Source of the DNA: Bacillota bacterium
GTDB taxonomy: Bacteria > Bacillota > Limnochordia > JAAZLZ01
NCBI GenBank assembly: GCA_012521755.1
Contig: JAAYLV010000001.1
Coordinates: 2,014-66,013, forward strand
Direction of reading: 5' to 3'
DNA length: 64,000 bases
The notes under the pieces were generated by a model. That model did no database searches. It was not told the origin of the DNA and saw only the letters and a list, made by a program, of their open reading frames with translations. Both the position numbers and the translations under genes were made by a program. Positions within the stretch are counted from its first letter, which is position 1. The number at the start of each line of letters is the position of its first letter. Shown one piece after another: positions 1 to 64,000 of the stretch.

Positions 1-2
1 AC

Positions 3-140
3 ATCGTCCTCATCCAAGCCAAGCGGGATGAATTGGCCTATGCCCTCGGACTTGCGGGCATCATCTTGGCCCTGTTATGGCTGTTTCCCTGGGTGTCTCA
101 GCTCCTGGAGCGGGTGGAATCCACCTTTCGCCTCTGGTGA
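3..140 (+). CDS. spoIIIAC: Stage III sporulation protein AC, C-terminal fragment (5' truncated by window edge)
   Basis: Frame 3 translates to ...LIQAKRDELAYALGLAGIILALLWLFPWVSQLLERVESTFRLW*. Small hydrophobic protein immediately upstream of spoIIIAD-AH; position and size fit SpoIIIAC. Confidence 0.55.
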   Translation: MVLIQAKRDELAYALGLAGIILALLWLFPWVSQLLERVESTFRLW

Positions 141-154
141 GGGGGTAACACGCT

Positions 155-544
155 GTGTCGGATATTGCCCGCATCGTAGGGCTGGGGATCATCATCACGG
201 TCTTGCTCGCCCACTTGCGCAAACGATATCCTGAATTGGCGCCGGAGCTCAGTCTCGCCTTCGTGGTGGGCGTATTTCTCATCCTCATGGGTCCGCTGGG
301 CCGGGTTCTCCAAGTCTTCTCGGAGCTAGGCCAACGGGCCGACCTAAGCGGGTTCTACTTGGGCGTAATCCTGCGCAGCATTGGCATTGCCTACTTGACT
401 GCCCTGGGAGCCCAAGTCAGCAAAGATGCGGGTGAGGAAGCGGTGGCCTTGGTCATTGAAATAGCGGGGAAGATCATGATTCTCATGATTTCCATCCCGG
501 TGGTTGTTGCCATCTTAGATTCCTTGGTTGGTCTGCTGCCGTAG
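155..544 (+). CDS. spoIIIAD: Stage III sporulation protein AD (small polytopic membrane protein)
   Basis: GTG start with GGGGG RBS. 129 aa, hydrophobic throughout, typical SpoIIIAD length and operon position. Confidence 0.8.
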   Translation: MSDIARIVGLGIIITVLLAHLRKRYPELAPELSLAFVVGVFLILMGPLGRVLQVFSELGQRADLSGFYLGVILRSIGIAYLTALGAQVSKDAGEEAVALVIEIAGKIMILMISIPVVVAILDSLVGLLP

Positions 545-555
545 GGGGAGATGGG

Positions 556-1713
556 GTGTTTTGCCGACTGACGATTTGGTTGAGCATAGGGATGGTCTTA
601 CTACTGCCTTTGGCGACGAAAGCCCAGGAGGACCCCTTGAGCATCGTCATTGAAGAGCAGCTGTCCCAACTAGACCTTGCCGGGATCAGGGCCTTGTTGG
701 CCGACTTGGATCCACAGGTCCGGGAACTATTGCCGCCCTTCGATGTCCGGAGCATTATCCGGGGAGAAGGCTTCGCCGACTTAGGGGAGATCATATTGGC
801 CATGCTCCGCTACTTGTGGGGAGAGGTTTTTTTGCAAACGCGGCTGATGGGGCAACTGATAGTCCTCGTTGTCCTTTGCTCCCTGCTGCAGAATCTCCAG
901 CGGGGTCTTCCCGCTGGAGCTAGTGAGCTTGCCTTTGCCGTCTGCATGGCTGTGCTGACGGTGCTGGCATTGCACAGCTTCCACAGTGCCGCCCAAGTGG
1001 GCAGCCGGACGATTGACGCGATGGTATCCTTCATGCAGGCCCTACTGCCCACAATGGCTACCTTGCTCGTAGCTGTAGGGGCTGTCAGTTCCGCCGCCAT
1101 TTTCAGTCCCCTCCTTCTTGCCGTGACCACGACCGTCGGCACCTTGATCGAGGGCGTGGTATTCCCATTGATTTTTGTCGCCGCCGTCTTGGGGGTTGCC
1201 GGCAACTTCTCATCGGAGTTTCCCTTGTCGCGCTTAGCGGGCCTCGTGCGGACAGGATGCATTGCCCTCTTGGGCGTTGTCTTTAGCTTGTTTCTCGGGG
1301 TCATGGTTGTTCGGGGGGCTATTGCCCCAGTGGCCGACGGGGCAGCTTTGCGGACCGCTAAGTTCTTAACGGGCACCTTTGTCCCGGTCATCGGGGGCAT
1401 GTTCGCCGACGCGGTGGAGGTGGTCGTCGGTGGTTCTTTATTGATCAAAAACGCCATTGGCGCCTTGGGACTTGCGGCCGTAGCCTTGACTGCCGCTTTC
1501 CCGATGATGAAAATCGCCTCCGCGATCATCCTCTACCGGCTGGTGGCGGCGATGGTGCAGCCCATCAGCGACCCTCGACTGACGCAAGCCCTAGGTTCCA
1601 TGGCTGACTCCTTAGCTTTACTGTTCGTTGCGGTGGGGACTGTCGCCCTCATGTTTTTCGTGGCCATAACCATGATCATTGGCGTGGGCAATTTGGCTGC
1701 CCTTGCGAGGTGA
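556..1713 (+). CDS. spoIIIAE: Stage III sporulation protein AE (signal peptide plus multi-TM)
   Basis: 385 aa, N-terminal signal peptide, soluble domain, then many TM helices. Operon position. Confidence 0.85.
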   Translation: MFCRLTIWLSIGMVLLLPLATKAQEDPLSIVIEEQLSQLDLAGIRALLADLDPQVRELLPPFDVRSIIRGEGFADLGEIILAMLRYLWGEVFLQTRLMGQLIVLVVLCSLLQNLQRGLPAGASELAFAVCMAVLTVLALHSFHSAAQVGSRTIDAMVSFMQALLPTMATLLVAVGAVSSAAIFSPLLLAVTTTVGTLIEGVVFPLIFVAAVLGVAGNFSSEFPLSRLAGLVRTGCIALLGVVFSLFLGVMVVRGAIAPVADGAALRTAKFLTGTFVPVIGGMFADAVEVVVGGSLLIKNAIGALGLAAVALTAAFPMMKIASAIILYRLVAAMVQPISDPRLTQALGSMADSLALLFVAVGTVALMFFVAITMIIGVGNLAALAR

Positions 1714-1719
1714 GCGCCC

Positions 1720-2238
1720 TTGCGACAATGGCTGCAAAACCTGATTATTCTAGTCTTTCTTGTGGTTTTCCTGGAAACGCTGCTGCCCAAGAACAGCATC
1801 CGGGGTTTTGTCCAGCTCCTCATTGGCCTTGTCCTGATTGCCGCAATTCTTGAGCCAATGTTGGCCTTGACGGGACTAAGGATCGACTGGGAGCTGCCTG
1901 CCGGCGCTGGGCAGCGGGGAAGTGTACCCTTAGAAGCAGGCCTGAGCCTGAGGCAAAGGGCCCTTGCCCGGTTGCGGGGAGACTACGTTGCCCGCTTGAA
2001 CGACCAAGCCGCGGCCCTTCTCGCCCTGACCCCTGGGATAGAAGAAGCGGCAGTCCAGGCGGTGCTGTCTGACGGCCGCATCGATAGGGTCATCGTCGAG
2101 CTGCAGCTAATGCCCGGGGAGAGGCAGGAGGCGTGGGATGAGAGAATAACCCCCTTTATCGCCCAATTCTACGGTCTCAGTCAAGGGGCAGTCCATGTCC
2201 AGTACAGGGAGGGTGGGAGCAGTGGGACTTCTCGATAA
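1720..2238 (+). CDS. spoIIIAF: Stage III sporulation protein AF
   Basis: 172 aa, N-terminal TM helices then soluble domain. Operon position after AE. Confidence 0.75.
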   Translation: MRQWLQNLIILVFLVVFLETLLPKNSIRGFVQLLIGLVLIAAILEPMLALTGLRIDWELPAGAGQRGSVPLEAGLSLRQRALARLRGDYVARLNDQAAALLALTPGIEEAAVQAVLSDGRIDRVIVELQLMPGERQEAWDERITPFIAQFYGLSQGAVHVQYREGGSSGTSR

Positions 2239-2845
2239 TAGGCATCGATGGTGGCGGCAAGGACCTGAACAAGGAGATGATGATGGCCTTTTCAACCTCA
2301 ATCCTGCCCAGGCGCGGCGGGCGAAGCTGACGGTGGTCCTTCTCCTGGCGGGCTTAGTTCTCCTGGTGAGTACCGCTCCCGAACGCAAACCCACAGTCGA
2401 GAGTCTGGCCGAGCCGGCGTTGGTGCCAGCTCCCGAAGAAAGCTGGTCCGATTTCCAGACCCGCCTGGAACGGTCCCTGGCTGAGGCCCTTGCTCAGATC
2501 GCCGGGGTGGGGGAGGTAAGGGTCTTGCTGACGGCCGACGGCCCCCGACGGGAGTATCTAGCCAATCAGACAAAGGAGGTGAGGACTACCGTCGATAGTG
2601 ATCGCGCCGGCGTTGAGCGACAAATCACCGAGGAGCGGACAACGATCCAGTATGTTCTTGTCGCCGATGATGCCCGCAAGGGAGAGCAGCCCATCGTTGT
2701 TCAGGAAGGTCGGCCCCCTATTCGCGGAGTACTGATAATCGCCGAAGGGGCCAGGGACCCTCGGGTGAGACTCGATATTTTGCGGGCGGTGGAGACAGTC
2801 CTGGGGGTGCCGGCCCACAGGATCGAAGTCATGCCGAGAAAGTAG
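2195..2845 (+). CDS. spoIIIAG: Stage III sporulation protein AG (start uncertain; true start probably downstream of 2195 near the TM segment)
   Basis: Single N-terminal TM (LTVVLLLAGLVLLV) then a soluble ring-building-motif-like domain. The longest ORF overlaps the spoIIIAF end. Confidence 0.7.
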   Translation: MSSTGRVGAVGLLDNRHRWWRQGPEQGDDDGLFNLNPAQARRAKLTVVLLLAGLVLLVSTAPERKPTVESLAEPALVPAPEESWSDFQTRLERSLAEALAQIAGVGEVRVLLTADGPRREYLANQTKEVRTTVDSDRAGVERQITEERTTIQYVLVADDARKGEQPIVVQEGRPPIRGVLIIAEGARDPRVRLDILRAVETVLGVPAHRIEVMPRK

Positions 2846-3436
2846 GTGAGGGAAGTGTTTTACGTAATCAGTAAGCGTACGAGCCGATTGATCTTGTTGG
2901 CCCTCGTGTTGCTTGTTCTTGGGCTTTGCTACTTATATGTGTTTCCCGAGGCCCAGCCGCAGCAGCAGGACCTGGTTGACGGGCAGTTGATGGAGATTGA
3001 AGAGACTGTGTCGGTAACGGCTCCCCTCCAACGAACGGAGACTACTACCGTTCCCGAAGAGTTGGTGGAAGTTGCCCCTCTGCGAACGGACTTCTTCAAT
3101 GAATATCGCTGGGAAAGGGAGCGTTCCCGCAGCCGACAGTCTGCTTATCTGGAGGAAATCTTGATGGATCCCACCGTTCAACCGGCCCGCCGGGCAGAGA
3201 CGGAGGCACGGCTTTGGCACCTGACCCAATTGAGTCACAAGGAGACGGAGTTGGAAAACCTAATCAAGGCCAAGGGACACCGGGATGTGGTTGTGGTATT
3301 GACCGCGGATAGTGCCAACGTAGTCGTGGATGGTCAGGTGGATGCGGCGCAAGCGGCCCAAATTGGCGAGGTGGTCAACCGTTTGGCTGGGGTGACCATG
3401 GAAAGGATCACCATCATTGACGGAGTCGAGCAGTGA
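2846..3436 (+). CDS. spoIIIAH: Stage III sporulation protein AH
   Basis: 196 aa, N-terminal TM, Glu/Gln-rich linker, C-terminal domain. Last gene of the spoIIIA operon. Confidence 0.75.
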   Translation: MREVFYVISKRTSRLILLALVLLVLGLCYLYVFPEAQPQQQDLVDGQLMEIEETVSVTAPLQRTETTTVPEELVEVAPLRTDFFNEYRWERERSRSRQSAYLEEILMDPTVQPARRAETEARLWHLTQLSHKETELENLIKAKGHRDVVVVLTADSANVVVDGQVDAAQAAQIGEVVNRLAGVTMERITIIDGVEQ

Positions 3437-3502
3437 CTTTTCCCGCGGAAGGAGGATTTTGGTCTAGCGAGAAGAAAGAAACACCCATGGCTCAACTGTC
3501 CG

Positions 3503-3540
3503 GCCCCGGGGATTATGCCTCCGGGGCTGGCTTTCCTCAG
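3503..3540 (+). terminator. Hairpin (GCCCCGG / 11-nt loop / CCGGGGC) after the spoIIIA operon, weak U tract
   Basis: Inverted repeat read directly from the sequence, followed by tggctttcctc. Confidence 0.3.
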
Positions 3541-3594
3541 AATATGGTAAAGATATACTTGTGTGGTTGACCTTGATCCTAAAGGGGGATATGG

Positions 3595-4047
3595 ATGAAT
3601 CTAGATGAGATAAAGGAACTCATACAGGCGCTAAGCGACAGCAATTTGGCCGAGCTCGAACTAGAGACGGACAAGGTGCGGTTATACCTGAAGAAAGCAG
3701 TCGTCTCGACGGCGCAAGAGGGCCAACGACCGGAAGAGACCTTTCCGCGGCTGCCGGTGACCGGCCAGGTGTTGCCGGCTGAGCCATCGGAGGTGCAAGA
3801 AGAGACGGTGATCATCGCTGCACCGATGGTCGGCGTCTTTTACAGGGCGCCGGCGCCCGACGCTCCTCCCTATGTGGAAGTCGGCGACAGGATCGCCGAG
3901 GGGCAGCCCCTATGCATCATCGAGGCCATGAAGATGATGAATGAGATTGAGGCTGATGTTGCCGGGATCATCAAGGAGATCCTGGTGGAAAACGAACAGC
4001 CCGTGGAGTACGGCCAACCTTTGTTTGTCGTTGAGAAACTTGGCTAG
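3595..4047 (+). CDS. accB: Acetyl-CoA carboxylase biotin carboxyl carrier protein
   Basis: 150 aa with the [11 protein letters not shown] biotinylation motif and a C-terminal biotinyl/lipoyl domain. Confidence 0.9.
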
Positions 4048-4058
4048 GGGGAGAAGAG

Positions 4059-5414
4059 TTGTTTCGCAAGGTGTTGATCGCTAACAGGGGGGAGATCGCC
4101 CTCCGGATTATCCGTGCTTGCCAAGAACTAGACATCAGAACGGTGGCCATCTATTCCGAGGCCGATGCCGATTCCCTTCATGTCGCCTACGCCGACGAGG
4201 CCTACTGTGTAGGCCCGGCCCCATCATCCCAAAGTTACCTCAACATTCCCAACATCATCAGCGCGGCCCTCATCTCAGGGGCCGACGCCATCCATCCTGG
4301 CTATGGGTATCTGGCCGAACGGGCCCATTTTGCCGAAATCTGCCGGGCTAATGGACTGGCCTTCATCGGGCCTTCTCCGGAGACTATTGAGCGGATGGGG
4401 GATAAAGCCGCAGCGAAGAGGGCCATGGAGGAGGCGGGCGTGCCCGTCATCCCTGGAAGTCAGGGCGGTGTGGAAAGCGACCGGGAGGCGGCTGGTATTG
4501 CCCGGGAGATTGGTTATCCGGTTATCGTCAAAGCTGCCGCAGGAGGCGGGGGCAAAGGGATGAGGGTGGCCTATGATGAGAAGGAGCTGCTTCGCGTTCT
4601 AGCCCCGGCGCGGGCCGAGTCGGAGGCCGCCTTTGGCAGCGGCGTTGTGTATCTCGAAAAGTTCGTCACCAAACCACGACATGTTGAAATCCAGATCCTC
4701 GTTGATTCTTATGGAAAGGCCATCCATCTAGGTGAACGGGAGTGTTCATTGCAGCGTCGTCACCAAAAACTCTTGGAGGAAGCTCCTTGTCCCATCATGA
4801 CCGATGAGCTTCGAGAAGCCATGGGAAAAGCTGCCCTGAAAGGGGCCTTGGCGGTCGATTACGTTAATGCGGGAACAGTGGAGTTTCTCCTGGACAGTGA
4901 AGGCCGCTATTATTTCATGGAGATGAATACCCGCATCCAGGTGGAGCATCCGGTGACGGAGATGGTAACAGGGGTTGATCTTGTCCGGGAGCAGCTCCTC
5001 ATTGCCGCCGGCGAGCCTTTGAGCTGCAATCAGGAAGACATTACCATGAAGGGACACGCCATCGAGTGTCGCATTGCCGCTGAAGATCCCTACCGCAATT
5101 TCCTGCCGTCGCCGGGGAGAATTACCACCTATCGTCCGCCGGGAGGGCCAGGGATCCGCGTCGACAGTGCCGCCTACGAGGGGTGGGCTGTGCCTTCGTA
5201 TTACGACTCTATGTTTGCCAAGCTGATCGCGTGGGCACCCACCCGGGACCGAGCCATTGACCGTATGAAAGTAGCTTTGCGGCAGTTTGCCATTGAGGGC
5301 ATTGCCCACACGATTCCGTTCCATCTAGAGATCCTCGACGACCCGTTCTTTCGCCGGGGAGAACTGTCAACGGACTTTATCGAGACCCGCTTTCTGGCCA
5401 AGAATGCTCTCTGA
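4059..5414 (+). CDS. accC: Acetyl-CoA carboxylase biotin carboxylase subunit
   Basis: 451 aa, ATP-grasp biotin carboxylase ([20 protein letters not shown]..., GGGGKGMR). TTG start with a G-rich RBS. Confidence 0.95.
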
Positions 5415-5441
5415 TTGTTCTTGGCACCATCCTTTGATATA
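5415..5441 (+). promoter_or_regulatory. Candidate sigma-A-type promoter (TTGTTC-17-TATACT) upstream of asp23
   Basis: Hexamers read from the sequence; spacing is 17 nt. Confidence 0.3.
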
Positions 5442-5476
5442 CTATGGGTGCATCCAGCAAATGGAGGTGGACAGAG

Positions 5477-5863
5477 TTGGCTGATACGAAAGATAAGACG
5501 GAACTGGGCGAGCTGAGAATTGCCAACGAAGTGGTAGGCATCATCGCTGGACTGGCCGCTACCGAGATTGAGGGCGTTGCCGGAATGAGTGGCGGCATCG
5601 CTGGCGGCATCGCCGAGATGCTTGGACGCAAGAACCTTTCCAAGGGGGTCAAAGTGGAAGTGGGGGAGGAGCAGGCCGCAGTAGACCTGTTCATCATCGT
5701 CAACTACGGAGTGCGGATCCCGGATGTGGCCACAAAAATCCAGGAGAATGTAAAGCGGGCCATCGAGGGGATGACGGGACTGCAGGTGGTTGAGGTCAAT
5801 GTCAATATCCAGGGCGTCCACTTCCCCCAGGAAGAAAAGCCCGAGGAGGTTCGGGTTAGGTAA
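5477..5863 (+). CDS. Asp23/Gls24 family alkaline-shock envelope stress protein (TTG start at 5477 with GGAGGTGG RBS; longest ORF begins at 5444)
   Basis: Core ELGELRIANEVVGIIAGLAATEIEGVAGM typical of the Asp23 family; Glu-rich C-terminus. Confidence 0.8.
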   Translation: MADTKDKTELGELRIANEVVGIIAGLAATEIEGVAGMSGGIAGGIAEMLGRKNLSKGVKVEVGEEQAAVDLFIIVNYGVRIPDVATKIQENVKRAIEGMTGLQVVEVNVNIQGVHFPQEEKPEEVRVR

Positions 5864-5884
5864 CCCGCACAGCAAGAGGAGGAG

Positions 5885-6430
5885 ATGTCAGTGCGGGCAT
5901 ATGATCGCGTGATCCTGGTGGCTCTGTCCCTGGTTTCCCTTATTATGTCGCTGCTGGCCTTTGCCTTGGGCTGGGGATGGAATCCGGCCGAGCAAGTGTT
6001 CCACTGGCTGGATTACATCGCCCGGTTTGACGGCACACGGCCGACGATAGCCGGCGTTATTTTGTTGTTGCTCAGCCTTTACATATTGCGACTGGCCCTT
6101 CGTGATTTGGGGACCGCCCCTCCCTTGGCATGGGAGAGTCAGTTAGGTCAAGTTCACATCAGCATGTCTGTTCTGGAAAGCCTCATCCGGCGTTCAGCCC
6201 AAGAAGTGGTTGGCGTGCAGGATGTGGAGGCAAAAGTTCGGGCCCGCGCGGAAGGAGTGGGTATCCTTTTGAGTCTGAAGGTCTTGCCTGATGTGAGCAT
6301 CCCCGCAGTGGTCGAAGCGGTTCAGGCGGGCGTAAAGGAGTATCTGAAACAGACAACGGGACTAGACATAGCGGATGTTCAGGTGAAAGTAAAGAGTCTG
6401 GTCCGGGACAAGAAGCCGAGGGTAGAGTAG
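5885..6430 (+). CDS. AmaP-like alkaline shock response membrane anchor protein
   Basis: 181 aa with two N-terminal TM helices and a soluble tail. Conserved partner directly downstream of asp23. Confidence 0.65.
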   Translation: MSVRAYDRVILVALSLVSLIMSLLAFALGWGWNPAEQVFHWLDYIARFDGTRPTIAGVILLLLSLYILRLALRDLGTAPPLAWESQLGQVHISMSVLESLIRRSAQEVVGVQDVEAKVRARAEGVGILLSLKVLPDVSIPAVVEAVQAGVKEYLKQTTGLDIADVQVKVKSLVRDKKPRVE

Positions 6431-6451
6431 GGGAAGTGAGGTGCTCCGCAG

Positions 6452-6670
6452 ATGGAGGAGCTGTGGGATCAGATACGGAGGGCGGTCCATCGCCATAAAG
6501 GCCGCTTTTGGGGGAGCGTCATCGGGCTGGTCGTGGCGCTGCTCATCCTGCGGTTTGGGTTTTGGCGAGCGCTCTTCATTGGTTTGTGTCTCTTGATAGG
6601 ATACTTTATCGGCAGCCTAGTGGAAAGGGAAGAGCTGCCGGAACTGCTCAGGCGTTTGTGGCCGCGTTGA
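6452..6670 (+). CDS. DUF2273-family small integral membrane protein
   Basis: 72 aa, two TM helices. Third member of the conserved asp23-amaP-DUF2273 triad. Confidence 0.6.
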   Translation: MEELWDQIRRAVHRHKGRFWGSVIGLVVALLILRFGFWRALFIGLCLLIGYFIGSLVEREELPELLRRLWPR

Positions 6671-6686
6671 TGGGGGGGTTCAACTG

Positions 6687-7100
6687 TTGAGTAGAAGGGC
6701 GGGCCGAGAATCGGCTCTGAAGGCGCTTTTTCAGATTGACGTCGGCAAGTGCGATCGGGACCTTAGCCTGGAAAACACCATTGCAGCCGATGGTTTGTCG
6801 CCCGCGGCTGCTTCTTATTGTCGCCAGCTCGTGCAAGGAGTCCTGGAGAACCGGGAGTCTATTGACGAGTTAATCAGTTCTAAGGCTATCGATTGGAAGT
6901 TGGACCGGATGGCAAATGTTGATCGAAACATCCTGCGGATTGCCGTCTTTGAGAGCATGTATGAGCGCCTTGTCCCCGTTGGGGTAGCTATCAACGAGGC
7001 TGTCGAGCTGGCCAAGGTCTACGGGGATGAGGAATCGAGCAAGTTTGTCAACGGGGTCTTGGGTGCCATTGCCCGGTCCCAGGTTGGAGAGAAGCTCTGA
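6687..7100 (+). CDS. nusB: Transcription antitermination factor NusB
   Basis: 137 aa with NusB-family sequence; classical position before xseA. Confidence 0.85.
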   Translation: MSRRAGRESALKALFQIDVGKCDRDLSLENTIAADGLSPAAASYCRQLVQGVLENRESIDELISSKAIDWKLDRMANVDRNILRIAVFESMYERLVPVGVAINEAVELAKVYGDEESSKFVNGVLGAIARSQVGEKL

Positions 7101-8329
7101 TGTGGCCGGCTGAACCAAAGGTTTGGACGGTGGCCGAGGCAACGGGGCGGATTGAAGACGCGATAGCTGCCGATCCGGTCTTGCAAAGCATTTTGATCCG
7201 GGGAGAGATCTCCAACTACAAGCGGCACATCTCGGGCCACACTTATTTCACCCTCAAGGATGCCAAGGCGCGCCTGCGCTGCGTCTTGTTTCGCCGCTAT
7301 GGACAAGCAGTCTCTTTTCCCCTCCGCGATGGACTTGAGGTCGTGGCGGCAGGCAGGATCGGCGTCTACCCGCCTAACGGAGATTATCAGCTGTATGTAG
7401 AGCAGGTCTTCCCGGCGGGAGAGGGACTCCTCCATTTTGCCTTTCAGCAGCTGAAGGAGAAACTGGCCACAGAGGGCTTGTTCGATCCGGAGCGGAAACG
7501 TCCTTTGCCGGCTTTTCCCCATCGTCTCGGAGTGATCACGTCCCTGCAAGGGGCTGCCCTGCGAGACATCGTCACCGTCGCTCGCCGCCGCAATCCCAAG
7601 ATCGATATTATCGTCGCCCCGGCCATCGTCCAAGGCAGTGAAGGTCCAGCTAGCATCATTAAGGCCTTGCAGCTATGCAATCGCTACGGCGAGCTAGACG
7701 TCATTATCCTTGGTAGGGGCGGAGGCTCCCTCGAGGACCTTTGGTCCTTCAACGATGAAGGGGTGGCTAGAGCCGTTTATGCATCCTCCATCCCCGTGAT
7801 CTCTGCCGTCGGTCATGAGACCGATGTGACTATTACGGATTTAGTTGCCGATCACCGGGCGCCTACCCCTTCCGCGGCAGCGGAGCTGGCTGTTCCAGAC
7901 GTTCGCGCCATCACAGGGCAGCTGAACAGTCTGTATGAGCGCCTCTGCCGGATGGCCCAAAGGCGCGTTGACCAAGGGCGAAGGCAGGTAATGAGCCTGG
8001 CGGAGCGAAGCGTCCTCCAACGGCCGGAAGAGAGGTTGAATCGGCTCCGGCTCACCTTAGATGAGAGGGAGCGCTCATTGCTGCTTGCGGTGCGCAACGG
8101 ATACAGGTTGAGCAAAGAGAGACTGACTAGCCTTGCCGGCAGGCTAGAGCTCCTTAGTCCCCTGGGGACTTTGGCCCGGGGCTATAGCATCTGTCAACTG
8201 CCCGACGGGCAGATTCTGCGCCGGGCCCAGGATGCCCGGGTCGGTGCCATGTTGCATATCATCCTTGGGGAAGGAAGGCTGCATGCCGAGGTTCAGCAGA
8301 TTCACCGGGAGGGAAGTGGAGGCTCGTGA
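7100..8329 (+). CDS. xseA: Exodeoxyribonuclease VII large subunit
   Basis: 409 aa, OB-fold N-terminus, catalytic core, coiled-coil C-terminus. ATGA overlap with nusB. Confidence 0.9.
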   Translation: MWPAEPKVWTVAEATGRIEDAIAADPVLQSILIRGEISNYKRHISGHTYFTLKDAKARLRCVLFRRYGQAVSFPLRDGLEVVAAGRIGVYPPNGDYQLYVEQVFPAGEGLLHFAFQQLKEKLATEGLFDPERKRPLPAFPHRLGVITSLQGAALRDIVTVARRRNPKIDIIVAPAIVQGSEGPASIIKALQLCNRYGELDVIILGRGGGSLEDLWSFNDEGVARAVYASSIPVISAVGHETDVTITDLVADHRAPTPSAAAELAVPDVRAITGQLNSLYERLCRMAQRRVDQGRRQVMSLAERSVLQRPEERLNRLRLTLDERERSLLLAVRNGYRLSKERLTSLAGRLELLSPLGTLARGYSICQLPDGQILRRAQDARVGAMLHIILGEGRLHAEVQQIHREGSGGS

Positions 8330-8571
8330 AGGAAATCAACTGGGAAGAAATAGGCTTTGAAGAAGCCTGCGAATTGTTAGAAGAGGTTGTGCGGCTGCTG
8401 GAAAGCGGCGAAACAACCCTGGAAGAATCCCTGGCCTTATTTGAACAAGGAATCAAATTGGTGCGTTTCTGCAACGAGTGTTTGGACAAGGCGGAAGGAA
8501 GAATTAGGGTGCTTGTGGATGAGGGTTTTGGCCCTGAACTTCGGGATCTTGCCCAAGGAGGAGTGGGATGA
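8326..8571 (+). CDS. xseB: Exodeoxyribonuclease VII small subunit
   Basis: 81 aa helical protein; overlaps the xseA stop. Confidence 0.9.
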   Translation: MKEINWEEIGFEEACELLEEVVRLLESGETTLEESLALFEQGIKLVRFCNECLDKAEGRIRVLVDEGFGPELRDLAQGGVG

Positions 8572-9455
8572 AGGTGAAGGATCTTAAGCAGTATTCGCAA
8601 AGCCGGGCGCAGTTGATCGAAAAGGCCCTTGAAGAGTATCTGCCCGGCGATGATGTCGTGCCAGAGATCTTGCACCGTTCCATGCGCTATTCCACTTTGG
8701 GCGGAGGCAAACGTCTGCGGGGCATTCTAGCCCTTGCTGCTGCCGAGATGGCCGGGGGTTCGAGGGATACGGCCCTGCCTTTGGCGGCGGCCTTGGAGAT
8801 GATTCATGCTTTCTCCTTGATCCACGATGATTTGCCCTGCATGGATGATGACGATTGGCGACGGGGCAAGCCTTCGAATCATAAGATGTTCGGCGAAGCC
8901 ATCGCCCTCCTGGCCGGCGATGCCTTGCTGACCAGGGCCTTCTATTTGCTTACTCGCCTTGCCCTGCCCGGCGATGTGGTGGTCAATATCGTTGCCGAGG
9001 TGGCCCAGGCCGTTGGGAGCGAAGGATTGATCGGCGGCCAGGTGGTTGACCTCCAGTCGGAGGGCAAGCAGGTGGATAGGGCTACCTTAGAGTACATTCA
9101 TTGCCATAAGACTGGGGACCTGATTGCTGTCGCTTTGCGAACGGGCGCCATGGTTGGGGGAGCAGGGGAGGAGCTGCTTGCTTCCTTGACGGCCTATGGC
9201 CGGGAGCTTGGCCTTTTGTTTCAGATCACTGACGACATCTTGGATGTGGAAGGCGATGCGGACAAGCTCGGCAAACCAGTTGGCAGCGATGTAAGCCATG
9301 GCAAGGCGACCTATCCGGCACTATTTGGTATGGAAAAGGCGAAAGAGGCTGCTCAGGCCGCAGCTGCCAATGCGTTAGCGGCCGTTGCGGGCTTAGGTGA
9401 GGAGGCGTGGCCCCTGCGCGAGCTTATCGACTATATCTTGCACAGGGACAGATGA
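8568..9455 (+). CDS. ispA: (2E,6E)-farnesyl diphosphate synthase / polyprenyl synthetase
   Basis: First aspartate-rich motif IHDDLPCMDDDDWRRGKP and second motif FQITDDILD. Confidence 0.9.
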   Translation: MKVKDLKQYSQSRAQLIEKALEEYLPGDDVVPEILHRSMRYSTLGGGKRLRGILALAAAEMAGGSRDTALPLAAALEMIHAFSLIHDDLPCMDDDDWRRGKPSNHKMFGEAIALLAGDALLTRAFYLLTRLALPGDVVVNIVAEVAQAVGSEGLIGGQVVDLQSEGKQVDRATLEYIHCHKTGDLIAVALRTGAMVGGAGEELLASLTAYGRELGLLFQITDDILDVEGDADKLGKPVGSDVSHGKATYPALFGMEKAKEAAQAAAANALAAVAGLGEEAWPLRELIDYILHRDR

Positions 9456-9469
9456 GCCGGGAAACGTGG

Positions 9470-9509
9470 TTGCTTGCGGGGTTTGGGGCTGTGTGTTATA
9501 ATACAGCTA
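9470..9509 (+). promoter_or_regulatory. Sigma-A-type promoter (TTGCGG-17-TATAAT) driving the non-coding region downstream of ispA
   Basis: ttgcttgcggggtttggggctgtgtgTTATAATac. Near-identical architecture to the promoter in front of the ileS T-box. Confidence 0.45.
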
Positions 9510-10130
9510 CACCAAACAGTGGGCCGGCGCAGTATTCTAGTCGGCGCGGTTGCCTTTGAAGACGGGCCTAAAAATCCGTTAAGGGCACATCGATGAAGTC
9601 CCTGGTGGTGGCCGCCGAAGCCCAGTCGGGGGCTGTTGCTGGGGGTTAAGGAAATGGGGGCGATCTACAAAGGCATGTAGGCGTTGACCCCCTTTCCGCG
9701 GAGACCCAAGTTCGTGGCTATCGGTTACGGCTTGGGTAGAACCTGCACGCGATGCATCAACTGTCTTGGCAGTACTTAGCGTTGGGTGCAGCGTAGCCTG
9801 CCCTGAGTGGGGTGGTCGGATAGCAGGGTACAAGAAGGGTTCAGCGGCCGTAGAACCTGATCTTGATTTGGACTGCTTGAAAGCCATCTTGCAAAAGGGG
9901 CTAGAAGGCAATTAGCGTCGTTGAGGAAAACTCCTAGACTGTTTCCGGTGGATGGCACGTTGGGGATTGCGATGTGAGCTAAGTGGTGATCTAGCTCTGT
10001 TCTTGGCGACAGAACAGGCAGGCCGTAAAGGGGAAACCGCCAAGATGGCAACATCTTCGGAAGGCCTGTGGGAAAACCTGCTGGACCTGAAGCCACAATC
10101 TTTACTCAGCGTGCTGCCGGCCCATACATA
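9510..10130 (+). ncRNA. ole: Candidate OLE (ornate large extremophilic) RNA; 3' boundary approximate
   Basis: About 600 nt, GC-rich, dense in inverted repeats, no credible ORF on either strand. It has its own promoter and sits between ispA and a 4-TM membrane protein followed by dxs, the canonical OLE locus in anaerobic and extremophilic Firmicutes. Confidence 0.6.
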
Positions 10131-10776
10131 CCCTAAGGAGGCGGTGTTCCTTTCCTTGGGCGATCCGAATTTTCGCTCACAGATACGGCGGTTCTTAGCC
10201 GTCGGCGTAGCGACCTTTTTTTTATCAGTGGTCATTTCACTGGGGAGTCAAACCCTTCTCACCGTCTTTACCCTCTTCCCCGCCATGATTCTGCTCCTGG
10301 TCATCGTCGGACTAGGGATCATTTTTGACATCATCGGTGTTGCTGTCACCGCCGCGCGGGAAGAGCCCTTCCACGCCATGGCCGTTGACCGGGTTTCCGG
10401 CGCACAGCACGCTGTCCGCCTCATCCGCCATGCTGACAAGGTAGCCAATTTTGCCAACGATATGGTCGGTGATGTAGCCGGCACCCTCAGCGGAGCCGTG
10501 GCAACGGCAGTGGTGATGCGCTTGCTCCTGTTGCTGCCAGGACTGAAAGAGCCGGTAGTGACCACTTTGCTGGTGGGGCTGATTGCCGCCTTGACCGTTG
10601 CCGGCAAAGCTTGCGGCAAGGTGATTGCGTTGAAATATGCTGATGATATCGTCCTTGCTGTCGGCAGGCTCCTTTATTGGTTGGAGAAGGGCACCGGGAT
10701 TGCCATCTTAGGGAAGAATAATCGACGGTCCAAGAACAACAAGGGCCGGAAGCGGAAAGGGAAACGAGGCGACTAA
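10045..10776 (+). CDS. oapA: OLE-associated protein A-like 4-TM membrane protein (true start possibly GTG 10144 or TTG 10153, after the AAGGAGG at 10135-10141)
   Basis: Four predicted TM helices and a basic Lys/Arg-rich C-terminal tail. Sits between the structured RNA and dxs. Confidence 0.55.
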   Translation: MATSSEGLWENLLDLKPQSLLSVLPAHTYPKEAVFLSLGDPNFRSQIRRFLAVGVATFFLSVVISLGSQTLLTVFTLFPAMILLLVIVGLGIIFDIIGVAVTAAREEPFHAMAVDRVSGAQHAVRLIRHADKVANFANDMVGDVAGTLSGAVATAVVMRLLLLLPGLKEPVVTTLLVGLIAALTVAGKACGKVIALKYADDIVLAVGRLLYWLEKGTGIAILGKNNRRSKNNKGRKRKGKRGD

Positions 10777-10777
10777 C

Positions 10778-12628
10778 ATGGCTCGATTATTAGACGCGGT
10801 CAATTCACCCGCCGACTTGAAGGCCTTAACTTCCAGCCAGCTGAACCAGCTGGCGGAGGAAATACGGCAGGAGATCATCAGCACTGTCTCCTCTTGCGGG
10901 GGGCACTTGGCGGCCAATCTCGGCGTAGTAGAATTGACGATTGCCCTCCACAGCATTCTCGACAGTCCCCGGGACAAGATCATATGGGATGTGGGGCACC
11001 AGACTTATGCCCATAAACTCCTGACGGGACGACGGGATCGGTTTGCTTCACTCAGACAGTATGGCGGCATTAGCGGGTTTCCCCGTCGAGGGGAAAGTCT
11101 CCACGATATCTTTGGTGCCGGCCACAGCAGCACCTCCATCTCCGCGGCGTTGGGCCTAGCCGAGGCCCGGGACCTGTCCGGGGAAGATTACCGCGTGGTA
11201 GCCGTCATCGGTGATGGCGCCCTGGGGGCAGGACTCGCCTTTGAAGCCCTAAATCACGCTGGACACCGGGGAACGGATCTACTGGTGATCCTAAATGACA
11301 ATGAAATGTCTATTGACAAGAACGTTGGGGCCCTTGCCCGCTATCTTACCCAGCTGCGGATGGACCCCACTTTGTATAAGGCAAGGACAGAGCTGGAAAA
11401 CTTGCTGAAGCAAATCCCTGCCTTTGGTGGGATTGTCCACCGAGTTGTCGACAAACTCAAGGACGCCCTAAAGCAGGTCCTTGTCCCAGGGATGTTTTTT
11501 GAAGAGCTGGGGTTCTCTTATTACGGACCATTGAACGGCCATGACATCGGGTTGTTAAGATGGGGGCTACGGGACGCCTTGGCCATGAAAGGTCCGGTGC
11601 TCTTGCATGTGGTGACCACTAAGGGCAAGGGACATCCTTTAGCGGAGCGCAATCCCAAACGATACCATGGCATCGCGGCCGCATCATCTGGCGATAATGG
11701 CCGGTCTAATAGTCAGGTCTTTGGCGAAATGCTCTGTCGGCTGGCGAAGGAGGACGACCGGATTGTGGCCGTTACCGCCGCGATGGCGGAAGGGACGGGC
11801 TTGAGCCGATTCCAGGAACAGTTTCCCGATCGCTTCTTCGATGTGGGCATTGCCGAACAGCATGCCCTGGTGTTGGCGGCAGGACTGGCCGTCGGGGGGA
11901 AGCGGCCGGTCGTAGCTATGTACTCAACTTTCCTGCAGAGGGGATACGACCAGCTCATCCATGACATTTGCCTGCAGGAGCTGCCGGTGGTATTGGCCAT
12001 CGACCGAAGCGGTCTAGTCGGAGAAGACGGTCCCACCCACCACGGAGCCTTCGATCTATCCTTCCTGCGGATTATCCCTGGTCTGGTCATCATGGCGCCT
12101 AAGGACGGGAAGGAACTGGAAGACATGTTAGCCTGGGCCGTTACCCATGAAGGCCCCGTCGCCATTTGCTACCCTCGCGGGAGTCTACCTCCCCTCGGAC
12201 ATGAAGAGCCTATCCTCCTCGGCCGGGGGCAAAGGCTGCGGACGGGGAAGGACCTCAATTTCATTACCATCGGCTCCATGGTAGGACCTTGTCAGGGGGC
12301 AGCCGAACTCCTGGCCCGGCGAGGCATCGATGCGGGGGTGGTCAATGCCCGTTTCGTCAAACCGCTCGATGTGGACTTGATTGAGAATACGCCGGGCTAT
12401 CTGATTACCGTTGAAGAGAACGTCTTAATGGGCGGATTTGGCAGCGCCGTCCGGGAATTCCTCCCCGATGGCAGGCTCATCGGTTGCATCGGCCTGCCTG
12501 ATGTTTTTGTTGAGCACGGACCTTGCCCTGTTCTCCACGAAAAGTATGGGCTGACGCCGGAGGCGATTAGCGCCTATGCCCAAAAGGCCTTTTCTCTCGC
12601 CAGGGAGGGGAGGAAGTCCCTTGGCTAA
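10778..12628 (+). CDS. dxs: 1-deoxy-D-xylulose-5-phosphate synthase
   Basis: 616 aa, TPP-dependent transketolase-like (GHSSTSISAALG, GDGALGAG motifs). Confidence 0.95.
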   Translation: MARLLDAVNSPADLKALTSSQLNQLAEEIRQEIISTVSSCGGHLAANLGVVELTIALHSILDSPRDKIIWDVGHQTYAHKLLTGRRDRFASLRQYGGISGFPRRGESLHDIFGAGHSSTSISAALGLAEARDLSGEDYRVVAVIGDGALGAGLAFEALNHAGHRGTDLLVILNDNEMSIDKNVGALARYLTQLRMDPTLYKARTELENLLKQIPAFGGIVHRVVDKLKDALKQVLVPGMFFEELGFSYYGPLNGHDIGLLRWGLRDALAMKGPVLLHVVTTKGKGHPLAERNPKRYHGIAAASSGDNGRSNSQVFGEMLCRLAKEDDRIVAVTAAMAEGTGLSRFQEQFPDRFFDVGIAEQHALVLAAGLAVGGKRPVVAMYSTFLQRGYDQLIHDICLQELPVVLAIDRSGLVGEDGPTHHGAFDLSFLRIIPGLVIMAPKDGKELEDMLAWAVTHEGPVAICYPRGSLPPLGHEEPILLGRGQRLRTGKDLNFITIGSMVGPCQGAAELLARRGIDAGVVNARFVKPLDVDLIENTPGYLITVEENVLMGGFGSAVREFLPDGRLIGCIGLPDVFVEHGPCPVLHEKYGLTPEAISAYAQKAFSLAREGRKSLG

Positions 12629-13427
12629 GGTTCGACTCGACCAGCTTCTCATCCAGCGCTCTTTAGCCCCCAGTCGGCAGCGGGCCCAAGGGATGATCAT
12701 GGCGGGCATTGTCTACGTTGATGGCCATAGGGTGACCAAGCCCGGCAGCAAGTTTCCCCCCGAGGTGGATATCGAGGTGAAGGGGCAGGATCTTCCCTAT
12801 GTCAGCAGGGGTGGATTAAAGCTGGAGAAGGCCCTGGACCTGTGGCGGATCGATGTGATGGACAAAGTCGTTGTGGATGTGGGCGCCTCCACGGGGGGGT
12901 TTACCGATTGCCTCTTGCAGCGCGGCGCGGGCAAGGTCTACGCAATCGATGTGGGCTACGGACAGCTTGCTTGGTCGCTGCGGACCGATCCGCGGGTTGT
13001 CGTGATGGAAAGGACCAATATCCGCCATATGAATCCGGGGGATCTTGACGAACCTCCGGATTTGGCAACTGTGGACGTCTCTTTCATTTCCATCCGGAAA
13101 TTCCTGGATGTTCTCTGGAACCTGTTGACCCCCGATGGTGAAGTCATTGCCCTGGTGAAACCCCAGTTTGAAGCTGGTCGGGAGCAAGTGGGGAAGAAAG
13201 GGATCGTTCGCGATCCTGCGGTTCATCGGCACGTCTTGCTGGAAGTTGCCCAGGCGGCCGCGGCCTTGGGCTGGCAGACAGCAGGTCTAACCTATTCACC
13301 CATCACCGGTCCGGAGGGGAACATTGAATTTTTGATCTACTGGCGAAAGCACGGGGCTGCAACGATCTTGCTAGAGGAAGAAATCAAGCGGGTAGTTGAT
13401 GATGCCCATCGCTGGTTGATGGGATAG
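12621..13427 (+). CDS. tlyA: TlyA family rRNA (cytidine-2'-O)-methyltransferase / hemolysin A-like
   Basis: N-terminal S4 domain (RLDQLLIQRSLAPSRQRAQGMIMAGIVYVDG) and FtsJ-like methyltransferase (VVDVGASTGGFTD). TTG start overlapping the dxs stop. Confidence 0.85.
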   Translation: MAKVRLDQLLIQRSLAPSRQRAQGMIMAGIVYVDGHRVTKPGSKFPPEVDIEVKGQDLPYVSRGGLKLEKALDLWRIDVMDKVVVDVGASTGGFTDCLLQRGAGKVYAIDVGYGQLAWSLRTDPRVVVMERTNIRHMNPGDLDEPPDLATVDVSFISIRKFLDVLWNLLTPDGEVIALVKPQFEAGREQVGKKGIVRDPAVHRHVLLEVAQAAAALGWQTAGLTYSPITGPEGNIEFLIYWRKHGAATILLEEEIKRVVDDAHRWLMG

Positions 13428-13488
13428 GGAAGGGGAAATTATTGGTTTGGCGAAGAATTAAATACGACGTGGGAGGTGGCGATGACGG

Positions 13489-14346
13489 GTGCAGCGGGTT
13501 GGCTTGCTTGCCCATCTTGACAAGGCGGACGCAGTGGAGGCCTCAAATAAGGTTATCCGGACCCTAAAGGAAGACGGCATCCAGGTCTACTCGCCCTTAG
13601 AGGCCATTTCGTCCTTGTCTGGGGTGGACGGGCCATTATCTGATGACCTAACCCGGGACCTAGACGTGATGATCGTCCTTGGCGGGGACGGCACCTTTCT
13701 GCGGGCAGCTAGGTTGACCGCCGGGACAGGTGTGCCAATTCTGGGAGTCAATCTTGGGCACTTAGGTTTCTTGACGGAGCTGGAGATTGGTGAGCTGGAT
13801 GAAGGTCTGCAGCTCCTGCTCCAGGGCAAGTACCAGGTGGAAGAGCGGATGATGCTGCGGGTTGAGCTGAAGCGGCGGAACCAGTGCCTTGGGGTGTTCC
13901 TCGCCTTGAACGATGCGGTGATCACTAGAGGCCCCGTTGCCCGGATCATCACCCTGGAGACCACTGTTGACGATCAGTTGGTAGGCAATTTTGCGGCGGA
14001 CGGAATGATTATCGCCACCCCTACCGGTTCATCAGCTTACAACCTGTCGGCCGGTGGGCCGGTAGTCAATTCGCAGCTGGCTGCCCTGATCATCACTCCC
14101 ATTTGTCCCCACACCTTGACCGCCACCCGCTCAGTCCTTGCCTTGCCGCAAGAGCGGGTGAGGGTAAAGGTTAAAGCAATGCATACCGATATTGTCCTCA
14201 CCGTCGATGGACGTTGTGAGGCCACCTTGGAGCCTGAAGATGAGATCTGGGTTTGTCGGGCGGAGGAGACTACGAGGGTAATAAAAATGATGGGACGGGG
14301 CTTTTATGAGGTGTTGCGCAATCGCTTAGCCCATCCCGAAGTGTAG
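13489..14346 (+). CDS. nadK: NAD kinase
   Basis: GGDGTFL motif and the NE/DDxxTPTGSSAYNLSAGGP motif. Confidence 0.9.
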   Translation: MQRVGLLAHLDKADAVEASNKVIRTLKEDGIQVYSPLEAISSLSGVDGPLSDDLTRDLDVMIVLGGDGTFLRAARLTAGTGVPILGVNLGHLGFLTELEIGELDEGLQLLLQGKYQVEERMMLRVELKRRNQCLGVFLALNDAVITRGPVARIITLETTVDDQLVGNFAADGMIIATPTGSSAYNLSAGGPVVNSQLAALIITPICPHTLTATRSVLALPQERVRVKVKAMHTDIVLTVDGRCEATLEPEDEIWVCRAEETTRVIKMMGRGFYEVLRNRLAHPEV

Positions 14347-14356
14347 AGGCTGATCT

Positions 14357-14827
14357 ATGAAGAACGTTCGTCAAGCAGCCATGCTCAACATCATTCGATC
14401 GAAGGCCATCGCCACCCAGACGGAATTAGCGGAAGAATTGCGCAAGCGGGGAATTTCTGTTACCCAGGCCACCATTTCCCGGGATATCAAAGAGTTGGGG
14501 CTGATCAAGGTAGCCGATGAAGGGGGCAACTATCGCTATGTACGGCCCCAGCGGCTGGGAGCGTCCGATGTCTTGCGCCGGGCCCAGCGGGCGTTTAGTG
14601 ATTATGTGGTCGATGTTGATTATGCGGGGAACTTGATTGTCATCAAGACCCTGCCCGGTACAGCCCAGGCAGTTGCCGCTGCTTTAGATGACCTGGCTTG
14701 GCCGGAAGTTGTCGGCACCATTGGCGGGGATGATGCCATCCTGGTCATCGTCCGGCAAGGGGAAGCAAGCCCCCTCGATGGTGCCGTCAAAGAAGTGCTC
14801 GCCCGCCTGGGACAGCTGCGCAAGTAG
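14357..14827 (+). CDS. argR: Arginine repressor
   Basis: 156 aa winged-helix plus arginine-binding domain (ATISRDIKELGL, GTIGGDDAILVI). Confidence 0.9.
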   Translation: MKNVRQAAMLNIIRSKAIATQTELAEELRKRGISVTQATISRDIKELGLIKVADEGGNYRYVRPQRLGASDVLRRAQRAFSDYVVDVDYAGNLIVIKTLPGTAQAVAAALDDLAWPEVVGTIGGDDAILVIVRQGEASPLDGAVKEVLARLGQLRK

Positions 14828-14842
14828 CCGGGGGGACAAAGG

Positions 14843-16555
14843 ATGCTAAGGGAACTCCACATACGCAACTACGCCCTTATCGAGCGCCTCGAGTGCCAGT
14901 TCATGCCGGGACTGAACATTGTGACGGGGGAGACTGGCGCCGGCAAATCGATCATCATCGATGCGGTTTGCACCGTCCTCGGCGGGCGGGCGACCGTCGA
15001 CAGCATCAAGGGCGGAGCAGAGGGCGCTTTAGTGGAGGCTTGCTTCGAAGTAGAACCAGATTCGCCCGTTGGTAGACTTTGTACCGAGCTCGGTTATCCA
15101 CCAGAGGATGGACTCCTGATCCTCACCCGGGAAGTGAACCGCAGCGGCAGGCACCGGTGTCGCTTAAATGGCCGGGTGGTTCCCTTGCATATCCTCGCCG
15201 ATGTGGGACAAGCCCTAGTCGATATCCATGGACAACATGATCACCAGTCGCTGTTGCGCGCCGAGACTCACGGGGACTTTCTCGACGCCTTCATTGGCGA
15301 TGAGGCTTTGTCCCTGCGCCGGCGGCTTGAGGCAAGGCTCGTGGAGTACCGGCAAATAGTCGACAGGCTGCATAAGTGGCAAGACATGCTAGCTGGCCGG
15401 GCAAGGGATCGGGAGCTGCTCCTCCATCAAGTGGATGAGATCAGGGGGGCTCGTCTTCAGCCTGGTGAGGATGAAAGACTGGAACAAGAAAGGCGCGTTT
15501 TGCAGAATGCCCACGCCCTTTATGAAGGGGTGATGGGCGCTTACGAGATCTTGTATGGAAGCCAGTTGTCGGCCGCCGGTCTCCTTGGCCAGGGGACGGC
15601 AACCCTGGGAAGTCTAGTCCGGATGGATGAGTCTTTAACCCCACTTTGGGAGAGTCTCCAGTCGAGCCAGATCCTCGTCCAGGAAATCGCCAGGGAGCTT
15701 CGCACCTACGGGGAGGCCATTGAAGCGCGGCCGGGGAGGCTTGAAGAAGTCGAAGAGCGACTGGAGCTAATCAACCATTTGAAGCGAAAGTATGGTCGAA
15801 CCATTGAGGAAATCATCGCCAAAGAGGCGGAGATGGCCGCGGCCCTGGAACTGGAAGAAAAGCAGGACGAAGAGCACAAGGAACTTCAGGCTCGCGCCGA
15901 AACCTTGCGAGGGGAACTGAAAAGATTGGCGGGGGAGCTGTCCGCTCTTCGGCGATCCCATGCGGCGCGCCTGGAAGAGGCGGTTGGGCGGGAGCTTGAG
16001 GAGCTCAATATGCCTCGGGCCCGGTTTCAGGTGGCCTTCTTGGCCAATGAGGGCGGCACCTCCCTGGGCGATGGAGTGCGAATCACTGGGCGAGGGGCCG
16101 AACGCATCGAGTTTCTCATCGCTCCCAACCAGGGGGAAGAACCCAAGCCCCTCATCCGGATCGCTTCCGGCGGTGAGATGTCCCGGATCATGTTGGCGCT
16201 AAAGACTATTCTAGCCAAAGGCGATCACGTCTCCACCTTGATCTTCGATGAGGTCGATGCGGGGATCGGCGGCCATACCGCGGACAAGGTCGCCGTCAGA
16301 TTGGCGAGACTAGCCAGGAATCGACAGGTCCTGGTGGTTACCCATCTAGCCCAGGTAGCCAGCATGGCCGACAGCCATTATCGGGTGCAAAAGGAACAGT
16401 CTGATGGTACGACCAAAGTGAATTTGACCAGACTCGAGAAGGATGAAGCCCTCGAAGAACTGGCCCGGATGCTCGGCGGGAACGAGGTCACTGCCCGACA
16501 GCACGCGCGGGAGCTCTTAAACCGGGCCGGCCGCATCAAACAACTGGCAGGATGA
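14843..16555 (+). CDS. recN: DNA repair protein RecN
   Basis: 570 aa SMC-like protein with Walker A GETGAGKSIIIDA, coiled coil and C-terminal signature. Confidence 0.95.
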   Translation: MLRELHIRNYALIERLECQFMPGLNIVTGETGAGKSIIIDAVCTVLGGRATVDSIKGGAEGALVEACFEVEPDSPVGRLCTELGYPPEDGLLILTREVNRSGRHRCRLNGRVVPLHILADVGQALVDIHGQHDHQSLLRAETHGDFLDAFIGDEALSLRRRLEARLVEYRQIVDRLHKWQDMLAGRARDRELLLHQVDEIRGARLQPGEDERLEQERRVLQNAHALYEGVMGAYEILYGSQLSAAGLLGQGTATLGSLVRMDESLTPLWESLQSSQILVQEIARELRTYGEAIEARPGRLEEVEERLELINHLKRKYGRTIEEIIAKEAEMAAALELEEKQDEEHKELQARAETLRGELKRLAGELSALRRSHAARLEEAVGRELEELNMPRARFQVAFLANEGGTSLGDGVRITGRGAERIEFLIAPNQGEEPKPLIRIASGGEMSRIMLALKTILAKGDHVSTLIFDEVDAGIGGHTADKVAVRLARLARNRQVLVVTHLAQVASMADSHYRVQKEQSDGTTKVNLTRLEKDEALEELARMLGGNEVTARQHARELLNRAGRIKQLAG

Positions 16556-16632
16556 GCAGGGTCCCTGCAAGGCCCCTGCTGACATAAAAACTACTCTCCA
16601 CGGGCATGATAGCTCTAGGCGGATTCGCCTTT

Positions 16633-16657
16633 TTTTATGTCATGGGCTGTGGGGAGT
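16633..16657 (+). terminator. Rho-independent terminator after recN
   Basis: aggcggattcgcc followed by ttttttt. Confidence 0.5.
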
Positions 16658-16663
16658 AGATGA

Positions 16664-17959
16664 ATGGTGCGGCGAAACAGATTTCTTACTTATCTGTGGT
16701 GGGGGCTTCTTATTTGTTTCTTCCTCATCGGCATCCAGGTGCATCTGTTAAATGCCTTGCCTAAACATTTGCGTGTTCTTCCTGGGGACAGCCTGAACCT
16801 TCGCCTGTTCCCGCCTTACACCCTTGTCTCTCCTGCGGAAAAGGACTTCATTCAAATCTCCGAAGGAAATCTAGAAATTGGTCCGACCAGCCCCGATCAG
16901 GCCAGTCTGCTCATCAGCCTGTGGGGAATGCCGGTTCGGGAGATGGTGGTGGAGGTCGTCCCGGAGCTGAAGGTCATGCCGGGGGGACAGGCAATCGGGG
17001 TCTTGTTGGCCCCCGCGGGCTTGATTGTGGTGGATCATATACCTCTTCTCGGCACCGATGGCAAAGAGTACTATCCCGCCCAGGAAGCAGGGATTCGGCA
17101 TGGTGACATCCTGCTGAAATTAAACAATGCGACCATCTACAATCCTGACCAGTTGCGGTTCATGGTCGAGCGATCCGGGGCTTTAGGTCAGGAACTGGAT
17201 GTTGAGCTGCTGCGCAATGGACAGGTGATTCGGACCCGCATCAGGCCGGTTGAGGTCGGCAGAAATGGAGGGCGCAGTCCGAGCTTCCTCTTGGGGCTGT
17301 GGCTGGAGGATCCCGCTGCCGGTGTGGGGACTCTAACCTTCTATGATGAGCGGACAGGGCGGTACGGTGCTCTGGGCCACATGATCACCGATGCGGCTAA
17401 TCGTCGGATTCAGGTTAACCGGGGTCATATAGTCCAAGCTCAGATCTCGGGGGTGCAAACGGGCCTGCGGGGACGACCGGGGGAGAAAATTGGCATCTTC
17501 CAAGATGAACGCGATGTGGTTGGCACCATCGACAAGAACACCCGCTTCGGCATCTTTGGCAAGCTCCACGTCCTACCTGGCAACAACTATTATCGAGAGC
17601 CAATACCAGTTGCTTTGGCCCATCAAGTCAAAAAAGGTCCGGCGGAAATCCTGACAGTGTTGGAAGGCGAAAAGGTGGAGCGCTTCGCTGTGGAGATCAT
17701 CAAAGTCAATAGGCAGCGGCGGCCTGATGATAAGGGGCTTGTCATCCAGATAACTGACAGCCGTCTCCTAGAGCGAACGGGCGGCATCATTCAAGGGATG
17801 AGCGGCAGTCCCATCATTCAAGATGGACGTCTAGTCGGAGCGGTCACCCATGTCTTCATCAGCGATCCAACTAGGGGATTTGGCATCATGGCCGAGTGGA
17901 TGCTATACGAATCCGGCATTGGCGACACGCAGATAGGCAATCCTCCCAGGACAGCTTGA
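16664..17959 (+). CDS. spoIVB: SpoIVB peptidase (S55) with PDZ domain
   Basis: 431 aa with N-terminal TM, PDZ domain and serine peptidase domain (GTLTFYDERTGRYGALGH, ITDSRLLERTGGIIQGMSGSPI). Confidence 0.9.
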   Translation: MVRRNRFLTYLWWGLLICFFLIGIQVHLLNALPKHLRVLPGDSLNLRLFPPYTLVSPAEKDFIQISEGNLEIGPTSPDQASLLISLWGMPVREMVVEVVPELKVMPGGQAIGVLLAPAGLIVVDHIPLLGTDGKEYYPAQEAGIRHGDILLKLNNATIYNPDQLRFMVERSGALGQELDVELLRNGQVIRTRIRPVEVGRNGGRSPSFLLGLWLEDPAAGVGTLTFYDERTGRYGALGHMITDAANRRIQVNRGHIVQAQISGVQTGLRGRPGEKIGIFQDERDVVGTIDKNTRFGIFGKLHVLPGNNYYREPIPVALAHQVKKGPAEILTVLEGEKVERFAVEIIKVNRQRRPDDKGLVIQITDSRLLERTGGIIQGMSGSPIIQDGRLVGAVTHVFISDPTRGFGIMAEWMLYESGIGDTQIGNPPRTA

Positions 17960-18295
17960 CTACTTGTGTTTCTCCCTGCCCGCGGGCTCGCTAAGCCCCA
18001 GGACGTTATCCGCGGGCAAAGTAAAGATGATCCCTTTCCCTGGTTCGTGGAATTTGCCGGCTTCGACCAGCACATCGTAAATGGGACGGTATGCGTCTCG
18101 CGGCGACACAATTAGAATGACTTCTTTAGAGGATTCAATATGTAGATTAAGGAGTTTAGGAGCTTCAAAGACTCCAGTTCCCCGTCCATACAAGATAGTC
18201 CCGCCGAGCAGGCCTGCTTCCTTGGCCTTCTCTACTAGTCCCTGAGCTTTGCCCCGCTCGACGACCGCGATAATCGCTAAGTAATCCATCGACAA
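17960..18295 (-). CDS. P-II-like (GlnB superfamily) small regulatory protein
   Basis: 111 aa with P-II-like topology (GGTILYGRGTG loop). Directly downstream of a DUF1538 membrane protein, a recurrent pairing. Confidence 0.5.
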   Translation of the reverse strand: MSMDYLAIIAVVERGKAQGLVEKAKEAGLLGGTILYGRGTGVFEAPKLLNLHIESSKEVILIVSPRDAYRPIYDVLVEAGKFHEPGKGIIFTLPADNVLGLSEPAGREKHK

Positions 18296-18415
18296 TCCTC
18301 CTAAGTCTTTGCTCGAGCAACCAATATGGGTTGGGAGCCACCGAACCTGGCAGTCATCTCTTTCTTTGTCCGGTCTGGCTCACCACCCCTGTGGTCTGGC
18401 CGGTCCGACTGACAT

Positions 18416-19123
18416 CTACAAGAACCTGCTCAAGATCCCGAGGGACAACACCGACAGGATTGTCCCCATGGATGTCAAGCCAACGATGCCGAATCCAGCG
18501 AGCAACGGGTCAGTGACCTCAAGCATGCTCGCTAATCCTATGGCCAGGGCCATGTTAATCGGGATATTAACCGGCCCGGTAGTGGCGCTGGCACAATCCA
18601 TGGCGATGGCGACGAACTGTTCCGGTGCGAGCCGAATCAAGACCAGGAATAGGATCAGAATCGGCGTGATGATGGTTCTAATTGGAATGTTGTTTAGTAT
18701 CTTCAAGATCCCCATAGCCATGCCCAAACCGAAACCAAAGGCTACAGCGTGGACCAATACATTGTAAGGGATAGCACCTACCGATATTTCTTCGACTTCC
18801 AGTGCCAGAATTCTCAGTGCCGGCTCCACCAAAGTGCCAAAGTAGCCCAGGACAAAAGCAAATAGGGCTATTGCCAGCTTATTGTCGAGGACAACCAAAT
18901 CACGTCCAAGGGAGTCGCTCATGGGCAATAAGCTCATTGACGCCCCCTTGATGAAAAAGTGCAGCCCCAAGATACTCAGGACGATGCCGCCGATGAAGGT
19001 CTTCGGGTTCTCGGGACTATGCTTAAGGAAGAATGTCTTGAAGCCGACCATGAAAAGCGTAATTGGGAGAACGGTCTTGGCTGTTCCCCACAACGGCTTT
19101 AGCTGCTCTAAGAATCCCATCAC
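18416..19123 (-). CDS. DUF1538-family integral membrane protein
   Basis: 235 aa with about 6-7 TM helices; pattern typical of DUF1538 proteins that pair with P-II-like genes. Confidence 0.5.
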   Translation of the reverse strand: MMGFLEQLKPLWGTAKTVLPITLFMVGFKTFFLKHSPENPKTFIGGIVLSILGLHFFIKGASMSLLPMSDSLGRDLVVLDNKLAIALFAFVLGYFGTLVEPALRILALEVEEISVGAIPYNVLVHAVAFGFGLGMAMGILKILNNIPIRTIITPILILFLVLIRLAPEQFVAIAMDCASATTGPVNIPINMALAIGLASMLEVTDPLLAGFGIVGLTSMGTILSVLSLGILSRFL

Positions 19124-19336
19124 TTTCCTCCTTCTATCTTCCTTAGGGACAACATATATATTCTCCTCCGAAAGGGATATCCCTTCTCCTGCCTGGACAA
19201 GCTGTTGTGAGAACTCTCGAAACCACCCATTTGTTAACAGCAGGAATGGGAATTGGGGCCACGAAGGAAGTAGTACCCCAAAATGAACTTTAATAAGCTT
19301 ACTTGGAACAAGAAGGATGGGAGAAGGTGACTGCAG

Positions 19337-19987
19337 GTGAAAAAGCCCTTGATCGGAGCATTGGCAGCAGTACTAATCCTTGCGGGAGCAGCTGGAGCGA
19401 CCACCTTGGGCGGTGGCGTGGGTTGGACAAAGGCAACGGCCGAGCATGGGGAAGAGTCAAGCTTGGAAGAACGGGCCTGGGTTTTCGATGGGAACGTCGA
19501 CTTGGGTCTGCTCAGGCTTGGCGGCAGCTACCTGATGCTGATGGATGAGAAAGAAAATCCCCAGGCCGACTACACCATGTACGCCGGCGGCGTTGAATTG
19601 CGACTCCCCTTAGGGCCTCTGCCTTTGAAGGCTTATGTTGGTGGCGGATACACAGGCGAGGACCTGTCCTTTGGGTCGGCTAAGATCGAAGGGGAGGGCT
19701 TCTTTGTCGGCGGACGGGCCTTAGCTGACTTGGACGGCGTCCTTCTCGAGGGCTACTATCAGCACTCGCCTCGCTTTTCGTGGGTTGAGACAACCGATGG
19801 CGGGGAAGTGGAGGGTGAAGCCGTCATGGCCCGGTACGGTGCCAGTTTGCGATTTCCCGTCCTTTGGCCCCTCAACATCGTCATCGGGTACAAAGGCGGC
19901 ACCCTTGAGCCCGGGGATGATTATCAAGGTGAACTGAAGAAGGTCCAGACCAATGTTTTCACCGCGGGAGGCGCCATTTCTTTCTGA
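19337..19987 (+). CDS. Secreted beta-barrel-like protein (OmpW/porin-like; C-terminal ...GGAISF)
   Basis: Signal peptide, then alternating hydrophobic/polar beta-strand dyads (KAYVGGGYTG, NIVIGYKGGT, NVFTAGGAISF) and a C-terminal Phe. Confidence 0.4.
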   Translation: MKKPLIGALAAVLILAGAAGATTLGGGVGWTKATAEHGEESSLEERAWVFDGNVDLGLLRLGGSYLMLMDEKENPQADYTMYAGGVELRLPLGPLPLKAYVGGGYTGEDLSFGSAKIEGEGFFVGGRALADLDGVLLEGYYQHSPRFSWVETTDGGEVEGEAVMARYGASLRFPVLWPLNIVIGYKGGTLEPGDDYQGELKKVQTNVFTAGGAISF

Positions 19988-20012
19988 CAAGGCTTAATCG
20001 GTGATTTGTACG

Positions 20013-20056
20013 AGTGCAGGCGGGAAGGCGCTGGTGGCTTTCCCGCCTGCACCTGT
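20013..20056 (+). terminator. Rho-independent terminator
   Basis: gtgcaggcgggaaggcgctggtggctttcccgcctgcac followed by ctgtattt. Confidence 0.55.
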
Positions 20057-20130
20057 ATTTAGGGGAGGAACTGTTGAACCCCGATAATTGGAGGGATAGG
20101 TATTTGTAGAGCTAACACTTTTTATAGAAG

Positions 20131-20159
20131 TTGACATAATTGATCGGCGTATCTACAAC
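20131..20159 (+). promoter_or_regulatory. Candidate sigma-A (Pv-like) promoter of spo0A: TTGACA-17-TACAAC
   Basis: Hexamers read from the sequence. Confidence 0.3.
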
Positions 20160-20162
20160 ATC

Positions 20163-20202
20163 TCGACAGTATTGGCAGGAATTGTGCTGAAAAGTGCCGA
20201 AT
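20163..20202 (+). promoter_or_regulatory. Candidate 0A box (TGTCGAg on the minus strand) plus sigma-H (Ps-like) promoter GCAGGAATT-12-GCCGAAT upstream of spo0A
   Basis: Matches the sigma-H consensus RNAGGAWWW-n11/12-RNNGAAT. The 0A-box-like heptamer sits immediately upstream, as in B. subtilis spo0A. Confidence 0.4.
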
Positions 20203-20251
20203 ATGATCCCAGAAGGCCCATGGGAGAGAATCTTACCCAGAAGGTGATCCA

Positions 20252-21013
20252 ATGCCGACAAGGTTGCTGGTGGCGGACGATGATCGGGGATTTTGTCAGC
20301 AGATAGCTGAGGCTATTGCCTCCGATCCTAAGTTGGAGCTCCTCGCTATTGTCCATGATGGCAAGAGCGTCTTGGAAGTGCTCCACAGGGAAACGCCGGA
20401 TGTTTTGCTATTAGACCTGGTTATGCCCGAGCTAGATGGAATCGGCGTCCTCGAGGAGATTCAAAGGGATCGTCGAGAGTTGAGGATTCTCGTCATGTCC
20501 GTGTTTGGCCAAGAAGAGATCCTGAGCCGAGTGCTTTCCCTTGGAGCTGACTACTTCATGGTGAAGCCCTTTGATGTCAAGCTGCTTTTGCAGCGAGCCA
20601 AAGAATTGACCCAGGGATCGCGGTTTTATGATGGTCAAGCTTATAATCGTAAGAGCAATCACTTGGAGGCGGAGATCGTTCGGCAGTTGATCCAGTGCGG
20701 CGTACCTGCCCACTATAAGGGCTATGCTTACCTTAAAGAAGGAATCATGCGGGTCATTCAAGACGGGAGCCTGATCAACCGCGTGACCAAGGATCTTTAT
20801 CCGAGCATAGCGCGGGAGTTTAATACCACTGCGGAAAAGGTGGAAAGGGCCATTCGCCACGCGATCGAGACGGCCTACGTACGGGGAAACATCGAGTTTC
20901 TCAACGAAGTCTTTGCCTACACCGTTGACTCCCAAAAGGGCAAACCGACCAATTCTTCCTTTATCGCCACGTTAGCCGACAGAATTCGACTGGGAATTAA
21001 AGTGGCGGAATGA
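20252..21013 (+). CDS. spo0A: Sporulation master regulator Spo0A
   Basis: Receiver domain (LLVADDD..., LLLDLVMPELDG) and the Spo0A-specific C-terminal domain (RVERAIRHAIE..., NSSFIATLADRIRLG). Confidence 0.95.
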   Translation: MPTRLLVADDDRGFCQQIAEAIASDPKLELLAIVHDGKSVLEVLHRETPDVLLLDLVMPELDGIGVLEEIQRDRRELRILVMSVFGQEEILSRVLSLGADYFMVKPFDVKLLLQRAKELTQGSRFYDGQAYNRKSNHLEAEIVRQLIQCGVPAHYKGYAYLKEGIMRVIQDGSLINRVTKDLYPSIAREFNTTAEKVERAIRHAIETAYVRGNIEFLNEVFAYTVDSQKGKPTNSSFIATLADRIRLGIKVAE

Positions 21014-21088
21014 CGGGTGAACCATCGCGGCATACTATCGCTAGAAGGGGCCGGCATGGCCCCTTTAGCGCGTTATGGAGGTGCTTCG

Positions 21089-22210
21089 ATGGCCATCCGG
21101 GGTATTGCCAGGGTGGACAAGAGGACCAAAGGCCTGGTGAAACGTCTCCAGCCTGGGGAGATCGCGGTGATCGCCCATCGGGATATCGACGAGGTGGCTG
21201 CGGAAAGCCTGATCCGCTGTGGAGTCAGGGCCGTCGTCAATGGCGATGAGTCGATCACGGGTCGCTACCCCAACCCTGGTCCCTTGCATCTGTTGCGGGC
21301 AGGCATCCCGGTCTTGGATAAGGTGGGACTCTCGGCCATCGAGGCCATCAAGGATGGCGACAGCGTAGAAATCCGTGACAACCGACTCTTGGTGGGGGGC
21401 CGGGTGGTTGGCCTTGGGCAGATGCTATCCCTAGACATGGTAATGGAAAAGATGGCCATGGGCCGCAGGAATTTGCAGGAAGAGCTGCGACGATTCGCCG
21501 CGAATACCCTCGTTTATGCTTGGAAGGAAAAAGATGCGATCTTAGGGCGGATTCCGCTGCCGCCCATCAAGACTTCTTTGCAGGGAAAGCACGCCCTTAT
21601 TGTCGTCAGAGGGGCGCGGGCAAAGGAGGACCTAATAGCTATTCGTTCGTACATCGACGAGGTTGAGCCCGTCCTCATTGGGGTGGATGGGGGCTCCGAC
21701 ATCTTGGTGGAACTTGGCTATCGGCCCCATTTGATCGTAGGTGACATGGATAGCGTCAGCGACACCACCCTAAGGAAAGGAGCGGAGCTGGTGGTCCATG
21801 CTTATCCCGATGGGCGGGCTCCGGGGCTGCGCCGCATACAAGAACAAGGACTTAAGGCCCACGTACTGCCCCTTCCCGGCACAAGCGAAGATGTCGCGAT
21901 GCTCCTTGCTTACGAAAAAGGAGCTGCTTTAATCGTTACGGTGGGGAGCCATTCGAATATGATCGACTTCCTCGAGAAAGGGCGGCGGGGGATGGCCAGC
22001 ACTCTCCTGGTAAGACTGAAGGTGGGGGAAATCTTAGTGGATGCTAAGGGAGTCAGCAAGCTTTACCGGGGACGGCCCCGCATTGGATATGTCTTCTCCC
22101 TTGGCTTGGCAGCTTGTGTTCCGGTGATGATCCTCCTGTTGCTATCGGATTCTCTGCGCCAAGTTGGGCGCTTCCTGCTTCTGGTGCTGAGGGTAATGCT
22201 TGCCAGGTAG
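21089..22210 (+). CDS. steA: SteA-like putative cytokinetic ring protein (thiamine-pyrophosphokinase-like domain); longest ORF from 21017
   Basis: N-terminal ARVDKRTKGLVKRLQPGEIAVIAHRDID, TPK-like HLIVGDMDSVSD, C-terminal membrane-associated helix. ATG 21089 has a GGAGGTG RBS. Confidence 0.55.
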   Translation: MAIRGIARVDKRTKGLVKRLQPGEIAVIAHRDIDEVAAESLIRCGVRAVVNGDESITGRYPNPGPLHLLRAGIPVLDKVGLSAIEAIKDGDSVEIRDNRLLVGGRVVGLGQMLSLDMVMEKMAMGRRNLQEELRRFAANTLVYAWKEKDAILGRIPLPPIKTSLQGKHALIVVRGARAKEDLIAIRSYIDEVEPVLIGVDGGSDILVELGYRPHLIVGDMDSVSDTTLRKGAELVVHAYPDGRAPGLRRIQEQGLKAHVLPLPGTSEDVAMLLAYEKGAALIVTVGSHSNMIDFLEKGRRGMASTLLVRLKVGEILVDAKGVSKLYRGRPRIGYVFSLGLAACVPVMILLLLSDSLRQVGRFLLLVLRVMLAR

Positions 22211-22222
22211 AGGAGGGGGGCC

Positions 22223-22957
22223 TTGCTAATTGATCTACGCTACCATTTGGGGTCACTAGTGGCGGTCTTCTTAGCCTTAGGCATCGGCATTCTGATCGGC
22301 TACAGCCTATTTGGCCAGGAAGGCTTTCTGGATAAGCAGCAGCAACAGCTTGTGGACGAACTGGAAGTCCGTTTCCTTCGGCTAAAGGACGAACGGGAAC
22401 AACTGGAGGCCAATCTGGCTAGGCTGGCCCAGGAACTAGAACGAGACCGGGATCTGGTTCGGTCCATCCAGCCCCTTCTCATTAAGGACAGGTTGGCAGG
22501 GAGAAATATACTGCTGGTGGTGACTGGAACCGCGGCAGATAAAGACTGCATCGCACAGGTTGCGGCCGGCCTTCGCGAGGCGGGGGCCAACGTTACTGAA
22601 GTCATCCACCCTCGAAAAGAGAAGGGGGAAGAAAGCATCGTGGACTTGGTTGCCCCTGGCACAGATCCCCAAGCTCGTCAATCAGTTGATGGGGTGGTGT
22701 TGATAGGTGGAGCCTTGGCGGGGGAGGGGACCTTTCAAGAAATCGATCGGCCCCTCATCGAAGCCCTGTTTCCGAGGCGGATACTAGTAGTTGGCGCTGA
22801 GCCTTTCGGCGCCCCAGTTTCCTACGCAAAGGACTATGAGCGAATGTCCATTCCTATGGTAGATAACGTCGATACCCCGGCGGGACTAATCAGCCTGGTG
22901 TTTTTATTATCGGCCGGAGAAAACTCCGAGGCGGCAGCGGCAATGGGGGTGGGCTAA
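22223..22957 (+). CDS. steB: SteB-like membrane-anchored protein (copper-transporter family annotation in databases)
   Basis: N-terminal TM, long coiled coil, C-terminal alpha/beta domain. Immediately downstream of steA-like. Confidence 0.5.
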   Translation: MLIDLRYHLGSLVAVFLALGIGILIGYSLFGQEGFLDKQQQQLVDELEVRFLRLKDEREQLEANLARLAQELERDRDLVRSIQPLLIKDRLAGRNILLVVTGTAADKDCIAQVAAGLREAGANVTEVIHPRKEKGEESIVDLVAPGTDPQARQSVDGVVLIGGALAGEGTFQEIDRPLIEALFPRRILVVGAEPFGAPVSYAKDYERMSIPMVDNVDTPAGLISLVFLLSAGENSEAAAAMGVG

Positions 22958-22960
22958 GGA

Positions 22961-23629
22961 TTGGTTTCGGTGCTGATGCCGGCCCTCAATGAAGAAGCTA
23001 GGATCGAGGCATCGGTGTCTGCAGCCCTCGCCATCCCCCAGGTCGATGAGGTGATCGTGATCGATGACGGTTCCGTCGACGAAACGGGGGACCTGGCAGC
23101 AAAGGCGGGGGCCGAGGTCATTCGTCTCCAGCGGAATCTGGGGAAGGGAGGGGCCTTGAATGCCGGTTTGAGGCGAGCGCGGGGCGATGTCATCTTGACC
23201 TTGGATGCCGATTTGGGCGTCAGTGCTTTAGAAGGGGCCAAGCTCCTGGCTCCCGTCCTTGCTGGACAGGCCCACATGACGGTGGGGGTCTTTCCCCGAT
23301 TGGGGAAGGGAGGCGGCTTTGGCCTCGCCAAGGGCCTGGCAAAACGGGGGATCTTGCTGTTGACCGGCCAGCAGCTGCGCGAACCCCTATCGGGTCAACG
23401 GTGCCTACTGCGGGAGATATTGGACCGATGCAACGGATTTGCCGCGGGGTTTGGTGCAGAGGTGGGGCTGACCATCGATGCTCTGCGGCTGGGATACCGG
23501 GTGTTGGAGGTGGAAGTAAACATGGACCATGCGCGCACTGGCCGGAATCTGACCGGCTTTCGCCACCGGGGCCGGCAGTTCTGGCATATCTTCTTGGCTT
23601 TGGCCGCCCGCGTTGGTGATCGGATGTGA
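22961..23629 (+). CDS. Family 2 glycosyltransferase (dolichyl/polyprenyl-phosphate sugar synthase-like)
   Basis: SVLMPALNEE...VIVIDDGSVD..., TLDADLG. Confidence 0.75.
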   Translation: MVSVLMPALNEEARIEASVSAALAIPQVDEVIVIDDGSVDETGDLAAKAGAEVIRLQRNLGKGGALNAGLRRARGDVILTLDADLGVSALEGAKLLAPVLAGQAHMTVGVFPRLGKGGGFGLAKGLAKRGILLLTGQQLREPLSGQRCLLREILDRCNGFAAGFGAEVGLTIDALRLGYRVLEVEVNMDHARTGRNLTGFRHRGRQFWHIFLALAARVGDRM

Positions 23630-24426
23630 TCCTGGCGGTCATGCTCCTTGGGGCCCTTGGGACGCTTTGGCCTCTAAGAGGCCTTGCGGAATTGGCCCGG
23701 GAAGGATTTCTTCGCCGGGCCAACTTTCGCGGTGAGCTCGTCCCGACGGGGATGGGAGTCTCCTTCTTGCTTGGCTCCTCCCTTGGTCTCGTCGGGGGCC
23801 TTTGGCTGGGCGTCTATGGAATCCAGGATGCGCTCCTCTTAACCACTGTGTTGTTTGGCTTTGGCTTTTTGGGCCTAGTCGACGATCTTTGGGGCGATCA
23901 TGCCCATCGCGGCCTTGGGGGCCATCTTCGCGTCGCCTTGCAGGGGAAGGTCAGCACGGGGCTTTTGAAAGCCGTTTACGGTGGCCTTTTAGCCCTAGGA
24001 GCAGCGCTGTTCAGCGGGGGTAAAGAAGGGCTCTTGGTTAACGCCTTGATCATCGCCTTAACGACCAATACCCTAAACCTCTTGGACCTCAGGCCTGGAC
24101 GCTGCGGCAAGGCCTTCCTGCTAGGATCTCTACTCCTCTTTTGCATCGGGGAGACTAGCGCCTTGAGGCAGCTGCTGCCCGTCATCGGCGGAGTCCTCGC
24201 CTACCTCCCGTGGGATATGCGGCGAGTTGTGATGATGGGCGATGCCGGGGCTAATCCCCTAGGAGCCTTGCTGGGCATTGGCATCATCGGTCTTGCAGGG
24301 CCCATGCGGGCCTTTAGCCTCCTGCTGTTGATTGGCATTCACCTCTACAGCGAGAAGTATTCTCTCTCCCGCTTGATTGATGATAATCCGGTATTGCGTT
24401 TCTTGGACAAGCTGGGGTGCGATTAG
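23626..24426 (+). CDS. Short MraY/WecA-family (glycosyltransferase family 4) polyprenyl-phosphate sugar-phosphotransferase-like membrane protein
   Basis: Motifs GLVDDLWG, NTLNLLDLRPG and MGDAGANPLGA. Only 266 aa, shorter than MraY/WecA. Confidence 0.55.
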   Translation: MILAVMLLGALGTLWPLRGLAELAREGFLRRANFRGELVPTGMGVSFLLGSSLGLVGGLWLGVYGIQDALLLTTVLFGFGFLGLVDDLWGDHAHRGLGGHLRVALQGKVSTGLLKAVYGGLLALGAALFSGGKEGLLVNALIIALTTNTLNLLDLRPGRCGKAFLLGSLLLFCIGETSALRQLLPVIGGVLAYLPWDMRRVVMMGDAGANPLGALLGIGIIGLAGPMRAFSLLLLIGIHLYSEKYSLSRLIDDNPVLRFLDKLGCD

Positions 24427-24476
24427 CAGGAAAAAGCCCAAAGAAGGCGAACATCCCCGTAAGGGGGTGAAAAGCG

Positions 24477-25067
24477 TTGCACCGGTTGGTCCTCTTGTTG
24501 CTGTCCATCGGGCTCTTTACCTCGCCGGCAGCTGCGGATGTTGAAGTGTACACCGTCAAGCCGGGGGACACGATCTACGCAGTGGCTCGGATACTGCAGG
24601 TCCATCCCAAGGAAATCATCGCCCTAAACAGCCTCGATGATCCTGATCTGATCGGTGTGGGCATGCAGCTGAAGGTGCCTTCGGGAGCACCGGAGCGCCC
24701 GCCAAGGGAGGTCACCCCCGAGGAGTTGGAATTGATGGCTAAAGTGATCTATGCTGAGGCCCAGGGCGAGCCGGAACTAGGTCAATTAGCGGTGGGAAGG
24801 GTCATCGTCAACCGGCTCCGCGACCCTAGTTTTCCCGATACGATCACTGACGTCATCTACCAGCCGGGCCAATTCCTTCCGGTCGAATCGGGGCTGCCCG
24901 AGACAGTCCCGGCGAAGTTTGTGGAGTTGGCCAAGAGGGCCTTTTCCGAAGAAGACCCAACCTATGGCGCCCTGTTTTTCTACAACCCCCACAAGACCAC
25001 CAGACCCGATTTTTGGGCTACCAGGACCAAGCTGGTCACCATCGGCAATCACGTCTTTGCCCGCTAG
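24477..25067 (+). CDS. LysM-domain cell wall hydrolase, SleB-like (Hydrolase_2)
   Basis: Signal peptide, LysM (YTVKPGDTIYAVARIL), then SleB-type domain (VIYAEAQGEP...GRVIVNRL...PGQF...FFYNP). Confidence 0.8.
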   Translation: MHRLVLLLLSIGLFTSPAAADVEVYTVKPGDTIYAVARILQVHPKEIIALNSLDDPDLIGVGMQLKVPSGAPERPPREVTPEELELMAKVIYAEAQGEPELGQLAVGRVIVNRLRDPSFPDTITDVIYQPGQFLPVESGLPETVPAKFVELAKRAFSEEDPTYGALFFYNPHKTTRPDFWATRTKLVTIGNHVFAR

Positions 25068-25110
25068 CATACCATCAAACCTCCTAGCATAGGAATGAGG
25101 AGAAAGCCCT

Positions 25111-25914
25111 GTGCAGGGGGTGTTTTCATTGGTCATCGTCATCAGGACTCGCCTACAGCTGCTGGCTGGTTTCCTGGCCCTGGCCGTCCTAGTCAGTTTG
25201 CTGCAGTTCGTCGGCGGTCAGGCGGTGAAGACAGTCAGCGGGCTCCTTGCCCGTCAGGTCCCTATCTACCAGGTGGAAGTGCCCGACAAGAAAGTCGCCA
25301 TATCATTCGACGCCATGTGGGGTACAGAGCGAACTGACCGGCTGCTGGCAGTGCTGCGGCGCCATGGTGTGAAGACTACTTTTTTCCTGGCCGGTTATTG
25401 GCTGCAAAAAAACCCTGAGTATGTGCGGAAGATCGCCGCTGAAGGCCATGAGATAGGCAATCACAGCTACACCCACCCCCATATGGCCAACCTCAATGCC
25501 AGTCAAATTCGCGAAGAGCTGGAAAAGACCCACGCCTTGATTAAGCAATTGACCAATCAGGACAGCTTCTTGTTTCGCCCTCCCTTTGGCGAGTACAACG
25601 ATCGGGTGATCGAAGTGGCAGCGGAGTTGGGGTATTATACGATCCAATGGTCCCTGGATTCCCTGGACTGGAAAAACGTCAGTAAAGATGACATTGTCCG
25701 TCGGATTATGGAGAGAGTCAAACCGGGGGACATTATCCTCTTTCACAATGATGGCCTCCATACGGCAGCTGCCGTCGATGAGATTCTCACGCGACTGCTC
25801 AGCCAAGGGTATCAAGTGGTCCCCGTCTCCCAGCTGATTTACAAAGAGGGATATTACATTGAGAAACACTCGGGCACCCAGCGGCCCAGCAAGGCCGGGC
25901 GAACACGGCAGTAG
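25111..25914 (+). CDS. Polysaccharide deacetylase (NodB homology), PdaA/PdaB-like
   Basis: N-terminal TM; NodB motifs FDAMWG, TFFLAGYW, HEIGNHSYTH, LFRPPFG. Confidence 0.8.
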   Translation: MQGVFSLVIVIRTRLQLLAGFLALAVLVSLLQFVGGQAVKTVSGLLARQVPIYQVEVPDKKVAISFDAMWGTERTDRLLAVLRRHGVKTTFFLAGYWLQKNPEYVRKIAAEGHEIGNHSYTHPHMANLNASQIREELEKTHALIKQLTNQDSFLFRPPFGEYNDRVIEVAAELGYYTIQWSLDSLDWKNVSKDDIVRRIMERVKPGDIILFHNDGLHTAAAVDEILTRLLSQGYQVVPVSQLIYKEGYYIEKHSGTQRPSKAGRTRQ

Positions 25915-25931
25915 AGCAAGGAGGTGAGAGG

Positions 25932-26912
25932 ATGTTTTCCCTTGTCATCACCCGGAGGATGATCCGTCGGGGTGGGTTCATTATCGGCTTGATCCTCCTT
26001 TGGGCCGTTGGGCCTGGGCTTTGGCAGCTGGGCTGCCGCTACGTGTGCGGTGTACGCCCGGGCGTTACCCTCGAGGGTCGGCCCATCGGGGGACTGCTGG
26101 AAGATGAGCTGTATCGGGAGGTAGCGATGATCGCTGAGGAGTACGTTACTCTTCCGCAGGATGCCTACTATGATGAGCATACGGGGGAGCTTCATGATGA
26201 AGTGGTGGGGACCTGGGTCGATGTGGGAGCCACCGTTGCCAAGATCTTGTCGGCCTCCCCGGGGGAGCGGGTTCAGCTGGTCGTCCAGGATATCCTGCCC
26301 ACCATCAGGCGCAGTCTTTTCGAACCTGTCTACCGCGGCAACCCGGAACGCCCCTACGCCAGCTTTGCGGTGAACGTTGACTGGGGGGAGGAAATCTTGC
26401 CGGCGATGCTTGATGTGCTCGACAAATACCAGGTAGTCGCGACTTTTTTCTTAACGGGTCGCTGGGCGCAGGCGAACCCGGCCCTGGCCCGGATGATTGC
26501 CAGCCGGGGGCATGAGATAGGCAACCACGGCTACTGGCATGCCCATCCTAGCCGCCTGTCGGCCAAGGATCTAGAAAAGCTCATCGTCGACAATGAAGTC
26601 CTTCTCGATGAATTGACGGGCCAATCCAACAAGCTTTTTGCCCCGCCCTACGGCGAATTCAATGAACGGGTTCTCGCCACCGCGGCTTCCCTTGGTTACA
26701 GGACGATTTTATGGTCCCTCGATACCCGCGACTGGCAGGATCCCTCACCCCAGGAGATCATCGACCGCATAGTGCCCAAGGCAGAAAACGGCAGCATTAT
26801 CCTTATGCATCCGAAGGCCAATACTGTCAAAGCTTTGCCCAAGTTGATTGAGGGGCTGCGGGCGAAAAGTCTCCGACTAGTCCCCGTCGGGGAGCTCCTT
26901 TGGCATGACTAG
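25932..26912 (+). CDS. Polysaccharide deacetylase family sporulation protein (YlxY-like)
   Basis: N-terminal TM plus extra domain; NodB motifs ATFFLTGRW, HEIGNHGYWH. Sits where ylxY lies upstream of mlpA in Bacillus. Confidence 0.75.
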   Translation: MFSLVITRRMIRRGGFIIGLILLWAVGPGLWQLGCRYVCGVRPGVTLEGRPIGGLLEDELYREVAMIAEEYVTLPQDAYYDEHTGELHDEVVGTWVDVGATVAKILSASPGERVQLVVQDILPTIRRSLFEPVYRGNPERPYASFAVNVDWGEEILPAMLDVLDKYQVVATFFLTGRWAQANPALARMIASRGHEIGNHGYWHAHPSRLSAKDLEKLIVDNEVLLDELTGQSNKLFAPPYGEFNERVLATAASLGYRTILWSLDTRDWQDPSPQEIIDRIVPKAENGSIILMHPKANTVKALPKLIEGLRAKSLRLVPVGELLWHD

Positions 26913-28192
26913 GGCCGCAGACTTCGTCCGATGATGCTCCAGGCGGCCGGGTCTTCAAAGCCGAGCCGCCAGAGGGCAATTCCCGCTAAGTCGTACTTGT
27001 TGACCAGGTACAGTTTATGGGACAGGCTGTAGCGGTCTTCGAAATAGACGACGTGGCGATTGCCCAGATCCGTATAGCTAAAATGGGGGACCTTGTGGAC
27101 GGCATCCCAGTTGACTGGCACGTTTTTCGTCTCGGCGAGGCTCGCGGCTCCTCGCTGGGTTATGGCCTTGCCCGTCCACTGACCGGGGGCAACCTCCTCC
27201 CAGTCATACCCGTACAGGGCGATTCCCAGGTAGAGCTTGCTTCGGGGGACATGCTTGAGGGCATAGGTGATGACATCTTCGACCCAGCCAATGGACGCAA
27301 TGGGGCCAGGGGAGCCATCCCGGTAGTGCTCATCGTAGGTCATCAGCTGAAGCCCGTCCACTATTCTTCCCAGCGTGTTATAGTCATAGGCACCTGTCCA
27401 ACTAGCCTTTGCCGTTTTATCCGTCTTGGCGGGGACGGACATGGTCACGAGCAGTCCCTCAGGCTGCAAGCGATCGGCCAGCTCTTGCATGAAGGCGTTC
27501 AAATTTTCCCGTTGCTGGTGGGGGACGTTTTCGAAATCGATGTTGACGCCGCTGTAACCCCAACGCCTGAGCATCTGATGGATGCTCTCTACGGCCTGCC
27601 GCCGGGCCTGAGGGTTTGCCAGAAGCATTCCTACCATGTCGCCGTCGAACTTGTCCCCATGGTAATTATGAATGAGGGCTAGGGTCTGTTTCCCCCGGCT
27701 GCCTGCCAGCTCCAGCACCTTGGCGGGCGTTTTCCCTTGGAGGTTCCCTTCTCCATCGAGCATATAGGCCCAGGGGGCAACGGCCGTCCAATGGTCATTA
27801 GCAACCAGAGATTCATAGCCGGTTTGGCGCAGGTCATCGACGTAGTAGCCGATGACTTGCCGGGGCCGATGGGAGACGGAGCTCCTCATGGGATCGCCCT
27901 TTAGCAGCCAGCCTGCCACCCATCCGACCTCCCGCGTGCTCGTTTGCACCTGGTACCAGCCGTCTTGCTCAGCAATTACCTGGAGTTCTTCACCTTTGGC
28001 GAGGGTCTTCACTGGGGCGTAGGCGCCCCCGGGACCTTCCCGCAGGACTACTTGTTCCCCTCCCACCAGGGCACTTTCACCTACTTCCACCGGGGACGCA
28101 AGTTCGGTTGTGGATTGTCTAGTTCCGAAAAAGCCCGTTAGCGAGAGGAAGATAGTGAGTAGATAAATTAACAAGGCCTGCACAGGTTTCAC
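26909..28192 (-). CDS. SH3b-domain glycoside hydrolase family 18 (YaaH/YdhD-like spore peptidoglycan hydrolase)
   Basis: Signal peptide, SH3b (VVLREGPGGAYAPVKTLAKGEELQVI...GWYQV), GH18 catalytic domain (GVNIDFE). Confidence 0.75.
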   Translation of the reverse strand: MKPVQALLIYLLTIFLSLTGFFGTRQSTTELASPVEVGESALVGGEQVVLREGPGGAYAPVKTLAKGEELQVIAEQDGWYQVQTSTREVGWVAGWLLKGDPMRSSVSHRPRQVIGYYVDDLRQTGYESLVANDHWTAVAPWAYMLDGEGNLQGKTPAKVLELAGSRGKQTLALIHNYHGDKFDGDMVGMLLANPQARRQAVESIHQMLRRWGYSGVNIDFENVPHQQRENLNAFMQELADRLQPEGLLVTMSVPAKTDKTAKASWTGAYDYNTLGRIVDGLQLMTYDEHYRDGSPGPIASIGWVEDVITYALKHVPRSKLYLGIALYGYDWEEVAPGQWTGKAITQRGAASLAETKNVPVNWDAVHKVPHFSYTDLGNRHVVYFEDRYSLSHKLYLVNKYDLAGIALWRLGFEDPAAWSIIGRSLRP

Positions 28193-28285
28193 CCTTCACA
28201 GTTGGCTAGTCGCTCAGTTTTTCCCCGCAGGCGGCCCTAGACCTTCCGGTAAGTTCGGGCAGGACAGGCATTCTCCGGGATTTCG

Positions 28286-28314
28286 TTTACATCCCGTAAG
28301 ATCGAATCTATAAT
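28286..28314 (+). promoter_or_regulatory. Sigma-A-type promoter TTTACA-17-TATAAT for the M16 peptidase gene
   Basis: Near-consensus hexamers with 17-nt spacing. Confidence 0.45.
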
Positions 28315-28354
28315 AAAGGGGATATTGTGTTGGGCGGTGGGGGAGGTAGACTGC

Positions 28355-29596
28355 TTGTACCAGAAAACGATCTTGCCAAACGGAATCAGAGTCGTTACGG
28401 AGACGATCCCGTACGTTAGAACGGTGTCTTTAGGGTTTTGGTTCCGCACAGGCTCAAGGAACGAAACGGTAGAAAACAACGGCATTTCTCATCTAATCGA
28501 GCACTTAATGTTTAAGGGCACATCAACCCGCTCTGCCCGGGAGATAGCTGAACTGATTGATGCCGCGGGCGGCCAGCTCAATGCCTTTACCGGCAAGGAG
28601 CGGACCTGTTACTATGCAAGGATCCTTGATGAACAGCTGCCTATGGCCGCGGAGTTGCTAGCTGATATGTTCTTAAACTCCGTCTTTGATCCGGAAGAGA
28701 TGGAAAAGGAAAAGAACGTCGTGATTGAAGAAATCCGGATGTGTGAGGACTCGCCCGATGAGCTGGTCCATGATCTTTTTGCTAGCGCCGTCTTGGGGGA
28801 CCATCCCTTGGGGTTGTCTGTCCTCGGCACTGAGGCGAACATCCGGGGGATGAAGCGGGAAGAGGTGCTGGAATTCATCACCGACTACTACGTCCCCGGC
28901 AATCTGGTGGTGGCCGCGGCCGGCAATGTTGCCCATGACCAGGTAGTTGATCAGGTCACCCGGTATTTTTCCGCCCTCCCTTCCCGTCCTTTGCCCAACA
29001 GCCTGGCGCCGGTGGACGAGCCGGGCAAGGCCGCCTTTAGATACAAAGACATTGAGCAAGTGCATCTTTGCATCGGGGGACTTGGCGTCCCTCGCCATGA
29101 TGAAGACAAGTTTGCCGTTTACGTCCTCGATGTGATCCTCGGGGGCGGCATGAGCTCCCGGCTGTTTCAACAGCTGCGGGAAGAACGGGGACTGGCTTAT
29201 TCCACCTACTCCTACCATACATGTTTCCAGGATGCCGGGGTCTTCGGCGTGTATGTGGGGACGGGGCCGGAAAATGTTCCCCAGGTGGTCCGGATAATTC
29301 AAGATGAGTTCGACCGGCTGATGCAAGAGGGGGTAACGCCAGAGGAACTCCATCGGGGGAAGGAGCAATTGAAGGGAAGTCTGATGCTCGGCCTGGAAAG
29401 CACTGCAGCCCGGATGAGCAGGATCGCGAAGTCGGAGTTGTTTTATGAGGCTATTTTGACCCCCGATGAAGTTGCGGCGAGAATCGATGCCGTCACCGTC
29501 GAAAGCGTTCAGCGAGTTGCCCAACGGTTGCTGTCGAGCCCGCTGACCGCCGCGGCTATTGGGCCCACGGAAGATGCCCTTTGGCAAGCTGGATAG
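28355..29596 (+). CDS. M16 family zinc peptidase (MlpA/YmxG-like); TTG start after GGGGGAGG RBS, longest ORF from 28325
   Basis: Inverted zinc motif HLIEHLMFKGT (HxxEH) and downstream Glu (EE...E). Confidence 0.85.
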   Translation: MYQKTILPNGIRVVTETIPYVRTVSLGFWFRTGSRNETVENNGISHLIEHLMFKGTSTRSAREIAELIDAAGGQLNAFTGKERTCYYARILDEQLPMAAELLADMFLNSVFDPEEMEKEKNVVIEEIRMCEDSPDELVHDLFASAVLGDHPLGLSVLGTEANIRGMKREEVLEFITDYYVPGNLVVAAAGNVAHDQVVDQVTRYFSALPSRPLPNSLAPVDEPGKAAFRYKDIEQVHLCIGGLGVPRHDEDKFAVYVLDVILGGGMSSRLFQQLREERGLAYSTYSYHTCFQDAGVFGVYVGTGPENVPQVVRIIQDEFDRLMQEGVTPEELHRGKEQLKGSLMLGLESTAARMSRIAKSELFYEAILTPDEVAARIDAVTVESVQRVAQRLLSSPLTAAAIGPTEDALWQAG

Positions 29597-29607
29597 GAGG
29601 TTGCTTT

Positions 29608-29973
29608 GTGGATCGACTTGAACACATTTTTCAGTTGCAGCGCAAGTTTGATGAGGAGCTCATCGAAAGCCGCGGGTTGCAGTACGATTTGTCCACCTGG
29701 CTGCAAAAAGAAACCCTCGCCATCGTTGCTGAGCTTGCCGAACTCCTCAACGAAGTCAATTTCAAGTGGTGGAAAAACCCCCAGCCTGTAGACCGAGAGA
29801 AGGTCAAGGAAGAGCTGGTGGACATCCTCCACTTCTTCGTCAGCATGTGCATTAAGTGCGACATCTCTCCAGAGGAACTCTACCAGGGTTATTTAGCCAA
29901 GAACGAAGAGAATTTCAAACGTCAGCATGGCACCTCTGCCCGCAGGGGATATGAGGCTCCTTCCCGCGATTGA
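29608..29973 (+). CDS. MazG-like nucleotide pyrophosphohydrolase (YpjD / dimeric dUTPase-like)
   Basis: All-alpha NTP-PPase signature ETLAIVAELAELLNEVNFKWWK and EELVDILHF. GTG start after AGGAGG. Confidence 0.55.
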   Translation: MDRLEHIFQLQRKFDEELIESRGLQYDLSTWLQKETLAIVAELAELLNEVNFKWWKNPQPVDREKVKEELVDILHFFVSMCIKCDISPEELYQGYLAKNEENFKRQHGTSARRGYEAPSRD

Positions 29974-30042
29974 CTGCTTAGCATCGATTTGTTAATCTAG
30001 ATTTAACCGGGCCCGCCGGCCCATGCTAAAGGGGGATTTAGC

Positions 30043-31311
30043 ATGTGGTATCAGCGGGTCCAATTGTTTCTGTACACCGGCATCATCTTGTTATTGTTAG
30101 CAAGTCCAGGAAGAGTGAACTTCGGTGTGCGTATGGAATGGGAGGAGGGTTTGCTCCGCCCGATTCTCCACTATGGCCGGGTGGGCTCCTTGACCCACGT
30201 AGAAGCAGAGTTGGGGCGAAAGTCCCAGGAGGAGTGGGGGCTATTGTCCGGGCGACTTGGAGTGGCGCCTGGCAATTGGAGTTTGCGGCTGATGTACAAT
30301 GATGAACATATCAGCTTCACCGATCCCTTCCGGATGGTGACGAAAGGCGTTCGCCGCGAGGATAGTTGTGGAGGAGTGCTGGTAGGGGATGTTGGCCGAC
30401 AACGGTTTGTCGGCCTTTATGTGCGTGACTTTCCCTATCCCCGCCGCACGGGCCACTTGGCAGGGACCCAATGGGAGTGGCGGGGCGATGGGCTTCACTT
30501 GGGCTGTGCCGGCATCGCCCAGCACCTGGAGGCGGACTGGTACGCGTGGATGTATAATGTCTACGCTCGCGCCCTCCTTGGCAAGCTGGAACTTGGGGGA
30601 GCTATCGGCAAGATCAACAGGGACGGTGAAGATGGGGCAGGTCTGGCTACCTTCCGCTATCCCACTTCTTGGGGTCACGTTTCCTGGACTTATCAACACA
30701 TCGGGGAAGGATGGCGATCTTGGGCCAACTGGGAAGATCCCTATCGGCGGGACAGGCGGGGTTCGACCGTGGGGATTCGCTGGCGCCACGATCGCTGGGG
30801 CCGGGTATTGCTCGAAGTTAAGCGGCTCACCGATCTGGCGGGTGTGCAAAGGGATGAAGGAATGGTCCTCGATTACTTGGGGTGGAAGATCCGGGACTGG
30901 CGCTGGCGGGTGCGCTTTGAAGATCGCAATGGTCAACATCGCCTAGAGACGGAAGCTTATCGCGGTCCTTGGAGCTGCGCTTTCGTGGCGGTGGAGCAGG
31001 CGGCGGGATGGGATCGGCGCGTCCGCGTCCGGGGGAAGATCCTTCCCTGGCTGTCCGCGGCAGTGGGATTTCAAGAGTTGGAAAGACGTTGGCGGCTTCA
31101 GCTTGACCTGCAAGTGAAGGAATGGACGGTGCGGGGGATTGGCAAGGTCCGGCAGCGGGAAGATAAGAACCGCTATTACTACCTGCGGGCCGCGCGGGAG
31201 TTTGGACGGAGCCAGGTATTCCTGGAGCTTGGACGCTACGACCGGGGTCGGCTCGATGCTTACTGGGTTCCCGAAAAAACAGTCAACTTGGGTTGGGAGA
31301 TATCCTTTTGA
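30043..31311 (+). CDS. Hypothetical Trp/Arg-rich secreted protein, beta-barrel-like (C-terminal ...NLGWEISF)
   Basis: Signal-peptide-like N-terminus, very high W/R/G content, alternating-strand patterns, C-terminal Phe. No recognisable family. Confidence 0.4.
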   Translation: MWYQRVQLFLYTGIILLLLASPGRVNFGVRMEWEEGLLRPILHYGRVGSLTHVEAELGRKSQEEWGLLSGRLGVAPGNWSLRLMYNDEHISFTDPFRMVTKGVRREDSCGGVLVGDVGRQRFVGLYVRDFPYPRRTGHLAGTQWEWRGDGLHLGCAGIAQHLEADWYAWMYNVYARALLGKLELGGAIGKINRDGEDGAGLATFRYPTSWGHVSWTYQHIGEGWRSWANWEDPYRRDRRGSTVGIRWRHDRWGRVLLEVKRLTDLAGVQRDEGMVLDYLGWKIRDWRWRVRFEDRNGQHRLETEAYRGPWSCAFVAVEQAAGWDRRVRVRGKILPWLSAAVGFQELERRWRLQLDLQVKEWTVRGIGKVRQREDKNRYYYLRAAREFGRSQVFLELGRYDRGRLDAYWVPEKTVNLGWEISF

Positions 31312-31343
31312 GGGGGTGCATACACTTGAAGGGGGTGATGGGA

Positions 31344-31598
31344 ATGCTTTACTCGGAGCTAGCCGGAAAGGAGATTATCAGCATCGACGAGGGGATTCGC
31401 CTGGGGCTGCTCGATCGGGCTGATGCGATCATTGATACGGAAACGGGACGATTGACGGCGCTCATCCTCCCTGTTCCCGGTGCCCGCCGCTTTGACCGGA
31501 AAAGGTGGATGATGTTGCCGTGGCACGGGATCAAGAAAATTGGACTGGACTTGTTGATCGTTGATATGTCCCAGGCTCGGGATGTGGGCAAGCCCTGA
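31344..31598 (+). CDS. YlmC/YmxH family sporulation protein (PRC barrel)
   Basis: MLYSELAGKEIISIDEGIRLGLL...DTETGRLTALIL. RBS GGGGGTGATGGGA. Confidence 0.75.
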   Translation: MLYSELAGKEIISIDEGIRLGLLDRADAIIDTETGRLTALILPVPGARRFDRKRWMMLPWHGIKKIGLDLLIVDMSQARDVGKP

Positions 31599-31669
31599 TG
31601 TATAGCTGTCCCGTTGGTGGGCACAATAGTGGAGCGAAGTTACTACCAGGAAGGGGGACTTGCTCACTT

Positions 31670-32158
31670 ATGGGAAAAGTAATTGCGACCTTCAATTCCC
31701 GCAATCAGGCGGAAGAAGCAGTCAGCGCCATGCGGGACAAGGGTCTTAACCCAGAAGAGATCTCCATTGTGGCTAAGACCGCGGGTAAGAAAGGCCGCGG
31801 CGATATGGAAACGGGCGGCGAAATGGGAGCTATGGACGTGTCCGAGGGAACCGCGTGGGGCGGAGCCCTCGGTGGGTTGACCGGCTTGCTGGCGGGTGCG
31901 GGAGCGCTAGCCATTCCCGGCATCGGCCCCATCGTTGCCGCTGGGCCTTTGGCGGCGACCTTGTCGGGAGCAGTGGCCGGTGGGGTGGCCGGGGGTCTCA
32001 TTGACCTTGGCATTCCCGAAGACCGTGGCCGTTACTACGAGGAAGAAGTCAAGCGGGGCAAGATCCTGGCAGTGATCGAGTCCGATGATGAGAGCAAGCT
32101 GGACGATGCTGTCGATGTTTTGAAGGAGTATGGAGCAGACGATGTAGAGACCCATTAA
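31670..32158 (+). CDS. General stress protein, YflT/DUF1269-like (glycine-zipper segment)
   Basis: MGKVIATFNSRNQAEEAVSAMRDKGLNPEEISIV... then a Gly/Ala-rich zipper and an acidic C-terminus. Confidence 0.5.
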   Translation: MGKVIATFNSRNQAEEAVSAMRDKGLNPEEISIVAKTAGKKGRGDMETGGEMGAMDVSEGTAWGGALGGLTGLLAGAGALAIPGIGPIVAAGPLAATLSGAVAGGVAGGLIDLGIPEDRGRYYEEEVKRGKILAVIESDDESKLDDAVDVLKEYGADDVETH

Positions 32159-32182
32159 CAAGACCTGTTAGTGGATGCAGAA

Positions 32183-32210
32183 AGGCCGTTTAACGGTCTT
32201 TTTGCGCGTC
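32183..32210 (+). terminator. Rho-independent terminator
   Basis: aggccgtttaacggtc followed by tttttg. Confidence 0.5.
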
Positions 32211-32302
32211 TGGACCTTTGCTTGACAGGCAGAATCTTTTGTAGGAAAATGGAGGCAACATACAGGCAATGGGCATGTTCTTGCTTAAGGGGAGGATCGC
32301 CA

Positions 32303-33112
32303 GTGGCAATTAGGGTGGTCGTCAGCGGCGCCGGGGGACGGATGGGTCGACATGTTCTCAAGGAAGTAATCAATGCGGCGGATTTGGAGTTGGTGGGGGG
32401 AGTTGATCCTGCCCACCTGGGGGAAGACCTCGGCATCCTCGCTGGCATGAGTCCCTTGGGGATATCTGTCCAGAAGGATCTTGTCACCACCTTGAGGGCA
32501 AGCAAGGCCGATGTCATGGTCGATTTCACCACGCCCATGGTAGCCTTTGACAATATCGTTGCTGCTGTCGAATGCGGCGTCCGCCCAGTAGTTGGCACGA
32601 CGGGGATGGGCCAGGCGGAGCTGGAGCGGATCCGGGAACTGTGTGATGAGCGGGACATCGGCTGCGTGATTGCCCCGAATTTTGCCCTGGGAGCCGTAGT
32701 GATGATGCATCTGTGCAAGATAGCCGCCCCCTATTTTCCTCAAGTTGAAATCATTGAGCTCCATCATGACCAGAAAATCGATGCGCCCTCCGGCACCGCC
32801 ATCAAGACGGCGGAGATGATCCTCAGCAATCGCTCCGGCGGCAGCGAAAAAGACCAAGGCCAAGATTTTGTGGAGAAAGTGAAAGGTGTGCGGGGCGGCA
32901 ATTTTGGCGGTGTTCAGATTCATAGCGTTCGCCTGCCGGGACTAGTTGCCCACCAGGAAGTCATTTTCGGTTTGGAGGGACAGACGGTCACCATTCGCCA
33001 CGACTCCTTCAGCCGCGACTCCTTCATGCCTGGAGTGTTGCTGGCCGTTCGGCGGGTTGGCGCGATCAAGGGGGTGATGTATGGTCTAGAAGGGCTGCTG
33101 TTTGCGGATTAG
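32303..33112 (+). CDS. dapB: 4-hydroxy-tetrahydrodipicolinate reductase
   Basis: GTG start after AAGGGGAGG; VVVSGAGGRMGR NAD(P)-binding motif and DapB C-terminal domain. Confidence 0.9.
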   Translation: MAIRVVVSGAGGRMGRHVLKEVINAADLELVGGVDPAHLGEDLGILAGMSPLGISVQKDLVTTLRASKADVMVDFTTPMVAFDNIVAAVECGVRPVVGTTGMGQAELERIRELCDERDIGCVIAPNFALGAVVMMHLCKIAAPYFPQVEIIELHHDQKIDAPSGTAIKTAEMILSNRSGGSEKDQGQDFVEKVKGVRGGNFGGVQIHSVRLPGLVAHQEVIFGLEGQTVTIRHDSFSRDSFMPGVLLAVRRVGAIKGVMYGLEGLLFAD

Positions 33113-33193
33113 CCTGGACAAGCACCCCCTCCTGCAAGCCATCATATACTAAAACCAAGCTGGTCTCGTCGTTTGGCAGGAGGAGGAGAAGCA

Positions 33194-34105
33194 ATGGCTG
33201 GGCGACTCGTGGGAATCCGCATCGCCCTCTTAGGTGGCGATGGTAGGGAGATTGAATTGCTGCGCACTTTGGCGGCTGAGGGGGCAACGGTAAAGGCGAT
33301 CGCCTATCCCCCAGAGTCCCTACCCCCAGGGGATGTGGAAGCAGTGGCCGATCCCCTCGAAGGGGTAGATGGTGTGGACATCGTCATTGCCCCCATGAGC
33401 AACACCGACCAAGATGGCTGGATTAGGTCCTGTCCCCTACCTGGAGCGCGTATTTGTTTGAATGATGAATTGTGCAGTCGCTTGGCGCCGGGCACACCGC
33501 TCTTGATCGGCGTGGCGAAGCCTACCGTTAAGGAGCTGGCCCGTCGGTATCAGTTGCGACTGGTGGAGACGGCCGAGGATGACGTAATTGCCATCCTAAA
33601 CTCCATCCCTACCGCGGAAGGCGCCGTCCAATTGGCCATGGAGCGTTTGCCCGTGACCATCCATGGCAGTACCTGTGTGGTGGTCGGCTTCGGTCGTTGC
33701 GGGGTAACCCTGGGACGGTTGTTGGCCGCCATGGGGGCCCAAGTGGTGATTGTTGCCCGCAATCCTGTCCAGTTGGCCCGGGCCCGGGAGATGGGCTTGG
33801 AAGCCCGCAATTTGACTGAACTGTCCGAAGTAGCCGCGAAGGCTCAGGTAATCTTTAATACCGTTCCCCACCTAGTAATCACCGAAAAGGTCTTGGAAGC
33901 ACTCCCTGAAGGGGCATTGGTCATTGATTTGGCCTCCCACCCTGGCGGGACTGACTTCGCCGCTGCTAGGCGTCTCGGCATTGAAGCTGAGTTGGCGTTG
34001 GGTCTCCCGGGGAAGGTGGCACCTTTATCGGCTGGCAGGATACTGGCCGAGACCTATCCAGACATGATCCTCCGCTTGCTGGGCGACAGGACTGGCGAAC
34101 GTTAA
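33194..34105 (+). CDS. dpaA: Dipicolinate synthase subunit A
   Basis: ATG after AGGAGGAG; Rossmann-like (VVVGFGRCGVTLGRLLAAMGAQV). Followed by dpaB-asd-lysC-dapA, the spoVF arrangement. Confidence 0.85.
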   Translation: MAGRLVGIRIALLGGDGREIELLRTLAAEGATVKAIAYPPESLPPGDVEAVADPLEGVDGVDIVIAPMSNTDQDGWIRSCPLPGARICLNDELCSRLAPGTPLLIGVAKPTVKELARRYQLRLVETAEDDVIAILNSIPTAEGAVQLAMERLPVTIHGSTCVVVGFGRCGVTLGRLLAAMGAQVVIVARNPVQLARAREMGLEARNLTELSEVAAKAQVIFNTVPHLVITEKVLEALPEGALVIDLASHPGGTDFAAARRLGIEAELALGLPGKVAPLSAGRILAETYPDMILRLLGDRTGER

Positions 34106-34118
34106 GGGGGGATTCAAT

Positions 34119-34709
34119 GTGGATCTGACGAATGTAAGGGTTGGATTCGCGATGACGGGCTCCTATTGTACGTTCGCTGAAGTCATACCCCAGGTCGAGG
34201 CCTTGGTTGCAGCGGGTGCAGATGTGATTCCCATCATTTCCACGGAAGTGGCCCAGGTAGACACACGATTTGGCACAGCGGATCATTGGCGGGGATTACT
34301 CGAGCAGTTGACTGGCAAAGAACCCCTCGATACCATCGTTGACTCGGAACCTATCGGACCGCAAGGGCTGTTAGATGTGTTGGTCATAGCTCCTTGCACC
34401 GGCAATACCCTTAGCAAGCTGGCCAACGCTATTACCGACTCCCCGGTGTTGATGGCGGCGAAGGCCCATTTGCGCAATAACCGGCCGGTGGTCGTAGCGA
34501 TTTCCACTAACGATGGACTTGGGGCCAATGCGAAAAATTTGGGCGTTTTGTTAAACGCAAGGAATATCTACATGGTTCCCTTTGGGCAGGATAACCCTGT
34601 GGACAAGGCTTGTTCCCTTGTTGCCGACATGCGATTAATTATCCCGACCATAGTCGAAGCTTTGCAAGGGAAGCAGATTCAACCGGTCCTTATCCAGTAC
34701 AAGTCGTGA
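34119..34709 (+). CDS. dpaB: Dipicolinate synthase subunit B (flavoprotein)
   Basis: 196 aa flavoprotein fold (GFAMTGSYCTF..., APCTGNTLSKLANAITD). Confidence 0.85.
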   Translation: MDLTNVRVGFAMTGSYCTFAEVIPQVEALVAAGADVIPIISTEVAQVDTRFGTADHWRGLLEQLTGKEPLDTIVDSEPIGPQGLLDVLVIAPCTGNTLSKLANAITDSPVLMAAKAHLRNNRPVVVAISTNDGLGANAKNLGVLLNARNIYMVPFGQDNPVDKACSLVADMRLIIPTIVEALQGKQIQPVLIQYKS

Positions 34710-34743
34710 GTGAACGAAATCTGTCAAAAGAGGCGATATTCCA

Positions 34744-35778
34744 GTGAGCAACTACAACGTGGCTATCTTAGGTGCAACCGGAGTTGTTGGTCAAGAATTA
34801 GTGCAGATTCTCCTGGAAAGACGTTTTCCCATGGGTAAGCTGCGACTCTTGGCTTCTGCCCGTTCCGCGGGGCGAGAGTTGAACGTGGATGGGGAAAGGA
34901 TGATCATCGAGGAAGTCACCCCCGAGTCTTTTGCCGGGGTCGATCTTGCCTTTTTCACTGCGGGGGCAAGTGTGAGCCGAGAATTCGTTGACGCCGCGCG
35001 GAAAGCCGGAACGGTGGTCATCGACAATACTAGTGCTTTTCGGATGGATCCCGCGGTTCCGCTAATAGTGCCCGAGGTGAATGCCAAGGATATCCACCAG
35101 CATCAGGGCGTCATCGCCAATCCAAACTGCTCAACCATCATCATGGTGGTTCCCCTAAAGCCCCTCCACGACCGGGCTCGGATCAAGCGGATCGTGGTGT
35201 CAACTTATCAAGCGGTGTCGGGAGCTGGAGCTGCGGCGATGGATGAACTGGTCGAACAGGTGAAATCCTACGCCGCGGGGCGTCCCTTGGAAGCCAAGGT
35301 CCTGCCCTATAAGAGTGCGCCAAAACACTATCAGATAGCTTTCAATCTTATTCCCCACATCGATTCTTTCGCGGAGGACGGCTACACCAAGGAAGAATGG
35401 AAGATGGTTAACGAAACCCAGAAAATCTTCGGGGATAAGACCATCCAGGTTACGGCGACGACAGTGCGGGTGCCCGTCTTGCGGAGTCATTCGGAGAGCG
35501 TCAACGTTGAGTTTGCCAAGCCCATCAGCCCTGAGGAGGCCAAGGCACTCCTTGCCGACGCATCGGGAGTTGTGGTCCAAGATGACCCCGAGGTGATGGA
35601 GTATCCCATGCCGCTAGATGTCGCCGATCAAGATCCGGTTTACGTTGGACGCATTAGGGTGGATCGGACGGTACCCCACGGTTTGAACCTGTGGGTAGTG
35701 GGGGATCAGATTCGCAAAGGAGCGGCCCTAAACTCTGTTCAGATTGCCGAGTACATGGTGGCTAATGGTTTATTGTAA
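34744..35778 (+). CDS. asd: Aspartate-semialdehyde dehydrogenase
   Basis: NVAILGATGVVGQEL, active site NPNCSTI. Confidence 0.95.
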   Translation: MSNYNVAILGATGVVGQELVQILLERRFPMGKLRLLASARSAGRELNVDGERMIIEEVTPESFAGVDLAFFTAGASVSREFVDAARKAGTVVIDNTSAFRMDPAVPLIVPEVNAKDIHQHQGVIANPNCSTIIMVVPLKPLHDRARIKRIVVSTYQAVSGAGAAAMDELVEQVKSYAAGRPLEAKVLPYKSAPKHYQIAFNLIPHIDSFAEDGYTKEEWKMVNETQKIFGDKTIQVTATTVRVPVLRSHSESVNVEFAKPISPEEAKALLADASGVVVQDDPEVMEYPMPLDVADQDPVYVGRIRVDRTVPHGLNLWVVGDQIRKGAALNSVQIAEYMVANGLL

Positions 35779-35792
35779 AGTGGGGGAGAGCG

Positions 35793-36980
35793 ATGAGGAT
35801 CATCGTTCAGAAGTTCGGTGGAACATCAGTGGCCACCTCGGAAGGACGGGAGAAGTGTCGGCGGCGGGTGACAGAGTCCATCGAACAAGGTTATCGGCCT
35901 GTGGTGGTGGTATCCGCCATGGGTCGGAAGGGCCAGCCCTATGCAACAGATACCTTGCTTGACTTGGCAGGCGATTTGGTTGGGGAGCGAGAGCTGGACC
36001 TGCTCATGTCCTGTGGCGAGATCATCTCCGCAGTGGTCTTCTGCCGCACTCTCCGGGAGGAAGGGTACCCTTGTGTTGCTCTGACGGGGGGGCAGGCGGG
36101 GATCATCACGGATAGTTCACACACCAATGCGCGGATTCTAAGGGTCGTTCCCGAACGTCTACACAGGGAACTCGCCGATGGGAAGATCGTGGTGGTCGCT
36201 GGTTTTCAAGGAATGACCGCGGACGGGGAGATTACCACCTTGGGCAGGGGCGGCAGCGATACGACGGCTGCCGCTTTGGCAGCTGCCCTAAAGGCTGAGC
36301 TCGCCGAAATCTACACCGACGTAGATGGCGTAATGACTGCCGATCCGCGCCTGGTGCCCGAGGCGCAGGTGCTCACCCGCGTGAGCTACCAGGAGATTAT
36401 GGAGATGGCCCATTTGGGAGCGAAGGTAATCCACCCACGGGCTGTGGAAATAGCCATGGAGGGCCAGATTCCCTTAGCCGTGAAGGGACTGGACGGCCAA
36501 GGCAATGGGACGTTGATTGGCAGCTATCACACCGTCACTGCCGATCGGGTCGTCACGGGCATCACCCACCTTAAGGGTCTTGCCCAATTCATACTCCGGT
36601 TCAACGATGAGGATCTAAGTTTAGTAGTCTTCCAGCGCTTAGGCAATGCCCAGATAAGCATCGATCTTATTCAAGTCAATCCTGGCCTGATTGCTTTTAC
36701 TGTTTTACAGTCAGCCGCTGAGAAGGCCCGCAATGTCCTAGGAGATCTTCCCATGGAAGTGGAAGTAAGATCTGGGTTCGCCAAAGTCTCAGCGGTGGGA
36801 GGCGGCATGCGTGGTGTGCCGGGGGTCATGGCTCGTGTGGTCGCCGCGCTAAACAGGGTCGGGGTAAGGATCCATCAGACCGCCGACTCCCATACCAACA
36901 TTTCCTGCTTGGTCGAGGAATCAGACGCTGAGAAAGCTGTACGTGCACTGCACGATGAGTTTAATGCCAGAGCAAAATGA
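35793..36980 (+). CDS. dapG: Aspartate kinase (DapG-type, with ACT domains)
   Basis: [13 protein letters not shown]..., C-terminal ACT repeats. Confidence 0.9.
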
Positions 36981-37885
36981 TTTACAGGGGGTGGAATGGC
37001 GTGAGAAAGTTCGGTAACCTGATTACGGCCATGGTTACTCCTTTCAAGGATGACTTGTCCGTCGATTATGATCAGGCGGCCCAGTTAGCGACGCGGCTGG
37101 TGGAATCGGGTTCCGACGGGGTCGTCGTCTGCGGCACGACGGGAGAGTCGCCAACGCTTAGTTTTGAGGAGAAGGTGGGGCTGTACCAGGCGGTTACCGA
37201 AGCAATCGGAGGTAAGGCGGTCGTCATTGCCGGGACGGGTTCCTACGATACGGCAGGCAGCATTAAGCTGACACAGGCCGCGGAAAAGGTGGGTGTGGAC
37301 GGGATCATGCTGGTGGTCCCGTATTACAACAAGCCCCCCCAGGAGGGCCTCTATCAGCATTTCAAAGCGATTGCCGAAAGTACTGAGCTTCCCGTGATGC
37401 TCTATAACGTACCGGGACGGACCAGTCAGAATCTATTGCCTGATACCATCGCGCGCTTGACGGAACTTGATAACGTGGTAGCTGTGAAGGAAGCTAGCGG
37501 CAACATGGAGCAGGTGGCGGAAATCCGCCGCAAGACTCCCGAGAGTTTTGCCATCTACAGTGGGGATGACAGTCTAACCCTGCCTGTCATGTCTGTTGGC
37601 GGCATTGGTGTCGTTAGCGTCGCCAGCCATGTAGTTGGCCGCCGCATGAAAGAGATGATCAAGTCCTTCTTGAGCGGGGACGTACAGGAAGCGACCCGGA
37701 TTCACCTTGAGCTGTTGCCCTTGTTCAAGGTGATGTTCATCACCACCAATCCGATCCCCGTCAAAGCCGCTCTCAACCTCAGCGGGTTTGACGTGGGAGG
37801 CTATCGTCCGCCCTTGGTTGAACCGACCAATGAACAGCGTGATGCGATTCGTGATTGCTTGAGAGAACTTGGCTTGTTGGACTAG
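36977..37885 (+). CDS. dapA: 4-hydroxy-tetrahydrodipicolinate synthase
   Basis: TAMVTPF, GTTGES, and the catalytic Lys context VAVKEASGN. Confidence 0.9.
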
Positions 37886-37892
37886 CGAAAGC

Positions 37893-37925
37893 TGACCTAG
37901 CGCCCTTCGGGGCGCTTTTGTCGTA
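37893..37925 (+). terminator. Rho-independent terminator after dapA
   Basis: agcgcccttcggggcgct followed by tttgtcg. Confidence 0.6.
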
Positions 37926-38126
37926 TATGGGGGCGTTGCCCGGCCCGTGTTAGATTGCGTCGAAAAGACGATATCACGAAATTTTCGGGCTGGTTGGCAC
38001 GTTTTCTTGCGGGACAAGCCGCTAAGTGCCTCGAAAATCGTCTAGTGACCCTTTACAGACCGATATGCCTTAAGTATACTTATTGTATACAGGGCGAATC
38101 TTCCGGCATTGCAAGAGGATGGGTGA

Positions 38127-38775
38127 TATGCGGCCAATTACTTTAAGAGATATGGCTTATGCTAAGATTAGGAAAAAGATCCTTACTGGGGAGTATGCGC
38201 CGGGTCATTTTCTCGCCGAAGGCGCATTGGCCGAGGAAATCGGTGTGAGCCGCACACCCATTCGGGAAGCCCTTGAAAGACTTCGCAAGGAGAAACTAGT
38301 GCGACGGGTTGCTGGGCGAGGAGTCTTTGTCAGTGAAATCCGCGTCCAGGATGTTCGTGAACTCTTTGAGGTGCGGGAAGCACTGGAGTGTTTGGCCATC
38401 AGGCTGGCCATCGACTTCATTCCCGAAGACTCGCTAACTGAATTCCAAGAGACGTTTTTGGATATCCAAGCCCGGGAGGCCAATCAAGAGAGAATACCTT
38501 TGGAGACCCAGATAGCCGTTGACCGGCACTTCCATGAATTCATTGCTCATCAATCACAGAATCAACTGCTCATCCAATTTCTCGGGGACATTTTCAACCA
38601 TAATGAAAGGATTATGGCTCTAACAACTCGGATACCAACGCGGTTTCGGGCCAGTTGCCGCGAGCATTTGGCCATCATCGAGGCTCTTAAGAACAAGGAT
38701 GTCGCTAGTGCCGAGGGCGCGATGCGCAGTCATATCAGAGCGGGACGCGACCAGGCGTTAGAGATCTCATCTTGA
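38127..38775 (+). CDS. GntR family (FadR/FCD subfamily) transcriptional regulator
   Basis: Winged HTH (LAEEIGVSRTPIREALERL) plus FCD domain. Confidence 0.8.
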
Positions 38776-38854
38776 GGGGGTGGGCAACAGACTCTTTTGA
38801 ATTATCATTGTTAACGCGTAAACGAGTTATTAACAGGAAAGGGGCGAGTTCTTA

Positions 38855-39844
38855 ATGCGAAACAAGAGTTTTGTCGTAGCTTTGGCTCTATGGTTGGTTC
38901 TTGCGATGGCCATTGGTGTTGCTGCGCAGCCGATCCCCATCAGCGTCTATTGTATCTTAGCCAGATCATCGGTTAGTACGGAAGCCATGTTTCGCTTCGC
39001 CGAGATGGTAGAAGAACGAACCAATAACAAAGTAAAATTCGACTGCTACCATAGTGGTGAGTTGGGCGGCGATGTGGAGACCATTGAAGCTATGCGCCTT
39101 GGAACAATTGACATGCGCATGGCTGGCGTAGGTCTCCATTCCCATTTCTATCCCGAGTCCATGCTGCTGGAGCTTCCTTTCTTGTTTAAGGACAGGGCCC
39201 ACGTGCAAAGGTTCATCTACAGCGATGCCGGGCGGAAGTTTATGGATGGCTTCGAGCAGTACGGAGTGAAGTGTCTGACCATCTACGATATCGGATTCAG
39301 GAATATCAGCAATTCGAAACGGCCCATCAATCATGTTGATGATGTTCGGGGCATCAAGATCCGGGTGCCGGAAATCGATACGTACGTAAAAGTATGGGAG
39401 AAGTTCGGCGCTGCTCCGGTCGCCATGGCTTGGCCGGATGTGTACATGGCGTTGAAGACAGGTGTCCTTGACGCCCAGGACAATGCGCCAGAACACACAT
39501 ACACTAACAAGACACATGAGACCCAGAAGTACTATAGCGTCATCAACTACATCTGGATGGGCGGCGCCCTGACCATGAACCTGAACAAGTGGAACAGCCT
39601 GCCGAAGGATGTGCAGGAAGTGATGCTTGAGGCGGCTAGGGAAATCTCCGAGTGGACCTTTGCTGAGCTGGCGGCCAAGGACGAGTGGGCCCTCGAGCAG
39701 ATGGAGAAAGAGGGTCTAGAGATCAATCGTTCTCCCGACATCGAAAGCTTCCGGGCGAAGGTTGCCGACCTGTACGACGAACTTGCCAAGGAATCGTGGT
39801 ACGATCCTGAAGTCATTGCGGCTATCCGTGCGGTAGAGAACTAG
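38855..39844 (+). CDS. dctP: TRAP transporter substrate-binding protein (DctP family), locus 1
   Basis: 329 aa, signal peptide, DctP-family periplasmic-binding fold. Confidence 0.8.
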   Translation: MRNKSFVVALALWLVLAMAIGVAAQPIPISVYCILARSSVSTEAMFRFAEMVEERTNNKVKFDCYHSGELGGDVETIEAMRLGTIDMRMAGVGLHSHFYPESMLLELPFLFKDRAHVQRFIYSDAGRKFMDGFEQYGVKCLTIYDIGFRNISNSKRPINHVDDVRGIKIRVPEIDTYVKVWEKFGAAPVAMAWPDVYMALKTGVLDAQDNAPEHTYTNKTHETQKYYSVINYIWMGGALTMNLNKWNSLPKDVQEVMLEAAREISEWTFAELAAKDEWALEQMEKEGLEINRSPDIESFRAKVADLYDELAKESWYDPEVIAAIRAVEN

Positions 39845-39849
39845 GTCCG

Positions 39850-39878
39850 TAGGTCGCGGCGGGTCCCGCCGCGACCTC
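39850..39878 (+). promoter_or_regulatory. Intra-operon 11-bp perfect stem-loop between dctP and dctQ
   Basis: gtcgcggcggg tcc cccgccgcgac; no U tract follows. Confidence 0.4.
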
Positions 39879-39899
39879 GCCCCGAGGGAGGGAAGGTAA

Positions 39900-40400
39900 G
39901 TGCTACGGGCGCTAAACAATGCAATCGATCGGATTCTGACGTACCTATGCAGCATCTGCCTTATCACCATCGTTGTGGTCTTTCTCATCGAGGTCTTGTT
40001 CCGCTACATTCTGAAAATCTCCTTCGCCTGGTCCTTGGAAGTCAACAGGATAGCCTTCATTTGGATGTGTCTCATGGGGGCAGCCATGTCACTGCGGAAG
40101 AGGGGACATATCAGGTTTGAGATCATCATCGGCCGACTCAAGTCGCGCCCCGAGGTCTTGATGAGCCTGTTTTGCGATGTCCTAGCTCTGGCCTTTTTCC
40201 TGTTCTTGTTGAAGGAAGGTTATACCGTTTACAATCTTGCTAGGATGACGAAGTTCCCGACTCTGCGCATTTCACAGGGTTGGATGTTCGCGGCTTTGCC
40301 CTTGAGCGCCGTGGTCATGCTCATTTACACTATCGAGCTGGTACTGAACGATGTGGCAAAGCTCACGGCTCCAACTCGGGAGGGACATGAAGCCATCTAA
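39900..40400 (+). CDS. dctQ: TRAP transporter small permease (DctQ), locus 1
   Basis: 166 aa, 4 TM; GTG after GAGGGAGGGAAGG. Confidence 0.75.
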   Translation: MLRALNNAIDRILTYLCSICLITIVVVFLIEVLFRYILKISFAWSLEVNRIAFIWMCLMGAAMSLRKRGHIRFEIIIGRLKSRPEVLMSLFCDVLALAFFLFLLKEGYTVYNLARMTKFPTLRISQGWMFAALPLSAVVMLIYTIELVLNDVAKLTAPTREGHEAI

Positions 40401-40431
40401 TGGACATACCAGAAAGGAGGCGTGACAGGAA

Positions 40432-41706
40432 TTGCTGACCACACTAGTTGTCGCTTTTGTTTTCTTCGCTCTCATCGGTATGCCAATCGCCATATCTCTT
40501 GGTATTGCAAGTGCTCTTGCTTTAGCCTTTAGCCCATTTCCAACTGTGGCTGCTGTCCAGAAGTGGCTAACTGGGATTGATTCTTATACATTGTTGGCGA
40601 TCCCCCTGTTCATCCTCGCCGGCCAGTTGATGAACGTGGGAGGAGTAACCTATCGCATCTTCAATTTTGCTCAGGCCCTGGTTGGTCACATACCTGGAGG
40701 TCTGGCCCACGCGAATATTGTAGCCAGCATTATCTTTGCTGGGATGTCAGGTTCGGCCGTGGCCGATGCGGCGGGCTTGGGCCTGGTGGAGATGGAGGCG
40801 ATGACCTCCCATGGTTATGATGAACGCTTTTCCGCGGCGGTTACCGCAGCATCCTCGGTGATAGGGCCCATCATTCCACCTAGTATTCCGATGCTGTTGT
40901 ATGCTTCCATTGCCGAAGAGTCAGTGGGCAAGCTGTTCCTAGGCGGCATCATCCCCGGTTTGATGATGGGGATCTCGATGATGCTCCTTGTCTATTTCCT
41001 CGCGCTCAAGAGGGGTTATCCCAAAGAAGAGCGGGTTCGCCTGCGCCAATTGGCCGCCATTTTCATCGATACACTGCCGGCCTTGCTCAGCCCAGTCATC
41101 ATCATCGGGGGCATGTTGACAGGCATATTCACGGCGACGGAGGCCGCGGCGGTGACTGTCGGGTATGCTTTTGTCCTGTCGGCCTTTGTTTATCGGGAGC
41201 TAAAGCTGAAAGACGTGCCGGCCATGCTCCTCGACACGGTGTATAGCACTGCCGTCGTTACGTTCATCTTGTCTGCTGCCGCCGCAGCCGGTTGGATACT
41301 GGTTAGGAGCAGGGCCGGCCATGCAATGGCTGACTTTGTCCTGTCGGTGACGTCAAACCGATATGTCGTCCTATTACTGCTCAATATCTTGCTGCTGCTG
41401 CTAGGGTGCGTGATGGAATTAGGTGCGATCATGATCCTAACGGTGCCCGTTCTCATCCCACTTCTGCAGAACCTAGGCATCGACTTAGTGCACTTTGGCG
41501 TAGTCATGACCGTGAATCTGATGATCGGCTTCATCACCCCGCCCTTTGGCATGTCCTTGTTTGTCCTCAGCGGCGTAACGGGGCTGAAGGTTGAAGAAAT
41601 AGTCAAAGACACGATGCCTTTCCTCATTCCCTTAATAATCACTTTGTTGTTGATCACTTATATTCCCGGCTTGGTGATGGCCATACCCAACTGGCTGATG
41701 CCATAA
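40432..41706 (+). CDS. dctM: TRAP transporter large permease (DctM), locus 1
   Basis: 424 aa with conserved GGLAHANIVASIIFAGMSGSAVADAAG. Confidence 0.85.
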   Translation: MLTTLVVAFVFFALIGMPIAISLGIASALALAFSPFPTVAAVQKWLTGIDSYTLLAIPLFILAGQLMNVGGVTYRIFNFAQALVGHIPGGLAHANIVASIIFAGMSGSAVADAAGLGLVEMEAMTSHGYDERFSAAVTAASSVIGPIIPPSIPMLLYASIAEESVGKLFLGGIIPGLMMGISMMLLVYFLALKRGYPKEERVRLRQLAAIFIDTLPALLSPVIIIGGMLTGIFTATEAAAVTVGYAFVLSAFVYRELKLKDVPAMLLDTVYSTAVVTFILSAAAAAGWILVRSRAGHAMADFVLSVTSNRYVVLLLLNILLLLLGCVMELGAIMILTVPVLIPLLQNLGIDLVHFGVVMTVNLMIGFITPPFGMSLFVLSGVTGLKVEEIVKDTMPFLIPLIITLLLITYIPGLVMAIPNWLMP

Positions 41707-41731
41707 CATACGCAGCATGGAGGTAAACGGA

Positions 41732-42799
41732 ATGGAAGACTTACAGACGCGACTTGACAGGCATTATCGTTTTTGGCGGATGGAGGAGACGGACAGGCCG
41801 GTCGTCAGTTTTTCCTTGGGAAGCTACTTCTTTGCCCAACGGTTTGAAGCAGCTGCTCCCCTATTGGTGCACAACAAAGAGATCCTGCCCGAGATGATCA
41901 ATCCGAAGGATTTTCTAGCCGATTACGAGCGGCAGTATCAAGAGAGCCTGGAAACGGGCCAAGATGCTTTTTGGGTGGCCGAACCATTTGCGGCATTGCC
42001 TTGGATGGAGGGCATGCTGGGCTGCAAGATATATGGTGCTGAGGAGAGCTTTTGGGTCGAGGCCACCCTGAAGGACTGGGACGATCTAGACAAAATAGCC
42101 CGCATCGAAGAGAATCCCTGGTTCAAGAAATATTTAGAGTTCATCGAAGTGTTGGTTGAGCATTCCAACGGGCGTTTTCCCGTCGGTCAGCCTATCTTGC
42201 GGGGACCGTCGGATATGGCGGGGACGCTCCGGGGTCAATCCCAGTTTATCATGGATCTGTACGATCGTCCTGATCAGGTGAAAAAGCTGTTGGCGGTCGC
42301 AACAAGTGCCTTTCTCAAGGTGATTCAGGCGCAAAAGAAGATCATCCCCGAGTTTCACGGGGGCACCTCCATGGGGTTTTACCATGTTTGGACCCCGGGC
42401 CAGTGCATATGGTATCAAGAGGACTTGTCGGCCCTCTTCTCCCCGTCCCTGTATCGGGAGTTTCTCCTCGAGCCGGATACCATCTTGAGCAACGCTTACC
42501 CGTACTCAGCAATTCACCTCCATCCGGCGTCCTTTTTCATCCTGGATGACTTGCTCAGTATCGACGGCTTGAAGGCTATTGAGGTGAACCTCGATGTGGG
42601 CGGACCTTCCATGGAAGAAATGCTGCCCTACCTGCAAAAGATCTTGCGGAAAAAGCCGCTGATCCTTTGGGGAGCTCTTACAGAGGAGGATATCCGGCTG
42701 GTCTTGCAAGAGCTGCCCTCGCGGGGTCTGTTCCTGGTCCTAGTAGCCCCCACGGCCAAGGAAGCTAAACACTTAATGTCCATCGTCAAAGGCGGTTGA
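41732..42799 (+). CDS. Hypothetical enzyme, possibly uroporphyrinogen-decarboxylase (URO-D)-like TIM-barrel; co-operonic with the GntR/TRAP locus
   Basis: About 355 aa soluble protein with a stop-to-start junction to dctM; no motif identified with certainty. Confidence 0.3.
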   Translation: MEDLQTRLDRHYRFWRMEETDRPVVSFSLGSYFFAQRFEAAAPLLVHNKEILPEMINPKDFLADYERQYQESLETGQDAFWVAEPFAALPWMEGMLGCKIYGAEESFWVEATLKDWDDLDKIARIEENPWFKKYLEFIEVLVEHSNGRFPVGQPILRGPSDMAGTLRGQSQFIMDLYDRPDQVKKLLAVATSAFLKVIQAQKKIIPEFHGGTSMGFYHVWTPGQCIWYQEDLSALFSPSLYREFLLEPDTILSNAYPYSAIHLHPASFFILDDLLSIDGLKAIEVNLDVGGPSMEEMLPYLQKILRKKPLILWGALTEEDIRLVLQELPSRGLFLVLVAPTAKEAKHLMSIVKGG

Positions 42800-42814
42800 C
42801 CCTTGCTCGAGATG

Positions 42815-42860
42815 GGGTGCTTGGAGGCAAGAGCTTTGCTTCCAAGCACCTTTTTCATGG
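42815..42860 (+). terminator. Rho-independent terminator
   Basis: ggtgcttggaggcaagagctttgcttccaagcacc followed by tttttc. Confidence 0.65.
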
Positions 42861-43006
42861 TGAGGATGTTCGGACCATCTGAAGAAACACATCCCAACGG
42901 ACGATAAGGGGAGTGAGGGTTGTCTTACCTTCAGCCGTTCTGGAGAATCCTCAGGCTCGGCTAGATCAATTTTGCGATGTTTTCGGGCCTTGTGCCATCT
43001 ACCGCC

Positions 43007-43035
43007 TTGTACTTTACCCGCCCCTCGGATATAAT
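43007..43035 (+). promoter_or_regulatory. Sigma-A-type promoter TTGTAC-17-TATAAT upstream of the RNase J gene (about 150-nt leader)
   Basis: Hexamers and spacing read from the sequence. Confidence 0.4.
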
Positions 43036-43183
43036 AACATCGAGAATTCTGGGACGGCTTTTCCTCAAGCTTATCGATCAGGACGGAGCGCCGGGTCCTG
43101 GTCTCTTTGCAAGACCCCTGAAAAGGGCCTTTTTTGTGTTTTTCTGAACGCGAGTCAACTTATTCGGAGGTGTTAACCTGTCA

Positions 43184-44851
43184 ATGCCCAAAAAGTCAAA
43201 CACTGTCTCCGTCATCCCTTTGGGGGGAGTGGGGGAGATTGGCAAGAATTCAACTGTCGTCGAGTGTAATGGTGAAATCCTCGTCGTTGATGCTGGAGTA
43301 ATGTTTCCCGGTGAGGATATGCCTGGCATCGATTTGGTAATCCCTGATTTCACCTATCTTGAGGAAAACAAGGAAAAAGTGCGCGGCATTCTCCTCACCC
43401 ATGGTCATGAGGACCACATTGGCGCGCTGCCTTATCTGCTGCCCATCGTTGATGCGCCAGTATACGGAACGAGGCTTACTTTAGGACTAGTTGAAGCACG
43501 GCTGAAAGAGCATGGGCTCAACGGCAAAGCCAGACTGCAGTGCGTCCGGGCGGGCCAGAGACTACGGATTGGGCCTTTCGAAGTGGAATTCATCCATGTC
43601 AATCACAGCATCGCAGATGTGGTGGCTTTGGCCATCCATACGCCTGCCGGCATCATCTTGTTTGCCAGCGACTTCAAATTCGATCAGACGCCCATTGACG
43701 GCCGTCCGACGGACTTTCACAAACTGGCGGAGCTAGGGGATAAAGGGGTAACCTTGCTGCTGTCCGACAGCACCAACGCGGAGCGTCCTGGCTATACTCT
43801 GTCCGAAAAGGTAGTTGGCGAAACCTTCAAAGATGTGTTCCGCCAGGCCAAAGGACGGATCCTTGTATCTACCTTCGCGTCCAATATCCACCGGATTCAG
43901 CAGATATTCGATGCGGCCTATGAGCATCATCGCAAGGTGTGCGTCATCGGCCGAAGCATGGTCAACGTGGTCAGCATTGCTTCCGAGCTTGGTTATCTGC
44001 GGATTCCGGAGAATCTATTGGTGGAACTGGAGGAGCTTGACCGGCTGCCCAAGGAACAGGTAGCTGTCATCACTACCGGCAGTCAAGGGGAGCCTATGTC
44101 CGCGTTGACCAGGATGGCCATGGCCGAACACCGGGATATTGGCATCATCCCCGGCGATACAGTGGTGATATCTTCATCGCCCATCCCCGGCAACGAGAAA
44201 CTGATCGGTCGGACCATTAATCACTTATTCAAGCAGGGTGCGGAAGTCATCTACCATGCCGTCTCGGGAGTCCACGTGTCAGGTCATGCCAGCCAGGAAG
44301 AACTGAAACTGATGCTCAACCTGTGTCGACCCAAGTATTTCGTCCCTGTCCACGGTGAATACCGGATGTTGGTCAAGCACGCCCGTTTGGCGGAAATGGT
44401 GGGGATCCCCTCCGACAGTATTCTCATCTGTGAGCTAGGGGATGTCATCGAGATCGATGAAACGGGAGCGAGCAAGACCAGGAAGGTGACCGCAGGTCAA
44501 GTGCTAGTCGACGGACTGGGCGTCGGTGATGTAGGTAACATTGTCCTGCGGGACAGGCGGGTGTTGGCCCAGGATGGAATCTTGATCGTGGTGCTGACCA
44601 TCGATAAAGTGACGGCGGAGATCGTGGCCGGCCCTGATATTGTCAGCCGCGGCTTCGTTTACATGAGGGAGTCGGAGGAACTGATTGAAGAGGCACGGGA
44701 AAAGGTGAAGATGGCTCTGAATGAATGTGAGCTGCAACAGGTGACGGAATGGGGGATCATCAAGGACCGAACGAGGGAAGTCCTCAGTAGATTTCTCTAT
44801 GAAAAGACGAAGCGGCGCCCGATGATCCTGCCGATCATCATGGAGGTTTAA
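43184..44851 (+). CDS. rnj: Ribonuclease J (metallo-beta-lactamase / beta-CASP)
   Basis: HGHEDHIGALPYLL motif, beta-CASP and C-terminal domain; 555 aa. Confidence 0.95.
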   Translation: MPKKSNTVSVIPLGGVGEIGKNSTVVECNGEILVVDAGVMFPGEDMPGIDLVIPDFTYLEENKEKVRGILLTHGHEDHIGALPYLLPIVDAPVYGTRLTLGLVEARLKEHGLNGKARLQCVRAGQRLRIGPFEVEFIHVNHSIADVVALAIHTPAGIILFASDFKFDQTPIDGRPTDFHKLAELGDKGVTLLLSDSTNAERPGYTLSEKVVGETFKDVFRQAKGRILVSTFASNIHRIQQIFDAAYEHHRKVCVIGRSMVNVVSIASELGYLRIPENLLVELEELDRLPKEQVAVITTGSQGEPMSALTRMAMAEHRDIGIIPGDTVVISSSPIPGNEKLIGRTINHLFKQGAEVIYHAVSGVHVSGHASQEELKLMLNLCRPKYFVPVHGEYRMLVKHARLAEMVGIPSDSILICELGDVIEIDETGASKTRKVTAGQVLVDGLGVGDVGNIVLRDRRVLAQDGILIVVLTIDKVTAEIVAGPDIVSRGFVYMRESEELIEEAREKVKMALNECELQQVTEWGIIKDRTREVLSRFLYEKTKRRPMILPIIMEV

Positions 44852-44906
44852 TATTTCTGCGGGATTCACCACATACTAACCGCTGTAACAGACAGTAGCC
44901 TGAGAG

Positions 44907-45653
44907 GTGAAGCCCGCAGTGCACAAAGCCTCGAACCCAGTCCAAGGCACAGGCTCGAAGATGGAACAAGGTGAGCCACTGGTCAATCAGACCGTTGAGG
45001 CAATGCGCCAGTTGGGGCAGCTGGCCCCGCCGGCACCTGTGGAGTCGAACATCCATTGCCTTTCCATCGTCGGCCAAATTGAAGGGCACGTAGTCTTGCC
45101 TCCCAAGAACAAGACGACGAAATATGAGCATGTTATTCCCCAACTAGTAGCCATCGAGCAAAACCCTATGATCGAGGGAGTGCTCATCATCCTTAACACC
45201 GTCGGTGGTGACATCGAAGCGGGACTCGCCATCGCGGAAATGATCAGGACCATGTCCAAGCCAGCGGTGTCATTGGTCTTGGGTGGAGGACATTCTATCG
45301 GGATTCCAATCGCCGTCGCTGCCCGCTATTCCTTCATCTCCGATACATCAACGGTCACCATTCACCCGATCAGACTGACTGGCATGGTCATCGGCGTCCC
45401 CCAGACCTACGAGTACTTGGATAAAATGCAGGATAGAGTGATTCGCTTCATCGTCAGCAACTCCAAGATCAGCGATGAGAAGCTGCGGGAATTGATGTTT
45501 CGTACCGGCGAGTTGGTCAGAGATGTGGGGACGGTGCTGGTCGGCAAAGAAGCAGTGGATGTAGGCCTCATGGATGAGCTGGGGGGCCTGGCCAAGGCTA
45601 TGGAGAAGCTCAACGCCCTCATCGATGAGGCGAAGGCCAGTGAGGGAGGGTGA
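44907..45653 (+). CDS. tepA: ClpP-family translocation-enhancing protein TepA
   Basis: ClpP/crotonase fold ([19 protein letters not shown]); conserved position after rnj as in Bacillus rnjB-tepA-ylzJ. Confidence 0.7.
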
Positions 45654-45663
45654 GGATGTGCTG

Positions 45664-45873
45664 ATGTATACAATCCTCCCCATCGAAGAGGTGATGGAAG
45701 GCTGGGATGAATTTGAACCCCACTACGTGGAAGTGCGGCGAGGGAGCATCACCATGGTGGTGGAGCCCTTGAGGTTTGGCCAAGGACGCATAATCCGCAT
45801 CATCAGTTCCAATCCTTCAACTCACCTCGATCCCCAACTGCAGCCCGGCTGCTTAATCAGCCTGGTACCGTGA
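45664..45873 (+). CDS. YlzJ-like family protein
   Basis: 69 aa MYTILPIEEV...; conserved neighbour downstream of tepA. RBS GAGGGAGGGTGAGGA. Confidence 0.55.
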   Translation: MYTILPIEEVMEGWDEFEPHYVEVRRGSITMVVEPLRFGQGRIIRIISSNPSTHLDPQLQPGCLISLVP

Positions 45874-45921
45874 AGTCTATTCCCTCGCGCCCGTACATAC
45901 AATTATCCAGGGCGATGCGGA

Positions 45922-46845
45922 ATGGCTTTCATATTGGTCTTTTTGGGTCTTGCGATTATGCTCCTTGGGATCCGAGTGATGAGCAACGGATTGAGTCAAG
46001 CCACAGGTCCAAGGATGCGGGCTCTTCTCGGCCAACTGACCAGGACCCGTATGGTCGGGTTCTTGAGCGGGACCCTGGCTGCTGCAGCTGCGCAAAGCAG
46101 CAGTCTGGTGACCGTCCTGTTGGTGGGATTAGTTGATGCTGGCCTCCTGGACTATGGGCAAGCCTTTGGCGTCATGCTCGGGGCAAACGTAGGCACCACC
46201 TTCACTTTGCAGCTTCTGGCCTTATCGAGGGATTCCTACGCCTTGCCCCTCATTGGCGCGGGGTTAATCCTGGTTGTCTGTAGCCGCCGCGGCTACTTCT
46301 ATTACCTGGGGTGCATCTTGCTCGGGAGCGGCAGCGTCTTCCTTGGGTTCAACCTCATCTCCCTGGCTTGTGCTGGTCTGGAGCAGGAGCCTGCTATTCG
46401 TCATTGGCTAGCCGAGAAGGCTCATGATCCCTATTACGGCTTAATGCTGGGATGTGCGGTCACTGGGATTGTGCAAAGCAGCAGCGCCGTCATGGGCATG
46501 GTCGCCGCCATGGCCCGGGAGGGTTTGCTCAGCCTCCATCTTGCTGTATCCATTTGTCTAGGGGCAAACGTGGGCACCTGTGTTACTGCGTTGCTGACGT
46601 CCCTGGGAACGGGCGTTGCCGGTCGACGTGCGGCGGCGGCCCATCTTCTCTTCAACATTCTAGGTGTGGCGGCTCTCTTCCCCTTACTGCCCTGGTTTGT
46701 CCCTATGATGGCTGCCACCAGCCCGGATCCAGCTTTGCAGACGGCGAACGCTCATACCATATTCAATGTAGTCACGGCTTTACTGGCGCTGCCTTTCACT
46801 TCTTGGTTCGTGACGTTAGTGACCAAGCTTGTCCCTGACAAATAG
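45922..46845 (+). CDS. Na/Pi-cotransporter II-related family membrane protein (short form)
   Basis: Duplicated QSSSA/QSSSL motifs, about 8 TM. Confidence 0.55.
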   Translation: MAFILVFLGLAIMLLGIRVMSNGLSQATGPRMRALLGQLTRTRMVGFLSGTLAAAAAQSSSLVTVLLVGLVDAGLLDYGQAFGVMLGANVGTTFTLQLLALSRDSYALPLIGAGLILVVCSRRGYFYYLGCILLGSGSVFLGFNLISLACAGLEQEPAIRHWLAEKAHDPYYGLMLGCAVTGIVQSSSAVMGMVAAMAREGLLSLHLAVSICLGANVGTCVTALLTSLGTGVAGRRAAAAHLLFNILGVAALFPLLPWFVPMMAATSPDPALQTANAHTIFNVVTALLALPFTSWFVTLVTKLVPDK

Positions 46846-46912
46846 CGGGGAGTGATGGAGGGATTTTTTCCCCAGTCACAGAATGACTACACCAGCAGAA
46901 AGGAGAGGCCAC

Positions 46913-47737
46913 ATGAGTCCTCTGCAGGCGCTCATTCTGGGAGTTGTCCAGGGCCTAACGGAATTCTTGCCGGTAAGCTCCAGCGGACACTTGGTAGTTG
47001 CACAGGAGCTGATGGGCTTGCGTTTGCCCGGGGTCACCTTTGAGGTTTGTGTTCACTTAGGCACCCTTGTTGCCGTGTTGGTCGTGTTTCGCGAAGAGAT
47101 CAGCCAGATCATCGCGGCCTTGGGCAGCTTGATTGACCGAGGGTCCCATCGACGGCGGGAGGGTCTATCCTTGCTCTGGGCGGTCATCGTGGGCTCGATC
47201 CCCGCGGGGCTCGTTGGTGTACTATTCAGCGACAAGGTGGGGAAGCTGTTTGAACGCACCGATGTGGTCGGGTGGGCGCTGTTGGCGACGGGGGGGCTCC
47301 TTTGGCTTTCCGACCGGAGGGCAAAGGCCCATGGGATCTTGATCGAAGAGATTCGTCCCAAGGATGCCCTTTTCGTTGGTCTAGGACAAGCTTTGGCCCT
47401 CATACCCGGCCTGTCCCGATCGGGCACGACGATTGCCTTTGGATTATTGCGGGGGCTGGATCGGGAAACGGCCGCCCGGTTTTCCTTCATGCTTTCCATA
47501 CCGGCCATTGGCGGGGCTGCCTTGCTGGAGCTTGGTCAACTGCAAGCCTTCGATCTGGAATCCGGTTTAGGCGTCCTGTTGGTGGGCACCGTCAGTGCCG
47601 CCGTTTCGGGTTATCTTGCCGTCAGTTTGCTCCTCAGGTTGATCCGTTCCAACCGCCTAACCTATTTTTCCTATTACACTTGGGCCATTGGCCTAGTGTT
47701 GATACTCAGGTCTTTTCTTAAGGGTAGTGGTATCTGA
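46913..47737 (+). CDS. uppP: Undecaprenyl-diphosphate phosphatase
   Basis: MSPLQALILGVVQGLTEFLPVSSSGHL and PGLSRSGTT motifs. Confidence 0.9.
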   Translation: MSPLQALILGVVQGLTEFLPVSSSGHLVVAQELMGLRLPGVTFEVCVHLGTLVAVLVVFREEISQIIAALGSLIDRGSHRRREGLSLLWAVIVGSIPAGLVGVLFSDKVGKLFERTDVVGWALLATGGLLWLSDRRAKAHGILIEEIRPKDALFVGLGQALALIPGLSRSGTTIAFGLLRGLDRETAARFSFMLSIPAIGGAALLELGQLQAFDLESGLGVLLVGTVSAAVSGYLAVSLLLRLIRSNRLTYFSYYTWAIGLVLILRSFLKGSGI

Positions 47738-48939
47738 TGAACCGCGTACTGTCGCGAAGTCCTCGGGTCAACTTTCGTCTACTCCTCATCAGCGCCATTA
47801 TTCTCTTTAGTGCCTTTAGCGTTGTCCGTTCGGTGGTCCATCGCCGGGGCGGGCTCATGATCCGAACTATTAGGGCGGAGGCGGGGGTCTTGGAGATCTC
47901 GCGCCAGCTGGAAGTGCTCGCTATCCGTCGGGAGCAGGTGGTCTTTGCCCCGGGAAGCGGACGGGTGACTTTGCTAATCAAAGAAGGACAGCGGGTGCCC
48001 GCCGGAACCACCGTTGTGGAGATAAGGGATGAAGCGCGGGAGCAGGACATTCAGCCCCGGCTGAGCGAAGCCCGTGAGAAGGTGCGCCGTTTTGACCTGG
48101 AAGCCATGGAAGCTTTGCACCAAATAGATGAAGCCATCACCGAAGTGGAGGTCAAGCTGACCGGCGCACCAAAGGACAAGCGTCCTGCACTGCAACAGGA
48201 AAAGGAAAAGCTCCTCAAGGAAAGGGAGAAGCAAAGCCGGGCAAATGCCCAGCAGCGGCAGGAACTCATGTCCCAAGTAGAGGAATACCTAACCTTGTGG
48301 CAGGAAGTCGTCCACCATGTGAACGCCCCGGCAGCGGGGGTCATTCGCTATGAGATGGATGGATTGGAAGGCATCTTGACGCCCCAGAGGGCCCTTGAGC
48401 TATCCCGTTCCCAAGTGGGCGGGCTCTCGCCGGTGCGGGAAACCCGTCGTAATGACGAAGTAATTAAGGAAGGGGCTCCTCTCTTCAAGCTGATCGACAA
48501 CTACGCCCTCTTCCTCTTAGGCTATCTTGAACCTGAGTCGATGGATTATCGAGCGGGGCAACGGTTGTGGTTTCGCTTGCCTGGCATCAGCGGGGAGCTC
48601 CCCGGTCGGGTTGAAGGCTTAGGGCCTAGAGGGGAATGGCAGGGAGTGCTCTTTCGCATCGATCGCTACTTGCCGGCTTTTGACATGCTGAGGCAGCTGC
48701 GGGCGGAAGTCATCACTGCTAGGCACCAGGGGACCATCCTGCCCAAGAGGGTGCTGCGGACCAGGGGTGGACAAGTGGGTGTTTACGTTCGCACCGTCGA
48801 CGGCCCTGCCTTTCAAACTGTCACTGTCTTGGGGGAGAAGGATGGTCTAGTCTGTGTTGACGGTCTGCCCCGGGGAACTCGGGTTATTAGCGGAGGACTG
48901 TGGCTCAGAGAAGGTATCCGCGTCCCGCGTAGAGAATGA
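47737..48939 (+). CDS. HlyD-family / membrane-fusion-like protein (N-terminal TM, long coiled coil, beta domain)
   Basis: TM at residues about 14-30, biotin-lipoyl-like hairpin (VVFAPGSGRVTLLIKEGQRVPAGTTVVEI), Glu/Lys/Gln-rich coiled coil. Confidence 0.4.
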   Translation: MNRVLSRSPRVNFRLLLISAIILFSAFSVVRSVVHRRGGLMIRTIRAEAGVLEISRQLEVLAIRREQVVFAPGSGRVTLLIKEGQRVPAGTTVVEIRDEAREQDIQPRLSEAREKVRRFDLEAMEALHQIDEAITEVEVKLTGAPKDKRPALQQEKEKLLKEREKQSRANAQQRQELMSQVEEYLTLWQEVVHHVNAPAAGVIRYEMDGLEGILTPQRALELSRSQVGGLSPVRETRRNDEVIKEGAPLFKLIDNYALFLLGYLEPESMDYRAGQRLWFRLPGISGELPGRVEGLGPRGEWQGVLFRIDRYLPAFDMLRQLRAEVITARHQGTILPKRVLRTRGGQVGVYVRTVDGPAFQTVTVLGEKDGLVCVDGLPRGTRVISGGLWLREGIRVPRRE

Positions 48940-49641
48940 ATGGGGGTGAACATTTTGGATGCGATCAAGGCTAATGTGGCCCGGATACGGGATGAAATAG
49001 CTAGAGCGGCCGAGTCGAGCGGCCGGGCTGCGGAAGAGGTGACCCTGGTTGCCGTCAGCAAGACTGTGGAACCGGCTCGCATCCAGGCGGCATTTGAAGC
49101 CGGGATCAGACATTTCGGGGAGAATCGGGTCCAGGAAGCCCAGGAAAAAATCCCGCTGATCCAGGGCCCGGTCACTTGGCACATGGTGGGGCATCTACAG
49201 CGAAATAAGGCAGGACATGCGGTCGAGCTGTTCGATATGATCCAATCGGTGGACACGAAGCGGTTAGCTGAAACAATAAGCCGCAGGGCCCTCCAAGCCG
49301 GCCGCAGGATGGACGTCTTGTTGGAAGTGAACATAGGCGGGGAAGCAAGCAAGATAGGTATACCACCGGAAGAAATAGAAAGCTTTCTGGAGGAGATCAA
49401 GGACCTGCCCGGGATAAGGGTAAGGGGGCTGATGACTATTCCCCCATATGACCCCGATGTGGAGAAGGTCCGTCCCTACTTTCGCCGCATGCATGAATTG
49501 TTCCAACGATTGAAAGATAAGACCTCACCGTCTATGGATCATTTGTCCATGGGGATGAGCAATGATTTTGCCGTGGCGATCGAAGAGGGAGCGACGATGG
49601 TCCGGGTGGGTACCGCGATTTTTGGAGCTAGGGGCCAATAG
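48940..49641 (+). CDS. yggS: YggS family pyridoxal-phosphate homeostasis protein (YlmE)
   Basis: Alanine-racemase-N-like TIM barrel (LVAVSKT, GHLQRNK). Confidence 0.9.
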   Translation: MGVNILDAIKANVARIRDEIARAAESSGRAAEEVTLVAVSKTVEPARIQAAFEAGIRHFGENRVQEAQEKIPLIQGPVTWHMVGHLQRNKAGHAVELFDMIQSVDTKRLAETISRRALQAGRRMDVLLEVNIGGEASKIGIPPEEIESFLEEIKDLPGIRVRGLMTIPPYDPDVEKVRPYFRRMHELFQRLKDKTSPSMDHLSMGMSNDFAVAIEEGATMVRVGTAIFGARGQ

Positions 49642-49652
49642 GAGGGAAGGGT

Positions 49653-50081
49653 ATGGGGTTTTTGGATCGGGTTCTTGGTTTGATGGGCGTCCAGGTGGAG
49701 CACGAGGAAGAACCGGAAGTCGTCCCCCCTGTCCAAGAGGAGAAGCCAAGTCGTTGGCAGCGTAAACGAACACCTGCTCCAGTGGTGAACTTGCCCAGTC
49801 AAAGGCAGCCCATTAGAGTTGTCGTCCTGGAACCCCTTTCGTACGATGAAGTGCAGCAGATTGCCGATCACCTGAAAGGAAGGCGGCCGGTGATTCTCCG
49901 GGTCACCGATTTGGACAGGGACCTAGCCAAACGCATCGTTGACTTTGCTAGCGGGACAATCTATGCCTTGGACGGTTCTGTTCAACAATTGAGTGACGGC
50001 ATTTACCTTTTTGCGCCAAACAATGTCGTCATCGACGCCGATGAGACGAGCCTGAGTCGAGGATTTTTGGACCGGTTATAG
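49653..50081 (+). CDS. sepF: Cell division protein SepF
   Basis: MGFLDRVLGLMG... N-terminal membrane-binding helix and conserved C-terminal domain; ylmF position. Confidence 0.85.
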   Translation: MGFLDRVLGLMGVQVEHEEEPEVVPPVQEEKPSRWQRKRTPAPVVNLPSQRQPIRVVVLEPLSYDEVQQIADHLKGRRPVILRVTDLDRDLAKRIVDFASGTIYALDGSVQQLSDGIYLFAPNNVVIDADETSLSRGFLDRL

Positions 50082-50097
50082 GCTGGGGGGCTTGAGC

Positions 50098-50916
50098 ATG
50101 GCGACGGGAAAGGAACGTTTGGGGATTATCGGCGTCGGAGCCATGGGCTCCGCCTTGTTGACGGGGATCCTCCGGCAAGGCCTGTTTGCCCCAGACAGAG
50201 TCATCATTAGCGATTTGGATGGGAACCGTTCGGCGCAGGCGGCGGAGGGCGCGAAGGTCCGGGCTGCATCCTCCAACTTGGAGGTGGCGGACAATGCCGA
50301 TGTGCTTCTGCTGGCCGTGAAGCCGCAGGTTGTGGGCCCCGTCTTGGAGGAAATCGGCCAACGGCTAAGTTGCCAACAGCTGCTGCTTTCGATTGCGGCC
50401 GGCGTGGAGTTGGCTTTTATCGAAAGCCGCATATCCGCCTGTGTGCCCGTGATCCGCGCGATGCCGAATACCCCTTGTCTTGTGGGCCGAGGGGCCATCG
50501 CTTTAAGTCCGGGCAAGCACGTTGACAATGACGCCCTCGAGCTTGGTCGACAGATTTTTGCCGCGGTGGGGGAGGTCGTCGTCGTCGATGAACCATTGAT
50601 GGATGCGGTGACGGGCCTTAGCGGCAGCGGCCCTGCCTTTGTCTTGACCGTCATTGAGGCCCTCACCGATGGCGGCGTTGCCGCGGGACTGCCCCGGTCA
50701 ACTGCTTACCGACTGGCCCTCGAGACCGTGCTGGGAACGGCGGTCATGGCCGCGGAAACTGGGGAGCATCCAGCGAGACTACGGGATATGGTGACCTCCC
50801 CCGGTGGTACAACCATTACCGGGATGCGAGTCCTTGAGGAAAAGGGCGTTCGCAGCGCTTTCATTGAAGCGGTCCTGCGCGCCGCGGAACGGTCTTGCCG
50901 GCTGGGCAAGAGGTAA
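50098..50916 (+). CDS. proC: Pyrroline-5-carboxylate reductase
   Basis: GIIGVGAMGSAL Rossmann motif and P5CR C-terminal signature (SPGGTTI). Confidence 0.9.
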   Translation: MATGKERLGIIGVGAMGSALLTGILRQGLFAPDRVIISDLDGNRSAQAAEGAKVRAASSNLEVADNADVLLLAVKPQVVGPVLEEIGQRLSCQQLLLSIAAGVELAFIESRISACVPVIRAMPNTPCLVGRGAIALSPGKHVDNDALELGRQIFAAVGEVVVVDEPLMDAVTGLSGSGPAFVLTVIEALTDGGVAAGLPRSTAYRLALETVLGTAVMAAETGEHPARLRDMVTSPGGTTITGMRVLEEKGVRSAFIEAVLRAAERSCRLGKR

Positions 50917-50931
50917 AGGAGGCTGCTCCCG

Positions 50932-51201
50932 TTGTATATCATGATTTATTTGGTGCGAACGGCTTTCTCAATCTACCGCTGGCTCCTGCTGGCTCGGGTC
51001 CTCATCTCCTGGGTGAACCCCAATCCCTATCATCCGGCCGTTAGGGTAGTCTATGACTTGACTGAACCTGTCCTCCAGCCTTGTCGCGGCTTGCTCCCCA
51101 CTTATCACTATGGGATTGACTTTTCGCCGATGATCGCTCTTCTTGGTTTAGGAATCCTAGAGCGGTTGGTCATCGGCATCGTCTACGGCATCCTTTATTA
51201 A
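50932..51201 (+). CDS. YggT family membrane protein (YlmG)
   Basis: 89 aa, two TM; conserved position. Confidence 0.8.
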   Translation: MYIMIYLVRTAFSIYRWLLLARVLISWVNPNPYHPAVRVVYDLTEPVLQPCRGLLPTYHYGIDFSPMIALLGLGILERLVIGIVYGILY

Positions 51202-51215
51202 GTTATTGGGGGAGG

Positions 51216-52007
51216 GTGCACTTGTTTGATCGGGAACGCCTGCTTGAGCCTTTCGTCGGGGAAGACCGGGAGATTGCCGCGCGCATCCTTGATTTGGCTG
51301 AGCAGGCTTATAGGTATAACCGACCGGAGCACGGCGATTTCTTAGATCCCCACGGGCAGAAGGTAGCCTTGGAGATTGTCCGCTGGCTTAAAGGCTTTAT
51401 CTTCCGCCTCAATGGGGGCTACAAAGCTGCCGAGCGAAAGCGGCTCAGTCTGCTTCCCGACTATTTCTTTGCCGACGATATCGAACCGCCTGTAGTCGCC
51501 TTGCAGGCAGAAGGAGATTTCCGGTTTACCAAGATAAGCCACCGGGATGTGTTGGGCCGCCTGATGGGTTTGGGGCTGCGCCGCGAGAAGGTTGGCGATA
51601 TCCTGCCAATGGAAGGAGGCTGCCAGATCCTGTTGGCGGCCGAAATCGCTGACTTTGTGAAAGATAACTTGGCCAGGATCAGGGGCGTGCCCGTTGCGGT
51701 AAGACCGATTGAGCTGGAGCAGTTGGCGGTCGAGCCAGAAGAAGTGAAGCCCATTCGTGCTACGGTCGCTTCCCTAAGGCTGGACGCGGTGGCAGCAGCC
51801 GGGTATGGACTGTCCCGCAGCAAGATGGCTGGCGAGATTAAAGCCCAGAAGGTCAGGGTGAACTGGCAGCCGGTGTCAAACCCTGCGTTCCCGGTGAAGA
51901 AGGGCGATGTCCTGTCCATACGGGGCAGAGGGCGAGTTGTCATCGAGGATATCCTGGGGACGACCAGGAAAGGGCGTCAAAGCATTCTCCTGGTGCGCTA
52001 TCGATGA
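51216..52007 (+). CDS. ylmH: YlmH-like RNA-binding protein (S4 domain)
   Basis: C-terminal S4 domain; upstream of divIVA. Confidence 0.75.
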   Translation: MHLFDRERLLEPFVGEDREIAARILDLAEQAYRYNRPEHGDFLDPHGQKVALEIVRWLKGFIFRLNGGYKAAERKRLSLLPDYFFADDIEPPVVALQAEGDFRFTKISHRDVLGRLMGLGLRREKVGDILPMEGGCQILLAAEIADFVKDNLARIRGVPVAVRPIELEQLAVEPEEVKPIRATVASLRLDAVAAAGYGLSRSKMAGEIKAQKVRVNWQPVSNPAFPVKKGDVLSIRGRGRVVIEDILGTTRKGRQSILLVRYR

Positions 52008-52020
52008 AGGAGGTAGGGAC

Positions 52021-52527
52021 GTGCTGACACCACGGGACATCCACGAAGCCGAGTTTAAAGTGGTATGGAGAGGTTATTCCCCACAAGAGGTGGATGAGTT
52101 TCTAGGTAAACTAGTCCAGAAGTATGAGGAGCTTTGTCAAGAAAACGAGAGTCTAAAAGAAAGCTTGAAAGAACTACAGACGCGACTTGGTGAGTACTCG
52201 CGGATGGAGCTGACCATCGTCGATACCCTCGAAACGGCCAAACAAACCGCGGAGAACCTGAAGGCAGTTGCCGAGCGGGAAAGGGAAGCCATCTTGGAGG
52301 AGGCCCGCATCAGGGCAGAGACCATCCTCCAACGGGCACGGGAGAGGGCACAAGAATCCCTTGCCCGTCTAGAGGAGCTGCAACGGGAGGGAGAGTCCTT
52401 CCGGTTTAGGTTCCGGGCTCTTTTAGAACAGTATCTGGCTATGCTCGAGGACAGCGGTATTGGTCAGGAGCAACTCACCAAAGCCTTGTCGGAGACAGAA
52501 GTGGCTAGCGCCGAAGAGGAGCAATAA
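52021..52527 (+). CDS. divIVA: Cell division / polarity protein DivIVA (GTG start after AGGAGG; longest ORF from 51907)
   Basis: LTPRDIHEAEFKVVWRGYSPQEVDEFL N-terminal lipid-binding motif, then coiled coil. Confidence 0.85.
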   Translation: MLTPRDIHEAEFKVVWRGYSPQEVDEFLGKLVQKYEELCQENESLKESLKELQTRLGEYSRMELTIVDTLETAKQTAENLKAVAEREREAILEEARIRAETILQRARERAQESLARLEELQREGESFRFRFRALLEQYLAMLEDSGIGQEQLTKALSETEVASAEEEQ

Positions 52528-52584
52528 CCCTTCAGGGAGTCTCTTGATTTTTGGTCGCTAGTTGGTTATAATACACGCAAATAG

Positions 52585-52828
52585 AGGCAAAGGCGATGAA
52601 AAGGAGAGTAGTCTTAGGTTTGGCTGCAGCGAGCCGGGGAGGGTGGAAGCCCGGTGGGAAAGCCTAGGATGAAGATCACCTTGGAGCTGCGGTCTGAAGT
52701 GTCGCGGACATGGGTAAGATCCGTCGGTTGCGGCCGTTATCCGCTTAAGAGCGCACACAACTGTGTGCAGCGGGGTGGTACCGCGGGAGTCACTCTCTCG
52801 TCCCGGAAGGGGCGGGATTTTTTTATGG
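52585..52828 (+). promoter_or_regulatory. T-box riboswitch leader (Ile specifier AUC at 52675-52677) with intrinsic terminator, upstream of ileS
   Basis: Promoter TTGGTTATAATAC. Stem I GA motif gcgatgaaaaggagagtag, specifier gaagAUCAcc, T-box sequence cagcGGGGTGGTACCGCGggag, terminator cccggaaggggcggg followed by attttttt. Confidence 0.8.
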
Positions 52829-52849
52829 GGACTTGAAGGAGGAGGAGTC

Positions 52850-55600
52850 ATGGATTACAGCCAGACTTTGCAATTGCCCAAGACAGATTTTCCGATGCGG
52901 GCTAATCTCCCAAAGAGGGAGCCTGAGATCCAGGAATTCTGGAAGAAGAACGATATTTATGCCAAGTTACAGGAACGGGGCAAGGCAGAAGGAAGGCCTC
53001 GCTTCGTCTTGCATGATGGCCCCCCGTACGCCAATGGCCATATCCATATCGGCACCGGAATGAACAAAGTGCTCAAGGATATCGTGGTCCGGTCCCGGAC
53101 GATGGACGGACACTGGGCCCCCTATGTGCCCGGCTGGGATACCCACGGATTGCCCATCGAGCAGCAGGTCATCAAGAACCTCAAACTAGATCGACACCAG
53201 ATGGACGTCCTTGATTTTCGCCGCCAGTGCCGTGAGTACGCCTTGAAATTTGTTGATATTCAGCGGGAGGAGTTCATCAGGTTGGGAGTTTGGGGCGACT
53301 GGTCGAACCCATACCTGACCCTCACCCCAGCCTACGAGGCGAAGCAGATTGAAGTCTTCGGCCAGATGGCGGCCAAAGGCTACATTTACAAGGGGCTTAA
53401 GCCAGTTTATTGGTGTGCCGACTGTGAGACCGCCTTGGCCGAGGCGGAGATCGAATACAGGGACAAGGATTCCCATTCAATTTATGTCGCCTTTCCCGTT
53501 AAAGACGATAAAGGCATGGGCCTTGCGGGCCGCCAGGTGCTAATCTGGACGACGACGCCGTGGACCATCCCGGCGAACATGGCTATCGCCCTCCACCCTG
53601 ATTTTGAGTATACGCTGCTGTCAACCCCGCAGGGAGAGATGTTGGTGGCTAAGGAATTGGTCCAGCATGTGGCTGAGGAATTGGCGTTGGGGGAGGTTGT
53701 CACGAATGGCAGCTGGCATGGCCGCGACTTGGAGGGCGTGGTAACTAAACACCCCCTCATTGATCGGGACTCTCCCCTCATCTTGGCCGAACATGTCACT
53801 TTGGAACAAGGAACTGGTTGTGTCCATACAGCTCCTGGTCACGGGTTGGAGGACTATGAAGTGGGAGTGCGCTATGGGCTTGAGGTCTTTGCTCCGGTGG
53901 ACAGCAAGGGCGTCTTCACCGCGGACGCTGGACGCTATGCGGGCATGAAGCTAGAGATGGCCAACAAAGAGATCATCGCGGACTTGGAAAAGGCTGGCCG
54001 GCTCTTGGGGGCAGGAGGGATAACCCACCAGTATGCCCATTGTTGGCGATGCAAGCAGCCCGTCGTTTTCCGGGCGACGGAGCAGTGGTTTGCTTCCGTG
54101 GAAGGTTTTCGGGAAGAGGCCTTGGAAGCAATCGGCCGCGTTCAGTGGGTGCCCAGCTGGGGCATGGACCGAATCGCCAACATGGTCCGGCTGCGGAACG
54201 ACTGGTGCATCTCCCGCCAGCGGGTCTGGGGGGTTCCCATTCCCATCTTCTACTGTGAAGACTGTGGCGAGTTCATCCTCAATGAGGAGACCATTGCCTC
54301 CGTTGCGGCCATCGTCGGTCGGGAAGGGTCCGATGCTTGGTTCGCCCGCTCCGCGGAGGAGCTCTTGCCCGACGGCTATCGGTGTCCCCACTGCCAAGGA
54401 AGCAGGTTTGCCAAGGAAACGGACACCATGGACGTATGGTTTGACTCGGGCACCAGCCATGTAGGTGTTCTCACCCAAAGGGAAGAATTGACTTGGCCTG
54501 CCGACCTGTATCTTGAGGGTTCCGACCAACACCGGGGTTGGTTCCAGTCTTCCTTGTTGACTTCTGTCGCCACTCGCGGGGAGCCCCCCTACAGAGCCGT
54601 CTTAACCCACGGCTTCATCGTTGATGCTGAGGGAAGGAAAATGTCGAAATCCTTGGGGAACGTCATTGCCCCGACGGAAGTGATCAACAAGTATGGGGCA
54701 GATGTGTTTCGCCTTTGGGCCGCCTCTTCCGACTACCGAAACGATGTGCGAGTCTCCGAGGACATCCTGCGGCAAGTCTCCGAAGCTTATCGGCGCATCC
54801 GCAATACATGCCGGTTCATCCTCGGCAATCTCAGCGATTTTCAACGGGAGGATATTCCCCTCGACAAGATGCCCGAGATCGATCGCTGGGCTTTGCACCG
54901 GCTGCAGGAGCTCATCAAGCGGACGGTCCAAGCTTACCGGGACTACGATTTTCACCTGGTCTATCATGCCCTGTACAATTTCTGTACAGTGGACATGAGT
55001 TCGTTCTACTTGGATGTCCTCAAGGATCGACTGTACTGTGATGCTCCCTCTTCCTTGTCGAGGCGATCGGCCCAGCAGACCATTTACCAAATCTTGAGGA
55101 CCCTAGTCCTCTTGATGGCGCCCATCCTGGTCCACACTGCTGAGGAAGTATGGCAGCATCTTCCTGAGGAGGAGCCCAGCGTCCATCTAGTCCAGTGGCC
55201 AAAACCGGATCCTCGGCTGTTGGACGAGGAGCTGGCTGCACGCTGGAGCGTCCTCATGGATGTGAGGAGAGAAGTAGCCAAGGCTTTGGAGCAGAGTCGG
55301 GTTGAGAAGCTGATTGGCAGCTCCAACGAGGGAGCTGTGGATGTTTACGCCAACGAAGAGATAATCAGCTGTTTAAGTCCCCTCCAGGAGGAGCTGGCTG
55401 GGTTGTTCATCGTCTCCGAGGTTAAGCTTCATCCCCTCGCGGAAGCTCCAGCCGATGCTCTCCGTTCAGACAAAGGGGATCTGGCGGTGAAGGTGATTAA
55501 GGCGCCAGGTCAAAAATGTCCGCGCTGCTGGCGCTACTACGCGGAGCTGGTGGAAGAGACCCTTTGCACGCGGTGCGCAGAGGTCTTGGCAACAAAGTAG
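52850..55600 (+). CDS. ileS: Isoleucine--tRNA ligase
   Basis: HIGH motif PPYANGHIHIGT, KMSKS motif, C-terminal zinc finger CPRCWRY...CTRC. ATG after GGAGGAGGAG. Confidence 0.95.
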   Translation: MDYSQTLQLPKTDFPMRANLPKREPEIQEFWKKNDIYAKLQERGKAEGRPRFVLHDGPPYANGHIHIGTGMNKVLKDIVVRSRTMDGHWAPYVPGWDTHGLPIEQQVIKNLKLDRHQMDVLDFRRQCREYALKFVDIQREEFIRLGVWGDWSNPYLTLTPAYEAKQIEVFGQMAAKGYIYKGLKPVYWCADCETALAEAEIEYRDKDSHSIYVAFPVKDDKGMGLAGRQVLIWTTTPWTIPANMAIALHPDFEYTLLSTPQGEMLVAKELVQHVAEELALGEVVTNGSWHGRDLEGVVTKHPLIDRDSPLILAEHVTLEQGTGCVHTAPGHGLEDYEVGVRYGLEVFAPVDSKGVFTADAGRYAGMKLEMANKEIIADLEKAGRLLGAGGITHQYAHCWRCKQPVVFRATEQWFASVEGFREEALEAIGRVQWVPSWGMDRIANMVRLRNDWCISRQRVWGVPIPIFYCEDCGEFILNEETIASVAAIVGREGSDAWFARSAEELLPDGYRCPHCQGSRFAKETDTMDVWFDSGTSHVGVLTQREELTWPADLYLEGSDQHRGWFQSSLLTSVATRGEPPYRAVLTHGFIVDAEGRKMSKSLGNVIAPTEVINKYGADVFRLWAASSDYRNDVRVSEDILRQVSEAYRRIRNTCRFILGNLSDFQREDIPLDKMPEIDRWALHRLQELIKRTVQAYRDYDFHLVYHALYNFCTVDMSSFYLDVLKDRLYCDAPSSLSRRSAQQTIYQILRTLVLLMAPILVHTAEEVWQHLPEEEPSVHLVQWPKPDPRLLDEELAARWSVLMDVRREVAKALEQSRVEKLIGSSNEGAVDVYANEEIISCLSPLQEELAGLFIVSEVKLHPLAEAPADALRSDKGDLAVKVIKAPGQKCPRCWRYYAELVEETLCTRCAEVLATK

Positions 55601-55602
55601 TT

Positions 55603-55640
55603 GGGGGAGACGCCGCCTGCAGGCGGCGTCTTGCTTATCT
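55603..55640. terminator. Bidirectional rho-independent terminator between ileS (+) and dctM (-)
   Basis: gacgccgcctgcaggcggcgtc followed by ttgcttatc. Confidence 0.6.
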
Positions 55641-56927
55641 ATACACCAGCCTGGGCAGAAAAAGGACCAATCCAGGGAACAGGGTGATCAATATCAGAAC
55701 GGCTAGCAAAGGCACATAGAACGGAAGAATTGCCTTGACTACTTGCTCAAAGGGAAGGTCCGCCACCCGGCATACCGCGTACAGACACATCCCCACCGGG
55801 GGAGTCAACAGCCCAATCATCAAGTTGAGTACCATCACTAAACCGAAATGGACGGGGTCAATGCCCACCTGGGAGCACAAAGGGACAAGGATAGGTGTTA
55901 GGATGGTGATGGCAGCTAGGCTTTCCATAAAACATCCCACCACGAGGAAAAAGAGATTGAGGACCAGCAGAATAGTCAAGGGATTGTTGGAAACGGCGAA
56001 GACTTTTTCCGCAAGGATAATTGGGATGCGCAACCGAATCAGAACCCAAGCGTAGAGGGCCGCACAGGCGATGATGAACAGAATCATGGCCGAATCTCGC
56101 AAGGTCTCGACCATGATCTGCTGTAACCCCGCCCAAGATATCTCCCGGTAGAGGAAGACGCTAATAATCAAGGCATACAGGACGCACACGGCCGCCGCTT
56201 CCGTAGGAGTGAAAATGCCTGAGAAAATGCCACCGATCAGGATCCCGGGGGTTACCAAGGCTGGGAAGGCATCGAAAAAGCTACGCACTACTTCTCCCAG
56301 TCTAGGGCGGGGATGGACAGGATACTCTTTCGTCCTGGCTGTCCAGAAGATGAGGAGCATCAGGCTGATTCCGATCATTAGCCCGGGGATGATCCCGCCA
56401 ATGAGCAAAGCGCCGATGGAAACCTCACCCATCACTCCAAAGATGACTAGGGGGATGCTGGGGGGGATTATTGGACCAATGATGGAAGAGGCCGCAGTAA
56501 TTGCTGCGCTGAATTCCCGATCATAACCTGCATCCAGCATGGCTTTCACTTCGATGGTCCCAAGGCCTGCTGCATCGGCTACCGCGGAGCCGCTCATTCC
56601 TGCAAAGATGATGCTGGCCAAAACGTTTACATGGCCAAGCCCCCCCCGGCCACCAACCAGCTATCTTCGAGGCAAACTGGAAAATCCTTTCGGTGATCCC
56701 GCCGGTGTTCATCAGTTTTCCCGCCAACAGAAAAAAGGGGATGGCGAGAATGGGAAAACTGTTGACCCCGTACATCATTCGCTGGGCAAGAACGGCATAG
56801 GGCAGAGTGAGGATGCCTCGCTGGAGGGCCATGACGGCAATTGCGGTCAAACCGATGGATAAGGCGATGGGGAGGCCGATGGCAATGAGGAGGAGCAGCA
56901 AGCCTCCAAAAAGCATCAGTTCCATGG
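55635..56927 (-). pseudogene. dctM: TRAP transporter large permease DctM (locus 2) disrupted by a +1 frameshift in a G8 homopolymer (C8 on the + strand at 56640-56647)
   Basis: The N-terminal 95 aa (MELMLFGG...IAGWWPGG) and C-terminal 328 aa (MASIIFAGMSGSAVADAAG...) are each good DctM sequence in adjacent frames. Removing one G restores WPGGLGHVNVLASIIFAGMSGS, colinear with the other two DctM copies. Confidence 0.7.
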
Positions 56928-57401
56928 CGGGACCTCCTTTCCGGTTTTGGCGGGGGACAGTATCCCTTTCACATCGACCAGAGCCTTGATGGCGATGAAC
57001 AGGCTGCAGAAGGCCAGTGGAACGTAAAAGACGGCCATACTGAGTTTGGGCATCGAGGCGGCCGAATAGGGCCAAGCCACCTTCATGCTGGCAACGGTGC
57101 CGAGAAAGACGCAGATGGCAAAGAGAAGGGATAGGATTGCCCTGACAAGGGCTAGGATGAGATTGCTCCTGGGGCCCATCTTGGCCATGACCCAGTCGAT
57201 GCGCAGATGGCTGTCATCTGCCTGAACTGCCGCCGCTCCGATGAAAGTGATCCAGACCAACAAAAACCGCGCAAGCTCCTCCGTCCAAGGAACGGGGATC
57301 CGAAGTGCATAACGGAAGAGAACTTGGGCAAGGACAATGAATACAAGACCAGCCAGCAGGAAAGCGCCGATCCCCTCAAGCCGTTTCTTCACAGCCCTCA
57401 C
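56916..57401 (-). CDS. dctQ: TRAP transporter small permease (DctQ), locus 2
   Basis: 161 aa, 4 TM. Confidence 0.75.
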   Translation of the reverse strand: MRAVKKRLEGIGAFLLAGLVFIVLAQVLFRYALRIPVPWTEELARFLLVWITFIGAAAVQADDSHLRIDWVMAKMGPRSNLILALVRAILSLLFAICVFLGTVASMKVAWPYSAASMPKLSMAVFYVPLAFCSLFIAIKALVDVKGILSPAKTGKEVPPWN

Positions 57402-57431
57402 TCCTCCACAGGAAGGGGCGGCGGCCCGCCC

Positions 57432-58409
57432 CTATTGCAAGAAATCCTTGACTTCATCCCAGATCCAAGGTTGCCACGTTCCGGCGATCCGTTGGATAGT
57501 CGACTCAACCGCAGCGGCAAAGGCTGCTTTGTCGACCTCGACAAGCTCCATGCCAAGGGCGATTAGTCTCTCTTTCGCTTCCTCTTCCCGGGCTGCCGCC
57601 TCCGCGTTGGCCCAAGCCAGGGCTCTATCGGCGGCCTTGCGAATGATGTCCTGCTGCTCGGGAGTCAGGGCGCGGTAACTCTTGTTGCTGAAGGTCCAGT
57701 GATACACGCTAAGCAGGTGTTCAGTGAGCATGATGTATTTTTGGACCTCGTAAATCTTCCCTGTAAGGATAGTCTCAAAGGGATTCTCTTGGGCATCGAC
57801 TACGCCCATTTGCAGGGCGCTGTAGGTTTCCGGCCAGGCTACCGGGGTGGGGAGGACTCCCGTTGCTTTCCACGTATCAACCCAAACAGGGATTTCCGGC
57901 AAGCGCAGCTTTATCCCCTGCAAGTCCTCAGGTGATGTGATCTTGACATTGGCAGTGAGGTTGCGAGCCCCTCGCCGCTGCACACCGAGCAGCATCATAT
58001 CAGCTTTCTCTGCGAAGACCTTGTTGATGGCCTCCCCAATGGGACCGGCGTAGACAGCAAAGAGGGAATCATAATCCGGAAACAGAAAGGGCACTTGCAT
58101 GGGGGCAAGGTCTGGGGTTAAGGTAGCAACGGGGAAGTCGCCAAACACCACCAGATCCACCTCGCCGGTCTTGATAAGTTCCAGCAGCTCCTTTTCCCCT
58201 CCGAGGACTGCTCCGGGAAACAATTCCACCTTCATTTCCCCATTGCTCATCTCACTCACGTACTCTTGGAACTTGCCTGCGGCCTGCTCATCGAGCCCTC
58301 CTGGCATGGTGTGGAGTCCGAAGGAAATCGTTACAGGACCGGCGTTGACGCAAACGGCACAAATCAAGAACAGCCCCAACATAATACTCAGTCGGCGATA
58401 CATCTTCAC
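57432..58409 (-). CDS. dctP: TRAP transporter substrate-binding protein (DctP), locus 2
   Basis: 325 aa, signal peptide, DctP fold. Confidence 0.8.
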   Translation of the reverse strand: MKMYRRLSIMLGLFLICAVCVNAGPVTISFGLHTMPGGLDEQAAGKFQEYVSEMSNGEMKVELFPGAVLGGEKELLELIKTGEVDLVVFGDFPVATLTPDLAPMQVPFLFPDYDSLFAVYAGPIGEAINKVFAEKADMMLLGVQRRGARNLTANVKITSPEDLQGIKLRLPEIPVWVDTWKATGVLPTPVAWPETYSALQMGVVDAQENPFETILTGKIYEVQKYIMLTEHLLSVYHWTFSNKSYRALTPEQQDIIRKAADRALAWANAEAAAREEEAKERLIALGMELVEVDKAAFAAAVESTIQRIAGTWQPWIWDEVKDFLQ

Positions 58410-59011
58410 CCCTCCTCGTAGACATTGGCCATCCTTTTCCCCATAAACAGTGTATTAGCAGTATTCACGCATTTCTGTTAAACTCCTGCCTGAGCCAGCT
58501 TGTGTGGTAGAATTATTTGATCCTTTGAGCTCTGGTTGATGGGGCTACTCCTTCCCCAAAGAGTTCCTTCACGTTGCCGTCGGAGGAGATGGCAGCGTTA
58601 TGTCCTCCATGGCAAAGGTTGGGCGGTAGTTGAGGCGCGCGGTCAGTGACAGTGAAGGCCTCCGATCACAATATCTTGCTGCTGGCGGCCAAGGAGATCT
58701 ATGCCTAGTGCATATTTCCCTTGGCGAAAAAGTAGCTTTAGGTAGATGCCGGTCGGAAGGCGGCGCCTTTTTCGTGCTACCAGGATCGATATTGCCGGTA
58801 TTGGTTGGCCTTCTTGCCATTAACCGGCTGTCGCCTTGCTCTATGGGACTAGGCGAGAGACTGCCCAATGGCTGTAATAGACGCAAAAAACCGCTTCTGA
58901 CCTCCTTGGCGTGCCAAGGCAAGCCGTGGATTGAGAGGCGAAGCACTAAGAGGATTTTTACTTCAAACATCGAAGCTTCAAAGGACTACAATACTAGAGG
59001 GAGGTTAATAC

Positions 59012-60001
59012 GTGATTAACCAACGCATCCATCAAGTCTTGGTAGTTGTCGTAGCGCTCGTACTGGCAGTGTCTGTTGTGACGACGGCACAGAACAAACC
59101 TCTTGTGCTAAAGATGGGACTCATTTCTCCAGCGGACCATCCGGTAACGAAGGCATCACAGTATATGGCTGAGCTGGTAAAGGAACGGACTAACGGTGGC
59201 ATCGACATCCAGGTCTTCCCCAACGGTGTGTTGGGCGGTGAGGTTGAACTCCAGGCGGCAGTTCGCAGCGGAGCCGTCCATATGGCTTCCATCGGCGATG
59301 GACATGCGGCTGCTTACAGCAAGCCATGGAATATTTTCGTCATGTACTACATCTGGCCCGATGCCGAGACGATGCACCAGATCGAGGCCGGGGAGCCTTT
59401 CGAGCCCTTTGTTCGGGACTATGAGCAAAACTCGGGGGTTACCGTCCTGGCCCTCAACTGGGAGCAGGGAACACGGCATCTCCTAGCCAAGAAGCCCATT
59501 CGCACCCCGGAGGACTTGCGGGGAGTCAAAATTCGTGTTGACCAGCTGCCCTTGCACTCTGAGGGTTGGAAAGCCATGGGGGCCAACCCCACGCCGCTAG
59601 CCTTCCCAGAGGTCTATTCCGCCCTGCAGCAAGGGGTCGTCGATGCAATGGAATGCCCCCTGAACTGGATTTACAGCAGCGGTTTCCATGATCACGCCAA
59701 GTATCTCAACTTGACCGCACATAGCCGCTACATGAATATGGTGATCATCAACACCAAGCTTTTTGAGGGCCTATCTCCCGAGTACCAACAGATTCTCCGG
59801 GAAGCTGCCCTTGAGGCCGGTATCTATGAGACTGAGCTGAGCAGGCAGGAAGAGCTGGATTACCGGAAGAAGATGGAGGCAGAGGGAGTCACGTTCGTCG
59901 AGGTCGACGTTGAGGCTTTCCGAAACCGTGTCATTCCCTTGTTCGAGCAGCATATGGATCGGTGGGGTCGGGAAGTCTACGACGTCATCATGGGACAGTA
60001 G
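59012..60001 (+). CDS. dctP: TRAP transporter substrate-binding protein (DctP), locus 3
   Basis: 329 aa, signal peptide; GTG after GGGAGG. Confidence 0.8.
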   Translation: MINQRIHQVLVVVVALVLAVSVVTTAQNKPLVLKMGLISPADHPVTKASQYMAELVKERTNGGIDIQVFPNGVLGGEVELQAAVRSGAVHMASIGDGHAAAYSKPWNIFVMYYIWPDAETMHQIEAGEPFEPFVRDYEQNSGVTVLALNWEQGTRHLLAKKPIRTPEDLRGVKIRVDQLPLHSEGWKAMGANPTPLAFPEVYSALQQGVVDAMECPLNWIYSSGFHDHAKYLNLTAHSRYMNMVIINTKLFEGLSPEYQQILREAALEAGIYETELSRQEELDYRKKMEAEGVTFVEVDVEAFRNRVIPLFEQHMDRWGREVYDVIMGQ

Positions 60002-60089
60002 TAGTCGTCCTCGATAGGATTTCTGAGAGTGGGGCTCCTCTCAGTTGGGGCCCCATCCATTCTGCCAGATGTGGGGTGAATAGAAACTG

Positions 60090-60578
60090 GTGGGTCTTTT
60101 GAAACAGATCAATGATGTGACGGAGCGGATGATTAGGGGATTCCTTATCGCAATCCTGATAGGGATCCTGCTGGTGTGCTTCTACCAGGTGGCCACTAGA
60201 TTTGTGTTCGTCTCTTACGCGTTTGCTTGGACGGAGGAAATGGCTCGTTTGCTGTATCTTTGGGGCTGTTTCTTAGGTACGGCGGTTCTGCTCAGGCAAA
60301 AGCGCCTTATTCGCGTTGACATCATCAGCAACGTCTTGCCCAAGTCCTTGTTCCGCGCGATAGAGATAATTATGTTGCTCAGCATGCTGGGCTTTTCTTT
60401 GGTCCTGGTGGTGAAAGGCTTTGAGTTCTGCAATTCCATTTCCCAAGATCGCTTGACCCTTCTAGGCCATCCACGCAGCTGGTTCTGGCTGCCCGTACCA
60501 GTGGCCGGGGTTTTCGCCTGCATGTATATCTTGGAGCAGATTCTAGATGATTTGGGGGAATTGTTCGCTGGTTCTTGA
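60090..60578 (+). CDS. dctQ: TRAP transporter small permease (DctQ), locus 3 (start uncertain)
   Basis: 162 aa, 4 TM. Confidence 0.7.
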   Translation: MGLLKQINDVTERMIRGFLIAILIGILLVCFYQVATRFVFVSYAFAWTEEMARLLYLWGCFLGTAVLLRQKRLIRVDIISNVLPKSLFRAIEIIMLLSMLGFSLVLVVKGFEFCNSISQDRLTLLGHPRSWFWLPVPVAGVFACMYILEQILDDLGELFAGS

Positions 60579-60624
60579 TAGGAAAACTAGTTAGCAACTT
60601 GGAAAAGGAGCGATAAACTCCACT

Positions 60625-61893
60625 ATGGGAATTAGTATTGTCGTTCAACTTCTAGTTCTTCTTGGGTTAACGGTGCCTGTTGGCTTTGCCTTGGGCTACG
60701 TGGTGTTTTACTACTTTCTGACTAACGGGGTTCCCATGACGAACTTGGTCCAGACCATCGGTCAGGGCATCAATAACTTCACTTTCCTTGCGGTGCCCTT
60801 TTACATCATGGCCGGACACTTGATGAACACCGGCGGCATGACCAACGCGATCTTTGGTTTTGCCAATGCCCTCGTTGGCCATATTAAGGGCGGACTAGCC
60901 CACGTGAATATTCTAAACAGCATGATCTTCGCCGGCATGTCCGGTGCGGCCGTAGCCGATGCTGCTGGGTTGGGCATGGTGGAGATTAGGGCGATGCTCG
61001 ATAATGGTTATGATCTGGACTATGCCGTGGCTGTGACTGCCGCTTCCTCGACCATCGGCCCGATTATTCCGCCGAGCATCATCATGGTCGTCTTTGGGAT
61101 CACCGCTAATGTGTCGATCGGCCGGCTGTTCCTTGGCGGGATTGTTCCAGGCATTATGATGGGCGTCGGCATGTTGCTTTTGAATCACTACTTTGCCGTC
61201 AAGAGGGATTTCCCCGTCAGCAACTTCCCAACCCTAGAATCCATCGGCAGCCATTTTCGTCATGCACTGCCCGCACTCGTACTTCCCTTGATCATTATTG
61301 GTGGAATTATGAGCGGGCTGTTTACGCCGACTGAAGCTGGCTGTATAGCCGCCATGTATGCTCTCGTCCTCGGAGTTGTTACTAAGGAGATATCTTTTGA
61401 GGACCTCAAGAAAATCGCCCTGGAGACAATGCTCCAGTCGGCTCAGGTGGGCTTCATTGTTGCTACTGCTGCCGCTTTTAGCTGGGTCCTCACCTTCGAA
61501 CAGGTTCCTGCGAAGGTTGCTGCTTACTTGACTCAGACACTCCAGAGCCCGCTAGCCTTGCTGATTGCTTTGAATTTCATTTACCTCTTCCTCGGATGTA
61601 TCATGGAGGCCAGCGCGATTGTTATCATGACCGTTCCTATCGTCATGCCCATCGCGGTGAGATTGGGCATTGACCCGATTCATCTTGGGGTTTTGGTGGC
61701 CATCAACATGTCCATTGGAACGCTGACGCCGCCCGTCGGCATCGTCATGTACGTGTTGACGGAGGTCGCTGGCATCACGGTGCAGGATTATACCAAAGCG
61801 ATGCTCCCATGGCTGGGTCTGCTCTTTGGGCTTCTGCTCCTGTTCATCCTGTTCCCGCCGATTATTACATGGCTGCCCAACATGCTCATGTAG
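60625..61893 (+). CDS. dctM: TRAP transporter large permease (DctM), locus 3
   Basis: 422 aa; GGLAHVNILNSMIFAGMSGAAVADAAG. Confidence 0.85.
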   Translation: MGISIVVQLLVLLGLTVPVGFALGYVVFYYFLTNGVPMTNLVQTIGQGINNFTFLAVPFYIMAGHLMNTGGMTNAIFGFANALVGHIKGGLAHVNILNSMIFAGMSGAAVADAAGLGMVEIRAMLDNGYDLDYAVAVTAASSTIGPIIPPSIIMVVFGITANVSIGRLFLGGIVPGIMMGVGMLLLNHYFAVKRDFPVSNFPTLESIGSHFRHALPALVLPLIIIGGIMSGLFTPTEAGCIAAMYALVLGVVTKEISFEDLKKIALETMLQSAQVGFIVATAAAFSWVLTFEQVPAKVAAYLTQTLQSPLALLIALNFIYLFLGCIMEASAIVIMTVPIVMPIAVRLGIDPIHLGVLVAINMSIGTLTPPVGIVMYVLTEVAGITVQDYTKAMLPWLGLLFGLLLLFILFPPIITWLPNMLM

Positions 61894-61909
61894 GATATAG
61901 ACAACCTGC

Positions 61910-61940
61910 GCAAGGCCCAGCTGGGGCCTTGCTCTCTTAT
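61910..61940 (+). terminator. Rho-independent terminator after dctM (locus 3)
   Basis: gcaaggccc agctg gggccttgc followed by tctcttatc. Confidence 0.5.
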
Positions 61941-62008
61941 CGCCCCCTCTCATAAGTTTCCCGCGGCTAGACACACTACTCCTAGATGGCAGTCTGGAGG
62001 GTGCGTCT

Positions 62009-62320
62009 TTGGCGAGGGATTTGAACCAGGGGGTTGTGGAGACCCTTCTGCGCAAAATCAACGAACTCATCGAAGGGATGGAGAAGGCCGCTTTGGCCGA
62101 ACACATAGAGCTTTACCGACGCCCGCGCCGCCTTTTTTTCCTCAACTTTTGGGCCGGTCTGATGCGGGGTTTTGGCATTGCGGTGGGCTTTACGGTCGTC
62201 GGTTCGGTCTTCTTGATCGCCCTTGGGCGGCTTGCTTCGTTAAATCTGCCTATCATCGGCCGCTTTATCGCTGAGATCGTCAGGATCGTCCATGAGACCC
62301 TCGCCCTCCGGCAAATCTAA
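62009..62320 (+). CDS. Small membrane protein, DUF5665-like
   Basis: 103 aa; YRRPRRLFFLNFWAGLMRGFGIAVGFTVVGSVFL pattern. Confidence 0.4.
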   Translation: MARDLNQGVVETLLRKINELIEGMEKAALAEHIELYRRPRRLFFLNFWAGLMRGFGIAVGFTVVGSVFLIALGRLASLNLPIIGRFIAEIVRIVHETLALRQI

Positions 62321-62331
62321 GGAGGATAGCC

Positions 62332-62982
62332 ATGGATCGAAAACTTGAAAAGGAGTTTCGGCATCTCTTGGAAGAGGAGCGAGGGCGCCTAGAAGCGACT
62401 ATAGCCAATTTGAACCGAAATCTAGCCGAATCCCAGAAGGAGTCAATCCAAGAGCTTTCCAGCTATGATCAGCATTCGACGGATCTTGGCTCTGAGACTC
62501 TTGAACGAAGCAAGGATGTGGGGCTTCGGGATAATGCCAAGTTGCAGCTGACCATGGTCCAGGAAGCGATGGAACGATTAGAGGACGGCACCTATGGCAT
62601 CTGTGAAAGCTGCGGCCAGCCTATCGATCTTGAGCGTTTGCGAGCAATGCCCGCTGCAACGACTTGTGTACGCTGCAAGGAGCTGGCTGAAGAAGAGGCA
62701 GAAAGACGCCGCCCCGTGGAGGAAGAAGTGCTGTCCTTTACTCGCAGCTTTACCGATGGGCAAGACAGCGTCATTTACGACGGGGAGGATACCTGGCAGG
62801 ACCTTGCCCCCTACGGAACGGCCAATTCTCCCCAAGATGCCCTAGATGCCTATATCGATGCCGATGAAGCCCTAGGATTAGTCACGTGGATTGATGGAAT
62901 CGAGGAGTCCGGTGAAGAAGGAGTTACGGACTTAGACGACATCTATTCCTCCCCAAAGAAGGAAAAGCCCCGCCGCGATTGA
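62332..62982 (+). CDS. YteA-family sporulation protein (DksA/TraR C4-type zinc finger)
   Basis: Coiled-coil N-terminus and C4 zinc finger CESCGQPIDLERLRAMPAATTCVRCK; acidic C-terminal extension. Confidence 0.6.
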   Translation: MDRKLEKEFRHLLEEERGRLEATIANLNRNLAESQKESIQELSSYDQHSTDLGSETLERSKDVGLRDNAKLQLTMVQEAMERLEDGTYGICESCGQPIDLERLRAMPAATTCVRCKELAEEEAERRRPVEEEVLSFTRSFTDGQDSVIYDGEDTWQDLAPYGTANSPQDALDAYIDADEALGLVTWIDGIEESGEEGVTDLDDIYSSPKKEKPRRD

Positions 62983-63014
62983 GAATAACTGTTTGTTATG
63001 GTACTATGTGACAA
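62980..63014 (+). promoter_or_regulatory. Candidate sigma-A promoter with extended -10 (TTGAGA-17-TGgTACTAT) upstream of lspA
   Basis: Hexamers read from the sequence. Confidence 0.3.
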
Positions 63015-63046
63015 GACTGAGCGTCACCTCAGGGGGCTGAGCATTC

Positions 63047-63487
63047 TTGCGCTATCTTGGCCTGGGCCTGACCATCTTGGCCGTTGATCAAGCAACTAAG
63101 CTGTGGATTCAACGCACCCTCGCCATAGGAGAGGCTAAACCCTTGATTGGCGGTTTCGTCTATCTGACCCACGCGCGCAACCCGGGGGGCGCCTTTGGGT
63201 TATTTGCCCATCAGAATTGGCTGTTCTTTGCCCTGATGGCCCTATTGTTGCTGTTGGTTGTCAAACTGGTATACCCGATGAGGAAGCAAAGCACCCTTCT
63301 TTGCTACGGTTTGTCCATCGGTTTGGCCGGGGCAGTCGGCAACCTAATTGACCGCCTGCGGGTAGGCGGGGTGATTGACTTCATCGATGTCGGTTTTTGG
63401 CCGGTTTTCAATGTAGCTGATGGAGCCATCGTCCTCGGTGTGGCGCTCCTTTTTTGGGAACTCCTCGGCGGGAGAGTGGCCAGATGA
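63047..63487 (+). CDS. lspA: Lipoprotein signal peptidase II
   Basis: 146 aa, 4 TM, with conserved FNVADGAIVLG and GNLIDRL motifs. Confidence 0.9.
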   Translation: MRYLGLGLTILAVDQATKLWIQRTLAIGEAKPLIGGFVYLTHARNPGGAFGLFAHQNWLFFALMALLLLLVVKLVYPMRKQSTLLCYGLSIGLAGAVGNLIDRLRVGGVIDFIDVGFWPVFNVADGAIVLGVALLFWELLGGRVAR

Positions 63488-64000
63488 GATGGGAGCTGCG
63501 CGTCGGCAAGGGTGGTGAACGCCTCGATAGCTATTTGCGAGGGGAGCTGCCTGAGTTTTCCCGGTCTTTCCTGCAGCGCCTCATCGAGGAAGGTCAGGTG
63601 GAGGTCAATGGTAAGCTCGCCAAAGCCAGCTATCGAGTGCGGGAGAATGACTTGATTCAGGTTGTCCTGCCGCCCCCTGCGCCGCTAGAGCTCGAGCCTG
63701 AGTCCTTGCCGCTGGACATCTGTTATGAAGATGATGATCTTTTGGTGCTAAACAAGCCGAGGGGGATGGTGGTCCATCCCGCGGCGGGAAACCTGCGGGG
63801 GACTTTGGTCAACGCCCTATTGGGCCGCGGTGCGAGCTTATCAAGTGTCGGGGGAGTGGATCGGCCAGGGATCGTCCACAGGCTGGACAAAGACACATCG
63901 GGCCTATTGGTGGTGGCCAAGAACAATTACGCCCATTGTCGTCTGGGCCGCCAATTTCAAAGGCGAACGGTCAAGAGAGAATACCTTGCCCTCGTCTACG
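63484..64000 (+). CDS. rluD: RluA-family 23S rRNA pseudouridine synthase (RluD-like), 3' truncated by window edge
   Basis: N-terminal S4 domain and catalytic HRLDKDTSGLLVVAK motif; ATGA overlap with lspA as in Bacillus lspA-rluD. Confidence 0.85.
   Translation, partial: MRWELRVGKGGERLDSYLRGELPEFSRSFLQRLIEEGQVEVNGKLAKASYRVRENDLIQVVLPPPAPLELEPESLPLDICYEDDDLLVLNKPRGMVVHPAAGNLRGTLVNALLGRGASLSSVGGVDRPGIVHRLDKDTSGLLVVAKNNYAHCRLGRQFQRRTVKREYLALVY

Follow-up and report, generated by a model that had tools for sequence, protein, structure and literature searches.

The OLE (ornate, large, extremophilic) RNA family, its protein partner OapA and the gene order encountered at the present locus have been described since 2006, and the hosts are Bacillota, typically anaerobes or extremophiles. 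To our knowledge, the precise biochemical activity of the RNA is not known for any member of the family. In a published survey OLE was recorded in 2,846 GTDB assemblies, and two further classes (variants 1 and 2) were described whose scores are lower than those of full-length OLE and in which P7/P8 or the OapB site is missing (PMC11332333). The gene dxs often adjoins ole and oapA (PMC10898510, PMC12265935). Binding of OapB requires the GNRA tetraloop and the one-nucleotide bulge of P13, P14.1 being a weak secondary site in Halalkalibacterium halodurans (PMC7936274), while a kink-turn around P5 is bound by OapC (YbxF) in H. halodurans (PMC9723947). The partial binding sites mapped for OapA include palindromes within P2 or close to it, the long helix P3 has been proposed to cross the membrane, and the J6/7-P8 region is commonly variable (PMC12265935). 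On the protein side, a DxxxD motif is distinctive of OapA as against CNNM domains (PMC11332333). OapB is a ybzG-like KOW/SBB protein and OapC belongs to the L7Ae family; in the pattern published for genomes, oapB and oapC occur together, and mpfA, whose product combines CNNM, CBS and CorC domains, is missing or has one copy.

The DNA analysed here is a stretch of 64 kb, referred to as a whole as the window. Its host is an uncultured spore-forming Bacillota bacterium; its assignment to this phylum rests on the genes spoIIIA, spoIVB and spo0A and on the closest relatives (MAGs of Bacillota and Limnochordia), and the nearest named relatives are Limnochordia MAGs. In a first-pass annotation an OLE RNA and its partner OapA had been proposed to lie between ispA and dxs, within the order xseA-xseB-ispA-RNA-oapA-dxs-tlyA. 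The genes were found in the order proposed, those on either side of the RNA and oapA with Pfam and NCBIfam matches, and the ispA stop is at position 9455 as given there:

7100-8329, plus strand: xseA (Pfam and NCBIfam matches)
8326-8571, plus strand: xseB (Pfam and NCBIfam matches)
8568-9455, plus strand: ispA, FPP synthase (NCBIfam FPPsyn, 359 bits; stop TGA 9453-9455)
9508-10136, plus strand: OLE RNA (RF01071), full-length Rfam covariance-model match, 629 nt
10144 or 10156 to 10776, plus strand: oapA, 210 aa from GTG 10144 or 206 aa from TTG 10156 (stop TAA 10774-10776)
10778-12628, plus strand: dxs (TIGR00204, 759 bits)
12576-13427, plus strand: tlyA (Pfam and NCBIfam matches)
3' of tlyA, up to 16555, plus strand: nadK, argR and recN

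The gene recN was called from the list of open reading frames together with the SMC_N and AAA_23 families on an identical public contig. The 5' side of the locus carries, in order, the spoIIIA genes, accB, accC, two Asp23-family genes (yqhY-like), DUF2273, nusB, xseA, xseB and ispA; on the 3' side follow oapA, dxs, tlyA, nadK, argR, recN, spoIVB and spo0A. The succession nusB-xseA-xseB-ispA-ole-oapA-dxs-tlyA-nadK-argR-recN is the classic ole gene order, with oapA directly 3' of ole amid isoprenoid, DNA-repair and translation genes.

The covariance-model search that had been suggested was performed by running cmscan over the entire window with the complete set of 4,227 Rfam families. OLE (RF01071) was matched at 9508-10136 with a score of 454.2 bits (E 4e-130; gathering score 50 bits), over model positions 1-616 of 616 and without truncation. 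With this match and the OapA hallmarks described below, the proposal was borne out: positions 9508-10136 of the plus strand almost certainly encode a full-length OLE RNA, and the next gene its membrane partner OapA. When the Rfam structure was projected onto the window, 155 of the 159 model pairs were present, 145 of them canonical and ten non-canonical, and the minimum free energy (MFE) fold of the RNA sequence alone recovered 133 of the 155. The region folds more stably than its shuffles (MFE z = -4.4). The description as GC-rich is not upheld, because the GC content of the RNA region (0.54-0.56) is slightly below that of the flanks (0.57-0.59); composition is therefore not a distinguishing feature here. 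Helices P1, P2 and P3 of the published model are without annotation in the Rfam consensus, yet they are present in the window. They are listed below together with the one longer insertion, P1 bounding a folded core of 603 nt (9521-10123):

9521-9528, plus strand: P1 5' strand (GGGCCGGC), perfect 8-bp complement to 10116-10123
9536-9540, plus strand: P2 5' strand UCUAG, containing the palindrome CUAG, pairs with 9934-9938
9542-9557, plus strand: P3 5' strand, 16 bp with 9904-9920, seen in the MFE fold
9757-9777, plus strand: 21-nt insertion relative to the Rfam model (cmscan insert columns), terminal loop of the hairpin 9743-9790
9904-9920, plus strand: P3 3' strand, partner of 9542-9557
9934-9938, plus strand: P2 3' strand CUAGA, partner of 9536-9540
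10116-10123, plus strand: P1 3' strand (GCCGGCCC), partner of 9521-9528

Loci for relatives of the downstream protein were taken from bacterial genomes, one genome per species. Of the 17 loci that were scanned, 16 have a full-length OLE (364-536 bits) immediately 5' of the gene for the OapA homologue. The OLE RNAs of the 16 relatives and that of the window were aligned with MAFFT, an alignment not fitted to structure; the 17 sequences are 61-94% identical to the window and share 199 invariant columns. It can be seen that, first, standard pairs occupy 88.1% of the pair cells, and sliding the partners by 1-3 columns lowers this share to 38-46%. Secondly, both sides have changed in a compensatory manner in 95 of the 155 pairs. 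None of 500 column shuffles reached the observed values of pairing and covariation. The same holds for the helices outside the Rfam annotation: in P1, 93% of the cells are paired, with compensatory change in seven of eight pairs; in P3 the corresponding figures are 88.9% (39-54% in the slid controls) and 14 of 16 pairs. All five pairs of P2 are standard in every one of the 17 sequences, and its outer pair covaries (U-A in eight, C-G in seven, U-G in two). For P2, an initial assignment of UAGUC with GACUG was dropped for UCUAG with CUAGA since the covarying position fits the latter pairing alone; P2 is thus built from two CUAG palindromes. Comparison of the 17 sequences indicates that the OLE secondary structure is conserved, P1 to P3 included.

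The elements that are known to bind proteins in other OLE RNAs were located in the window as follows:

9589-9599, plus strand: J4a/5 segment AUCGAUGAAGU, putative bulged strand of an alternative kink-turn, invariant in 17 of 17 OLE RNAs
9645-9651, plus strand: J5/6 and the first two nucleotides of P6, GUUAAGG, putative non-bulged strand of the same kink-turn
9997-10017, plus strand: P13 hairpin, with GNRA tetraloop GCGA (10006-10009) and single-nucleotide bulge C10002 (structure from the cmscan alignment)
10039-10060, plus strand: P14.1 hairpin, with GNRA tetraloop GCAA (10048-10051)

The helix of P13 covaries, seven of its eight pairs having changed on both sides. Within GUUAAGG the core TAAGG (in DNA letters) is invariant in all 17 RNAs, and a few of them differ at the two positions before it. 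The location of the kink-turn strands follows PMC9723947, and the individual positions were inferred from its text. On this basis, sequence elements for OapB (P13) and for OapC (the predicted kink-turn strands) are present in the window OLE.

Set beside the H. halodurans OLE and the Clostridium botulinum and C. acetobutylicum OLE RNAs resolved by cryo-EM, the window RNA has the same length, the same Rfam helices together with P1-P3, and the same joining sequences. The P13 bulge, the GNRA loops of P13 and P14.1 and the kink-turn strands are likewise those of known OLE RNAs, as are the place between ispA and oapA-dxs and the spore-forming Bacillota host. It differs from them only in peripheral lengths. 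The stem 9705-9736 (model positions about 204-241) is about 12 nt shorter than in the RF01071 model, and the insertion at 9757-9777 can form an extra small stem, ACUG (9760-9763) with CAGU (9770-9773). Both departures are common to the sister genome L001, in which the insertion stem is kept with a different loop; other relatives also carry insertions at that site. Departures from the model are therefore peripheral and fall in the part that is commonly variable (PMC12265935). Because all model positions are aligned, and P7-P9, the OapB site in P13 and the kink-turn strands are present, the window OLE is, as judged from the alignment, the full-length form and not the reduced variant 1 or 2 of PMC11332333. 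The cut-off of 390 bits for the full-length class given there was set with a different model, so that its comparison with 454 bits is only approximate.

The protein translated from 10144 has 582 homologues in the database. It had been described as a four-helix membrane protein with a tail rich in lysine and arginine, and this description is accurate: hydropathy gives four hydrophobic segments of transmembrane length (about 17-35, 48-66, 107-131 and 138-156), helices of an AF2 model agree with them, and 12 of the last 35 residues are Lys or Arg. Across 30 aligned homologues D62, G65, A78, D106, G109, D110, S116, G117, K155, K159 and A162 are invariant. They include both aspartates of the DxxxD motif, which reads D106-M-V-G-D110 in the window protein, and K155 and K159, which make up a positive cluster with the tail. 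The sole Pfam match is to CNNM, at 25.8 bits against a cut-off of 28.4; such a match below threshold is the behaviour reported for OapA. Pfam returned no CBS or CorC domain in the protein, no NCBIfam model matched either its 210-aa or its 274-aa form, and a profile of the 30 homologues found no solved structure by sequence at E <= 1. In a structure search with the predicted model, the top two fold matches were CorB and CorC, the best being CorB 7M1U. The relationship to CNNM shows up by fold alone, the same result as was reported for OapA of H. halodurans (PMC11332333). Further published features of the latter are shared, namely a length of about 200 aa, four transmembrane segments, the DxxxD motif, the basic residues, an adjacent ole gene and weak similarity to CNNM. 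In contrast to MpfA, CorB and CorC, the window protein has four transmembrane segments instead of three, carries DxxxD and is without the CBS pair and the CorC domain; by the Pfam cut-off it is not a member of that CNNM family, and it ends after the fourth helix and the basic tail. Since no CBS or CorC domain is present, the downstream gene is OapA and not an MpfA-type transporter.

Transcription and translation signals around the RNA are these:

9474-9502, plus strand: candidate sigma-70-type promoter, -35 TTGCGG (9474-9479), 17-nt spacer, TATAAT (9497-9502)
9494-9502, plus strand: extended -10 TGTTATAAT, with TG at 9494-9495
10135-10141, plus strand: Shine-Dalgarno sequence AAGGAGG for oapA, 11 nt after the P1 3' strand, identical in L001

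A promoter TTGCGG-17-TATAAT had been proposed at this place. The sequence is present, with an extended -10 in addition and a predicted transcription start at about 9508-9510; its weak part is the -35 hexamer, which matches TTGACA at three of six positions only, and for this reason the site 9474-9502 was not listed by a consensus promoter scanner. L001 has the same two hexamers and the same TG, while the 3' end of ispA and the intergenic stretch carry many substitutions. The site is kept as a candidate because it is conserved against this diverged background, and this conservation is the strongest point in favour of a genuine promoter. No terminator-like site was found on the plus strand between 9455 and 10144, so that transcription could run on from ispA into ole as well as from ole into oapA-dxs. 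In several relatives a terminator-like hairpin lies between ole and oapA, whereas it is absent from the window and L001. Given this lack of a terminator in the window, and a ribosome-binding site of oapA that begins 11 nt beyond P1, co-transcription of ole, oapA and dxs is probable. The H. halodurans OLE, for comparison, is reported within a long polycistronic transcript (PMC12265935), whereas the window OLE has a candidate promoter of its own.

Public gene calls place the start of oapA inside the RNA. The closest database proteins (P0001-P0003) are recorded as 272-274 aa, and identical public contigs carry a 243-aa call that starts at ATG 10045. The first-pass annotation had preferred a start at GTG 10144 or TTG 10153, next to the AAGGAGG at 10135, over the longest reading frame. 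The AAGGAGG is where it was said to be (10135-10141) and GTG 10144 is in frame; the in-frame TTG, however, is at 10156-10158. The preference for a shorter protein was right, given that ATG 9952 and ATG 10045 both lie inside the RNA and that distant homologues are without the extension. The spacing from the Shine-Dalgarno sequence is 2 nt to GTG 10144 and 14 nt to TTG 10156, neither of which is typical. One synonymous third-position change relative to L001, at 10155, weakly favours GTG 10144, and the N-terminal length in the relative L006 favours TTG 10156. The start of oapA is therefore ambiguous between the two.

These calls bear on the question whether the region might be protein-coding, with oapA beginning at ATG 9952 (274 aa) or ATG 10045 (243 aa) and the supposed RNA being its 5' coding part. 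About 600 nt had been said to be free of any plausible reading frame. The interval is in fact about 690 nt when measured from the ispA stop to GTG 10144, the first oapA start outside the RNA, and mechanical reading frames do cross it on both strands: 9952-10776 (plus, 274 aa) and 9579-9911, 9776-10096 and 9912-10235 (all minus). The three antisense frames (110, 106 and 107 aa) were discarded as genes; they lie inside the RNA match, where substitutions keep base pairs. For the plus-strand frame, it speaks in favour of coding that it is open from 9952 and that the 272-274-aa and 243-aa records exist. The extension, however, lies wholly within the 454-bit OLE match, substitutions among relatives keep the base pairs and not the codons, and ATG 10045 sits within the P14.1 hairpin. 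Among more distant OapA homologues the length is 176-246 aa; the extension is confined to the closest relatives (P0003 in the alignment). In relatives such as L002, L006, L008 and L069 the oapA frame is closed by a stop codon 3' of OLE and ahead of the oapA match, and therefore cannot reach into the RNA there. A coding origin of the region is effectively refuted by these observations, and we give it practically no weight.

It may also be asked whether the locus holds a decaying or reduced OLE, either a pseudogene or a short variant 1 or 2, no longer able to assemble into the complete particle. Its 454 bits stand at the low end of the 16 scored relatives (364-536 bits), and the shortened stem, the 21-nt loop insertion and the ten non-canonical pairs could be read in this way. 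Against decay, the untruncated match spans 616 of 616 model positions and includes P7-P9, the OapB site of P13 and the kink-turn strands, and the length changes fall within the commonly variable region (PMC12265935). The published variants, moreover, score lower and are without P7/P8 or the OapB site, as far as scores from a different model can be compared, that is approximately (PMC11332333). Identity to L001 is 94% within the RNA, with many more substitutions in the adjoining 3' end of ispA and the intergenic bases, a pattern that argues for purifying selection. A reduced OLE is thus very improbable. A different structured RNA that controls oapA-dxs, such as RNase P, tmRNA, a riboswitch or another leader, might be suspected from the position directly upstream of a gene with no terminator between; yet OLE alone of the 4,227 Rfam families matches at 9508-10136. 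Another RNA family, or the failure of OLE's stems to be conserved, had been named beforehand as what would overturn the OLE assignment; neither was found, as the stems covary. A different RNA is refuted, and its probability is close to nil.

For the full-length OLE RNA with OapA, a mode of action can be borrowed from work on H. halodurans and clostridial OLE (PMC12265935, PMC9723947, PMC7936274, PMC11332333). The RNA would be abundant, with transcription starting at its own promoter (9474-9502) or running on from ispA. Its fold would comprise two domains, a large one in the cytoplasm and a smaller one, with the long P3 connecting them, and the RNA would dimerise. An OapA dimer may hold it at, and possibly across, the cytoplasmic membrane through contacts with palindromes that have been mapped to P2 and P4a or their vicinity, and OapB and OapC, encoded elsewhere, would complete the particle. 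By analogy, the particle would help the cell against short-chain alcohols, cold, excess Mg2+ and poor carbon sources, probably via a CNNM/MpfA-like divalent-cation function of OapA. The RNA, which has been proposed to stand in for the CBS and CorC domains of MpfA (PMC11332333), may supply the regulatory functions that these domains supply there. The membrane-spanning model and the Mg2+-related function are hypotheses of the literature.

A further idea concerns the messenger. The conserved promoter, the lack of a terminator and the Shine-Dalgarno sequence 11 nt after P1 would allow ole, in this lineage, to serve as a structured 5' segment of an ole-oapA-dxs messenger and to set the level of OapA, perhaps also of Dxs, in cis through OLE folding, processing or protein loading. 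We regard this as unlikely, though conceivable. If true, a cis effect of ole on oapA would be an autoregulatory link not described for the OLE family.

Any copy from a new lineage had been thought valuable. This expectation is not supported for the present one. The nearest reference genome, 'Bacillota bacterium AS23ysBPME_287', carries the same ole-oapA arrangement, with 86% identity in OapA and 94% in OLE, and OLE-oapA also occurs in Limnochordia and other Bacillota relatives, in addition to the 2,846 GTDB assemblies of the survey. No entry for a Limnochordia or sister-genome accession was found in the supplement of PMC11332333. Near-identical contigs (0-3 mismatches over 7.8 kb) are present in three public metagenome assemblies. 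Samples with this organism are JGI 3300027510, JGI 3300002166 and ENA ERZ773359. The locus is a routine member of a well-characterised family, detectable with the standard Rfam model, and a further full-length copy, in an organism that is uncultured and genetically intractable, makes the question of OLE function no more testable. The practical gain is a correction of the annotation of oapA: in public records of the organism and of its sister species the gene is called 33 or 64 codons too far into the RNA, and the RNA itself is unannotated.

Five small reading frames of the window were tested as candidates for oapB and oapC:

17960-18295: P-II-like
31293-31598: PRC-barrel
42913-43176: no match
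50932-51201: YGGT
62009-62320: DUF5665

Neither oapB nor oapC was found among these five; as the window covers only 64 kb, this result is silent on the whole genome. The Rfam scan of the window returned one match besides OLE, a T-box at 52587-52808, more than 42 kb away from it.

The public annotations of this organism and of its sister species let oapA run over the OLE RNA by 33 or 64 codons, and OLE RNA itself is without annotation in those same records. The products are accordingly recorded as 243 aa and 272-274 aa. The over-extended parts, which concern loci L081-L083 and the closest database proteins P0001-P0003, correspond to:

10045-10143, over-extended part of oapA (33 codons)
9952-10143, over-extended part of oapA (64 codons)

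This over-extension of oapA into OLE RNA is a recurring misannotation.

In several relatives (L002, L004, L006, L007, L009 and L012), a terminator-like element lies between the OLE 3' end and oapA, made up of a hairpin rich in GC with a run of T after it. No such hairpin was found between ole and oapA in the window or in L001, the locus of the sister genome; P1, the helix closing the OLE core, is separated from the oapA Shine-Dalgarno sequence by 11 nt.

OLE was located directly upstream of the OapA homologue in 16 of the 17 loci checked, the exception being L020 of Desulfosporosinus sp. SYSU MS00001 (NZ_JBNFTW010000013.1, match 4001-4591, 43% identity). There, no OLE match was obtained within 4 kb to either side of the OapA homologue, even at E <= 1. 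The homologue could be a paralogue; alternatively, ole may lie elsewhere in the genome.

Several other genes around the ole locus were observed:

2195-2845 (+), 216-aa ORF in the spoIIIA operon
5444-6670 (+), two genes of the Asp23 family, plus one for a small membrane protein (DUF2273)
17960-19123 (-), gene pair encoding a membrane protein (DUF1538) and a small protein resembling P-II

The 216-aa ORF, which has no match in Pfam, is flanked by SpoIIIAF and SpoIIIAH homologues, at the place where spoIIIAG would be expected. The Asp23/DUF2273 group lies between accC and nusB, and its first Asp23 gene stands in the yqhY position; the literature lists yqhY among the genes often associated with ole. 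The DUF1538/P-II-like pair is inserted between spoIVB and spo0A on the opposite strand of an otherwise co-directional gene row.

Farther along, a T-box is found directly 5' of an aminoacyl-tRNA synthetase ORF:

52587-52808 (+), T-box leader (RF00230), scoring 106 bits where the gathering score is 93
52763-55600, ORF for an aminoacyl-tRNA synthetase of class I that has a zinc finger of the IleRS type

The synthetase gene is probably ileS. Its longest ORF begins within the T-box, and therefore the true start must be farther downstream.

Follow-up and report, generated by a model that had tools for sequence, protein, structure and literature searches.

In mycobacteria and corynebacteria, the SteAB complex resides at the septum, where it positions the NlpC/P60 hydrolase RipA. 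The two genes are adjacent and translationally coupled in Mycobacteriales (C. glutamicum Cg1603/Cg1604; M. tuberculosis Rv1697/Rv1698-MctB), with recN nearby, and both transferase genes considered below are presumably missing from their steAB locus, judging from the gene order Rv1696–Rv1699. SteAB of Mycobacteriales thus works without transferases at its locus, so that SteAB as such can do without them. By analogy, the FtsEX-hydrolase systems (FtsEX-RipC, FtsEX-CwlO/PcsB) also place an extracytoplasmic peptidoglycan hydrolase under a cytoplasmic nucleotide-binding subunit of a transmembrane complex, although SteA lies outside the ABC ATPases and binds no ATP. For transferases, the nearest analogies are TagO-TagA (wall teichoic acid) and WecA-WbbL (mycobacterial arabinogalactan linker), in which an initiating polyprenyl-phosphate transferase of the PNPT fold comes first and the polyprenyl-PP-sugar is then the substrate of a second, cytoplasmic glycosyltransferase. 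GDP or UDP stabilizes corynebacterial SteA, whereas ADP and nucleoside triphosphates do not, and its pocket has been predicted to bind carbohydrate (PMC12977500). The same 2026 mBio paper states that steAB lies immediately downstream of spo0A in Clostridia, and suggests a role of this neighbourhood in sporulation (PMC12977500).

The four-gene unit downstream of spo0A

The window analysed here is a stretch of 64,000 nucleotides from an endospore-forming Bacillota lineage near Limnochordia. A first-pass annotation had placed a SteA–SteB pair, a GT2 glycosyltransferase and a transferase-like gene directly after spo0A, with overlapping or abutting stops and starts, and had regarded the arrangement as an undescribed system. 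The position of steAB after spo0A had already been published, as cited above, whereas the coupling to transferases is not mentioned in the literature searched, PMC12977500 included. The features are as follows.

14843–16555, + strand: recN, context only (Pfam domains on L001, an identical contig)
16664–17959, + strand: spoIVB, context only (TIGR02860, 415 bits; Pfam domains on L001, an identical contig)
20252–21013, + strand: spo0A, upstream neighbour, context only (TIGR02875, 280 bits against a cut-off of 200; PF08769 and PF00072)
21046–21064, + strand: core of the spo0A–steA intergenic hairpin, AGGGGCC-ggcat-GGCCCCT, inside a longer stem
21089–22210, + strand: steA, 373 aa (NF040608, PF12555, PF04263; match to 9HMY)
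22223–22957, + strand: steB (MctB family), 244 aa (PF11382; matches to MtSteB/CgSteB structures)
22961–23629, + strand: GT2, soluble GT-A glycosyltransferase, 222 aa (PF00535; GpgS/DPMS/ArnC matches)
23626–24426, + strand: short PNPT-fold membrane protein, 266 aa (PF00953; MraY/GPT fold match)

The four open reading frames were found on the + strand as first annotated, the steA frame being open from 21017, and the junctions are as described: the TAG stop of steA (22208–22210) overlaps an AGGAGG located 7 nt 5' of the steB TTG at 22223, the TAA of steB (22955–22957) is followed after 3 nt by the GT2 TTG at 22961, and the TGA of GT2 (23627–23629) overlaps the GTG start of the PNPT gene at 23626. 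In translation the four genes thus form one coupled unit, and spo0A ends at 21013, directly before it.

The start of steA had been set at GTG 21017, and this is the one coordinate that was moved. The true start is almost certainly ATG 21089, because a GGAGG site lies at 21077–21081, gene callers on five independent contigs picked this ATG, and the resulting N-terminus agrees with that of all SteA orthologs (MxIKGIARVDKRTK); translation from GTG 21017 would have to cross the stable intergenic hairpin, and this start was rejected. The 75-nt intergenic RNA has a folding energy of −31.9 kcal/mol (z = −2.05). The hairpin is followed by UUU only and then by the GGAGG site, and it was not called in a terminator scan; it is not a canonical intrinsic terminator, and may serve for attenuation, for stabilization or as a terminator of low strength. 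The spo0A–steA interval yielded no sigma-70-like promoter.

The encoded proteins and their relatives

SteA, proposed at first as a SteA-like protein with a TPK-like domain, matches NF040608 with 490 bits (cut-off 150) as well as PF12555 and PF04263, and its residues 3–327 match the solved SteA structure 9HMY (E 1.4e-66). It is predicted to consist of a dimeric core in the cytoplasm, which holds a TPK-like nucleotide pocket, and one C-terminal transmembrane (TM) helix at around residues 335–353 (hydropathy), with homology to the SteA of Mycobacteriales across both core and anchor. Identity across Clostridia is 55–65%, and the pocket motif, GDMDS, does not vary between phyla. The assignment of the second gene to a SteB-like membrane coiled-coil protein also held: SteB matches PF11382 with E 6.7e-29, covering profile positions 1–117 of 306 only, and the profile of its orthologs matches the MtSteB structures 9M9Z and 9HLE (E 4e-19 and 6e-18) and CgSteB 8AU6 (E 4e-15). 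It shares with the SteB of the SteAB-RipA system an N-terminal TM helix (residues 12–30), a coiled coil and the alpha/beta core family, but the extracytoplasmic core is reduced, with an internal deletion and without the C-terminal GxYGxKxTA tail present in orthologs, and a RipA-like coiled-coil NlpC/P60 partner was not identified. By these profile matches, both proteins are genuine homologs of their counterparts in actinobacterial SteAB.

GT2 belongs to PF00535 (E 1e-26), carries a DAD motif (D82–D84) and invariant H190, H202 and R203, and lacks a TM segment; its orthologs have 220–235 aa and 50–59% identity across phyla. Although it had been described as similar to polyprenyl-phosphate sugar synthases, its closest solved relative is GpgS (E 3e-16 with the single sequence, 2e-23 with a profile; ~31% identity), with DPMS (6e-19) and ArnC (2e-16) also matching. 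Its AF2 model (pLDDT 91.5) returned GpgS and MpgS at the top of a Foldseek search (TM 0.76–0.82), followed by ArnC and GtrB (TM 0.68–0.78). Sequence and model thus point to GpgS-type soluble GT-A enzymes as the best full-length relatives and to polyprenyl-phosphate GT2s as the second best, with scores close together, and the acceptor may be of either type; the GT2 assignment stands and the closest type has changed. All scores against the NCBIfam equivalogs were under the cut-off, for example 79 against 262 for GpgS and 82 against 325 for AglJ. The GT-A fold and DxD motif are common to GT2, to the GT81 glucosyl- and mannosyl-3-phosphoglycerate synthases (GpgS/MpgS) and to the polyprenyl-phosphate GT2s (DPMS, ArnC, GtrB, AglJ), as are PLSG..R and GfGvE motifs to GT2 and its GpgS and polyprenyl-phosphate relatives. 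However, with only 222 aa, GT2 has neither the C-terminal extension of GpgS nor the helices that ArnC, GtrB and DPMS use for membrane spanning and at the interface, and unlike all of these it has a PNPT as its partner, encoded separately or in a fusion.

The 266-aa protein had been called a truncated MraY/WecA-like transferase. The three transferase motifs (DD, NxxNxxD and GD) are indeed present, but truncation was rejected: the protein is a full-length member of a discrete, minimal nine-TM family of the MraY/GPT fold, which comprises 1,835 clusters at 50% identity (E <= 1e-30). It matches PF00953 with 36 bits (cut-off 27) and gave no match in an NCBIfam search, scoring under the cut-off of every PNPT model, including the named WecA, TagO and MraY families. 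Against the PDB, the family profile matches MraY only (~E 1e-6; the alignment covers residues 31–294 of the E. coli enzyme), and a Foldseek search with the AF2 model (pLDDT 93.3, pTM 0.91) returned, within the fold shared by MraY, WecA/TagO and eukaryotic GPT/DPAGT1, only MraY and human GPT (TM 0.57–0.68, query-normalized). Nine TM helices and two short cytoplasmic C-terminal helices are predicted. The N-terminus is predicted to be outside, as in MraY and GPT, and this is supported by the natural GT2–PNPT fusion P0469 (527 aa, GT2 half 53% identical to the window GT2), which contains one extra TM helix that keeps this topology.

Among 258 family members, conservation is 100% at D86, D87, D154, D206 and at 13 other positions, including N148, N151, P157, R159, N210 and D261; D86, D87 and D206 align with D115, D116 and D267 of E. 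coli MraY. Catalytic competence is thus likely from residue conservation. Compared with the MraY/WecA/GPT type, the family is ~90–100 residues shorter, lacks TM9b, the loop-E HHH and TM10 of MraY, and has additional invariant residues (G96, H100, K115, D197, E243, S246 and D261). The DD, NxxNxxD and (M)GD motifs align with those of MraY. The family signature, NxxNxxDLRPGR, has DLRPGR where the MraY type has DGxDG, with Pro at the second Asp of this uridine-pocket loop. Because TM10 and the HHH loop are absent and the pocket loop contains Pro, the donor may be unusual, or the protein may not be a transferase.

Conservation and ancestral gene order

Ordered steA–steB–GT2–shortPNPT, with median gaps of ~25 nt, was found in 64 of 67 named species-level genomes having a SteA like that of the window and enough downstream sequence, the remaining three lacking steB or PNPT; this sample and the actinobacterial one below were each drawn from the 80 best matches to a query SteA and are biased accordingly. 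The arrangement is conserved far beyond chance. Carriers include Clostridia, Tissierellia, Halanaerobiales, Limnochordia, Tumebacillus and Armatimonadota, and the four genes stay together when their flanks differ: the unit is intact after uvrC in Chthonomonas, among other neighbours in Tumebacillus and Thermoanaerobacterium, and behind a PAP2 gene in a Bacilli MAG. The genes 3' of the unit are not conserved. Diverse PNPT look-ups were linked to steAB in seven of nine cases, and one PNPT subclade was found without steAB.

In actinobacterial-type loci, steA–steB–shortPNPT is present without GT2 in all 35 eligible cases; in 32/33 the start of a MurJ-family gene (PF03023, E 2e-41) lies no more than ~100 nt beyond PNPT, and a GT-B gene (PF00534, PF13439) follows it in 21/28. 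Thus, unlike Mycobacteriales, the window and most non-mycobacterial carriers have a dedicated short PNPT after steAB, plus either GT2 or a MurJ-like gene with GT-B. Three Actinomycetota-type loci read steA–steB–GT2–PNPT–pyrG, with recN directly 5' in L081 and L086 and NADK in L090.

The wider locus is an ancient synteny block, NADK–argR–recN–[spoIVB–spo0A]–steA. The ancestral order is recN–steA, and endospore formers carry spoIVB–spo0A in between. Since recN directly precedes steA wherever spoIVB–spo0A is absent, as in Armatimonadota, Peptostreptococcus canis and actinobacterial loci, the adjacency of spo0A and steA is inherited gene order and gives no evidence for a sporulation role.

A proposed lipid-linked glycan module coupled to SteAB

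We give about an even chance to the reading that steA–steB–GT2–shortPNPT is an ancient conserved envelope/cell-division operon in which a lipid-linked glycan module is coupled to SteAB, a link that we infer from guilt by association. The short PNPT would move a phospho-sugar from a nucleotide sugar onto polyprenyl phosphate at the cytoplasmic face, and GT2, docked on PNPT, would add a second sugar, a step that the GT-B enzyme would perform in Actinobacteria. The glycan would then be flipped outward, in Actinobacteria by the MurJ-like protein. SteA would sense this pathway through its conserved pocket, which in the corynebacterial protein accepts UDP/GDP and not ATP. What binds there would be either the nucleotide set free or the diphospho-sugar head of the lipid-borne intermediate, so that the module possibly supplies the UDP/GDP-type ligand of SteA; unlike in FtsEX, enzymes encoded in the operon itself would provide the input, as a nucleotide or a lipid-sugar metabolite. 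The SteA–SteB transmembrane bundle would pass the signal to extracytoplasmic SteB, which would control a wall hydrolase. In favour of this reading are the coupled junctions, the conserved order of the unit, the linkage of PNPT to steAB in both types of locus, the MurJ-family and GT-B genes of the actinobacterial loci, the invariant PNPT residues, the nucleotide preference of corynebacterial SteA together with the invariant pocket motif, and the P0469 fusion as a physical link of GT2 and PNPT. Against it stand the SteAB of Mycobacteriales, which works without transferases at the locus, the Firmicute unit, which contains no flippase, polymerase or ligase, the three of 67 incomplete loci, the bias of both locus samples, the PNPT subclade without steAB, the structural losses of the short PNPT, the close scores of the two types of GT2 relative, and the reduced SteB with no RipA-like partner identified.

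A rather unlikely alternative is that PNPT and GT2 independently start a glycolipid or secondary cell-wall polymer by making its linkage unit and are merely syntenic with steAB, which would not be coupled to them in regulation. PNPT with a second glycosyltransferase and the actinobacterial MurJ-like flippase is a classic start of a lipid-linked glycan, resembling the linkage-unit pairs also in the flippase of the actinobacterial variant, and both the steAB of Mycobacteriales without transferases and the PNPT subclade without steAB would fit. However, of 102 eligible loci from different phyla, 99 keep steB–GT2–PNPT or steB–PNPT ordered and tightly spaced although the flanks have changed, the unit is not accompanied by a polymerase, an LCP ligase or other genes of such a pathway, PNPT falls outside all named WecA, TagO and MraY families, and SteA has an orphan UDP/GDP-type pocket. 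The window pair also differs from TagO-TagA and WecA-WbbL in using a short PNPT with GT2 or GT-B, not a GT26 enzyme or a rhamnosyltransferase, and in lying inside a division-regulator operon without attached polymer-synthesis genes.

A role of the unit in asymmetric septation, engulfment or cortex/coat glycan synthesis is improbable. Spo0A is the immediate upstream neighbour in 57/70 loci with readable upstream sequence, the negative promoter search before steA would agree with such a role, and spore-cortex-type genes (LysM/SleB-like, PdaB-like, YlxY-like and GH18) follow the unit in the window, but downstream genes vary between loci and a stable hairpin separates spo0A from steA. The complete unit also occurs without spoIVB–spo0A at the locus in Chthonomonas, other Armatimonadota, Peptostreptococcus canis and Actinomycetota MAGs, all from lineages that are not known to sporulate; as recN or NADK directly precedes steA in such loci, the adjacency is explained by insertion of spoIVB–spo0A into an older recN–steA block. 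About as improbable is a non-catalytic PNPT that binds polyprenyl phosphate as a scaffold or sensor and anchors the soluble GT2, in this case a polyprenyl-phosphate sugar synthase, to the membrane, comparable to the membrane partner of mycobacterial Ppm1. The losses in PNPT, a GT2 related to DPMS and ArnC with no membrane segment, and a fusion showing that the two act as one unit would suit it, but invariance of the three catalytic Asp equivalents and ~14 polar or Gly cytoplasmic-loop residues is unexpected for an anchor, and PNPT is kept with steAB in the actinobacterial variant without GT2. The coupled operon suggests a lipid-linked sugar pathway as an input to the control of septal wall cleavage.

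Organization of the unit and its setting

The four open reading frames proposed in the first-pass annotation are present, with junctions as described there, and only the start of steA was moved.

up to 21013, plus strand: spo0A (TIGR02875, 280 bits)
21089–22210, plus strand: steA, ATG start, TAG stop at 22208–22210
22223–22957, plus strand: steB, TTG start
22961–23629, plus strand: GT2, a GT-A glycosyltransferase gene, TTG start
23626–24426, plus strand: short PNPT, encoding a 266-residue PF00953 protein, GTG start

The steA stop codon overlaps an AGGAGG site ahead of steB, which begins after a spacing of 12 nt, and the TGA of GT2 overlaps the GTG of the short PNPT gene at 23626. The gene called steA was retained, whereas its proposed GTG start at 21017 was dropped in favour of ATG 21089, which is preceded at 7 nt by a GGAGG site, was picked by gene-calling software on each of five independent contigs of metagenomic origin with this locus and agrees with the N-terminus of SteA orthologs; moreover, the 75 nt between spo0A and steA hold a stable hairpin (−31.9 kcal/mol, z = −2.05), which the reading frame from GTG 21017 would cross. 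A scan for promoters and terminators gave counts at background and nothing convincing that separates the four genes; the matches inside the unit were weak only (one promoter-like and three short terminator-like), with candidates at the following positions.

22485–22512: weak promoter/terminator-scan candidate
23566–23585: weak promoter/terminator-scan candidate
23748–23763: weak promoter/terminator-scan candidate

No RNA element was found by the Rfam scan in or adjoining the unit. The unit belongs to an uncultured lineage of Bacillota, the closest named relative of which is a Limnochordia MAG (65% identity in SteA and 49% in the short PNPT). Directly 3′ of the unit, at 24477–28192, lies a set of spore-cortex-type wall genes that is confined to the lineage of the window and does not accompany the unit elsewhere.

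24477–25067: LysM and SleB-like hydrolase, the first gene 3′ of the unit
25111–25914: PdaB-like deacetylase
25932–26912: YlxY-like deacetylase
26909–28192, minus strand: SH3 and GH18 protein

On the other side, a minus-strand DUF1538/P-II-like pair (17960–19123) is followed by a plus-strand gene (19337–19987) whose 216-residue product begins with a signal-peptide-like segment and matches Porin_4 weakly (E = 0.005); together they split the usual spoIVB–spo0A adjacency, in the lineage of the window only, and a β-barrel protein, if real, would be notable for a Limnochordia-like organism. The co-oriented block to which the unit belongs also includes, about 11 kb upstream of the four genes, an OLE (Ornate Large Extremophilic) RNA of full length (RF01071, 9508–10136, plus strand, 454 bits), followed by a 274-residue open reading frame (likely oapA), dxs-like and FtsJ/TlyA-like genes, NADK, argR and recN. 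A T-box leader (RF00230, 52587–52808, plus strand, 106 bits) overlaps the annotated start of a 945-residue open reading frame (52763–55600), presumably an aminoacyl-tRNA synthetase.

The four products

The SteA and SteB assignments made at first reading were borne out by profile searches. SteA matched NCBIfam NF040608 (putative cytokinetic ring protein) with 490.6 bits against a cut-off of 150, over profile positions 1–367 of 369, and its residues 3–327 match the solved SteA dimer 9HMY (E = 1.4e-66). The GDMDS motif of the TPK-like pocket is invariant, the PF04263 score is 31 bits (threshold 30.7), and a single C-terminal transmembrane anchor is indicated by PF12555 (E = 1.4e-9) and by a hydropathy peak at residues 335–353; identity across Clostridia is 55–65%. 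SteB matched PF11382 (MctB) with 102 bits against a gathering threshold of 25.6 (E = 7e-29), over profile positions 1–117 of 306 only, a stretch that covers the transmembrane segment, the coiled coil and the first part of the core. A hydropathy peak at residues 12–30 marks the N-terminal transmembrane segment, and residues 35–85 match only coiled-coil chains in the PDB. A profile of 21 SteB orthologs matches the cores of MtSteB (9M9Z, 9HLE) and CgSteB (8AU6) with E values of 4e-19 to 4e-15, whereas the SteB of the window alone gave no PDB match to this extracytoplasmic α/β core. With 244 residues, it is 40–60 residues shorter than its orthologs; its extracytoplasmic core carries an internal deletion, and the C-terminal GxYGxKxTAxxLxP tail that they conserve is missing. 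The part of SteB that in M. tuberculosis binds RipA, its NlpC/P60 wall hydrolase partner, is therefore possibly changed in this copy, and none of the genes adjoining the unit looked RipA-like.

The 266-residue transferase had been described as carrying three catalytic motifs while being a truncated form of MraY/WecA. The PF00953 membership (36.2 bits, gathering threshold 27), the motifs and the shorter length were confirmed, whereas the truncation was not. At E ≤ 0.01 it matched no NCBIfam family (MraY, WecA, TagO, WbpL and others). A 32-sequence family profile found MraY as its sole PDB match (E of about 1e-6), covering E. coli MraY from residue 31 to about residue 294 of 360, up to TM9a. The topology was checked with an AlphaFold2 model (pLDDT 93, pTM 0.91), in which nine transmembrane helices and two short C-terminal helices are predicted, rather than ten or eleven, and in which loop E (HHH/HxHH) and the final transmembrane helix are missing. 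The only significant Foldseek matches to this model were MraY and human GPT (query-normalized TM scores of 0.57–0.68), all others being at or below 0.22.

The catalytic Asp set is complete, with DD at the end of TM3, GD in TM8 and NxxNxxD in loop C; in the alignment, D86, D87 and D206 correspond to D115, D116 and D267 of E. coli MraY. Among 258 family members, D86, D87, G96, H100, K115, N148, N151, D154, P157, R159, G205, D206, G208, N210, G213, G217 and D261 are 100% invariant. Loop C differs in its continuation, which is NxxNxxDLRPGR in the short PNPT and NxxNxxDGxDG in MraY. An exhaustive search with the family profile gave 1,835 clusters at 50% identity with E ≤ 1e-30, nearly all of 260–300 residues, and at E ≤ 1e-3 only 4,814 proteins among 1.84 billion representatives were matched, so that the family is well separated from canonical PNPTs. 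A truncated or pseudogenized MraY was ruled out by the discreteness of the family, its uniform length and its invariant active-site residues. Judged from sequence and the predicted model, the short PNPT family forms a minimal, discrete lineage within the PNPT superfamily rather than a cut-down MraY/WecA, and its predicted activity is phospho-sugar transfer to polyprenyl phosphate.

The third product had been called a polyprenyl-phosphate-type GT2, of which the PF00535 GT-A domain with a DxD motif stands, whereas an equivalog match and lipid-binding C-terminal helices were not found. It is a soluble protein of 222 residues in which D82-A-D84 is invariant, and its orthologs across phyla have 220–235 residues and 50–59% identity. 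It has no hydrophobic segment and is without the C-terminal interface or transmembrane helices of the DPMS, GtrB, ArnC or AglJ type. Among solved structures, GpgS ranks first in the sequence search (E = 3e-16), the profile search (2e-23) and the fold comparison (TM score 0.76–0.82, at about 31% identity), and DPMS (6e-19), ArnC and GtrB come next. Every NCBIfam equivalog score is below its cut-off (AglJ, 82 bits versus 325; ArnC, 42 versus 529; PpgS, 48 versus 370; the GpgS model of GT81, NF010496, 79 versus 262), and the acceptor therefore cannot be assigned. The profile alignment with GpgS ends at position 180, short of the invariant H190, and the position of the Tyr in the GpgS SGEY motif is an invariant Arg in the GT2 family. 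A firm label of either GpgS type or polyprenyl-phosphate type was dropped, since DPMS and ArnC come close behind GpgS and the aligned region does not reach the diagnostic His. The metagenomic protein P0469 (527 residues) is a natural fusion of GT2 and short PNPT, the only one among the best 150 PNPT family representatives; its GT2 half is 53% identical to that of the window, and one extra transmembrane helix between the halves keeps GT2 cytoplasmic and the PNPT N-out.

Conservation and gene neighbourhoods

A SteA-anchored scan with one genome per species gave 583 relatives, from which the best 80 loci were taken and scored with HMMs built from the window and the first-round loci; 67 of these 80 were eligible, their sequence extending 2.9 kb or more past the 3′ end of steA. 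The order steA–steB–GT2–short PNPT, the conservation of which in relatives had been raised as a check, was found in 64 of the 67, with median gaps of around 25 nt, a fraction that, like those of the actinobacterial-type set (also a best-80 sample), describes the neighbourhood of the query and not an unbiased census. The carriers comprise Syntrophomonadaceae, Peptococcaceae, Thermincola, Thermoanaerobacterales, Tissierellia, Peptostreptococcaceae, Halanaerobiales, Dethiobacteria, Limnochordia, Tumebacillus and Armatimonadota. The exceptions are two Clostridia MAG loci, L016 (45–2685) and L046 (8001–10624), in which steA is followed by GT2 and PNPT at gaps of about 24–40 nt without steB, and L047, in which steA–steB–GT2 has no PNPT within 8 kb.

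No MurJ-like gene lies within about 8 kb in these Firmicute-type loci. A conserved fifth gene was considered and rejected: DUF3866 follows in only 31 of 66 loci and an M20 peptidase in 16 of 66, and the LysM/SleB-like gene of the window is lineage-specific. The window has no DUF3866 gene; in the loci that have one (around 357 residues; directly 3′ of the short PNPT at 7818–8891 in L007 and in 30 others), its product may be a further partner restricted to certain lineages. In a single Bacilli MAG locus (L093, 606–4472), a gene of the PAP2 family, which includes undecaprenyl-pyrophosphate phosphatases, lies immediately upstream of the four genes, an adjacency that fits the polyprenyl-phosphate theme. 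Some MAG labels conflict with gene content (L025 and L089): a 'Solirubrobacterales' contig carries spoIVB–spo0A and a 'Janthinobacterium lividum' contig carries an actinobacterial-type recN–steA–steB–PNPT order. Binning contamination is thus likely, and organism names in the survey need care.

A metagenome scan anchored on actinobacterial-type SteA gave 35 eligible loci in its best-80 sample. Within this sample, steB and the short PNPT are present in 35 of 35 and GT2 in none of the 35, a MurJ-family gene (PF03023, E = 2e-41) follows the PNPT within about 100 nt in 32 of 33, and a GT-B glycosyltransferase comes next in 21 of 28. The order in these loci (L094–L173; for example L138, L126 and L158) is recN–steA–steB–short PNPT–MurJ-like–GT-B, with pyrG further on, and 12 of them also carry a multi-transmembrane protein of around 600 residues with no Pfam match. 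A further glycosyltransferase and a flippase-like protein accompany the short PNPT, a combination characteristic of pathways for lipid-linked glycans. Outside Mycobacteriales, steAB is in these two best-80 samples almost always found with a putative dedicated phospho-sugar transferase and a second glycosyltransferase, together with a flippase-like gene in Actinobacteria, and the short PNPT is the most persistent partner of SteAB.

When the anchor was the short PNPT, seven of nine diverse look-ups adjoined steAB, and the two exceptions form one subclade, located after an Mrp/ParA-type ATPase gene. In L091 (6001–6852) and L092 (6001–6858), a divergent short PNPT (283–285 residues) lies away from steAB, overlapping the ATPase stop codon in L091, and converges on genes for an NlpC/P60–SH3 hydrolase and an FHA-domain protein, which ties the family to a RipA-type wall hydrolase a second time and independently.

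Proposed role of the module

Work in C. glutamicum defined SteAB (PMC6705760), and its structures were characterized in M. tuberculosis, where it was recently found to control the main cell-separation hydrolase (PMC12977500). The latter study describes the system as 'largely restricted to Actinobacteria', reports steAB immediately after spo0A in a subset of Bacillota, mainly Clostridia, and suggests a role in sporulation. It also describes a conserved TPK/CstII-like pocket in SteA, predicted to bind carbohydrate, reports that CgSteA is stabilized by GDP or UDP and not by ADP or triphosphate nucleotides, and notes that the identity of the ligand has yet to be established (PMC12977500). The word glycosyltransferase is absent from both PMC6705760 and PMC12977500. 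Literature searches on SteA with spo0A, on COG4825/PF12555 and on surveys of polytopic phosphoglycosyl transferases returned nothing on the association or on a short PNPT clade, and a search on C. difficile locus tags 3′ of spo0A returned nothing relevant. The first-pass view that this is not a described system therefore needs dividing: steAB after spo0A was already published (PMC12977500), whereas the coupling to transferases was not found in the literature. Neither the SteAB–PNPT(–GT2) module nor the minimal PNPT family appears to have been described before.

The coupled operon, the cross-phylum conservation, the predicted PNPT fold with its invariant catalytic residues, the GT2–PNPT fusion and the MurJ-like/GT-B association are established, and it is very likely that the four genes form a genuine functional module that has been conserved. 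As for how it might work, the short PNPT would make a polyprenyl-diphospho-sugar on the cytoplasmic face, which GT2, or the GT-B enzyme, would extend, and the extended lipid-linked product would be flipped across the membrane. The SteA pocket may read the pathway, either through UDP/UMP or through the diphospho-sugar head group, and would signal through the transmembrane bundle to SteB, which would control a wall hydrolase. This coupling of the transferase pathway to SteA is put forward tentatively, as a proposal with somewhat less than an even chance of being correct.

Three other explanations have to be set against it. A sporulation-specific role would agree with the position of spo0A, which is directly upstream of steA in 57 of 70 informative loci (best 80 of 583). 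However, recN directly precedes steA where spoIVB–spo0A is missing (the Armatimonadota loci L068 and L069, L078 from Peptostreptococcus canis, the Actinomycetota MAG loci L081 and L086, L089, L009 from Phytoactinopolyspora and most actinobacterial-type loci), so that the adjacency to spo0A is best taken as synteny and not as a sign of a sporulation function. The order is recN–steA–steB–GT2–PNPT–pyrG in L081 and L086 and NADK–steA–steB–GT2–PNPT–pyrG–...–xerD in L090, and in Chthonomonas the unit follows uvrC. The pair spoIVB–spo0A is best read as sitting inside an older recN–steA block. The M. tuberculosis order, which we take to be recN (Rv1696), steA (Rv1697), steB (Rv1698) and pyrG (Rv1699), resembles this block after loss of the transferases, a comparison that draws on the analogous loci L009, L081, L086 and L090. 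This flank order is not stated in PMC6705760 or PMC12943576.

The transferases might alternatively constitute an independent glycopolymer-initiation pathway that is only syntenic with steAB; the subclade of short PNPTs located elsewhere would suit such independence, and the retention of the short PNPT beside steAB in both types of locus, with different companions, argues for a closer relation. The short PNPT could also be a non-catalytic scaffold, with which the missing loop E and final helix are compatible, and against which stands the full invariance of its catalytic Asp residues. The coupling to SteA can also be read more broadly, with SteAB as the sensor and effector arm of an unrecognized ancestral glycan pathway of Terrabacteria. 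A new minimal class of PNPT with nine transmembrane helices would start a lipid-linked glycan, which GT2 would extend in Firmicutes and Armatimonadota, whereas Actinobacteria would use GT-B for extension and the MurJ-like protein for flipping; the lipid-diphospho-glycan, or the UDP/UMP released, would be the ligand sought for SteA and would gate the hydrolysis of septal peptidoglycan; and Mycobacteriales would be derived, with the dedicated enzymes lost and SteA rewired to another UDP/GDP metabolite. That all of these parts hold jointly seems unlikely.

In conclusion, this analysis defines a large, uncharacterized, minimal branch of the MraY/WecA superfamily, the fold of which is a validated antibiotic target, and corrects the tempting inference from the position of steAB beside spo0A to a function in sporulation. 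The question of the SteA ligand becomes concrete, namely which nucleotide sugar is used by the short PNPT and whether that reaction yields a molecule, be it product or by-product, to which SteA binds, and the conserved module together with its PNPT family offers a testable lead on the SteAB system.

Follow-up and report, generated by a model that had tools for sequence, protein, structure and literature searches.

Genomic context of the orphan gene

The window, by which we mean the whole 64-kb stretch of DNA analyzed, is a core chromosomal region that has many sporulation genes and is colinear with Bacillus. Its gene order begins with spoIIIAE-AH, accBC, xseA, ispA, recN, spoIVB, spo0A, steA, mctB, a GT2 gene, and a GT4 gene, and continues with a sleB-like gene, two pda genes, GH18-SH3 (minus strand), mlpA (M16), dUTPase_2, and the gene under study, an orphan encoding a Trp/Arg-rich protein (30043..31311, +). 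Downstream are ymxH (TIGR02888), a yflT-like gene, dapB, dpaA, dpaB, asd, dapG, and dapA, followed by a GntR regulator and a TRAP transporter, rnj, and then ylmE, proC, and ylmH. This order is common to all contigs that carry the orphan gene, including the contig of its 39% identical homolog P0007. The original prediction had described a cluster conserved with Bacillus, and the arrangement mlpA(M16)-[MazG-superfamily gene]-orphan-ymxH-...-dpaAB was found as described. It had also set the gene between a MazG-like gene and ymxH; the position is correct, and the MazG-like gene can be specified as one for a dimeric dUTPase_2 (29608..29973, +; PF08761, E 3e-26), which always lies directly upstream of the orphan. 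On the other side, ymxH, encoding a YlmC/YmxH PRC-barrel sporulation protein (31344..31598, +; TIGR02888, E 6e-18), lies 32 nt downstream.

The gaps in the run mlpA-dUTPase_2-orphan-ymxH-yflT are 11, 69, 32, and 71 nt, and no terminator-like site is present in any of them. Upstream of mlpA is a candidate sigma-70-like promoter (28286..28314, +), recognized by its match to consensus (TTTACA-17-TATAAT, 11/12), that might serve the whole unit. Because of the short gaps, the lack of terminator-like sites, and the sigma-70-like match, it is plausible that the orphan gene is co-transcribed with mlpA, dUTPase_2, ymxH, and yflT. One terminator-like hairpin within the ORF itself, at 30394-30415, is a chance match that is not conserved in relatives.

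With MlpA as the anchor, we surveyed the locus in five outgroup lineages that share 59-63% identity in this protein. In each of them a trimeric dut gene (PF00692) comes after mlpA, and the next gene is ymxH, or in a single lineage a Spo0E-like gene; the gaps are only 21-92 nt. None of the five loci contains the orphan gene, which we therefore regard as clade-specific. The orphan is always accompanied by the dimeric dUTPase_2, which replaces the trimeric dut of the outgroups. Since the phage homologs of dUTPase_2 are all <40% identical, nothing points to a recent origin from a mobile element.

The orphan is a conserved protein-coding gene

The region 30043-31311 (+) is a complete ORF with an ATG start, 422 codons, and a TGA stop. 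A Shine-Dalgarno sequence, AAAGGGGGA (30028..30036, +), lies 6 nt 5′ of the ATG, and its form AAGG(A/G)GGA is kept upstream of the gene in all relatives. Compared with two relatives of 84% and 80% identity by the Nei-Gojobori method, the dN/dS of the gene is 0.11-0.15 at a dS of 0.76-0.93, comparable to the 0.05-0.16 of the flanking genes. Its length is 1269 nt in all three lineages, with zero indels. The GC3 (0.659) and CAI-like value (0.734) fall within the range of 23 neighboring genes, and foreign codon usage was not seen. By its dN/dS, the lack of indels in relatives, and its native codon usage, the orphan is a real, conserved gene.

A narrowly distributed family

We found zero family matches for the protein in Pfam (E<=1), NCBIfam, and PHROGs, and none of the four homologs has a Pfam match at E<=10. 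Searches of PDB sequences by phmmer with the protein and with a profile (E<=10) were likewise empty; the most conserved loop peptide gave only a chance PDB match (E 3.5). When the single sequence was compared with 5.8 billion proteins by word index, five matches came back, all 71-100% identical. One more relative, the distant but full-length P0007 (396 aa, 39% identity), emerged when phmmer was run exhaustively over 1.84 billion cluster representatives. With P0007 included, a profile used in the word-indexed protein search found nothing beyond the same clade. The expectation of a protein with no recognizable family is thus borne out, and no homology to a known cytoplasmic family appears among Pfam families up to E 10.

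Among the contigs of GTDB species representatives there are three loci with the gene, two in digester MAGs named 'Bacillota bacterium' and one in a 'Limnochordia bacterium'. Several other copies (P0004, P0005, P0006, P0008, and P0009) come from error-prone assemblies and carry frameshifts or read-throughs. All public copies are named 'hypothetical protein' (e.g. NLN15727.1, NLM95448.1, MGI6035933.1, and MGI6037056.1). The homologs are labelled Limnochordia. According to PMC11456536 (see also PMC11448272), this group is diderm, and marker genes for an outer membrane (OM) are present in each of the 46 UBA genomes that Taib et al. 2020 examined. The bamA and lpx genes are absent from the 64-kb window. 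The known range of the family comprises about four uncultured digester lineages of Limnochordia, in line with the earlier idea of a restriction to diderm Firmicutes.

Phage and plasmid collections gave no tblastn match to the protein, and the BFVD viral structures gave nothing meaningful against its model, leaving a mobile-element origin of the gene unsupported. Between the window and the P0007 locus, the orphan (39% identity) is the fastest-evolving gene, with 19 neighbors at 46-72%. Rapid divergence is common among envelope proteins. The pI (9.75-9.95) and Trp content (about 6-7.7%) are preserved across all four homologs.

Composition and protein termini

The protein contains 13.0% Arg (55 residues), 11.8% Gly, and 5.9% Trp (25 residues). 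Across 15 long neighboring ORFs the means are 7.4% for Arg and 0.8% for Trp, from which ~3-4 Trp would be expected. Its net charge is about +14 to +15 and the pI of the mature protein is 9.75. The motifs WxxR, RWR, and DxR occur 8, 3, and 3 times, respectively, which agrees with the unusual W-, R-, and G-rich make-up originally noted.

The N-terminus is hydrophobic, as had been observed, and its n/h/c arrangement is that of a Sec signal peptide. By inspection, we predict a signal peptide at residues 1-23 (30043..30111, +) with n-region MWYQR, h-region VQLFLYTGIILLLLA, and c-region SPG, from which the cleavage site is placed. This segment contains the sole strongly hydrophobic 19-mer of the protein (top KD-19 window at residues 5-23), and residues 2-20 are helical in AF2 model 1. 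P0007 begins with the same kind of layout, MRYWWAFFLLLISPWVSG|QE. There is no Cys near the N-terminus that could form a lipobox.

The C-terminal strand NLGWEISF (31285..31308, +) resembles a beta-signal of the form polar-x-G-x-x-hydrophobic-x-F. It is identical in three lineages and is replaced by RVGYLYSF in P0007, so G417, S421, and F422 are invariant. The ending pointed out earlier matches the beta-signal pattern, as does the end of P0007. An end of the form G-x-x-hydrophobic-x-[FWY] is found in 2 of the 192 stop-to-stop segments of >=100 aa in the window. The second belongs to the ORF at 19337-19987 (…TAGGAISF), a small protein with a signal peptide and a weak Porin_4 match; homology between the two was rejected (BLASTP E 3.5).

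The mature chain is predicted to form a beta-barrel

From the AF2 model and the sequence periodicity, the 399-aa mature region (30112..31308, +) is predicted to be an antiparallel transmembrane beta-barrel of ~24-26 strands. Run on the mature sequence with P0007 added to the alignment, AF2 reached a mean pLDDT of 70.8 and a pTM of 0.58, on only 4 non-redundant sequences. Two of five models reached a pLDDT of ~70 and the remaining three 35-58. A model from 5 near-identical or frameshifted sequences had a pLDDT of 34 and was discarded, and the frameshifted and read-through copies were left out of the second model. In the accepted model, 26 strands of ~10 residues on average run up and down in an all-beta meander, with about 15 residues of chain per strand. 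The pLDDT is <=55 in the first ~60 mature residues and in three long loops, and ~50 in the first five strands. Only membrane barrels match the model; since the TM-scores are low (0.3-0.4) to every solved barrel, we take the fold class alone to be supported. AlphaFold modelling, which had been proposed as a check, thus gives a moderately confident meander with membrane barrels as its only likeness.

The sequence itself has the alternation that a membrane barrel would need. The hydrophobic contrast between the two faces of the strands was reached by 0 of 1000 within-strand shuffles; assigning the more hydrophobic phase to the outside inflates this contrast, and the shuffle control uses the identical rule. 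Pooled outward faces are 68% hydrophobic (L25, V21, W13, A10, Y8, F6), with Trp mostly at strand ends, and the 134 lumen-facing positions are dominated by R25, G18, E13, and Q10. Calculated with no reference to structure, the period-2 hydrophobic moment is raised (z ~2). The connections are also asymmetric. Of those with >=5 residues, 7 of 8 (23, 17, 16, 8, 6, 6, and 5 residues) fall on one side, joining odd to even strands, and the opposite side has turns of 2-3 residues with a single exception of 7. If the N-terminus is periplasmic, the side with the long connections is external. Relative to our protein, P0007 has deletions at 18 positions, 17 of which are in connections or strand edges. An internal duplication, prompted by two DP[FY]R loops, was rejected when the N- and C-terminal halves were aligned by hhalign (E 0.49).

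Conservation of the predicted lumen and long loops

Comparison with P0007 shows that the predicted faces and loops differ in conservation. The lipid-facing positions are 27% identical and keep their hydrophobicity at 72 of 92 positions. The lumen-facing positions are 40% identical, and 16 of their 25 Arg remain Arg or Lys. The loops are 48-76% identical and are the best-conserved parts of the protein. The long connection b5-b6 (residues 86-108, NDEHISFTDPFRMVTKGVRREDS; 30298..30366, +) has a conserved core HxSxxDPFRxV, 48% identity, and low pLDDT. The b13-b14 connection (residues 221-237, GEGWRSWANWEDPYRRD; 30703..30753, +) is the most conserved segment at 76% identity, and WANWEDP, within this long-loop region, is the most conserved stretch of the protein. 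The b25-b26 connection (residues 398-413, RYDRGRLDAYWVPEKT; 31234..31281, +) has the core YDxGRLDAYW and 62% identity. Because the loops are more conserved than the rest of the protein, they probably form a constriction or binding site. The overall pattern is the one expected of a channel with a functional lumen and in-folding loops, in which the lipid face has merely to be greasy.

A probable channel for anionic solutes or polymers

The protein has four features of the OM-barrel class: a predicted Sec signal peptide, alternating strand faces, short turns opposite long loops, and a C-terminal beta-signal. Because the signal-peptide layout, the beta-signal end, the strand periodicity, the loop asymmetry, and the structural model all point the same way, we consider it probable that the orphan gene encodes a lineage-specific OM beta-barrel of a diderm Firmicute (Limnochordia). 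The predicted Arg-rich lumen and the conserved loops point to a channel that passes anionic solutes or an anionic polymer across the OM as its most likely role. This agrees with the part of the original prediction that proposed a novel large porin, in so far as an OM barrel is concerned; its other suggestion, an amyloid-like envelope protein, is now an improbable reading.

A course from export to function can be proposed. The N-terminal signal peptide would direct Sec export, and NLGWEISF, which has the motif of a beta-signal, would be recognized by BamA. The 399-residue mature chain is then predicted to form a compact barrel of ~24-26 antiparallel strands of ~10 residues, with a lipid face rich in L, V, W, Y, and F and with periplasmic turns of 2-3 residues. 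Its lumen would be dominated by Arg (25 of 134 positions, 16 of them kept in the 39% homolog) together with Glu, Gln, and Gly, which accounts for a mature pI near 9.8. Three long conserved external loops (..SFTDPFR.., ..WANWEDPYRRDRRG.., and ..GRLDAYW..) probably fold into or over the lumen as a constriction or binding site. Judged by composition, the channel would be anion-selective. Transcription with mlpA, dUTPase_2, ymxH, and yflT is probable, and the location of the gene suggests a possible role in sporulation or germination. As to function, a conduit for anions or polyanions is the best guess.

The predicted width of the barrel raises a difficulty. A plug-less barrel of 26 strands has an estimated Calpha diameter of ~48 Å (n = 26, 4.4 Å spacing, tilt ~40 degrees), and to our knowledge all known barrels of such size (LptD, ushers, MtrB, and TonB-dependent transporters) are plugged or filled. 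There are therefore three possibilities: the lumen is blocked by the loops and by charged side chains, a partner or cargo fills it, or the predicted strand count is too high. No partner for a wide unplugged barrel is evident at the locus.

This difficulty leads to the alternative that the protein is a large OM barrel acting as sheath or translocon for a partner protein or polymer, in the manner of LptD/LptE, the chaperone-usher pores, or MtrB around MtrA. Its cationic lumen would hold or pass the head groups of LPS or lipids, an acidic polysaccharide, or DNA. However, the protein has no HMM similarity to LptD, usher, or MtrB/PioB even at E<=10, and it has no N-terminal jellyroll, plug, or periplasmic domain. 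Nor does a clade-specific partner gene adjoin it: ymxH and yflT are present in outgroups that lack the orphan, and their products have no signal peptides. The sole constant companion gene encodes a cytoplasmic-type dUTPase, and the strand count on which the comparison depends is itself uncertain. We consider this alternative unlikely.

Somewhat less likely again is that the protein belongs to a particular stage, as a sporulation or germination OM protein that remodels the envelope of a diderm spore-former. It might pass dipicolinate or cortex fragments, or be an early occupant of the outer spore membrane that turns into the OM. The argument is one of location. The gene lies in a mother-cell sporulation/dipicolinate region and shares its strand with mlpA/dUTPase_2 on one side and ymxH-yflT-dapB-dpaA-dpaB on the other; the gaps are short and free of terminator-like sites, and sleB, two pda genes, GH18-SH3, spo0A, spoIVB, and spoIIIA are nearby. 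The product of the adjacent dpaAB is dipicolinate, a dianion for which a cationic lumen would be well suited. In addition, ymxH/ylmC are mother-cell sporulation genes (PMC9332280), and in Acetonema longum some OM proteins are germination-specific and the outer spore membrane must receive its OM proteins de novo (PMC13018214). However, judging from their genes, the closest relatives with this synteny form spores and retain the entire sporulation block while lacking the orphan, which thus cannot be part of the core of sporulation. The candidate promoter upstream of mlpA is sigma-70-like, no promoter for a sporulation sigma factor was identified, and mlpA and the dut-type genes are not sporulation-specific.

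The protein may also not be a membrane barrel, but a secreted or wall-associated beta-rich protein that binds anionic polymers of the wall through its Trp/Arg-rich surface, or else an envelope fiber of amyloid type. Trp/Arg-rich sequences are typical of binders of carbohydrates and polyanions, and the confidence of the AF2 model is moderate, derived from 4 sequences, with a pLDDT of 34 from a shallower alignment. We regard this as improbable. We give slightly less credence still to a combination in which a minimal, plug-less, ~26-strand OM barrel with an Arg lumen, which would be a new type of architecture, was recruited to the mother-cell sporulation/dipicolinate locus of a single Limnochordia subclade. 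It would there pass a polyanion, for example Ca-dipicolinate or cortex fragments, at the stage when the outer membrane of the spore turns into a true OM. Finally, the concern that the ORF is a spurious or decaying product of high GC, which the local GC of ~59-62%, the overlapping ORFs at 30241-30939 (-, antisense) and 30389-30946 (+, alternative frame), and the lack of any family might raise, is refuted by a frame under constraint (in-frame dN/dS 0.11-0.15 at dS 0.76-0.93, with the same length in three lineages), a strong Shine-Dalgarno sequence and native GC3, and a 39% homolog with conserved motifs in the same slot elsewhere.

Significance for the diderm Firmicutes

Diderm Firmicutes, and Limnochordia especially, are central to the debate on the origin and loss of the OM, and their OM proteomes are little known. 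The probable anion channel described here would add a family without sequence relatives, with a pI of ~9.8, 6-8% Trp, and a predicted ~26 short strands in 399 residues that leave out any plug or accessory domain. Should the model be correct, one would ask how so wide a barrel stays closed and which anionic cargo passes through it. The fixed place of the gene in a block of sporulation and DPA genes makes it a candidate for studies of envelope remodelling in two-membraned spore-formers. Were the protein indeed a sporulation-dedicated conduit, it would be the first sporulation-dedicated OM channel described. Given the narrow distribution, the computational nature of the evidence, and the frequency of orphan OM proteins (12 in A. 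longum), its importance is moderate until a function is shown.

Comparison with known outer-membrane barrels

Large OM barrels provide the closest points of comparison. The top Foldseek matches of the model are to LptD (8h1r, 8h1s, 5ixm, and 5iva, E 4e-5 to 1e-3), a 26-strand barrel plugged by LptE, with which the predicted strand count agrees. However, there is no HMM match to LptD (PF04453, OstA/LptD_N), no jellyroll, and no LPS-cluster context; the mature chain is predicted to be wholly barrel, unlike that of LptD with its N-terminal jellyroll, and the surrounding genes are those of sporulation and of lysine/DPA synthesis. The 24-strand ushers FimD and PapC (Usher, PF00577) are 6-9% identical to the orphan protein, with no HMM match. 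In contrast to them, it has no plug and no N- or C-terminal domains, is about half the size, and has no chaperone or pilin genes as neighbors. MtrB/PioB (PF11854), a 26-strand barrel that sheathes a decaheme cytochrome, also lacks an HMM match, is much longer, and would be expected with cytochrome genes, of which the locus has none.

Smaller channels differ in other ways. Classical and specific porins (OccD/OprD, LamB, and OprP) have 16-18 strands, are mostly trimers, and are usually acidic, whereas our protein has ~26 predicted strands and a pI of 9.8; the Porin_1, Porin_4, OprD, LamB, and Porin_O_P HMMs have no match at E<=10 in any of the four homologs. OmpM, the SLH-porin OM tether of diderm Firmicutes, combines an SLH domain with a 16-strand porin barrel, and the orphan matches neither SLH nor porin. 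The nearest parallel in kind is found in A. longum, where 12 of 46 predicted OM proteins are of unknown function (PMC13018214). Like the orphan, the uncharacterized ones are predicted barrels with signal peptides and no family, in a diderm spore-former, but no sequence relation to it was detected, the exhaustive HMMER scan giving nothing beyond the Limnochordia subclade, and none of those listed has >16 predicted strands. At ~15 residues per predicted strand, the barrel would be as economical as VDAC. Taken with these comparisons, the orphan gene most probably represents a new clade-restricted family inside the known class of OM beta-barrels.

Suggested transcription unit and neighboring genes

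The gene for the orphan Trp/Arg-rich protein, a predicted barrel, lies in a locus ordered mlpA, dUTPase_2, target, ymxH, yflT-like, dapB, dpaA and dpaB. We found sigma-70-like promoter matches on the forward strand upstream of mlpA (28286-28314, 11/12) and upstream of dapB (32222-32250, 10/12). None of the spacers separating the genes between mlpA and yflT holds a terminator-like site. From these sequence signals, the target is suggested to belong to a five-gene transcription unit running from mlpA to yflT. One terminator-like site was flagged within the target ORF itself (30394-30415, + strand), where a perfect 9-bp inverted repeat, GGCCGACAA-CGGT-TTGTCGGCC, is followed by TTTATGTG; because none of the three other lineages has the repeat intact, the match probably arose by chance.

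Downstream of ymxH, the YflT-like protein gene (31670-32158, + strand) encodes a YflT domain at the N-terminus together with a long hydrophobic Gly/Ala-rich segment resembling a glycine zipper (…GGALGGLTGLLAGAGALAIPGIGPIVAAGPLAATLSGAVAGGVAGGLIDLGI…). Its position beside ymxH is conserved, even in lineages that do not carry the target. Between yflT and dapB, the lineage of P0007, a distant full-length homolog of the target, has an insertion of five genes (Glu_cyclase_2, AF_1253, two ArsA-like ATPase genes and MarR; L007 12248-14877, equivalent to L015 12774-15481) that is absent from the window and the other relatives.

A small putative barrel gene

A 216-aa ORF (19337-19987, + strand) located between spoIVB/DUF1538 and spo0A is probably a small outer-membrane barrel inserted in another sporulation locus. 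Its acidic product (pI 4.6) has a textbook signal peptide (VKKPLIGALAAVLILAGAAGA), a weak Porin_4 match (E 0.005) and the C-terminus TAGGAISF, sharing the 'ISF' type of beta-signal with the target; BLASTP detects no sequence similarity between the two (E 3.5). The ORF is kept in L014 and L016, the latter version ending in …GGAVSF, and in L015 an ORF at the same position, truncated at the contig edge, has the C-terminal end …GLGVVLYF.

Database copies of the target

Five database proteins (P0004, P0005, P0006, P0008 and P0009) are frameshifted or stop-read-through forms of the target gene, most likely originating from indel-prone assemblies. P0006, for example, runs past ...WEISF into EGVHTLEG..., which is intergenic sequence. 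These copies made the first AF2 alignment worse.

Apparent dUTPase exchange beside the target

The slot after mlpA encodes a dimeric all-alpha dUTPase_2 (PF08761; 29608-29973, + strand) in the target-bearing clade, whereas trimeric dut (PF00692) fills it in five related lineages (L011, L012, L013, L017 and L018). The barrel gene and dUTPase_2 are always found as a pair. All phage homologs of this dUTPase_2 are <40% identical to it. The presence of two dUTPase types in one slot looks like a non-orthologous displacement.
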